Assembly: GCF_000284115.1 (NCBI RefSeq)
Contig: NC_017080.1
Location: 1,140,001 to 1,172,000 of the forward strand
Length of the DNA: 32,000 nucleotides
Origin: Phycisphaera mikurensis NBRC 102666
GTDB taxonomy: Bacteria > Planctomycetota > Phycisphaerae > Phycisphaerales > Phycisphaeraceae
Direction: 5' to 3'
How positions within the stretch are numbered: position 1 is the stretch's first letter; each line of letters opens with the position of its first letter. A program made the position numbers and the translations under genes. Positions 1 to 32,000 of the stretch are shown in pieces. The notes under the pieces were generated by a model. The model had not been told where the DNA came from. It did no database searches and worked only from the letters and a program-made list of their open reading frames with translations.

Positions 1-1
1 C

Positions 2-193
2 GACGCGAAGCTGATCCGCTGCCACGGCGGCGAGGGCAGCGCGCTCTTCGACCTCGCGGCCGACCCGCACGAGCAGCGGAACCTCTGGGCCGATCCCGGG
101 TCCGCCGCACGCAAGACCGACATGCTTCTCCGCCTCACCGACCGGCAGGCACGCACGGCCGATCCGCTGCCGCGCCGCGTCGGCGTCTTCTGA
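2..193 (+). CDS. Sulfatase-family protein, C-terminal fragment (5' end lies upstream of the window)
   Basis: Frame +2 is open from the window edge to TGA at 191-193. The translation ...GSALFDLAADPHEQRNLWADPGSAARKTDMLLRL... carries the (Y/F)DLxxDPxExxNL C-terminal signature common in type I sulfatases. It is missing from the ORF track because it has no in-window start codon. Confidence 0.55.
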   Translation, partial: DAKLIRCHGGEGSALFDLAADPHEQRNLWADPGSAARKTDMLLRLTDRQARTADPLPRRVGVF

Positions 194-207
194 AGCGAAG
201 CCCCCGC

Positions 208-2781
208 ATGAAGCGACCGCACGACGCACGAACCGTTTGGCACCCCGGCAACGCGGATCCCGAGGCCGGGGTGGATTGGGTGACCTTCGAGCGCACGTTC
301 GACCTTGACGGTCCGCCTGAGATCGCGCCGCTGTGCCTCTTCGCCACGCATCGGTACCGGCTGCGGGTGAACGGCCGGGTGGTGGCGTCGGGCCCCGCCC
401 GCTACGTGCCGGGCACGGAGTGGCACGACGAGCTGGACCTGCGGCCGCACCTGCGAGCGGGCCGCAACCAGATCGTGGTGGCGTGCTGCTTCCTGGACAG
501 TGTGAACTTCCAGCACGCGCGGGAGCCGCGGGGGCGGTTCCTCGCCTGGGGCGGGGTCCGGGAGGCTGGCAAAGAACCGGTCGATCTCGCCACGCCCGGA
601 GCCTGGCGGTGCCGTCGTCCCTGCGGGCACGCGGCCGGTGCGCCTTCTTTCTCCTTCGCGATCGGCCCGGTCGAGGTGCTGGACACGCGGATCGCCGGCG
701 GGGGTTGGCAGCGTCCCGAGCCGGTGCCCGCCTGCGCGGAGCCGCGGACCACGCCGCGCCTCACGCCGTACGCGACCGGGAAGATCGTGACGCCCGAGGC
801 CGTGTTCGTGGCGGGTGTGGAGGCGAGCGAGACGCGCGTCGGCTACGTGAGCGTCGTCCGCGGGGTGGAGCCGGGGGAGCGGGAGGCGGTGCGACGCCAG
901 GCCTCCCGCTACGCCCTCTGCCTGCACAGCCCGGAGACTCAGCGGGTGCCGTTGTTTCTGCACTGGGGGCCGCACTTCGTCAACGGCGTGGAGCTCGAGC
1001 CCGAGGACGTGCCCGGGCACGGGAACAAGCAGGCGGTGGAGGTGGAGCTGCGGGCGGGATGGAACCTCCTGTGCGGCGAGCCGCAGCAGGTGCAGCCGCG
1101 GCACCCGGTGATGATCGGCTGGCCGGAGGACGCGCAGCTGGCGGCGCGGTCGCGGCCGGACCCGGGCGATGCGGCCGCGCTCCGCTTCCTGGATCCCGAG
1201 GAGATCGACCCCGCCGCGTCGTGGCGCCGCGGCGCCCCGTCCCGCGTCGAGGACCTGCCGGGCGCGGCGTGGCGGACGCGGCCGCGCGGCGGCGTGCTCC
1301 CGCTTCCGGCGCGGGAGATGAGCTGGGACCGACCCGCCGCGGCGGAGGCGAAGCCGTCGCTGCCGGTCCGCCGGTCATCCGGCGGTGGCGCCTTCACCGC
1401 CGTGCTGGATTTCGCCGACGAGTTCCTCGGGCACGTGGTCGTGAAGATCGACGCGCCCGCGGGAACGATCGTCGACGTCGGCTGCGACGAGCGCCGCCGG
1501 GCCGACGGGTGCCTGGACTGGTTCGGCGCGAACCCCTTCGTCGACAGCGCCGATCGCTTCGTCGCCGCCGGGGGCCGGCAGACGCTGGAGACCTTCCACC
1601 CCCGCGGCGGCCGCTTCCTGCAGGTGACGCTGCGTCCGCCGGCGGCGGCGCCGGCGCCGGATCCGCGGTCCGCGGACCGCGGGCCGCTGAGCCTCGAAAG
1701 CGTCACGGTCCGCGACGCGCACTGCCCGCCCGCGTACGACCGGCCGGCTCCCCCGCTGCACGACGAGCTGCTCGCCTGGGCGTGGCGCACCGGGGTGAAC
1801 ACGCTGCGCGCGAGCACCGAGGAAGTTCACTGCGATTCGCCCTGGCGGGAGCGGGGCCTGTACCTGGGGGACGGCCACGTGCAGTCGATGGCGGAGACGC
1901 TGGTGACCACCGACGCCAGCCTCGGCCGCCGGGCGCTGCAGCTGTTCGCGGCGGGTCAGTTTCCCGACGGGCAGCTGCCCTGCGTCGTGCCCTCCTGGCT
2001 GGCCGAGCCGCACGGCGACTTCACGCTCATCTACGCGGTTTGGCTCCGCGACTTCCACGCCGCGGTGGACGATCTCGCGCTCGTTCGTGCGTGCCTGCCC
2101 GCCGTGGACCGCCTGCTCGCGAGCCCGGCGTGGCGAAAATCTCCGCGGTCGATCCTCTGGGACGCGACCGAGGCGAACCGGCTCTTCATCGACTGGGGAT
2201 GCCTCAAAGGGGCGCGCCGCTACGACGAGAACGCGACGCTGAACGCCTTCCGCTTCGCGGCGCTCGGCGCCGCGGCGGACCTGCACGCAGCGGCCGGCGG
2301 GGACGCCGAAGCGGGCCGGTTGCGGGAGGAAGCCGACCGCGTGCGCGACGCGTACCGGGAGCGGCTGTGGCTCGCCGGAGCGGGCCGCTTCGCCGGCGGG
2401 TTCGTGGACGGCGAGCCGGTGGAGCGGGAGGTGATCCACCCCAACGTGCTCGCGCTGGCCCTCGGGCTTGCGGCCCCCGAGCACGAGGAGCGGCTGACCG
2501 AGCACGTGGTCGGCCGCCTCGAAACGAACGCGGAGCACGCCGCCCGCGGCGTCCCGCACGACGACTTCGTCGAGCTGTACTTCCTGAAGCACGCCCTGCA
2601 GGCGCTGCACCGCGTCGGCCGCCGCGGCGTCGCGGAGCGGGTGGTCCGCGACCACCTCTGCATCCTGCGCGAGCACGGCACGCCCACGCTCTGGGAGTGC
2701 GTCCACCGGGGCGTGAAGAACCGCGGGAGCGCCTGCCACTCCTGGTCCGCCGGCTACCTGCACCACCTCGCTCGGCGGTGA
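208..2781 (+). CDS. Alpha-L-rhamnosidase-like glycoside hydrolase (GH78-type six-hairpin fold)
   Basis: 857-aa ORF. The N-terminal region (LFATHRYRLRVNGRVVASGP...LRAGRNQIVVACCF) resembles the bacterial rhamnosidase N-domain. VHCDSPWRERGLYLGDGHV resembles the DCPxRERxGWxGD motif of the GH78 catalytic (alpha/alpha)6 domain. The C-terminal CHSWSAGY is also GH78-like. The overlapping 889-aa +1-frame ORF (333-3002) is Arg/Pro/Gly-rich junk. Confidence 0.6.
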   Translation: MKRPHDARTVWHPGNADPEAGVDWVTFERTFDLDGPPEIAPLCLFATHRYRLRVNGRVVASGPARYVPGTEWHDELDLRPHLRAGRNQIVVACCFLDSVNFQHAREPRGRFLAWGGVREAGKEPVDLATPGAWRCRRPCGHAAGAPSFSFAIGPVEVLDTRIAGGGWQRPEPVPACAEPRTTPRLTPYATGKIVTPEAVFVAGVEASETRVGYVSVVRGVEPGEREAVRRQASRYALCLHSPETQRVPLFLHWGPHFVNGVELEPEDVPGHGNKQAVEVELRAGWNLLCGEPQQVQPRHPVMIGWPEDAQLAARSRPDPGDAAALRFLDPEEIDPAASWRRGAPSRVEDLPGAAWRTRPRGGVLPLPAREMSWDRPAAAEAKPSLPVRRSSGGGAFTAVLDFADEFLGHVVVKIDAPAGTIVDVGCDERRRADGCLDWFGANPFVDSADRFVAAGGRQTLETFHPRGGRFLQVTLRPPAAAPAPDPRSADRGPLSLESVTVRDAHCPPAYDRPAPPLHDELLAWAWRTGVNTLRASTEEVHCDSPWRERGLYLGDGHVQSMAETLVTTDASLGRRALQLFAAGQFPDGQLPCVVPSWLAEPHGDFTLIYAVWLRDFHAAVDDLALVRACLPAVDRLLASPAWRKSPRSILWDATEANRLFIDWGCLKGARRYDENATLNAFRFAALGAAADLHAAAGGDAEAGRLREEADRVRDAYRERLWLAGAGRFAGGFVDGEPVEREVIHPNVLALALGLAAPEHEERLTEHVVGRLETNAEHAARGVPHDDFVELYFLKHALQALHRVGRRGVAERVVRDHLCILREHGTPTLWECVHRGVKNRGSACHSWSAGYLHHLARR

Positions 2782-2803
2782 ACCGCCGGCGTGCTGCGCA
2801 CCG

Positions 2804-4237
2804 TCAGGCCCGCGCCTCCTCCGCGGTCACCCGCCGCTGCCCGGCGGGCTTCATCGCTTCGGGGCCGAGCACCTCGGGCAGCTCCTCGCCCAGCTCGCTC
2901 ATCCGCCGCAGCAGGCGTTCCCGCATCGCCTCCCGCACCGGCGTGTGCGACTCGAACGACACCAGGTTGAACAGCTCGTACGGGTCGTGCAGCAGGTCGT
3001 AGAGCTCCACCTCCCGGAGCCGGTCCTGCCCGCCGGTGTAGCCGGCCCGGTGCCAGTCGGGCCGGTCCGGGTCGCGGGTGATGTACTTCCAGCGGCGGGT
3101 GCGGACCGTCCGCCCCCAGCACGCCTCGCTCACCTGCACGTACACCTCCTCGGGCCAGGACGCCACGGCGTCCGGCTCCTTCCGCACCAGCGGCAGCAGG
3201 CTGCGGCCCTCGAAGGTGTCGGGAACGTCGATGCCCGCCGCGTCGAGCAGCGTCGCGGGCAGGTCCACCAGCGAGACGAGCGGGTCGACCCGGCCGCCGC
3301 CTTTGAACGGCCCGCCGGCGAGCACCGTGGGCACGCGGATCGAGGCCTCGTGGCCGGAGCGCTTGTCCTGGGCGTTGCGGGTCTCGAAGTGGCAGCCGTG
3401 GTCGGAGGTGAACAGGATCACGGTGTTGTCGAGCTGGCCGTGGCTCTGCAGCGCGTCGCACACCCGGCCGAGCGCCTCGTCGAGGCGCTTGACCATCCCG
3501 AAGTAGCCGCCCAGGTGGCCCGGAGCCGAGCCGCCCACCGCGGTGCCGGCGGAGCCGAGGCTCGGCAGCGAGGCCAGATCGGGCGGGCACCAGCGGCCGG
3601 TGTACGGCTGCCGCCAGCCGTCGGGGGCCACGTAGTCGTACGCGTGGTTCTGGTGGTGCGGCTCCAGGAAGCTGCAGAACGCGAAGAAGGGGTGCTCGTC
3701 GCGGTCGGGCGCCCGCAGCCGGTCGTCGAGGTGCCGGATGAGCGCGTCCGCGAGCGCGTCGACGCGGTAGCCGGGCAGGTCGACGGGTTGCCCGTCCCGG
3801 TCCCAGAGCCGGGTGTGGTACGCGTCGGAGGTCTGCTCGAGGAGGTTCGCGGCCAGCCAGTACCCGTAGCCGCCACGCTGCTCCGGCGGCACCGGACCCC
3901 GCACGCCGCGGTCGTCGGCGAGGTGCCACTTGCCCAGGTAGCCGGTGCGGTAGCCGGCCTCGGTGAAGAGCGTGCCGAGGTTGGGCAGCTCCCGGGTGAG
4001 GCCGATGCCGTTGGTCACGGTGCCGTTGGTGGTCGCGTGCGTCCCGGTCTGCAGGCAGGCCCGGGCCGGGCCGCACACCGGCTGGCAGGTGAAGCTGCGG
4101 TGCACGTCGGTGCCGCCGCGGGCGAGGCGGTCCAGGTTGGGCGTGAGGCCCAGCGGGCAGCCGTGCACGCCGGTGGTGTCGTGGCGTTGCTGGTCGGTGA
4201 AGAAGACCAGGACGTTGGGGCGAGGGGTGGTGCTCAT
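2804..4237 (-). CDS. Type I sulfatase (formylglycine-dependent)
   Basis: 477-aa ORF. The N-terminal [14 protein letters not shown] metal-binding segment and the CxPxR formylglycine motif in [17 protein letters not shown] are present. SDHG and [14 protein letters not shown] motifs occur later in the protein. Confidence 0.9.
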
Positions 4238-5415
4238 GCGGAGGCGGCGCCGGCGGCACCGGCGGTGGCGGGCGGGCCGACGAGCATCCCCTCCGGCAGC
4301 TCCGCGGGCATCGGGGCCGGCCGCTCCGCGGTGCTGCCGAGGCGGACGAACCCCGCCCGCTCGGCCGACTCCCCGCAGGCGACGATCGCGTCGAGCACGT
4401 GCAGGCCGAGGGCGCCGGAGCAGCGGGGCTCGCGGTTCTCCGCGAGCGCGGCCGCCATGTCGGCCAGCCCGACCGATCGCTCGAAGCCCGTCGGCGTCGC
4501 GGCTCCGAGCTCGCGCGGCCCGTCCTCGTCCACCCGCTGAAGGATCGGCAGCAGGTCGAACTGGTTGGGGTCGGGCACCCGGAGGGCGCCCTCGGTTCCG
4601 TACACCGTGATCGGCCGCTGCCGGTCGTAGAAGCTCACCCGCGTCGCGAAGGAGGTGCTCAGCGTCCCGGTCGGCCCCGAGGCGAAACGCAGGATCGCGG
4701 CGAAGTGATCGGGCACCTCGATCTCGAAGCCCTCGCCGTGCCGAGGGCCGGGGCCACCGGCGGCGTCCCGGTGCGTGATCTCCCGCCGCGGGATCTTCTT
4801 GTCGGCGAAGCAGCCGACCGTGGAGACCGGCCCGAGAAGGTTCACCAGCGCCGTGAGGTAGTACGGCCCCATGTCGAACATCGGCCCGCCGCCGGGCTGG
4901 TAGAAGAACTCGGGATTGGGGTGCCAGTGCTCCACGCCGCGGGCGAACATCCGGGCGTCGAAGTGCAGCGGCTCGCCGATGAGCCCGTCGTCGATCGCCC
5001 GGCGAGCCGTCTGCTGCCCGGCGCCCAGGAAAGTGTCCGGGGCGGTACCGACGGTGAGGCCCGCGGCCGCGGCCTCGGCCAGCAGCGCCGAGCTCTCTTC
5101 GCGGTCGGTGCCCAGCGGCTTCTCGCCGAAGACGTGCTTGCCCGCGGCGATGGCCCGGCGGCCGGTCTCCGCGTGCGCGGTCGGGATCGTCAGGTTCAGC
5201 ACGCAGTCGACCTCCGCGGCCGCGAAAAGCTCGTCCACGCCGTAGGCCGCGGGCACGCCGAAGCCTGCCGCCGCGGACTCCGCCGCCTCGCGACGGAGAT
5301 CGGCCACGGCGACGATCTCGAAGCCGCGGTGGGTCGCGGCGTGGGGCAGGTACTTCTTGCGGGCGATGTTGCCGCAGCCCAGGACGCCGACGCGGAGGGG
5401 TCTGGAATCAGCCAT
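4234..5415 (-). CDS. Gfo/Idh/MocA-family NAD(P)-dependent oxidoreductase
   Basis: I trimmed the 599-aa track ORF to the ATG at 5415 ([25 protein letters not shown]), which gives a Rossmann GxGxxA start typical of the family. The upstream 200 aa are Arg/Pro/Gly-rich junk. The stop overlaps the sulfatase start by 4 nt (4234-4237), which suggests co-translation. Confidence 0.85.
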
Positions 5416-5908
5416 GGAGGAGCGGGAAGAGGGAGAAGTCGCGGCGAGAGACGCCGCCCGCCGCGGACCGCGACGGTTCTGAAGCCCGGACCGCCGCGAT
5501 CCGCGGCGCCGGAAAGGTACCGGCCCCGCTCGCGGTGGCGCCGGAGCCGGGGCGCCACCGGTCCGGCGGCCGGCTTCTCCGGGCCCGGCACGCCCCGCCC
5601 GGAGCGAGGCGAGGCGAGGCGGCGTGCGGCTTCCCGGCTCGGCCCTCCATCTGCTCGCTCGCCGCGAGCATCCGGAACACGCTCGACCCGGTCGCGGCCC
5701 GCCGTCGCTGCCGGCCCGCGGACCCTCTACGCTGCGTCGGCGCGTGCCGGGCTGCCGGGGGAGAGGCAGAGCGCCGTGCGGGGGCGGAGGCTGCGCGTGA
5801 CCCGCGGAACCCAGGGACGCGCCGGCCGCGGCGGCTTCCCCGGGCTCCGGCTCCGGCGGCCGCGGCTCGCCGCCTTCGAACCGCGCGTCCGCCCGCTCTC
5901 GACCCCGC

Positions 5909-6994
5909 TTGCTCTCCCCCGGGCCCCTTGCCGTGAATCCCACCCCGACGCTCCACGACGTGGCCCGCTTGGCGGGGGTGAACGAGGCGACGGTGTCGCG
6001 GGCCTTCTCGCGGCGTGCGCCCGTCGCGGCCAAGACCCGCGAGCGGATCTTCGAGGCGGCCCGCCGCGTGGGCTACCGGCCGAGCATGGCGGCCCGGATG
6101 ACGCGGACCGGCCGCAGCGGGCTCATCGGCGTCGTCCGGAGCCCCGTCGGGGGCCACTCGGTGGACCATCCGTCGTTCCTGCTGGGGCTCGGCGGCGAGC
6201 TGCACCGGCGGGGGCTCTGCCCCGTGGGCGACGTGCTGAGCGTGCCGGGGGACCCGGACATGGATCCCGCTGCGCCGGCCCCCGCGGTGCCCCGCATCAT
6301 CCGGGAGCACCTCGCGGACGGCTTCCTCATCAACTACGCCTTCGGGATGCCCGAAGCCGCGGAGCGGCTGCTCAGCGGGTCGGGTGTGCCGGCGATCTGG
6401 ATCAACCAGCTGCGGGAGCAGAACTGCGTGCGGCCCGACGACCGGGGAGCCGCGGCCGAGGCCACCGCCTACCTGCTCGGCCGCGGCTGCCGGGACATCG
6501 CTTACGTGGCCGCTCCCGCCTCCTCCTCCTCCGCGGGGGCGTCGCGGGCGGAGCACTTCAGCCGCGCGGCGCGGGAGCGGGGTTACCGCGACGCCATGTC
6601 CGCCGCCGGGGTCCCCGCCCGGGTGGAGGCGCTGCCCCCGCTGCCGCCCGCCGGCGCGTACGAGCGGCGGCTCGGCCACGTGCTCCGCAGCCACGTGGCG
6701 CTCCTGAGCCGGCGCGACCGGCCCGAGGCGGTGCTGTGCGAGGCCGACGGCCGCGTGATGCTCGCCGCGGCGAGCGAAGCCGGGCTCCGCGTGCCCGGGG
6801 AGCTCGCGGTCTTCGGCATCGACAACGACCCCGGCGGCGACGTGCGGATCGCGATGGACCGGCTGGTCGTGCCGTTCTGGGCCATGGGCCGGTCGGCCGT
6901 CGAGGAGGTCTGCGGCCTCATCGAGGAGCCCGACCGGCCGCGGCCGCCGGTGGTGCTGCCCTTCGAGTTCCACCGCGCCGGCACGGTCGCCTGA
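5909..6994 (+). CDS. LacI-family transcriptional regulator (LacI-1)
   Basis: N-terminal [26 protein letters not shown]...ARRVGYRP, followed by a periplasmic-binding-protein-like sugar-binding core. The track start is TTG at 5909. GTG at 5933 is an equally plausible start. Confidence 0.85.
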
Positions 6995-7134
6995 ACCGGC
7001 TCGGCCCGGCCCGGCCCGGCCCGCTCCGGTCCGGTCGGGCCGACGCCGCGTGCGCGGTCGCGCCCGCGGCCGCCCAGCGAGCGGGGGGCGGGGAGGGGCA
7101 CGGCCGGTGGCGAGCCGGCGCGGCACCCCGAATC

Positions 7135-7162
7135 TTGACGGCCGCAAACGCCGAGCTACCCT
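7135..7162 (+). promoter_or_regulatory. Candidate sigma70-type promoter: TTGACG, 16 nt, TACCCT
   Basis: TTGACG at 7135-7140 and TACCCT (TAnnnT) at 7157-7162, in the intergenic region between LacI-1 and the DUF1559 gene. The same cTTGAC(G/C) -35 box recurs at 27938-27943 (minus strand) and 29107-29112. Confidence 0.4.
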
Positions 7163-7164
7163 TG

Positions 7165-7178
7165 TGCATACGTTTGCA
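7165..7178. promoter_or_regulatory. LacI-type operator TGCATACGTTTGCA
   Basis: 14-bp CG-centred near-palindrome with one mismatched pair, versus the classic family consensus TGCAAACGTTTGCA. It starts 3 bp after the candidate -10 box, about 130 bp upstream of the DUF1559 ATG and about 170 bp downstream of the LacI-1 stop. Confidence 0.5.
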
Positions 7179-7305
7179 GTGCTTCTCGGGGCCCGGTTTC
7201 TACCCCGCTCGTCCCACCCCGCCGCCGCCATCTGCCGCGGCGGTTTTCGCCTTTTCGCCGCACCCCGGCGCTCTCCGCCCCTCTTCTCTTCTGAAGGTGA
7301 TCTCG

Positions 7306-8229
7306 ATGTCTGCTCGCTCTGACCGCCTCCCGCAGCGCTTCTCCGGGCCCCGTCACGCGGCGCGCCCCGCCGGCTTCACCCTGATCGAGCTGCTCGTGGT
7401 GATCTCGATCATCGCGCTTCTCATCGGGATCCTCCTGCCGGCCTTGGGCGCGGCGCGGGCCTCGGCCCGCAGCGCCCTGTGCAAGAGCAACCTGCGTCAG
7501 CAGGGCATCGGCTTCAACGCGTACGCGGCCGACTTCAAGGACTTCCTCCCGGTCGGCTCCTACGGGGTTCCCGGCACCGGCTGGACCGTCAGCATCTGGG
7601 ACGTCTTCGTCGACGAGGGCTACATGGAGGGCCCGACCGAGACCGACTTCAACCCGACCGGCGCTCCCGGCACGTCGCTGCGGCCCGGGGTGGTCGGCAC
7701 CGCCTTCTACTGCCCCGGCTCGGAAGACTCGGTGAGCAGCTCCGTCTCCATCAACGGCGTGCCCGGCTATGCGAACGGCAAGACCGACACACCGGCGCAC
7801 GCGGTGGGGCGACGCACCTTCAACCGGGTGGGCAAGGCCGACCGCTTCATCGACTCCTGGTACCAGGTCAATGGCTCCTTCATCGACGCCCCCGGCAAAG
7901 TCCAGAGGATCCCCTGGTTCCCTCTCAACGCGTTCAGCAGGGACTACACGCCGGTCCACGCCCGGCTCTTCGACTTCGATGATCCCTCCGGCATGGCGGG
8001 CATCCTCGACGGCTACGCGGCTCACAACCTGAACACCGCGGCGGTGCCGACCAACCGGCACCCCGCCGGGGAGGCTGGCACCGTCCAGCTCGACGGCCAC
8101 GTGGAGGCGATCCAAGCCGGCGTGAACCCGCAGACCATCAAAGACCGGACCACGAAGAACGTCTTCGTGGACAAGGCCGAGTCGCTGCAGATGCCGGTGC
8201 AGCTGCGGGTGGCAGAGACCTTCCCCTGA
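7306..8229 (+). CDS. Prepilin-type N-terminal cleavage/methylation domain protein, DUF1559 / H-X9-DG-like family
   Basis: This is the only credible part of the 1276-aa track ORF 4399-8229. The ATG at 7306 is preceded by GAAGGTGA. The class III signal is G|[24 protein letters not shown]. The C-terminal [19 protein letters not shown] resembles the H-X9-DG motif with a 1-residue longer spacer. Confidence 0.85.
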
Positions 8230-8287
8230 TCCGCGCCCCGGCGGGGTCTTGAGCACCCGAGCCCGCAGCCCCGCGTCCGCCACGCCC

Positions 8288-10036
8288 TCACGAAACGCGG
8301 ACCTCCACCACGCAGACCGACGCCGCGGGCAACTCGACGTCCACGGCGGCGCCGCCCTCGGCTTCGTGTGCCCGCGCGTCCAGCTCCCGCGTGCGGGCTT
8401 TGGTTCGGGCGTAGGGCTGCGACTCGTCTTCGTCGGGGAGCAGGGCGTGCAAGACCACCCCGCTCACGGAGCCGGGCTCCACACCGCGGAGCAGAAGGCG
8501 GACGGGCAGCGGCCGGCCGAAGCCGCGGTGGATGACGTGGACCAGCACGCGGCCGTCGTCGGCGGTGGCGACCACGTCGAGCGGGCCGATCTCCGGGCCG
8601 ATCGCCTCGCCGTCGAGCGTCAGGTCCAGCCGGGCGGGAGCGGGGGGGTTCTCGATGCTCACCGCCCGCACGTGATCCCCGTGCAGCCCGGCGTAGAGCG
8701 AGGCCACCCGGCCGGTGGGGGTGAGGTACACGCCACCGGGTTCCTCGGGGTTCCCGCGGACCGAGCCGATCGTCCAGCGCTCGGCGAGCATCATCGACTG
8801 CGTCGCGAGCGTCACCTTCCCGGGCCCCTCGCCCGCGTGCCGCAGCAGGCCGTGCAGGTAGCCGGCGGAGCCGAGCGCCCGGGCGTGCGCGGTGACCGTG
8901 GGGTGGGGCTTGTCCCAGCCGCCCCAGCCGTTCCAGTTCCACTCGGTGCAGGCGACCTCGTAGCCGCCTCTCTTGGCGATCGCAAGAAAAGCCGGATCCA
9001 GCGAGCGTGACGCGCCGCTGGCGTCGATGCCGCGCGGGTGCCAGACGCCGAAGAGGTGCAGCGCCTCGGCCGGAAGGTCCGCGCCGGCGGTGGGCTCGCC
9101 GTTGAAGACGAAGTTCCCCTTGCCCCAGGGCCCGTAGTGGTGCCGGGTGATCCAGCGGAAACGCTCCCGCACCCGCGGGTCCAGCAGGATGGTCGCGTCC
9201 GCGACCTCATCGCGGAACTCGCCCTCCCCGACCAGCTCGATCGTCGGGTCCACCGCGAGCATGGCGTCGGCGATCGCGACCAGCGCATCGGCGATGCGCC
9301 CGGCCGCGGCTCGCTTCTCCGCGGGTGTCTTCCCGGCCCAGAAGTCGCCGTGGCGCTTGCCCTGCAGCTGGACGAACAGCTCGTTGCCGACCTGCCACCG
9401 CTGCACGCCCCAGGGCTCGAAGCGGCCGTTGGCCGCACGCAGCGCCGCCCACTTCTGCGTCTCGGGATCCATCCCCGGCTCCAGCGGCGCGTTCATGTAG
9501 GCCACCAGGCCCGCGGCCTGGGCCGCCGTCTCCGCGAGGCTCGACCCGTCGCCGCGTCGGCCCTCGGGGTCCTCGAGGCCCAGCGCGTCCACGACCGCCG
9601 GCGCGGCCTTCACCACGATCAGCGGCTCGGCCCCGAGCTCCCCGCAGAGCTCCAGGAACCGGTCGTAGGTGAAGCGGTTGGTCAGCGGCTCCTCGCCGCG
9701 GCTCTTCGAGCGCGGCTGCTCCGGGCGGCCGGGCATTTCGATGCGGTCGGTCCAGCGGAGGAAGGGCAGGTCGCTGCCGGCGGGGAAGCGGAGGATCGGC
9801 GCGTTCAACTCCCGCAGCTTCGCGACGACGGCGTCCGGCAGCTCGCCGGTCTCCTCGTCGGCGAAAGCTTCGGGCCCGCGCTCGCCCCAGCTGGCGATCT
9901 CCAGGAACTGCCCGAAGAGCAGCGGCGACAGCGGCGGCCCCGCCTCGGCCGCGACCCGGATGGCCGTGACGGGCTCGGCCCGCAGCGGGAGCGTCGCGGC
10001 GGCGAGCAGGAGGACGGCGAGCGGGAGGAGCTTCAT
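8288..10036 (-). CDS. Secreted clan GH-A glycoside hydrolase, GH51 alpha-L-arabinofuranosidase-like
   Basis: I trimmed the ORF to the ATG at 10036, which gives the signal peptide MKLLPLAVLLLAAATLPLRA. LRFPAGSDLPFLRWTDRI, FLELCGELGAEPLIVV, WQVGNELF (acid/base NE) and VACTEWNWNGWG (nucleophile E) parallel conserved GH51 blocks. A C-terminal beta-sandwich follows. Confidence 0.6.
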   Translation of the reverse strand: MKLLPLAVLLLAAATLPLRAEPVTAIRVAAEAGPPLSPLLFGQFLEIASWGERGPEAFADEETGELPDAVVAKLRELNAPILRFPAGSDLPFLRWTDRIEMPGRPEQPRSKSRGEEPLTNRFTYDRFLELCGELGAEPLIVVKAAPAVVDALGLEDPEGRRGDGSSLAETAAQAAGLVAYMNAPLEPGMDPETQKWAALRAANGRFEPWGVQRWQVGNELFVQLQGKRHGDFWAGKTPAEKRAAAGRIADALVAIADAMLAVDPTIELVGEGEFRDEVADATILLDPRVRERFRWITRHHYGPWGKGNFVFNGEPTAGADLPAEALHLFGVWHPRGIDASGASRSLDPAFLAIAKRGGYEVACTEWNWNGWGGWDKPHPTVTAHARALGSAGYLHGLLRHAGEGPGKVTLATQSMMLAERWTIGSVRGNPEEPGGVYLTPTGRVASLYAGLHGDHVRAVSIENPPAPARLDLTLDGEAIGPEIGPLDVVATADDGRVLVHVIHRGFGRPLPVRLLLRGVEPGSVSGVVLHALLPDEDESQPYARTKARTRELDARAHEAEGGAAVDVELPAASVCVVEVRVS

Positions 10037-10218
10037 GGGGAGGATGAGCCGCGGCGAGCGGGGCCGCCCGGCGGGCGGTTTCGGCGTCGAGCCCTCGGAT
10101 CCACTTCCTGATCGTCGAGCCGTGGCCGTGGCCGTGGTCGCGCGGGCGGGCGTGGTGCCCGGTGGCTCCGTCCACCCGCGGCCGATCCGGGGGCCGAGGA
10201 GCCGCGGACCGCGGCGGA

Positions 10219-10231
10219 TTTCCGCCGGAAA
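10219..10231. promoter_or_regulatory. Palindrome TTTCCGCCGGAAA nested in a CGGACCG...CGGTCCG inverted repeat (candidate regulator site)
   Basis: Perfect 6+1+6 palindrome 26 bp upstream of the ATG at 10257, in the divergent GH51-like/DUF5060 intergenic region. It is flanked by CGGACCG (10205-10211) and CGGTCCG (10238-10244). No cognate regulator is identified. Confidence 0.25.
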
Positions 10232-10256
10232 CGTCGACGGTCCGCGGAGGGTACAC

Positions 10257-12146
10257 ATGGACGGCAAACGATTACATTCGAGGATCCGCACCCGTTTCCT
10301 GCTCATGCACCGTTTCCTCCTCGCAGCGTTCACCACCTCCGCCACCCCACTCCTCCTCCTGCTGACGCTGACGCTCGCCGGACCCGCCGCCGCGAGCGAG
10401 CCGCCCGAAGCGGTCGCCCGCCGGCCGGTGACACTGGACTTCCCGGTGGAGGAAACGAGCGAGACCGCCGCCGACAACCCCTTCCTGAACCGCCGCTTGC
10501 AAGTGCGGTTCGAGAAGGACGGCGAGGCGTTCAGCGTCCCGGGCTTCTACGCCGCCGACGGCGACGCGGCCGAGACCGACGCCGACGCCGGCGGCGTCTA
10601 CCGCGTTCGCTTCACCCCGCCAGCGCCGGGGACCTGGCGCTACGAGGTCGCCTTTCGGCGGGGGCCGGGGGTCGCCATCGACGACGACCCGCGGGTGGGC
10701 GAGCCGGTCGCCCCGCACGACGGGACGGCCGGCACGCTCGCGGTCGCGCCCGCGCCCGCGGACGCCACCGGCTTCGCCGCCTCCGGCGGGCTGATCCACC
10801 CGCCGGGCCATTACGTCCACACCCGCGACGGCGGGCCGGTGCTGCTCTTCGGGCCCAACTCCCCGGAAAACTTCCTCGCCTACGAAGATTTCGACGGCAC
10901 GTCCTCGCACAACCCCGAGCGGCAGCTGGTCAAGAGCTGGGGCCCGCACGTGCGGGACTGGAACGAGGGCGACCCGACCTGGCGCGACGGGCTCGGCAAG
11001 GGCATCCTGGGCGCCCTCAACTACATCGCCGGCCAGGGCATGAACGTCGTCTACGTGATGACGCTCACGCTCGAGGGCGACGCCTCGGACGTGTGGCCGT
11101 TCATCGGCCCGGAGAAGGGCGACTTCACCCGCTTCGACGTGAGCAAGCTGGACCAGTGGGAGATCGTCTTCGCCCACGCCGAGCGCCTCGGCGTCGCGCT
11201 GGAGCTGATCCTCCAGGAGCAGGAGAACCAGATGCTGCTCGACGACGGCAACCTGGGACCGGAGCGGAAGCTGTACCTCCGCGAGCTGACCGCCCGCTTC
11301 GGCCACCTGCACAACCTCCTCTGGAACATCGGCGAGGAGAACGGCCCCGGCGGTGGCAGCTGGCCGCAGGGCCAGAACGACCAGCAGCGCCTGGCGATGA
11401 TCCGCTACTTGAAGGACAACGACCCCTACAAGCGGCCGGTCCTGATGCACACCTACTACACGGACAACGCGCAGCGGAACAACATCCTCGAGCCGCTGCT
11501 CCGGTACGACCGCTTCGATGGCATCTCGCTGCAGAGCGGGCGGATCGAGCCCGTTCACCACGACGTGAAGAAGTGGATCGACCTCTCGGCCAAGCGGAAG
11601 CGGCCCTGGATCGTGCTCATGGACGAGATCGGCCCGTGGCAGACCGGCACGCTCGAGGACGACCGCGACCCGGCGCACAACGCGCTGCGGCAGGACGTGC
11701 TCTGGGGGGCACTCACCGCCGGCGCCGGGGGCGTGCAGTGGTACTTCGGCTGGTTCAGCGAGAACACGGACCTGAACACCGAAGACTGGCGGACCCGCGA
11801 GAACATGTGGGAGCAGACGCTCGTCGCCCGCCGCTTCTTCGAGGACCTTCCCTTCACGGAGATGTCCTGCACCGACGAACTCGTCGACGCGGAACGGACC
11901 TGGTGCTTCAGCAAGCCCGGCGAGGTGTACGCCGTCTACCTCAAGGAGGGCGGCACGACCCGGTTGGACCTCCGGGAGGAAGACGGCACGTTCGAGGTCC
12001 GCTGGCTGAACCCGCGGACCGGCGGGGAGCTGCAGACCGGCACCGTCGAGACCGTCACCGGCGGCGACCGCGTGGAGCTGGGCTTCGCACCGGCGCAGAC
12101 CGACCGCGACTGGGCGGTGCGGGTCCGCCGCTCGCCCCCGCGGTAG
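10257..12146 (+). CDS. Secreted DUF5060-domain glycoside hydrolase (GH5-like/DUF4038-type TIM barrel with collagen-binding-like C-terminal domain)
   Basis: I trimmed the ORF from 9669. The ATG at 10257 (or 10305, MHRFLLAAFTTS...) gives a signal peptide. VTLDFPVEETSETAADNPFLNRRLQVRFEKDGEAFSVPGFYAADG matches the DUF5060 pattern. WNIGEENG and IVLMDEIGPW are candidate acid/base and nucleophile blocks. The C-terminal EVRWLNPRTGGELQTG resembles the WxxPxTGE pattern of the putative collagen-binding domain seen in GH140-type proteins. Confidence 0.6.
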   Translation: MDGKRLHSRIRTRFLLMHRFLLAAFTTSATPLLLLLTLTLAGPAAASEPPEAVARRPVTLDFPVEETSETAADNPFLNRRLQVRFEKDGEAFSVPGFYAADGDAAETDADAGGVYRVRFTPPAPGTWRYEVAFRRGPGVAIDDDPRVGEPVAPHDGTAGTLAVAPAPADATGFAASGGLIHPPGHYVHTRDGGPVLLFGPNSPENFLAYEDFDGTSSHNPERQLVKSWGPHVRDWNEGDPTWRDGLGKGILGALNYIAGQGMNVVYVMTLTLEGDASDVWPFIGPEKGDFTRFDVSKLDQWEIVFAHAERLGVALELILQEQENQMLLDDGNLGPERKLYLRELTARFGHLHNLLWNIGEENGPGGGSWPQGQNDQQRLAMIRYLKDNDPYKRPVLMHTYYTDNAQRNNILEPLLRYDRFDGISLQSGRIEPVHHDVKKWIDLSAKRKRPWIVLMDEIGPWQTGTLEDDRDPAHNALRQDVLWGALTAGAGGVQWYFGWFSENTDLNTEDWRTRENMWEQTLVARRFFEDLPFTEMSCTDELVDAERTWCFSKPGEVYAVYLKEGGTTRLDLREEDGTFEVRWLNPRTGGELQTGTVETVTGGDRVELGFAPAQTDRDWAVRVRRSPPR

Positions 12147-12260
12147 GAACGCGGCCTCCGCCGCTCCACGCCCCGCGCGGGGGCGGGAGCACCCCGCAAA
12201 GGTGCCGGACGCTCCGGCGGTCTCTCCGGGCCGGTCGCGGCGCGGGGCTCCACGCCGGCC

Positions 12261-13019
12261 TCACGCCTTCCGCGGCTGGCACGCCGGGCACCAGTGGCTC
12301 TTGCGCTGGAGCTCGCCGATCTCTTGCTTGCTCACCGGTCCGCCGCAGGCGGGGCAGGTTCTGCGACCGTAAAGCTGCATGCTCGGCTGGATGTGCCGGC
12401 CGGCCCGGTACTCGCCGAGGAAGTGCCTCGAGAACGCGGCGGCCTCCCGCATCAAGCGCAGCCCGCTTGCACGCGGGATGGCGCCCACCGCGTCGAGCGG
12501 GCTGACGCGGGCCCGGAACATCGCCTCGTTCTTGATCTTGTTGCCCAGGCCGGGGAAGAGGTCCTGGTCCAGCAGCGCGTCGCCGAGGATCGCGTCGGGC
12601 AGCGCCTTCGCCGCGGCGTCCCAGCCGCGGGCGGGGCGGAAGCGCGGGTCGAGCATGTCGCGGGTGACGGGCACGCGGCCGTCGTCCATCTCCCCGGCCG
12701 TCGCGGCGCGCGCCGCACCGAGGTACACGTCGACCCGGTCACGCTCGAAGCCCAGCCGCAGCGTCAGCGTCTTCCCGGGCCGGTCCTCGTTGATGCGCAC
12801 GTCGCCGAACATCAGGCAGTGCACGCGGATCACCACGTCGTCGACGCTCCGGAAGCGGAAGAACAGCAGCTTCCCCGCCGGCACCACCTCCGCGAGCGTG
12901 CGGCCGACGAAGCGTTCCGGCTCCACCGCCCCCGCCCGCTCGCCCTCCACGGCCTCGAGCCGCTGCCCGATCACCCGCTGCAGGTTCTCGGCGAAGAAGC
13001 GGATGCCCGGACCTTCCAT
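12261..13019 (-). CDS. Fpg/Nei-family DNA glycosylase/AP lyase (endonuclease VIII-like), atypical N-terminus
   Basis: I trimmed the ORF to the ATG at 13019 (MEGPGIRFFAENL). The GKLLFFRF lysine block, the H2TH segment LLDQDLFPGLGNKIKNEAMFRARVSP and the C-terminal zinc finger CPACGGPVSKQEIGELQRKSHWCPAC are all present. The N-terminus aligns with Nei MPEGPEIRR but lacks Pro2. Confidence 0.8.
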   Translation of the reverse strand: MEGPGIRFFAENLQRVIGQRLEAVEGERAGAVEPERFVGRTLAEVVPAGKLLFFRFRSVDDVVIRVHCLMFGDVRINEDRPGKTLTLRLGFERDRVDVYLGAARAATAGEMDDGRVPVTRDMLDPRFRPARGWDAAAKALPDAILGDALLDQDLFPGLGNKIKNEAMFRARVSPLDAVGAIPRASGLRLMREAAAFSRHFLGEYRAGRHIQPSMQLYGRRTCPACGGPVSKQEIGELQRKSHWCPACQPRKA

Positions 13020-13083
13020 GGCCGACGCTAAGCGGCAGGGATCCGAGCGGGCGCCACCCCAAAACCGAACGCGTAACCCGCAG

Positions 13084-13102
13084 GGCAGGTCGGCGACCTG
13101 CC
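13084..13102. repeat. 19-bp palindromic element GGCAGGTCGGCGACCTGCC (REP-like), copy 1
   Basis: Perfect 9+1+9 palindrome. It is the exact reverse complement of the copy at 13183-13201 (central G versus C). It is followed by GGCCGGCAGCGTCGCCTC, which recurs as GGCCGGCAGCGTGGCCTC at about 13246-13263. Confidence 0.8.
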
Positions 13103-13162
13103 ACGCCGGCCGCAGGCCGGCAGCGTCGCCTCGTTCGCGAGGGGGTTCGCGGGGAATCACGC

Positions 13163-13201
13163 TTGAGCCCTCCGGGCTCAACGGCAGGTCGCCGACCTGC
13201 C
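13163..13201 (-). terminator. Tandem GC-rich hairpins downstream of the 13264-15054 gene (candidate terminator without U-tract)
   Basis: On the minus strand the 19-bp palindrome is followed immediately by TTGAGCCC-GGA-GGGCTCAA (13163-13181, 8-bp stem). No clear U-run follows, so function is uncertain. Confidence 0.3.
13183..13201. repeat. 19-bp palindromic element GGCAGGTCGCCGACCTGCC (REP-like), copy 2
   Basis: Read directly from the sequence. It lies 99 bp from copy 1, in the intergenic region between the clan GH-A hydrolase stop (13264) and the Fpg/Nei start (13019). Confidence 0.8.
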
Positions 13202-13263
13202 CTACGGACGGCGGATTCGACCCCCGGAGCCGCAGCGCGCGGCCGCGGGCCGGCAGCGTGGCC

Positions 13264-15054
13264 TCACTCGTACGCGATGTCGTCGAGGAAGAAGCGCACC
13301 GGCCGGCCCCGGCCCTCGACGGCGAAGAGGAAGCCGGTCTTGATCCGCGAGAGGTCGGCGCCGGCGAGGTCCAGCTCGTAGCGCTTCCACGCGTCGGTGA
13401 GGGTGACCGTGGTCTCGGCGGAGCCCGTGTCGGGGTGCGGCTTGTCGGCGCCGAGCACGCCGAGGCCGAACTTCACCCGCTCGCCGCCGCGGGCGCCGCG
13501 GGCCCACCACGAGAGCGTCGTGGCGGGTCGGAGGTCGTGCCCGCCCGGCAGGTCGCCCCAGTCGTTGGCGGGGTGCTGCCAGACGACGCCGCCCCAGCCG
13601 GAGGCCCCGGTGAAGCTCGCGACGAGGCAGGTCTCACCGGTTCTTGGAGCCTCCCGGCTGACCTCCAGCGTGGTGGCGGCCACGTCGCCCATGAAGCCCG
13701 ACGGCGTCCAGGGGGCGGCGGCTCCTTCGGGGTCCACGCGGAAGGGCAGGTCGGCCCCGCCGCCGGCCAGCGGCTCCGGCGGCACGCGCACGAGGACCGG
13801 CACGTTGGCGGTCGCGGCGTGGCCGGCGGGGTCGCGGGCGTACGCGAACAGCCGGTAGGCGCCCGGTTTCTCCGGCAGGCGGAGCGTCGCGGAATCCGCG
13901 GACCGTGACGTGAAAACGCCCGAAACCTCCGCGGTCCGCGGCTCGAAGTCGCCGCCCACGCCGTCGCCGGCGGAGGCCTCGCGGAGGACCCACGCGACCT
14001 CCAGCGGCTCGCCCTCGGGGTCGGTCGCCTCGAGGTCCGCAACGAGCGTCGCGCCCGGTGCGGCGACCACGTCGCCGTCGAGCGTCAGCCCGGACACCGC
14101 CGGCGCCAGGTCGGCCGGTGCGTCGCCGGACCACAGCCGGGTCATGGTGTCGACGGCCGCGGTCCTGGAGCCGTCGGCCAGGAACATGCCGTACCAGGTG
14201 TCGGTGGTCTCCTGCTTGTCGCCCCAGAGGAAGGCGTAGGTGCCCAGGCAGGTGTCGGGATGTCCGTTCACGCTCGCCTCGTACCCGCGGCGGTAGAAGT
14301 CGGCCTTCTGCGTGGAGGTCTGCTCGACGGGCGTGCCCCAGGCGGCCTTGCCGACCTCCCAGTGGCCCAGCGGCCCGTGCTCGGTGAGCGCCCACGGCTT
14401 GCCGACGGCGGGCTCGACGGCGGCGTAGCGGTCGCCGACGTTGATCGCGCCGCCGTAGGAGTTGATGCCGACGACGTCGACCGCCGGGCACAGGTCGCGG
14501 ATCTTCTCGGCCTTGATCGCCCCCGGGCCGAGGTCGGCGATCACCGTCATCGTCGGGTGGTCCGGGTCCATCGCCTTGAGCGCGGCGGCGAGGTCGTTGA
14601 CCGCGGCGTAGACCGCGTCGCGAGCGCCCGCCCCCTCCATCTCGTTGCCCACGCCCCACATCAGCACCGCCGGATGATCCATCAGCGACCGGGCCTGCGC
14701 CAGCAGCTCGTCGTGCTGTTCCTTCACGAACGCCGGGTCGTCGTACGAGTGCCCGTGCCGCTCGTGCTCCATCCACAGGCCGACGGTGACGGAGAGCCCC
14801 AGCGCGTGCGCCTCGTCCAGCAGCGGCCGGGTCGTGGCGTCGACGCCCCAGGTGCGCAGCGAGTTTGCACCCGCCGCGGCGAGCTCGGCCAGACGCGTCG
14901 TGCCGCCGACGCCCCGGATCGCGTACGGCTCGCCGTCGCGGAGCAGGGTGAAGCCGCCGTCGGCTTCGGTGATCGTGGTCGGCGTGGGCGCGGCGTGGGC
15001 GGGAGCGGCCGCGAGCACGGCAGCGGCGAGCAGCGGGGCGAGGCGGCGGAGCAT
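13264..15054 (-). CDS. Secreted clan GH-A (GH2/GH5-like TIM barrel) glycoside hydrolase with Ig-like and CBM-like C-terminal domains
   Basis: 596-aa ORF with signal peptide MLRRLAPLLAAAVLAAAPAHA. DHPAVLMWGVGNEMEG supplies the acid/base NE and KPWALTEHGP a candidate nucleophile. The C-terminal ~150 aa (VVWQHPANDWGDL...PVRFFLDDIAYE) look like a beta-sandwich carbohydrate-binding module. I cannot assign the exact GH family by eye. Confidence 0.55.
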   Translation of the reverse strand: MLRRLAPLLAAAVLAAAPAHAAPTPTTITEADGGFTLLRDGEPYAIRGVGGTTRLAELAAAGANSLRTWGVDATTRPLLDEAHALGLSVTVGLWMEHERHGHSYDDPAFVKEQHDELLAQARSLMDHPAVLMWGVGNEMEGAGARDAVYAAVNDLAAALKAMDPDHPTMTVIADLGPGAIKAEKIRDLCPAVDVVGINSYGGAINVGDRYAAVEPAVGKPWALTEHGPLGHWEVGKAAWGTPVEQTSTQKADFYRRGYEASVNGHPDTCLGTYAFLWGDKQETTDTWYGMFLADGSRTAAVDTMTRLWSGDAPADLAPAVSGLTLDGDVVAAPGATLVADLEATDPEGEPLEVAWVLREASAGDGVGGDFEPRTAEVSGVFTSRSADSATLRLPEKPGAYRLFAYARDPAGHAATANVPVLVRVPPEPLAGGGADLPFRVDPEGAAAPWTPSGFMGDVAATTLEVSREAPRTGETCLVASFTGASGWGGVVWQHPANDWGDLPGGHDLRPATTLSWWARGARGGERVKFGLGVLGADKPHPDTGSAETTVTLTDAWKRYELDLAGADLSRIKTGFLFAVEGRGRPVRFFLDDIAYE

Positions 15055-15105
15055 GGCGGCGGTGCGTGGGGAGGGGAGGGCCAGGTGGAGGCGAAGCCCG
15101 CGGGC

Positions 15106-15900
15106 TCAGGGCATCTCGGGGAAGGTGTCCAGCCGGACGTTGGCGAGCAGCAGCTGGCCCTGCCGCTCGGTGGAGGCGTGGCCGTCCATGAAGAGGACGT
15201 TGGCCGCTTCGTCGCCGGCGTGCCGCCAGCGGAGGTGGCCCCTCGCGGCGAAGACGTCCTCGTTGGGGCCGATCGGCAGCGGATCGGCGTTCGTGGCGTC
15301 GCCCTTGCGGAAGACCCAGGCGGGCAGGTTGGCGAGTGGCAGCATGCTGAACGCATTGGCCACCGCGTCGCCGTTGGCTTCCGATTGCGGCCCGTCGGCG
15401 TTCAAAAGGATCTCCGACGGCCGGCGCTGGCTGTCCCAGGTCACGCGCTCGTCCGGGGCACCCCAGCCCAGGGTCGGCACGAGGATCGGGTGGGCGCTGT
15501 ACGTCTTGGTGCCGGCCTCGATGGCCGACGACGGGCACCGCATGACCGGGCTCTCGGCGTTGCCGCCGGAGGTGTACGTCTTGGTGGATCCCTCGAAGTA
15601 GCCGGAGATGCTGAGCATCCAGTCGGCCTGCTCGTAGTTGCCGCTGCCGGGCGGGTTCTCGATCGAGTAGTACGCGTACGGGTACTCGTCGCGGTTGTCC
15701 ATCGCGTAGCCCATGAAGCCGATGCCGTGCTGCCGCTCGTTGGCGAGGCACTGCATCGTCTTGGCGGAGGCGCGGGCGGCGTTGAGCGCCGGCAGGAGGA
15801 TGCCGATGAGCAGCGCGATGATGGAGATGACGACGAGCAGCTCGATGAGCGTGAAGCCGGAGCCGCGTGTGCGGGGGTGGGTGCGGGGCAGGGGGAGCAT
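15106..15900 (-). CDS. Prepilin-type N-terminal cleavage/methylation domain protein, DUF1559 / H-X9-DG-like family
   Basis: I trimmed the ORF to the ATG at 15900 (MLPLPRTHPRTRGSG|[24 protein letters not shown]). The 25-aa pilin-like helix is identical to that of 7306-8229 but is encoded with synonymous differences. The C-terminal RHAGDEAANVLFMDGHAS is H-X9-DG-like. Confidence 0.85.
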   Translation of the reverse strand: MLPLPRTHPRTRGSGFTLIELLVVISIIALLIGILLPALNAARASAKTMQCLANERQHGIGFMGYAMDNRDEYPYAYYSIENPPGSGNYEQADWMLSISGYFEGSTKTYTSGGNAESPVMRCPSSAIEAGTKTYSAHPILVPTLGWGAPDERVTWDSQRRPSEILLNADGPQSEANGDAVANAFSMLPLANLPAWVFRKGDATNADPLPIGPNEDVFAARGHLRWRHAGDEAANVLFMDGHASTERQGQLLLANVRLDTFPEMP

Positions 15901-15989
15901 GGGACGAATCCGAGGTGAGGCGTGCGGGGGGAAGGCTCCGGGCCGCCGTCGGGCGGCCGCCGGAGAGCGTGGGAGAACGAGCGGCCGGG

Positions 15990-16757
15990 TCAGCGACGCC
16001 GCCGCAGCAGCAGGCCGCTCGCCGCGGCGAGCAGCACCGCGGAGGCGGGCTCGGGGATCGCGGCGACGTCCGCGACGAAGACGATGTTGTCGTAATCGAC
16101 GGCGGATCCCTCGAAGTCCGAGGAGGTGTTGCGGAAGCCGAACTGGAGGATCTGGCCCTGCAGCGCAGCGTCCGTCAGGTCGAGCGTCAGCATCCCGGAG
16201 ACCGGGGCGGCGGCCGGGGTGTTCGTGGTGTCGACGGCGAGGTCGTTGGTGGCGGCGAAGCCGTTGTTGGGATCGAGCGTGATGAGGAACGCCTCGGTGA
16301 AGGCGTCGCCGGTGGGCGGGCTGCTGTTGCCCTGCGCGAGCCAGCTGAACGAGACGGTGTTGCCGATGTCCGCGGCGCCGATGATCTGCTCTTGGAACAG
16401 GCTGAGGCGCAGGTCCCGGTTGTCGTTGGGATCGTTGTGGGAGCCGTTCCCGTAGGCGCTGAAGTAGACGAGACCCTGGTCGCCGGCCGGCGGGTTCCCG
16501 CCGGAGGCGCTGTCGCTGATCACCGAGATGTCGGGGCTGGTGATGTTGTTGGGGGCGCCGAAGACGCCGAAGGTGTACGAGGTGGAGCCGTCGGGGTTGA
16601 TGCCGGCGCCGAAGATCTTGAAGCCGTCGTTGGCGAGCGCGTCGGGGTTGGTTCGATCGAGGGCCTCGAAGTCCTGGCTGTAGTCCGCCAGCTGGGCGGA
16701 GGCCGGAGCGGCCGCGAGAGCGACGGCGGTGAGGAGAACGGGGGTGTGGCGAAGCAT
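15990..16757 (-). CDS. PEP-CTERM-anchored secreted protein with lectin/CBM-like beta-sandwich
   Basis: Signal peptide MLRHTPVLLTAVALAAAPASA. The C-terminal IPEPASAVLLAAASGLLLRRRR is a PEP motif, TM helix and Arg cluster. The body has a beta-rich pattern (SFSWLAQG, LQFGFRN, VDYDNIVF). GGAGG lies 9 nt upstream of the ATG. Confidence 0.8.
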   Translation of the reverse strand: MLRHTPVLLTAVALAAAPASAQLADYSQDFEALDRTNPDALANDGFKIFGAGINPDGSTSYTFGVFGAPNNITSPDISVISDSASGGNPPAGDQGLVYFSAYGNGSHNDPNDNRDLRLSLFQEQIIGAADIGNTVSFSWLAQGNSSPPTGDAFTEAFLITLDPNNGFAATNDLAVDTTNTPAAAPVSGMLTLDLTDAALQGQILQFGFRNTSSDFEGSAVDYDNIVFVADVAAIPEPASAVLLAAASGLLLRRRR

Positions 16758-16863
16758 GGCGAAAGCCTCCAGGGGTGAGCCTCACAGAAGAGGCGGTTGG
16801 CGATCCGGCCGAACGGCCGGCAGAAAGACACGAAAACGGGGGAAGCGGCGGCGGGGTCTGCGG

Positions 16864-17862
16864 TCAGCCAGCCGGCGACGCCGCGCACGAGCGGTGGACC
16901 TCCAGCCAGGCCTCGTGCGTGCGGGACAGCGGCTCGTCGGCGCCGTCGACCAGCTCGTCGAGCAGGGCGACGGCGTCTTCGCCGAGGGCTTTGGCGTTCT
17001 GGCAGACGCAGGTCATCTCCGGCGAGAGCAGGTGGCGCAGCTCGCCGTCGTCGAAGCCCATGACCGACATGTCCTCGGGCACGCGGATGCCGTTGTTGGG
17101 CAGCTCCTGGAGCAGCCCGGCGCAGGTCATCGGGTCGAGCACGAAGAGGGCGGTGGGCTTGTCGGGCAGGGCCGCGATGCGGCGGGCCAGCTGCACGCCG
17201 CCTTCGCGGTGGGCGGGCGTCCGCAGCAGCGGCTGGGCCTGCGGGTCGAGCCCGGCGGCCTTGAGGGCTTCCGCGAAGCCCAGCGCCCGGTCGGCGTGGT
17301 CGGTGTCGTCGATGACGTTGGTGCACAGCGCGAAGCGGCGGTGGCCCAGGTGCAGCAGGTGCTCGGCGGCTTGGCGGCTGGCGGCGCGGCTGGAGCACTG
17401 GACCGACTTCACCGTCGGCGCGTCGAAGCGCTCGCCGGCGACGACCGCCGGGAAGCGCTCGCGGGCGATCTCCTCGCAGACGTGCAGCGTCCGGGCGGTC
17501 GTGCGGACGACCGCTCCGCGGACGCCCTTGCGGAGGAACAGCTGCGTGAGGCTCTCGCCGCTGCGGCGGCTGTGCTGGGCGTGCAGAAGGAGCAGGTCGA
17601 GGTCTCGCTCACGCAGCCGCTCGGCGACGCCGGAGAGCAGGGCGGAATCGAACGGCGAGCCGAGGCTCGACTCGTCGGTGTAGACGAAGGCGACGTTGGT
17701 GGTGCTCTTGAGCCCGACCGCCGGCCGGTAATCCATCTCGGCGACCATGGCCATCACCTTGTCCCGGGTGGAGGGCTCCACGCCCGGGTTGTTGTTGAGC
17801 ACCCGCGACACGGTCGCGGTGGAGACGCCGGCGAGCCGGGCGATGGAGCGGACGGAGGCCAT
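16864..17862 (-). CDS. LacI-family transcriptional regulator (LacI-2)
   Basis: N-terminal HTH MASVRSIARLAGVSTATVSRVLNNNPGVEPSTRDKVMAMVAEMDYRP, followed by a sugar-binding core. Confidence 0.85.
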   Translation of the reverse strand: MASVRSIARLAGVSTATVSRVLNNNPGVEPSTRDKVMAMVAEMDYRPAVGLKSTTNVAFVYTDESSLGSPFDSALLSGVAERLRERDLDLLLLHAQHSRRSGESLTQLFLRKGVRGAVVRTTARTLHVCEEIARERFPAVVAGERFDAPTVKSVQCSSRAASRQAAEHLLHLGHRRFALCTNVIDDTDHADRALGFAEALKAAGLDPQAQPLLRTPAHREGGVQLARRIAALPDKPTALFVLDPMTCAGLLQELPNNGIRVPEDMSVMGFDDGELRHLLSPEMTCVCQNAKALGEDAVALLDELVDGADEPLSRTHEAWLEVHRSCAASPAG

Positions 17863-17916
17863 GGGCGGTGCCGGTGGAGAGGAGAGAGGCTCTGAAACGA
17901 AGAGGTGTCACAGCTA

Positions 17917-17929
17917 TGTAACTGTTACA
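17917..17929. promoter_or_regulatory. Palindrome TGTAACTGTTACA in an AT-richer patch upstream of LacI-2 (candidate operator/promoter region)
   Basis: Perfect 6+1+6 palindrome 55 bp upstream of the LacI-2 start. On the minus strand it sits between TTAGAC and TACATA (weak -35/-10 candidates). The odd spacing is atypical for LacI sites, which are usually CG-centred with even length. Confidence 0.3.
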
Positions 17930-18089
17930 CGGGCCAGTCTAACTGATCTCGACGGCCGGTCTGCATTCTCGATCCGATTTTTTCGGCCTAGGAGAAACCC
18001 TGATGTAGATCGCGGCCGGGTGCCGCGGCCGGGCCCGATGACCGGCATCTCCCGTCCGGGCGGGGCCCGACGAAGCCGGCGAGGGGGTC

Positions 18090-19508
18090 TCAGCTCGGCG
18101 CGGCGTCCGCGGACCGCCGGCCGTTGCCGCCGGAAACGCCTGCGGTCCGCGGGCCCGGCTCGCCGAGCCGGCGACGCAGCAGGTCGATGTGCATCCGGAG
18201 GTTGTAGAACTCCTCCATGTACGAAAGCGGCACCTCGGTGTCGGCGGCTTCGTCGTCGAGGGCCGCGAGCCGCTCGCGGAGGCCCTCGGGGGCATGCCCC
18301 GCTTCCGCGTCGGCTTCGATCGCACGCAGCCGCGTGTACCACCGGTAGATCCGCCGCCGGAGCCGCCACCGCAGCACCGGCGGCGCTGCGCGGGCGAGCG
18401 GGATCAAGAGCGTGAGCAGCGGGAGCAGCAGGATCGCCAGCCGGTCCAGCGCACTCGCGAGGCCGAAGGGCAGGTGCCGGTAGAGCGCGCTGGGCCCGCG
18501 TTCGAAGAAGTGCCGGGCCTCGTCGGCGATCGGCAGCGGCGCGTGCAGCAGCGTGGGGAAGGTGCCGGCGTCGGCGAGCAGATCGGGCGTCGCGTCCTCG
18601 CGGGCGGCCTGGACGAGCAGCTGCACGATCGCGCGGTGCGTGTCGTCGCGGACCGCGAAGAAGGTCGCGGCGGCGACGGTCTCGACGTCGGCGGCGGGCA
18701 GGTCACGCGACGGATCGACGACGCCGCGGAGCAGCGTGACGGCGGCGAGCGCCGCGTCGCGGCGGGCGAGGGCTCCCGCCTGGGGGAGGCTGGCCACGAC
18801 GAGGCCCGGATCGGCGAGCACGGCCGCGACCCGGGGGGCTTCGGGGGCGAGCACGAGGAAGGCGGCGTCTGCGTCGTCGGAGCGCAGGAGGCCGAGCGCC
18901 GCGTCGCCGCCAACCCGGAGGCGGGGCGTGGCCTCGGCGCCCTCCCGGAGCAGGCCGGCGAGGATCCGCCGGGCCAGCGGCTCGGTCCCGCTGCCGGCTC
19001 CGCCCACCGCCACGCGGGCGTCCTCGGCCAGGCCGGCGGCGGCCGGGAGCGGCACCGGCACCACCGGTGCGTCGCCTTGGCGGCGCAGCACCAGCAGCAC
19101 GGGCTCGAAGCCGACGGTGACGACGGCTTGCAGCGTCTCCGCTCCTCCGGCTTCGGCGAAGCCGCCGCCCTGCAGCAACGCGGCGTCGACCTCGCCACGC
19201 CGGAGCAGATCCGCGTTCCGGGCGGAGCCCGAGGTCGCCCGGAGCTCCACCTCGATCCCCCGGCGCGCGAGCGAGGCCGCCGCCCGCTCCGCGATCTGCC
19301 GGTACGCCCCGCCGTCGGGCCCCGTCGCGATCCGCACCACCGCCGGCGGCGCCGGCTCGACGAACGACCACGCGACCGCGAAGCCGATGGCCGCGAGCAG
19401 CACCACCGGCCCCCAGACCTTCACCGCCTCACGCGTCGCGCTGCGGCTTGGCTTCCGCGGCGGGAGGGCATCGGCACCGGGCGGCGTGGCGTGCGGGCGT
19501 GTCATCAT
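18090..19508 (-). CDS. TAXI-family (TRAP-associated) solute-binding protein with N- and C-terminal TM helices and a cytoplasmic tail
   Basis: I trimmed the ORF to ATGATG at 19508; the longer track ORF would overlap the tRNA. N-terminal TM WGPVVLLAAIGFAVAWSF. TAXI blocks: VRIATGPDGGAYRQIAERAAASL, SGSARNADLLRRGEVDAALLQGG, VAVGGAGSGTEPLARRIL. Then a second TM LAILLLPLLTLLIPL and a basic, helical tail LRWRLRRRIYRWYTRLRAIEADAEAG... Confidence 0.7.
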   Translation of the reverse strand: MMTRPHATPPGADALPPRKPSRSATREAVKVWGPVVLLAAIGFAVAWSFVEPAPPAVVRIATGPDGGAYRQIAERAAASLARRGIEVELRATSGSARNADLLRRGEVDAALLQGGGFAEAGGAETLQAVVTVGFEPVLLVLRRQGDAPVVPVPLPAAAGLAEDARVAVGGAGSGTEPLARRILAGLLREGAEATPRLRVGGDAALGLLRSDDADAAFLVLAPEAPRVAAVLADPGLVVASLPQAGALARRDAALAAVTLLRGVVDPSRDLPAADVETVAAATFFAVRDDTHRAIVQLLVQAAREDATPDLLADAGTFPTLLHAPLPIADEARHFFERGPSALYRHLPFGLASALDRLAILLLPLLTLLIPLARAAPPVLRWRLRRRIYRWYTRLRAIEADAEAGHAPEGLRERLAALDDEAADTEVPLSYMEEFYNLRMHIDLLRRRLGEPGPRTAGVSGGNGRRSADAAPS

Positions 19509-19589
19509 CGAGAGCCTGTGGTCATCGGCCCGTGCCCGATCGGGCCGCGATCGCCGGCACCCCACGCCGCGGATCGCCCTCCGCAGGAG

Positions 19590-19662
19590 AGCCACCGGTC
19601 GGATCCGAACCGACGACCGTCGCTTTACAAAAGCGGTGCTCTACCAACTGAGCTACGGTGGC
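19590..19662 (-). tRNA. tRNA-Thr (anticodon UGU)
   Basis: Hand-folded cloverleaf from the reverse complement GCCACCG-TA-GCTC-AGTTGGTA-GAGC-A-CCGCT-TTTGTAA-AGCGA-CGGTC-GTCGG-TTCGGAT-CCGAC-CGGTGGC-T. The acceptor stem is 7 bp and the T-arm is perfect. There is one C/A mismatch at the top of the anticodon stem. CCA is not encoded. Confidence 0.9.
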
Positions 19663-19895
19663 GTGAGGGGAGAATACGGGCAATCCGCCGCACGGCGGCT
19701 GCGCCATCCGGGACGGCCGCAGGCCGCGTCCGCGGAAGCAGCACCCAAGATCTCCCCCTCCAGCGCCCGTCTGTCTCGCCCACCCGGATTTCCGTGCAAA
19801 AGTGCCGGTGATGGGCCCACGCCGACGCGCTGAGTCGGCACCGCCCGCTCGGAGCCCCCCACGAGCAAAAAGACCAAGCGAAGCGGAACCCGGAT

Positions 19896-19968
19896 AGCCA
19901 CCGACTGGGTTCGAACCAGCGACCTGTTCGTTACGAATGAACTGCTCTACCAACTGAGCTACGGTGGC
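19896..19968 (-). tRNA. tRNA-Thr (anticodon CGU)
   Basis: Reverse complement GCCACCG-TA-GCTC-AGTTGGTA-GAGC-A-GTTCA-TTCGTAA-CGAAC-AGGTC-GCTGG-TTCGAAC-CCAGT-CGGTGGC-T. The first 26 nt and the acceptor stem are identical to the UGU isoacceptor. CCA is not encoded. Confidence 0.9.
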
Positions 19969-19998
19969 ACGGCGCCGGGAGCGGGCCGGCGGAACGAG

Positions 19999-20027
19999 AG
20001 TGTAAGCGGCGGACCCGGTCCTGTCTC
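19999..20027 (-). promoter_or_regulatory. Candidate promoter for tRNA-Thr(CGU): GAGACA, 17 nt, TACACT (minus strand)
   Basis: On the minus strand GAGACA (20027-20022) and TACACT (20004-19999) sit about 30 nt upstream of the mature tRNA 5' end. This is a pattern match only. Confidence 0.25.
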
Positions 20028-20090
20028 GCGGGGCCGGCCGCGATGCCCCCGCGTCTCCCGCGTCTCCGGCACCCGGGCCATAATCGCGGC

Positions 20091-23000
20091 ATGCAGCGCC
20101 ACGCCCGAACCGGCAGGACGATCCCCGTTCTGTTCCTCGCTTCCGCCTTCCTCGCCTCCGGTTGCTCCGTGCCCGCCCCGGCGGACGGGCCCGCGCCCGA
20201 AGCCCCGGCCGATGGTGGCCGCGCCACGCCCATGAGCTCGGCGCCCTCCACCCCCGCCCCGACCCCCGCGCCCGCTCCGGGCGTTCCCGAGATGAAGCAG
20301 ACGACCTCCACCCGCGACCCCGCCCTCACCCCCGCCGACCGCGACGCGCCGGAGCTGCCCGCCGCCGCGGAGACGGCCGACCGCGTGGTCCGCGTGCTGC
20401 CCAACCGCATGGTCGTCGTGGTGCAGAAGGTCTCGACGGCGCCCGTGGTCTCCGCGCAGGTCTGGGTCAAGACCGGCTCGCTCTACGAGCAGGAGCATGT
20501 GGGCGCCGGGCTGTCGCACTTCCTCGAGCACCTGCTCTCGGGTGGGACGACGAGCACGCGGCCCGAGGCCGACAGCAACGCCGAGCTCGGCCGCATGGGG
20601 GCCCAGACCAACGCCGCCACCTCGCTGGACACGGTGCGCTACTACATCAACACCACGGCGGACGAAGCCCCCGCGGCCATCGACCTGCTCAGCGACTGGA
20701 TGCAGAGCAACCTGGTGCTCGAGAGCGAGTACACCCGCGAGCGCGAGGTGATCCAGCGGGAGTTCTCGATGGGCGACGGCGACCCCAACCGCATCCTCTG
20801 GAAGCTCACCCAGCAGGCCCGCTTCGCCGCGACGCCCGACCACCCCGGCATCCACCCGACGATCGGCTACCTCGACGAGTTCCTGTCGATCAGCCGCGAC
20901 GAGCTCGAGGCGTTCTACAAGCGGATGTACGTGCCCAACAACATGGTCTTCGTCGTCGCCGGCGACGTCGACCCCGCGGCGACGGCGGACCGGATCGCCT
21001 CGCTCTGGGGCGACGTGCCCGCCGCCGGCCTCCCGACGCTCGCCTTCCCGGTGGAGCCCGACGAAGCCGAGCCGACCGACGTCACCGGGTACGCCGCCGT
21101 CGCCCGGCCGAAGGTGCGGATGTTCTGGCGGGGCGTCCGGCTCGCCAGCGAGCACGACTACGCCCTCGACCTCGCGGCGTCGGTGCTGGGCTCGGGTGAC
21201 GCCAGCCGGCTGGTGAAGAAGCTGCGCGACGAGCGGCAGCTGGTGACCTCGATCGACGCGTACAACTATTCCACCGCCTGGGGCCGGGGCTTCTTCGGCG
21301 TCGACTTCGAGCCCGCGGAGGGTGCCGACCTCGGCGAGGTGAAGGAGGCGGTGCTCGCGGAGGTCGACGCGTTGCGGGCGGGCACGATCCCGGTCACCGA
21401 CGCCGAGCTGGCCCGAGCGAAGCGGAAGGTGCTCGTGAGCGTGGCGGCGGCGGGCCAGTCGGCCGACGCGCTGGCCGGCCGCATCGCCTCCGACGTCATC
21501 AGCCTCGGCGATCCCGACCACCTGCGTCGTTACGGCGAGGCGATCCAATCGGTGCGCCCCGCCGCGCTGGCGGCCGCCGCTGGCGCGGTGCTTCCGCCGG
21601 CCGGCGTCTCGACCGTGACGCTGCTTCCCGCCGACGAGGAGAACCCCGTCAGCACCTTCGGCCGCCTCGCCGCGTCGTCCGGGCACGCGGAGCCGAGGGA
21701 GGAAGCCTTCGACCTCGACAACGCCCGCGTGGTGTCCGAGCTCGCGGGAACGCTGGCCGCCGATGCCGGCGAGCGCGAGCCGGTCACGCTCGGGGAGCAG
21801 CAGACACGCACGCTCTCCAACGGCCTGACCGTCATCGCCCGCCGCAACACGCTGGTGCCGGTGGTGTCGATGCAGCTGTTCACCCTCGGCGGGCTGCTCG
21901 CCGACGAGCCCGGCCGCGAGGGCGTGGGCAACGCCGCTTGGTCCATGCTCGACCGCGGGGCGGCGGGCCGGTCGGCCGAGCAGATCGCCGAGTTCCTCGA
22001 GGACCGCGGCGCCTCGCTCGCCACCGCCTCGGGCAACAACACCGACTACGTCACCGCCCGCGCGCTGGCCGAGGACTGGAAGCCGGTGATGGAGACGATG
22101 GCCGACGTCGCGCTGCGGCCGGACTTCCCCGCCGACCAGTGGGACAAGGTCAGGCCCCGCCTGCTCGCCGCGATCGACCGGCAGACCGACAGCTGGCACG
22201 GCGAGCTGCGGGACCGCTTCCGCCACGCCTACTACGGCGACCACCCGTGGAGCGAGACGCCGCGGGGCGTGGCCGAGGTCGTCGAGGGCCTGACCGTGGA
22301 GGCGCTCGCCGCCGAGCACGCCGCCCGCCTGGACCCGGCCCGCAGCGTGCTCTCGGTGGTCGGCGACGCGGAGCCCGATGCGGTGTTCGCCGAGGCCGAG
22401 CGTCTCTTCGGCGGGTTCGCCTCGACCTCCGGCACCGCGTTCGACCCGCCCGATCCCGGCCCGGCACCCTCCGGGCTGGAGGTCTTCGAGACCGACAAGC
22501 CGGTGACGGCGGTGCAGATCGGTTACGGCCCGGGCATCACGCGCGACGATCCCGACTACGCCGCGATGCAGGTGCTCACCCGCCTGCTGTCCAGCTTCCC
22601 GTCGGGCCGGCTGGAGCAGGCGCTCCGCGGCGAGGGCCCGGGCCTCGTCTACGCCAGTCAGGCCGGCAACGTCGTCGGCGTCGTGCCCGGCTTCTTCGCC
22701 GTGCTCTTCAACACCTCCGCCGACACCGCGGTGGAGGCGACGAGCCGGGCCGCCGCCGTCGTCGAGAACGCCCGCGCCTCGCTCGCCAGCGACGACGAGC
22801 TCGCCCGGGCGAAGGCCCGCGTGCTCGCCGACGAGGCGTTCGGGCAGCAGAGCAACGCGCAGCTCGCGGCGGGCGCCGCGCTCGACAAGCTGTACCGGGT
22901 GTCGGACCCGGACGGCTCGAAGCTCCGCGCCGCGGTGGAGGCGCTGACGCCCGAGGACCTGCGCGACGTGGCACAGCGTCGACTCGGCAGCGCCTTCGCC

Positions 23001-23135
23001 GCGGTGCTCACGCAAGATCCGGTGGACGGAGCCGCGCTGCGGGCGGCGCTGGGCGTCGCCGCGGCTGCGACCGGCTCGGCCGTCCCGCCGCAGCCGATGG
23101 GCGCGCCGGAGCCGGCGCCGGTCTTCGAGAAGTGA
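20091..23135 (+). CDS. Tandem M16 (pitrilysin/insulinase-family) zinc peptidase, predicted lipoprotein
   Basis: HxxEH zinc motif in GAGLSHFLEHLLSGG in the first half. The second half (TLSNGLTVIARRNTLVPVVSMQLF...) is M16-like but lacks HxxEH, so it is a non-catalytic partner domain. Starting at the ATG at 20091 gives MQRHARTGRTIPVLFLASAFLASGC with a lipobox (LASG|C). The track start at 20043 is also possible. Confidence 0.85.
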   Translation: MQRHARTGRTIPVLFLASAFLASGCSVPAPADGPAPEAPADGGRATPMSSAPSTPAPTPAPAPGVPEMKQTTSTRDPALTPADRDAPELPAAAETADRVVRVLPNRMVVVVQKVSTAPVVSAQVWVKTGSLYEQEHVGAGLSHFLEHLLSGGTTSTRPEADSNAELGRMGAQTNAATSLDTVRYYINTTADEAPAAIDLLSDWMQSNLVLESEYTREREVIQREFSMGDGDPNRILWKLTQQARFAATPDHPGIHPTIGYLDEFLSISRDELEAFYKRMYVPNNMVFVVAGDVDPAATADRIASLWGDVPAAGLPTLAFPVEPDEAEPTDVTGYAAVARPKVRMFWRGVRLASEHDYALDLAASVLGSGDASRLVKKLRDERQLVTSIDAYNYSTAWGRGFFGVDFEPAEGADLGEVKEAVLAEVDALRAGTIPVTDAELARAKRKVLVSVAAAGQSADALAGRIASDVISLGDPDHLRRYGEAIQSVRPAALAAAAGAVLPPAGVSTVTLLPADEENPVSTFGRLAASSGHAEPREEAFDLDNARVVSELAGTLAADAGEREPVTLGEQQTRTLSNGLTVIARRNTLVPVVSMQLFTLGGLLADEPGREGVGNAAWSMLDRGAAGRSAEQIAEFLEDRGASLATASGNNTDYVTARALAEDWKPVMETMADVALRPDFPADQWDKVRPRLLAAIDRQTDSWHGELRDRFRHAYYGDHPWSETPRGVAEVVEGLTVEALAAEHAARLDPARSVLSVVGDAEPDAVFAEAERLFGGFASTSGTAFDPPDPGPAPSGLEVFETDKPVTAVQIGYGPGITRDDPDYAAMQVLTRLLSSFPSGRLEQALRGEGPGLVYASQAGNVVGVVPGFFAVLFNTSADTAVEATSRAAAVVENARASLASDDELARAKARVLADEAFGQQSNAQLAAGAALDKLYRVSDPDGSKLRAAVEALTPEDLRDVAQRRLGSAFAAVLTQDPVDGAALRAALGVAAAATGSAVPPQPMGAPEPAPVFEK

Positions 23136-23421
23136 TCCCACGCTCCGGTTTGCCACGGCTGCCGGAACGGCTCCGGGACCGCGGGACCGCGGCACGGAGG
23201 CGGGCCGGGTGCGTCGGGCGGATCGAGCACGGCGCGGCAGGGACGTGGCGCCACGCACGCCGCGGCCGCCGACGCCGTGATCGAGATCGGGGTGGTGATC
23301 GTGTCCGACGACCGAGGGCCTTGGGTTTCCGTCCGCATCATCCGCACGGTCGACCGCACGCCGACCCCGGATCCCGCGGACCGCCGGGCGGACGCGTCGG
23401 GAGGGCCGACGGTCCGCGGGT

Positions 23422-24207
23422 TCAGCTCGAAGCCGATGTGTACGACCGCAGCGCGAAGCCCCAGAACCACCGGCTGAACGCGAGCAGGCCGCAGGCCACC
23501 AGCGCCGAGCCGAGCAGCCAGCCCCACGAAGGCCCGCGGGCGAGGGTGGCGGCGGGCACGGTCGTCATGAAGGCAGCGGGCACGACGAAGGTGAACACGA
23601 AGCGGTAGCCGGGCGTGTACGCCGACACCGGGAAGCGGCCGCTCTCGAGCAGGGCTTGCATCGCGATGGTGATGTTGTCGGTCTTGGTGAACCAGATGGT
23701 GCAGGTCGCCAGCACGAAGCCCAGCGCGTAGAGGATCGCCACCGCCAGCGCGACCGGCACGGCGGCGAGGGCGAAGTCGCTGATCGTCGCGGCGGGCTCG
23801 AGCCGCCGCCCCGCATACACGACCAGGCCCAGCCCCAGCGCGAGGTTGGGGAAGCCCCAAATCGAGAGCTTCCGCAACGAGAGGTGCACCTGCGCATCGA
23901 TCGGCTTGAGCAGCGCGTAGTCCAGCGTGCCCTCGCGGACCAGCTGCGTGAAGGCCGCGCGGTTGGGCCCGAGCACCGCCTGCTGCACGCCGTCGAGCAG
24001 CGTGTACACCGCGACCACGAGCATCGCTTCGGGCCAGCTCCAGCCGCCGAGCTCGTGCCCGTTCTGGTAGAGCACGCCCAGCGTGAACAGCGAACCGGCG
24101 ACGCCGAGCAGCGAGGCGACCGCCGACAAGACGAAGTTCGCGCGGTACTCCGCCTCGCTGGCGAGGGCGGAGGACCAGTAGCGGGCAAGGGTGGAGAGGG
24201 TCGACAC
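23422..24207 (-). CDS. ABC-2 family transporter permease (DUF990/ABC2_membrane_6-like), subunit B
   Basis: 261-aa polytopic membrane protein with a GTG start at 24207 and six hydrophobic segments. It is the last gene of a three-gene ATPase plus two-permease arrangement typical of this family. Confidence 0.7.
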   Translation of the reverse strand: MSTLSTLARYWSSALASEAEYRANFVLSAVASLLGVAGSLFTLGVLYQNGHELGGWSWPEAMLVVAVYTLLDGVQQAVLGPNRAAFTQLVREGTLDYALLKPIDAQVHLSLRKLSIWGFPNLALGLGLVVYAGRRLEPAATISDFALAAVPVALAVAILYALGFVLATCTIWFTKTDNITIAMQALLESGRFPVSAYTPGYRFVFTFVVPAAFMTTVPAATLARGPSWGWLLGSALVACGLLAFSRWFWGFALRSYTSASS

Positions 24208-24230
24208 GGGAACGAGAGCGAAGGAGCGGG

Positions 24231-24282
24231 GAAGCGAAGAAGCGAAGAAGCGAAGAGGCGAAAAAGCGAAGAAGCGAAGAAG
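24231..24282. repeat. Octanucleotide tandem repeat (GAAGCGAA)n, 6 copies plus a partial copy
   Basis: Read directly: GAAGCGAA x3, GAGGCGAA, AAAGCGAA, GAAGCGAA, then GAAG. It lies in the 110-bp spacer between the two permease genes. In mRNA sense (minus strand) it reads (UUCGCUUC)n, a pure CU/G-poor tract ending 23 nt before the GTG start at 24207. Confidence 0.9.
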
Positions 24283-24317
24283 TCAGAGAGAACGGATGCG
24301 GGGCGTCCGCGTCGGTG

Positions 24318-25133
24318 TCAGGCGCCCATGGCGGAGTAGCGGCGGAGGCCGGCCCGCCACAGCACGCGGTTGAGCACGAGAAGCCCCGCGAGCCACGCCC
24401 CGATCGTTGCGAAGCCATGGATCAGCGGCGGCTGCCCGCCCGCGAGGATCGTCGCGGGGAACCAGGCCAGCCAGGGGAAGGGCGTCCACTTGAGCGCGGC
24501 GGCGACGCCGGCGGGCAGCGCCTCCAGCGGGAAGAGCAGGCCCGAGAGGAACAGGTACGGCAGGTAGGCCAGCGGCTCGAAGGCCAAGACCCGCTCGAAC
24601 CAGAACGCGAGCATCGCCAGCGTGTACTGCAGGAGGAAGCGGAAGGCGAAGGCGGCGTAGAGGGCGACGAGGAACGCGAGCCCCTCGGCGACCGAGGGCA
24701 GCAGCCACGCCCCCGGATCGTCCGGGTCCTGCAGCGCGGCGGGGTAGAGCCACAATCCCAGCGCGAACACGGCGGCGAAGAACGGCAGCCGGGCGAGCTG
24801 CTCGCCGAGGTGCGTCGCGAGGAAGACGAAAGCCGGATCCAACGGGTGCAGCAGCTTGGGCGACAGCTTGCCGGAGAGCACGTGGTGCTCGAATTCGTAC
24901 AGCACCCAGGCCACCGTCACCTGCCGCACCACGAACACGGCGAGGAAGTAGCGGGCGGCCGAGGCCGCGGTCACATCGGGGAACGACCCGCTGGCGCCCG
25001 CCTCGATCCAGATGCCCATCATGATCAGCGGCAGCGCCGAGGCGACCATCCACAGGAAGATCTCCACGCGGTAGGTCAGCATGTAGGCGTACCACGTGGT
25101 GAGCAATGCCCAGGCGGTGCGGAGCGACGGCAC
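24318..25133 (-). CDS. ABC-2 family transporter permease (DUF990/ABC2_membrane_6-like), subunit A
   Basis: I trimmed the 338-aa track ORF, which would overlap the ATPase by 200 nt. GTG at 25133 follows the ATPase stop (25135-25137) after a single intervening nucleotide (25134). ATG at 25082 (MLTYRVEIFLWMVASALPLIMMG) is the alternative start. The protein is polytopic and hydrophobic. Confidence 0.7.
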   Translation of the reverse strand: MPSLRTAWALLTTWYAYMLTYRVEIFLWMVASALPLIMMGIWIEAGASGSFPDVTAASAARYFLAVFVVRQVTVAWVLYEFEHHVLSGKLSPKLLHPLDPAFVFLATHLGEQLARLPFFAAVFALGLWLYPAALQDPDDPGAWLLPSVAEGLAFLVALYAAFAFRFLLQYTLAMLAFWFERVLAFEPLAYLPYLFLSGLLFPLEALPAGVAAALKWTPFPWLAWFPATILAGGQPPLIHGFATIGAWLAGLLVLNRVLWRAGLRRYSAMGA

Positions 25134-25134
25134 C

Positions 25135-26151
25135 TCAGGCGTCCCCGTCCGCGGCGGCTTGCCCCGAGCCGAACAGCTTCGCGATTGTCGCCTCGATCGG
25201 CGGGTCGCCGACGGTGAGGTCGGCGATGGGCAGCTCGCGGAGCAACCCGGCCACCGCAGCCGTAAGGTCGGTCCGGTCGAGCAGCAGCCGGATCGCCCGG
25301 CCCTCGTGGTGCTCGACGGCGCCGCGATGGTCAAGCGACGCGGCTTCCTCCGCTGTCAGCTCGCGCTCCAGCTCCAGCTTCACCTCACGCCGCGGGGCGA
25401 AGGTCTCGATCACGCCGGCGAGGCTGCCCCGGTACAGCACGCTCCCGTGGTCGATGACGATCACCCGCTCGCACAGCGCGGTCACGTCGCCCATGTAGTG
25501 CGTGGTGAGCAGGGCGGCGGCGTCGTGCTGACGCACGTAGTCGCGGAGGAACCCGCGGACCGCGACCTGCGCGTTGACGTCGAGCCCCAGCGTCGGCTCG
25601 TCGAGGAAGAGCACCTTGGGGTGGTGCAGCAGCGAAGCGACCAGCTCGCACTTCATGCGCTGGCCCAGCGAGAGCTTGCGGACCGGCTGGGTCAGCTCCT
25701 CGCCGAGGCCCAGCATCTCCGCGAGAGCGGCCGTCCGCCGGCCGGCCTCCCGCGCCGGCACGCCGTACATCGCCGCGTTGATGCGCAGCGTGTCCAGCGT
25801 CGGCAGGTCCCAGATGAGCTGTTGCTTGTTGCCCATCACCAGCGTGATCTGCCGAAGCAGCGCCGCCTCCCGCCGGAACGGCCGGCACCCCAGCACCTCC
25901 ACCTCGCCCGCCGAGGGGTGGATCAGCCCGGCGAGCATCTTGATCGCGGTGGTCTTGCCCGCCCCATTGGGCCCGAGGAAGCCGACGACCTCCCCGGGCT
26001 CCACCGCCAGGTCGATCCCGCGGACCGCCTCGACGTCGCGGTGCTTCCGCTTGACGAAGTGTCGCAGCGTGCCCGCGAGGCCGGGCTGCTTGTCGGCGAC
26101 GCGGTACGTCTTGGCGAGCTTCGTGGCGGAGAGCATGGGCAAGTGCGGCAT
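25135..26151 (-). CDS. ABC transporter ATP-binding protein
   Basis: Walker A GPNGAGKTT, signature LSLGQRMK, Walker B VLFLDEPTLGLD and a C-terminal extension domain. The ATG is at 26151. Confidence 0.9.
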   Translation of the reverse strand: MPHLPMLSATKLAKTYRVADKQPGLAGTLRHFVKRKHRDVEAVRGIDLAVEPGEVVGFLGPNGAGKTTAIKMLAGLIHPSAGEVEVLGCRPFRREAALLRQITLVMGNKQQLIWDLPTLDTLRINAAMYGVPAREAGRRTAALAEMLGLGEELTQPVRKLSLGQRMKCELVASLLHHPKVLFLDEPTLGLDVNAQVAVRGFLRDYVRQHDAAALLTTHYMGDVTALCERVIVIDHGSVLYRGSLAGVIETFAPRREVKLELERELTAEEAASLDHRGAVEHHEGRAIRLLLDRTDLTAAVAGLLRELPIADLTVGDPPIEATIAKLFGSGQAAADGDA

Positions 26152-26170
26152 TGTTGCAGCGCTCTCCCGG

Positions 26171-26790
26171 CAGGTGGCTCACACACTCCGTGCGTGTGGC
26201 TGCTGAGGAAGGCGGTGCAGCGGAGGTGCGCGAGCGGCGTCGGGGTGGCGTTGAAGCTGTTCGTTTCAGCGGGCGTCTACATCCACGGAGTGGATGAGCC
26301 ACCTGTGAATCAGGTGGCTCACGCACTTCGTGCTTGTGGCTGCTGAGGGGGGCGGTTCAGCGGAGGTGCGCGAGCGGCGTCGGGGTGGCGTTGAAGCTGT
26401 TCGTTTCAGCGGGCGTCTACATCCACGGAGTGGATGAGCCACCTGTGAATCAGGTGGCTCACGCACTTCGTGCTTGTGGCTGCTGAGGGGGGCGGTTCAG
26501 CGGAGGTGCGCGAGCGGCGTTGGGGCGGCGTTGTAGCTGTTCGTTTCAGTGGGCATCTACATCCACGGAGTGGATGAGCCACCTGCGGAGCGGATCAGGT
26601 GGCTCACGCACTTTGTGCGTGTGGCTGCTGAGGGGGGGCGGTTTAGCGGAGGTGCGCGAGCGGCGTCGGGGCGGCGTTGGAGCTGTTCGTTTCAGCGGGC
26701 GTCTACATCCACGGAGTGGATGAGCCACCTGCGGAGCGGATCAGGTGGCTCACGCACTTCGTGCGTGTGGCTGCTGAGGGGGGCGATTCA
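26171..26790. repeat. Tandem array of a 135/136-bp hairpin-dense element with 11-bp terminal inverted repeats (4 full copies plus 1 truncated)
   Basis: Copies lie at 26171-26305, 26311-26445, 26451-26585, 26596-26731 and 26742 to about 26790. Each full copy starts CAGGTGGCTCA and ends TGAGCCACCTG. The linkers are TGAAT (x2) or CGGAGCGGAT (x2). The periods are 140, 140, 145 and 146 bp, none a multiple of 3. Copies 2 and 3 differ at 5 positions. Confidence 0.95.
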
Positions 26791-27060
26791 GCCGAGATGC
26801 CCGCCGGCATCCGGCCCGGAACGCTGCGGCCGACGATCGGAGCCAGCGGCCGCTTCCACGCCGGCGGGTCTGCGTCCGCCGCGCACCGAGCCGCGGTGCT
26901 GGACGCGCTGCTCGCCCGCCTTGTCCGCGGCCACATGCGACGACGGCCGCGTGCGGATGGCCGTGCCCGAGAACGCGGGAGATCCCGGTCGCTTCAAGGC
27001 ACCCGCGGCCGGATTGGAGCCGCGGGTGCACGATTGGGTGGCTGACGGCTCAGCACCGTC

Positions 27061-27106
27061 CCGCGGACCGTGGCCGTTCTCCCGGGGGAACGACCTCGGT
27101 CCGCGG
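27061..27106 (-). terminator. Nested GC-rich hairpin just downstream of the PEP-CTERM gene stop (candidate terminator)
   Basis: CCGCGGACC (27061-27069) pairs with GGTCCGCGG (27098-27106). They enclose the inner palindrome GTTCTCCCGGGGGAAC. The structure starts 16 nt after the stop at 27122 on the minus strand. There is no U-tract. Confidence 0.35.
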
Positions 27107-27121
27107 ATGCCTGCCGCGCGC

Positions 27122-27838
27122 TCAGCCCCGCCGGCGGCCGAGCAGGGCGACGCCGCCGAGGGCCACCAGCGCGAGGCTGGCGGGCTCGGGGACGGTGTCG
27201 AAGGTGGCGGTGATGGCGAGGTCCTGGGCGTCGGTGGCGCCGCCGAGGAAGCCCGTGCCCGAGGGCGGACCGAAGAGAGCGGTGACGTCGAAGTTGCCCG
27301 TGCCGCCGAGGTTGGTGATCGGCGTGAAGACGCCGGGGCTGCTCTCCTCGAAGCCGACGAAGGCCACCGAGACGCCCAGCGGCGTGAGGTTGCCGGCGCC
27401 GTCGTCGGTCACGAAGACGGCGGAGTAGGGGGCGTCGTCGGTGTAGCTCAGCTCCAGGCCGCCGAACTCGAAGTCGTAGGCGGTGCCGTACACGGCGGAG
27501 GTGGTGTCGACGGTGTTGGTCGACACGCCAACCGCGTCTGCGGCGGTGAGCCCGCCGCTGAAGTCGAAGAAGGCGGCGGGCAGCACCGCGAGCAGCGTGG
27601 AGGTGGAGCCGACGCCGTCGCCGCCGGAGGTGAAGCCGAAGGTCTCGAGGAAGACCGAGTCGCTCGGGGCGAGGCCCGGGTCGGGCGTGGCGCCAAGCGA
27701 CGGCACGAAGCTCTGCCCGTAGGCCGTCGTCGCGCCACCCAGCGGGGTCGACAGCGTGAAGGGCACCGCGGCGGCGGTGCCGGTGACGGCGAGTGCGGCG
27801 GCGGTGGCGGCGAGGGTTCGGGCGGTGGGGAAGGACAT
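27122..27838 (-). CDS. PEP-CTERM-anchored secreted protein
   Basis: I trimmed the ORF to the ATG at 27838 (MSFPTARTLAATAAALAVTGTAAA signal peptide), with AGGAGA 5 nt upstream. The C-terminal VPEPASLALVALGGVALLGRRRG is a PEP-CTERM sorting signal. Confidence 0.8.
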   Translation of the reverse strand: MSFPTARTLAATAAALAVTGTAAAVPFTLSTPLGGATTAYGQSFVPSLGATPDPGLAPSDSVFLETFGFTSGGDGVGSTSTLLAVLPAAFFDFSGGLTAADAVGVSTNTVDTTSAVYGTAYDFEFGGLELSYTDDAPYSAVFVTDDGAGNLTPLGVSVAFVGFEESSPGVFTPITNLGGTGNFDVTALFGPPSGTGFLGGATDAQDLAITATFDTVPEPASLALVALGGVALLGRRRG

Positions 27839-27902
27839 GGGGTCTCCTGGGGAGTTCCGAAAGATGGCCCTGACGCGGGCGGCGAGCGACCGGAGTGGCC
27901 GC

Positions 27903-27920
27903 ATTCTGAACGTTCAGAAT
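27903..27920. promoter_or_regulatory. Perfect 18-bp LacI-type operator ATTCTGAACGTTCAGAAT
   Basis: Perfect CG-centred palindrome 65 bp upstream of the PEP-CTERM ATG and 44 bp downstream of the LacI-3 stop. It overlaps the candidate -10 box. Confidence 0.6.
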
Positions 27921-27943
27921 AACGGCCATCGAGGTGGGGTCAA
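27916..27943 (-). promoter_or_regulatory. Candidate sigma70-type promoter (minus strand): TTGACC, 16 nt, TATTCT
   Basis: On the minus strand TTGACC (27943-27938) and TATTCT (27921-27916) match the -35/-10 pattern. The spacing and the cTTGAC box are the same as in the 7135 promoter candidate. Confidence 0.4.
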
Positions 27944-27963
27944 GGCCGGTTCCGCCCCTGCCC

Positions 27964-29061
27964 TCAAGCCAGCGTCCGCACGCTCGCCCGCTCGATCAGC
28001 CGCGGGGCGGCCGGGGCGGGCAGCGGATCGCCGGACCCGAGGCCGAGCCGCTCGGCCGTGGACGCGGCTATGGCGGCGCAGCGGGCGTCGATGCCGTTGT
28101 CGACGGTGGTGAGCGCGGGCACCGTGTAGCCCGACTCGGGCACGTTGTCGTAGCCCATCACCGAGACGTCGCCCGGCACGGCGACGCCGCGGAGGTGCAG
28201 GGCCGAGAGCAGCGGGATCGCGATCTGGTCCGTCTTGGCGAGCACGGCGGTGGGGCGGGCGGCCGGCGGCGCGTCGATCCAGCGGCGCGTGAAGGCGTCG
28301 GCGGCCTCGAAGCTCTCGGCGTAGCTGCTGCGGTCGCCGCAGGGCAGCATCCACGCCTTGCGCTGAAGGCCGGCTTCAGAGAGCACGCGGGAGAAGCCTT
28401 GCTGCACCGAGCCGCGGCCGAGGCGGGCGTCGGCCGGCGGGTACGCGCCCAGGAACGCGATCCGCTCGTGGCCCCGCGCGAGCAGGAAGCCCGCGGCCGC
28501 GGCGCCGCCGGCGTCGTCGTCCATCGCGACCCCGCCCACCTTGGGCAGGTGGCCGATGGCGCCGAACGGGGTCACCGGCAGGCCCGAGGCCGTGAGCGCC
28601 CGAAGCTCGCCGAGCACCGCCTTGTCCCACGGGTACACCGGGCCGACCACCAGCCCGTCCACGCCGCGGCCGGACAGCCGCCCGGCCGCCTCCCGCAGCG
28701 CCCCCGCCTCGACCGAGGCGAGCACGATGAGCTCGGCGGTGAGCCCGCGGGCGAGCAGCTCGGCTTGCAGCCGCCCGTACAGCCGGGCGTAGAAAGGGTT
28801 CTCGAAGCCGTGGACCATCACCACCCCCACCCCGAAGCTCCGCCCGCGTCGGAGGTCCTGCGCGGCCCGAGCCGGGCGGTATCCCATCTCGGCGATGAGC
28901 GACGCGACCTTCTTCTGCGTCGCCTCCGCGTACCGGTCGGCCAACCCGCGGTTGACGATGTCCGAGACGGTCCCCACCGAGAGGCCCGAGGCCGCGGCCA
29001 CGTCCTTGAGCGTCACACGGGCGGGCGCGGCGGCGTTCGGAGCTCGGTTGGCGGCAGGCAA
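27964..29061 (-). CDS. LacI-family transcriptional regulator (LacI-3)
   Basis: HTH VTLKDVAAASGLSVGTVSDIVNRG...LIAEMGYRP, followed by a sugar-binding core. The track start is TTG at 29061. GTG at 29016 (VTLKDVA...) is the alternative start. Confidence 0.85.
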   Translation of the reverse strand: MPAANRAPNAAAPARVTLKDVAAASGLSVGTVSDIVNRGLADRYAEATQKKVASLIAEMGYRPARAAQDLRRGRSFGVGVVMVHGFENPFYARLYGRLQAELLARGLTAELIVLASVEAGALREAAGRLSGRGVDGLVVGPVYPWDKAVLGELRALTASGLPVTPFGAIGHLPKVGGVAMDDDAGGAAAAGFLLARGHERIAFLGAYPPADARLGRGSVQQGFSRVLSEAGLQRKAWMLPCGDRSSYAESFEAADAFTRRWIDAPPAARPTAVLAKTDQIAIPLLSALHLRGVAVPGDVSVMGYDNVPESGYTVPALTTVDNGIDARCAAIAASTAERLGLGSGDPLPAPAAPRLIERASVRTLA

Positions 29062-29106
29062 CGCCCTTTTGTAACGCTCTTGGGTGAAGCCGTGGCGGGA
29101 TCCGTC

Positions 29107-29135
29107 TTGACGCGGCCGGTCTTAACGTTCAGAAT
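29107..29135 (+). promoter_or_regulatory. Candidate sigma70-type promoter: TTGACG, 17 nt, CAGAAT
   Basis: TTGACG at 29107-29112 and CAGAAT at 29130-29135. The GH2 ATG at 29145 lies only 10 nt after the -10 box, which implies a leaderless or near-leaderless transcript. Confidence 0.4.
29118..29135. promoter_or_regulatory. Degenerate second copy of the LacI-3 operator (GGTCTTAACGTTCAGAAT)
   Basis: The right half-site GTTCAGAAT is identical to that of the perfect operator at 27903-27920. The left half matches 6 of 9 positions. It lies in the divergent LacI-3/GH2 region, overlapping the spacer and the -10 box. Confidence 0.45.
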
Positions 29136-29144
29136 GGCGATCTC

Positions 29145-31637
29145 ATGATTCCAGCCCCTCGCCACCGCTTCTGCCTCGACACCGGATGGCGCTTCAGCCT
29201 CGACGACCCCGATGCCCCCCGGGCGATCGCGTGGAGCGACGAGGAGCGGAGCCTGCTGGGCTTCGAGCCCGAGCTGGGCAAGGCCAACGGCGTGGTCTGG
29301 AGCAAGGCGGGCAAGTGCTACGGCCCGGCCGCGGCGGGCTTCGACGCCAGCGGCTGGCGGAGCGTCGACCTGCCGCACGACTGGTCCGTGGAGCGGGCGC
29401 CGGACCCGGCCTTCCCGCTGCGCAACGGCTTCCTCGCGATGGGCATCGGCTGGTACCACCGGCCGCTCCGCGTCGACCCGGCCTGGGCGGGCAAGCGGGT
29501 GACGCTCCGCTTCGACGGGATCTACCGCGACGCGACCGTCTTCGCCAACGGCCACGTGCTCGCCTTCCACCGCTCGGGTTACCTGCCGCTGGAGGTGGAC
29601 CTCAGCGACGTCCTCGACTTCGAGAACCCCGAGCACAACGCCATCGCCGTGCGGGTCGACGCTTCCGAGAAAGAGGGCTGGTTCTACGAGGGCTGCGGGA
29701 TCCACCGCCACGCGTGGCTGACGGTCACCGACCCGGTGCACCTGGTCACCGACGGCGTCTTCGCCCAGGTCGATTGGACGCCCGGCGAAGCGGCGAGCGT
29801 CGGGCTCTGGGCCGAGGTCGGCAACGCCGCGGACCGCGGCCTCGAGGCGGAGGTGGAGCACGCCGTCCGCGGCGCCGGCGGCGAGCTGGTGGCGGTGATG
29901 CGGGCCGCGGTCTTCGTGGAGCCCGGCGGCGTGTCGACCACCCGGCAGGCGCTGGTGATCGACTCGCCGCGGCCCTGGGGGCCGGAGGATCGGCACCGCT
30001 ACCGCGTGACGACGCGGCTCCGCGTCGATGGCCGGGTGGTCGACGCGCGGGAGGACCGCTTCGGGGTGCGGCACGTCGCCTTCGACGCGGCGACCGGCAT
30101 GAAGCTCAACGGGGAGCCGCTCAAGCTCAAGGGCGTCTGCTGCCATCCCGACCACGCCGGCGTCGGCTCCGCCCTGCCCGACGACCTGCAGGTGTGGCGG
30201 CTCGAGAAGCTGCGCGAGCTGGGCTGCAACGCGTACCGCGCGGCCCACAACCCGCCGACGCCGGAGGTTCTGGAGGCGTGCGACCGCCTGGGGATCCTCG
30301 TCATCGACGAGGCCCGCGTCTTCGGCGTCGGCGAGGAGCACCTCGGACAGCTGGAGTCGATGATCCGCCGCGACCGCAACCACCCCTGCGTCATCCTCTG
30401 GTCGCTGGCGAACGAGGAGATGCAGGTGCAGTGCACGCCCGTGGGCGCCCGGATGCTCAAGACGGCCCTGCGGCGGGCCCGCCGGCTCGACGCGACCCGC
30501 GGCTTCACCACCGCGGTGAACACCGGGTGGGACGGCGAGGTCGGGTTCATCGAGCACGCCGACGTCCACGGCATCAACTACTTCGGCAACGGCGACATCG
30601 ACGAGCTCCGCCGCGTGCGCCCCGACGTGCCGGTGATCCTCTCCGAAGGCGCGAGCGCCATCTGCACCCGCGGGGCGTACGCCAACGATCCCGCTGCGGG
30701 TTACGTCGCCGAGTACGACGACCACACGCCGCCGCCGGCCCACCCGCAGCTGATGCAGTGGCCGCACTGGGGCCGCTGTGCCGGGGACTCCTGGCGTCAG
30801 GTCGCCGCCCGCGCCGACGTCGCCGGCACCTTCGTCTGGACGGGCTTCGACTACCGGGGGGAGCAGACGCCCTACCAGCGTTGGCCCGGCACGGGCTCGC
30901 ACTTCGGCATCTACGACAGCTGCGGCTTCCCCAAGGACGGGACCTCCTACTACAGGGCTTGGTGGTCGGGCGAGCCCGTGCTGCACGTCTTCCCGCACTG
31001 GAGCTGGCCGGGCCGCGAGGGGGAGACGATCGACGTGTGGGCCTACAGCAACGCCGCGACGGTCGAGCTGTTCTGCAACGGCCGTTCGTGCGGCGAGCGG
31101 AGCATCCCGCGGAACGGGCACGCGTCGTGGCCGGTTCCTTACGAGGCCGGCGAGCTGTCGGCGGTCGCCCGCTGGGCCGACGGATCGGAGCGTCGGGCGG
31201 TCGTCGAGACCGCCGGCCCGGCGGTGGGCCTGCGGCTGGAGCGGGTCGCGCCCGAGCTGAGGCTCGCAACGACGCCGGTGCTCGCGGGCGATCCGCAGCC
31301 CCGGACGCTCGGCATCGTCCAGGTCGCCGTCGTCGACGCCGCCGGCCGCACCGTGCCCACAGCGATGGACCGCCTGACCTTCTCGCTCGACGGCGGGGCG
31401 GTCCTGCTCGGCTTGGGCAACGGCGACCCCAACGCCGACGGCATCGAGGCCCCGCGTTCCGCCACCGCCGAACGCGGCGCCTTCCACGGCCTGGCCCAGG
31501 CGCTGGTCGGCCTCGCCGCGGGCACCCCCGCGGTGCTGCGGGTGGCTGCCCCGGGCCTGGAGGCCGGCGAGCTCCTCCTCGACGCGGAGACCGCCGTCTC
31601 CACCGCCGCCCCGCGGACCGAGCGGGTTACCGGCTGA
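29145..31637 (+). CDS. Glycoside hydrolase family 2 (beta-galactosidase/beta-glucuronidase-like)
   Basis: 830-aa ORF. Sugar-binding domain: WRSVDLPHDWSVE, GWYHRPLRV, VTLRFDGIYRDATVFANGHVLAFHRSGYLPLEVDLSDVL. TIM barrel: NAYRAAHNPPTPEVLEACDRLGILVIDE and RNHPCVILWSLANEE (acid/base). No signal peptide is apparent. Confidence 0.85.
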   Translation: MIPAPRHRFCLDTGWRFSLDDPDAPRAIAWSDEERSLLGFEPELGKANGVVWSKAGKCYGPAAAGFDASGWRSVDLPHDWSVERAPDPAFPLRNGFLAMGIGWYHRPLRVDPAWAGKRVTLRFDGIYRDATVFANGHVLAFHRSGYLPLEVDLSDVLDFENPEHNAIAVRVDASEKEGWFYEGCGIHRHAWLTVTDPVHLVTDGVFAQVDWTPGEAASVGLWAEVGNAADRGLEAEVEHAVRGAGGELVAVMRAAVFVEPGGVSTTRQALVIDSPRPWGPEDRHRYRVTTRLRVDGRVVDAREDRFGVRHVAFDAATGMKLNGEPLKLKGVCCHPDHAGVGSALPDDLQVWRLEKLRELGCNAYRAAHNPPTPEVLEACDRLGILVIDEARVFGVGEEHLGQLESMIRRDRNHPCVILWSLANEEMQVQCTPVGARMLKTALRRARRLDATRGFTTAVNTGWDGEVGFIEHADVHGINYFGNGDIDELRRVRPDVPVILSEGASAICTRGAYANDPAAGYVAEYDDHTPPPAHPQLMQWPHWGRCAGDSWRQVAARADVAGTFVWTGFDYRGEQTPYQRWPGTGSHFGIYDSCGFPKDGTSYYRAWWSGEPVLHVFPHWSWPGREGETIDVWAYSNAATVELFCNGRSCGERSIPRNGHASWPVPYEAGELSAVARWADGSERRAVVETAGPAVGLRLERVAPELRLATTPVLAGDPQPRTLGIVQVAVVDAAGRTVPTAMDRLTFSLDGGAVLLGLGNGDPNADGIEAPRSATAERGAFHGLAQALVGLAAGTPAVLRVAAPGLEAGELLLDAETAVSTAAPRTERVTG

Positions 31638-31660
31638 TCGAGCCCGCGGTCCGCGGAGAC

Positions 31661-31677
31661 CTCGCGGCCCCCGCGAG
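31661..31677. terminator. Short GC hairpin between convergent genes (candidate bidirectional terminator)
   Basis: CTCGCGG-CCC-CCGCGAG, a 7-bp stem, lies in the 57-bp gap between the GH2 stop and the BNR-protein stop. There is no U-tract. Confidence 0.25.
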
Positions 31678-31694
31678 ACCGACGGGCTCCGGCG

Positions 31695-32000
31695 TCAATC
31701 GGCCCGGACGTGCCGCCAAACGCCGAAGCAGCCGGTGGTGACGATGAGGTCGCCGGTGTGCGGGTCCACGCGGACGGTCTGCGGCTCGCGGCCGCCGTCG
31801 AGCCCGTCGCCCGCGTCGCCGCCGCGGGCGAGCGGATCGGTGCGGTTGAGGTTCTCCCAGGTCGCGCCGCCATCGGTGCTGCGGAGCACGCCGGCGTCGG
31901 CGGTCTGCGTGTCCATGCGCTGGCCCGCGAAGACGCGGGAGCCGTCGGCGGGGTCGACGGCGACGGTGCGGACGCGGTGCTCGCCGGTGCCCACCGGCGG
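31695..32000 (-). CDS. BNR/Asp-box repeat (sialidase-like beta-propeller) protein, C-terminal fragment; gene continues past the window end
   Basis: An Asp-box SxDxGxTW is present in LRSTDGGATWENL, in propeller-like context (VAVDPADGSRVFAG, VRVDPHTGDLIVTT). The track begins the ORF at an internal GTG near 31994. The frame appears open to the window edge. Confidence 0.55.
   Translation of the reverse strand, partial: PPVGTGEHRVRTVAVDPADGSRVFAGQRMDTQTADAGVLRSTDGGATWENLNRTDPLARGGDAGDGLDGGREPQTVRVDPHTGDLIVTTGCFGVWRHVRAD

Follow-up and report, generated by a model that had tools for sequence, protein, structure and literature searches.

The 32,000 nucleotides of Phycisphaera mikurensis NBRC 102666 that were analysed (contig NC_017080.1, positions 1,140,001 to 1,172,000; hereafter the window) contain a hairpin-dense tandem repeat directly upstream of an ABC transporter operon, which raises the question of what kind of element this repeat is and how it came to lie there. 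The evidence presented below makes it likely that the array is the remnant of a REPtron, i.e. of a RAYT (TnpA_REP) gene flanked by its cognate REPs, in which tandem GT[AG]G-tagged REP doublets were kept while RAYT was lost at the locus. We speak of a remnant and not of a complete REPtron because the window contains no RAYT.

We investigated the anatomy of the array with TRF and by alignment of its copies. A single array was found at 26171-26800, with a period of 140, 4.4 copies and 93% matches, composed of head-to-tail copies of a 135-bp unit; no strand is assigned to its units and linkers. The ATPase-proximal unit c1 (26171-26305, 135 bp), bounded by CAGGTGGCTCA / TGAGCCACCTG, is followed by the short linker TGAAT (26306-26310), unit c2 (26311-26445), a second TGAAT (26446-26450), unit c3 (26451-26585), the long linker CGGAGCGGAT (26586-26595), unit c4 (26596-26731, 136 bp), a second CGGAGCGGAT (26732-26741) and the truncated unit c5 (26742-26800), reduced to its B-type REP arm plus some 30 nt of interior sequence. 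The linkers, of 5 and 10 bp, come in the order short, short, long, long. This layout agrees with that of the preliminary description, which had listed four full copies, a truncated fifth copy from 26742 and two linkers of each kind, and its counts of differences between copies (6 for c1/c2, 5 for c2/c3) and its series of hairpin loops (TCC, TTC, TTC, TTT, TTC) were also reproduced. The full copies are 92-96% identical to one another, and c2 is an exact recombinant, composed of the left part of c3 and the right part of c1.

The unit termini are perfect 11-bp inverted repeats, and the terminal repeat extends over about 27 nt at about 80%. Across the window there are exactly 9 perfect matches to CAGGTGGCTCA, every one at a unit end; allowing one mismatch adds a tenth match at 17029, i.e. 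10 matches against 0.5 expected by chance. A protein-coding reading of the array was rejected, each period having stop codons in every frame of both strands, as anticipated by the earlier statement that this is not a repeat protein. The entire 140-bp period repeats and unique spacers are absent, in keeping with the earlier exclusion of a CRISPR array.

The array is followed, after a spacer of 19 nt (26152-26170, minus strand), by the start codon of the ABC-2 transporter ATPase (25135-26151, minus strand), the first gene of the operon; two ABC2_membrane_6 permeases (24318-25133 and 23422-24207, strand not given) come next. The adjacency of array and ATPase had been described before with a gap of 20 bp, which is corrected here to 19 nt before the ATG at 26151. 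The spacer has the same length in P. mikurensis and in two related metagenome genomes. That the proximal unit keeps this distance to the ATG in all three may point to a function for the host, which a passive relic does not predict. On the other side of the array, a hairpin lies at 27061-27106 (no strand assigned) after the upstream PEP-CTERM gene. This hairpin, described earlier as a strong one, belongs to a different palindrome family, which is dispersed and has six copies in the window (CCGCGGACCG-N26-CGGTCCGCGG), and is given for context only. A scan of 25900-27400 for sigma-70 promoters and intrinsic terminators returned none, a result that is uninformative for a planctomycete host.

We then considered what the ends of the units are. 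Each unit end carries a REP module, which reads 5'-GGT[A/G]GCT, followed by a 7-bp stem with a 3-nt loop and by T[A/G]G; in the P. mikurensis arms, GGTGGCT stands ahead of every stem. The A and B arms are inverted in every unit and lie 81 nt apart, and the unit is a doublet of inverted REPs of the REPIN/BIME-like kind, whose GT[AG]G tails face outward; it has the inverted paired REPs that characterize a REPIN. All 9 arms in the window form the 7-bp stem with a 3-nt loop, with 6 or 7 of 7 pairs, and tail and 7-bp hairpin occur together at 9 window positions, compared to 0.14 expected. Covariance-model matches of the REP arm were located at 26173-26201 (+) and 26275-26303 (-) in c1 (41.5-41.6 bits), 26313-26341 (+) and 26415-26443 (-) in c2, 26453-26481 (+) and 26555-26583 (-) in c3, 26598-26626 (+) and 26701-26729 (-) in c4, and 26744-26772 (+) in c5 (42.6 bits). 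All 9 window arms found by this model lie in the single array, the next-best match in the 32 kb scoring 17 bits; many copies dispersed over the genome are what defines REPs and REPINs as populations. In the relatives, roughly 20 kb contain 2-3 REP loci.

The stems of 22 distinct arms, taken from five loci, are paired in 97.4% of the cells and have double changes in 6 of the 7 pairs; these arms reach a covariation score of 0.711, compared to 0.17 in shuffles (0/500) and to at most 0.106 with slid partners. The tag of the relatives is GTAG (L019, L020 and L021) or GTGG, and its distance to the stem is 2 nt in the P. mikurensis clade, whereas in L020 and L021 the tag stands directly at the stem foot. 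A tag offset of 1-2 nt has been described for some REP subclasses (PMC6006769). Folded as single-stranded DNA, the unit pairs its termini and forms local hairpins (z from -2.6 to -4.9); its interior pairs weakly, and the unit is not one long hairpin.

The two related metagenome genomes, L015 and L017, carry a homologous array at the same site, next to ATPases that are 86-87% identical. The order is four units, RAYT, one unit and ATG in L015, and ATG, one unit, RAYT and two units in L017. The boundaries of the array coincide with unit ends in every case, in the window as in both relatives. Twelve units align over their full length with a mean column identity of 87%, and the long linker of P. 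mikurensis, which reads ATCCGCTCCG on the gene strand, is homologous to the 10-nt linkers of the relatives, T[CT]CCGCTCCG and CCCCGCTCCA. Between species, the REP ends are 89% identical and the interiors 65%, compared to 73% for the third codon positions of the adjacent ATPase; the interiors change no more slowly than these codon positions.

In both L015 and L017, a gene of 215 aa of the HUH/Y1 type lies inside the homologous array. The family nearest to the protein of the relatives (P0121) is NCBIfam REP_Tyr_transpos (NF047646), against which it scores 48.9 bits (E=5.9e-13) with a cutoff of 80, and it scores 15.8 bits against Pfam PF01797, with a cutoff of 23; judged by its sequence, it is a divergent member of the family, below the curated thresholds of both NCBIfam and Pfam. 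The L015 reading frame as called is frameshifted near codon 178, and correction of the sequence lifts the NCBIfam score from 32 to 49 bits. Single-sequence PDB searches with this reading frame gave only noise as called and no relevant relative when corrected. The top PDB match of the family profile is E. coli TnpA_REP in complex with a REP (4er8, E=5e-4), and the AlphaFold model (pLDDT 87) has 4er8_A as its top Foldseek match (E=1.4e-5), followed by IS200/IS605 transposases. The residues H135 and H137 (HxH), W174 and Q175 (WQ), D180, H181, R184, Y195 and N199 (Y..NP) are invariant in the family alignment. The protein presents the features expected of TnpA_REP, namely a HUH motif, a catalytic Tyr, the WQ pair and a Y1 fold nearest to TnpA_REP, and many of its homologues carry the JGI name RayT. 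RAYT is single-copy in each locus examined, and the flanks of more distant homologues contain canonical GTAG-stem REP doublets or tandem units.

These features of the sister arrays support the earlier proposals of a BIME-2/REP cluster or mobile-element relic and the suggestion to search for a RAYT. The REPtron gene itself was found in L015, L017 and L018-L021 and is lacking in the window: tblastn searches of both the window and the contig stretch of a draft assembly came back without a RAYT. None of the 120 best homologues was attributable to P. mikurensis, in a database that holds P. mikurensis proteins and with a search reach of about 38% identity. Two RAYT homologues common to NCBI and Logan were set aside, as they come from other MAGs and not from P. 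mikurensis.

Beyond the window, the array was searched for with exact 23-mers in the collection of species-representative genomes and in the JGI metagenomes, with 0 matches. The degenerate REP pattern also gave 0 in the genome collection, though L015 has ten matches to the pattern; evidently these genomes are missing from the collection or masked in it, and its negatives say little on REP dispersal. A pattern made of the termini only hit 12 metagenome loci, whose interiors are unrelated and which were rejected as chance matches or other elements, not relatives. BLAST of the array against plasmids gave no match, and nothing scored when a six-frame pseudo-protein of the array was compared with a protein database, the candidate list being probably swamped by low-complexity words, which leaves this comparison uninformative.

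The copy number of the array was compared between assemblies. A draft assembly of P. mikurensis presents the same array minus exactly 140 bp, i.e. one unit (c2), and otherwise no mismatch over 1.1 kb, and the copy number would be 3.4 or 4.4, depending on the assembly. Within copy 1, a contig assembled from short reads breaks off about 30 nt beyond the last base specific to that copy. Since the draft contains the array with one period fewer and two other genomes carry homologues of it, the array does not as such result from an assembly artefact, a scenario that the preliminary description had left open.

Considering that the sister genomes keep RAYT within the array, the P. mikurensis locus would have lost its RAYT and retained the repeats. 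The REP ends would be, or once have been, recognised as single-stranded DNA hairpins that RAYT cuts and rejoins, as cutting and rejoining of REPs has been demonstrated for E. coli TnpA_REP. Because c2 is an exact c3/c1 recombinant, we infer that unequal recombination or slippage changes the number of copies in the array. The P. mikurensis array probably persists today as a passive relic, and its position makes it probable that it is transcribed within the leader of the ABC operon or that its hairpins separate the operon from the PEP-CTERM gene as a barrier. The array is an example of a known selfish or domesticated class of repeats, neither a novel RNA nor a novel mechanism.

A variant of this explanation, which we regard as rather unlikely, is that the proximal unit has been co-opted by the host as a promoter or as a 5'-UTR element for stability or translation of the ABC-2 operon, with the copy number tuning the expression of the exporter. 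It builds on the 19 nt shared by three genomes whose ATPases are 86-87% identical and on the survival of the array without its transposase. If true, it would make of an orphaned REPIN array a recombination-driven expression dial.

It is unlikely, too, that the array serves the ABC-2 operon as a structured RNA leader or cis-regulatory element in the minus-strand transcript, each unit being a functional RNA domain by which the stability, termination or translation of the operon mRNA is controlled. In three genomes the array ends 19 nt before the ATG, so that the 5' UTR very probably includes or adjoins the proximal unit, the scan gave no sigma-70-like promoter between array and ATG, and the minus strand folds far better than shuffled sequences (z=-7.8). 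The plus strand, however, folds better still (z=-11.3). The earlier argument for selection on a minus-strand RNA structure, or a multi-hairpin leader, came down to one base in one copy. The hairpin beside the left arm on which it drew is indeed present, but imperfect in 3 of the 5 copies: c1 has A.C on the plus strand and G.T on the minus strand, and against this lone G.U case stands a true mismatch of c2 and c3, C.T, which is a wobble on neither strand. The interior hairpins noted earlier are not kept in the relatives, whose interiors diverge at least as much as third codon positions (65% versus 73%, as above). The comparison with Rfam proposed in the preliminary description identified no relevant family, the sole passing matches in the window being two tRNAs, and even at permissive thresholds the best match in the array reached 20 bits against a gathering score of 82. 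Homologous units also lie beyond the divergently oriented RAYT gene and, in other orientations, at other, unrelated loci. The two arms are kept as inverted copies of one module, which is the prediction of recognition by a protein or as single-stranded DNA.

Another reading is that the array is a host-selected set of sites for a nucleoid-associated or gyrase/IHF-like protein, as in the BIMEs of E. coli, or a transcriptional insulator, which the host would maintain for the function of the chromosome or operon independently of RAYT. This we find quite improbable. Conservation at the same site in three genomes, one of them without RAYT, the proximal unit at a fixed spacing to the start codon, the 92-96% identity of the copies and the perfectly conserved A-type arms of the P. 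mikurensis units are consistent with it, but recent duplication or gene conversion would explain this high similarity just as well, as exemplified by the recombinant c2. Moreover, 3 of the 5 B arms are imperfect in P. mikurensis compared to 1 of 10 arms in the RAYT-bearing L015 array, a difference that is not statistically significant; the stem mismatches of the B arms may give a weak hint of decay. As for the earlier reading of tandemly inserted MITEs, mobilised in trans by an IS of the DDE type, the perfect 11-bp terminal inverted repeats, the length of 135 bp and the array boundaries at unit ends throughout would fit it, but it is highly improbable, as units with non-repeat neighbours have no direct target-site duplication in the window, L015 or L017, the associated transposase is of the HUH/Y1 and not of the DDE type and no DDE parent was seen, the supposed inverted repeat holds the GT[AG]G tag and hairpin typical of REPs, with the A/G alternative in relatives, and searches of plasmids and metagenomes found no relative with the same ends and a related interior.

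With the REPtron remnant as the preferred reading, a hairpin-dense tandem repeat becomes an annotatable REP/REPIN-type cluster. Phycisphaera is absent from the supplements of PMC6006769, and the documented range of GT[AG]G REP-RAYT is extended to Phycisphaerae (Planctomycetota). The orthologous site in three genomes offers a natural series, from RAYT present with flanking doublets to RAYT lost with the array retained, which is useful for following the fate of REPIN arrays after transposase loss. It also offers a test of the effect of start-codon-adjacent REP clusters on expression, and the locus is one at which short-read assemblies break or collapse.

The array can be compared with several known systems. 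Correia elements of Neisseria and other bacterial MITEs are likewise about 100-150 bp long, have terminal inverted repeats of about 26 nt, lie in intergenic regions near start codons and may alter transcription. Correia elements carry TA target duplications and have no HUH partner, in contrast to the units described here, which have no duplications and are associated with a RAYT partner in relatives. The BIME-2 of E. coli shares with the array the inverted tandem REPs, two linker types, an extragenic position between co-directional genes and a variable copy number. It differs in its period, about 80-100 bp instead of about 140 bp, and in the alternation of its linker types, which is not strict here; there is no sequence similarity, homology to the Y/Z2 REP sequences and to their linker motifs being absent from the array, and the resemblance is architectural only. 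With REPINs, reportedly introduced by Bertels and Rainey in 2011, the array shares the inverted REPs, which are separated by about 80 nt and together make up one unit of about 135 bp, the concerted evolution within a genome and the association with RAYT, but within the window it consists of head-to-tail doublets with conserved linkers in one array, instead of a dispersed population, and its interiors pair weakly.

The closest likeness is to the REPtron of the REP-RAYT system, which is said to have been described by Nunvar in 2010, Ton-Hoang in 2012 and Quentin in 2018 (class 2). In the sister genomes, hairpins with a 5' GT[AG]G tag lie on both sides of the HUH/Y1 gene, whose 215-aa product has a long N-terminal extension. 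The P. mikurensis locus differs by the missing RAYT in the window, by a tag 2 nt away from a short 7-bp stem and by a second T[AG]G that abuts the 3' foot; further differences are a RAYT-like protein below curated thresholds and a host that is a planctomycete of the Phycisphaerae. The residues reported to read GTAG are W94, Q95, D100, H101 and R104 (PMC6006769), and their equivalents are invariant in the family alignment of the relatives. The REPtron description and the motifs of subclass 2.7 given there (PMC6006769) are consistent with the features of the relatives, and by its motifs and length the sister RAYT appears most like subclass 2.7.

The window has a G+C content of about 73% and contains one large tandem array at 26171-26800 (TRF: period 140, 4.4 copies, 93% matches). 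It occupies part of a 970-bp minus-strand intergenic interval, with a PEP-CTERM protein gene (27122-27904, minus) on one side and, on the other, an ABC-2 operon composed of an ATPase gene (25135-26151, minus) followed by two ABC2_membrane_6 permeases. The ATPase matches a protein annotated in Phycisphaera mikurensis at 100% identity, and its ATG is 19 nt from the array end. Reading and alignment of the copies confirmed the coordinates given in the preliminary description, together with the perfect 11-bp termini (CAGGTGGCTCA/TGAGCCACCTG) and both linker types (TGAAT twice, CGGAGCGGAT twice). The terminal 11-mer occurs exactly nine times, always at a unit end, and gives 10 matches with one mismatch allowed, for 0.5 expected. 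As stops are present in every period in all six reading frames, the array is non-coding. The two permease genes are separated by a short gap with an 8-bp microsatellite (AGCGAAGA x8.2, 24217-24282), found also in the draft assembly of the species (L014, 11861-11926); the matching site of the related metagenome contig L015 has a different, 16-bp tandem repeat (11933-11985).

The draft assembly (GCA_014207395.1) has the array too. Over 1.1 kb, it is identical to the window except for a clean 140-bp deletion, corresponding to the second unit from the ATPase, c2, and its linker (window 26311-26450), and no other difference was found. The two assemblies differ, then, by one period, with 4.4 copies in the window and 3.4 in the draft. 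The c2 unit is an exact chimera of the left part of c3 and the right part of c1, a sequence pattern that unequal crossing-over would produce and that a short-read assembler would also be prone to collapse. A Logan short-read contig stops within c1, about 30 nt past the last c1-specific base, as a contig should at a true repeat. Therefore, the draft copy together with this contig break indicates that the array exists, in 3.4 or 4.4 copies. The 92-96% identity between units within one genome suggests that duplication or gene conversion took place recently.

The termini extend to imperfect inverted repeats of about 27 nt, and each arm contains a hairpin of its own. From outside inward (5'->3'), the arms share (CA)GGTGGCT, a 7-bp stem starting with C, a 3-nt loop, the return stem ending with G, and T[A/G]G; arm A reads CATCCAC-TCC-GTGGATG then TAG, and arm B CACGCAC-TTC-GTGCGTG then TGG. 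The GTGG of the arm tail is one variant of the GT[AG]G tag, the defining feature of the largest REP super-family (PMC3733652; PMC6006769). The arm layout and the tag therefore identify the unit as two inverted REP modules, tags outward, 81 nt apart. The array is a tandem cluster of such doublets, and the analogy with BIME/REP clusters drawn from the sequence was right.

Homologues of the ATPase (86-87% identical) led to two contigs of one metagenome, L015 and L017, with homologous 135-bp units at the same site as in the window. L015 presents four tandem units (8568-9137), an opposite-strand gene, one unit (9847-9981), 19 nt and the ATPase ATG; in L017, read from the ATPase ATG, 19 nt lead to one unit, followed by the same gene and two tandem units. 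The 12 units align end to end with a mean column identity of 87%, and the 10-nt linker is homologous as well. In a third relative (L016, ATPase 81% identical), no units were found.

The nested L015 gene (9151-9798, minus) carries, in this long-read contig, a 1-nt frameshift near its codon 178, which reflects an indel of the assembly or else recent pseudogenisation, and after correction its C-terminus reads ...FWQSE-SFDHLVRN...YIEENP. The L017 form, P0121 (215 aa), is 96% identical and intact. The best NCBIfam match of the protein is REP_Tyr_transpos (E=5.9e-13), and since its 48.9 bits are under the curated cutoff of 80, the protein is a divergent member of this family. Across 28 aligned homologues, the HxH motif, WQ, D-H..R, the catalytic Tyr and NP do not vary. 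Many homologues carry the JGI name 'REP element-mobilizing transposase RayT'. The best solved relative of the alignment profile is E. coli TnpA_REP (PDB 4er8, E=5e-4), and an AlphaFold model (pLDDT 87) gave 4er8_A as top Foldseek match (E=1.4e-5), followed by IS200/IS605 transposases. By its sequence and predicted fold, the product of the nested gene belongs to the RAYT family of transposases, and the P. mikurensis array is homologous to the doublets flanking the gene at the orthologous site. The advice of the preliminary description to search for a RAYT was right.

Structured inverted doublets also flank more distant RAYT homologues (53-67% identical). L019 has tandem 192-bp units with the tail GGGTAGCT and the hairpin CATCCAT-TCC-ATGGATG-TAG, L018 has GGGTGGCTCC tails, and in L020 and L021 the REPs are canonical, GTAG immediately adjoining the foot of a 9-bp stem, and form inverted doublets with tags outward. 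The P. mikurensis element therefore stands at one extreme of a gradation among ordinary REPtrons, i.e. RAYT genes flanked by their cognate REPs. Within about 20 kb, RAYT-bearing relatives contain further doublets at other loci (L015 4682-4893 and 14540-14691; L017 3066-3217; L019 1997-2736), whereas the window has only the array. The L019 locus, about 7.5 kb from the RAYT gene, is a composite cluster in which two REP-pair copies with GGTGGCTC tails, 615 bp apart, surround one 192-bp RAYT-flanking unit, so that the units are dispersed in this genome. The L015 4682-4893 doublet, with the hairpin GCCGCC-TAC-GGCGGC and GTAG/GTGG tags, belongs to the same super-family and adjoins a 14/29/58-bp tandem repeat (GGTGCGCAGCACGCC-like, 4539-4685), both between divergent ABC and GntR genes.

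A gap-free alignment was obtained for 22 distinct REP arms drawn from five loci. In it, 97.4% of the cells of the 7-bp helix are paired, a fraction partly circular as arms were selected for the hairpin, and in six of the seven pairs both partners have changed. The arm covariation score is 0.711 compared to 0.17 in shuffles (0/500 reach 0.711), and slid partners do not exceed 0.106. The tail plus hairpin is at least 50-fold over shuffle expectation in every locus, and a covariance model trained on the arms finds further arms that were not part of its training set. Between P. mikurensis and its relatives, unit ends are 89% identical and interiors 65%; the neighbouring ATPase gene has 73% identity at its third codon positions. 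It follows that the REP modules, rather than the whole unit, are under selection; constraint and covariation are confined to these modules, and the interior hairpins noted earlier are not kept in relatives. Three of the five P. mikurensis B arms have a mismatched stem, compared with a single imperfect arm among the ten of the L015 array, which is suggestive of decay although the difference is not significant.

The RAYT gene is absent at the P. mikurensis locus: tblastn found none in the window or the 21-kb draft stretch, and none of the 120 best homologues is attributable to this species, whose proteome is in the database. Two candidates present in both NCBI and Logan proved to come from other MAGs. 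The REP model gives nine matches in the window (38.6-42.8 bits), all within the array, the next scoring 17 bits.

Following the E. coli TnpA_REP work as cited in PMC6006769 (4er8; Ton-Hoang 2012), the arms would be recognised as single-stranded DNA hairpins through stem and tag, and RAYT would cut and rejoin them, creating and spreading doublets. Unequal recombination may then make the array grow or shrink and, the RAYT gene having been lost, the P. mikurensis array would stay on as a relic. By its position, at least the proximal unit is likely transcribed with the ABC operon. This relic reading leaves a single observation unexplained, the conserved distance of 19 nt to the start codon; with low probability, the array may instead be a host-selected protein-binding array or insulator. 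An RNA leader is disfavoured: unit interiors are neutral, units also occur in other contexts and orientations, and the array has no Rfam match, the sole gathering-level matches in the window being two minus-strand tRNA genes (19590-19662 and 19896-19968). The argument for a structured minus-strand RNA is likewise unsupported, as the plus strand folds better (z=-11.3 vs -7.8). A classical MITE is disfavoured by the lack of target duplications and by a partner enzyme of HUH type.

A sigma-70 and intrinsic terminator scan of 25900-27400, uninformative for a planctomycete, called no promoter or terminator around the array. The strong hairpin reported at 27061-27106 is one member of another dispersed family of palindromes, CCGCGGACCG-N26-CGGTCCGCGG, always 46 nt with a variable interior (also at 10202-10247, 13896-13941, 18107-18152, 23374-23419 and 31611-31656). 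Its 9-mer occurs 22 times for 3.1 expected, at least three copies lie just after a stop codon (permease 2, PEP-CTERM and GH2 genes), and its arms recur in all Phycisphaerae relatives L015-L019. These palindromes may be terminator-like elements or form another family of REP-like repeats.

The array is thus an orphaned cluster of the known REP/REPIN-RAYT kind, in a planctomycete. Among described RAYTs, those of subclass 2.7 of Quentin et al. have GT[AG]G REPs flanking their genes (PMC6006769). Judged by the published description of this subclass, the RAYT-like protein agrees with it in length, long N-terminal extension and motifs, namely NH[VL]H, WQ, YI..NP and an Asp at the E100 position.
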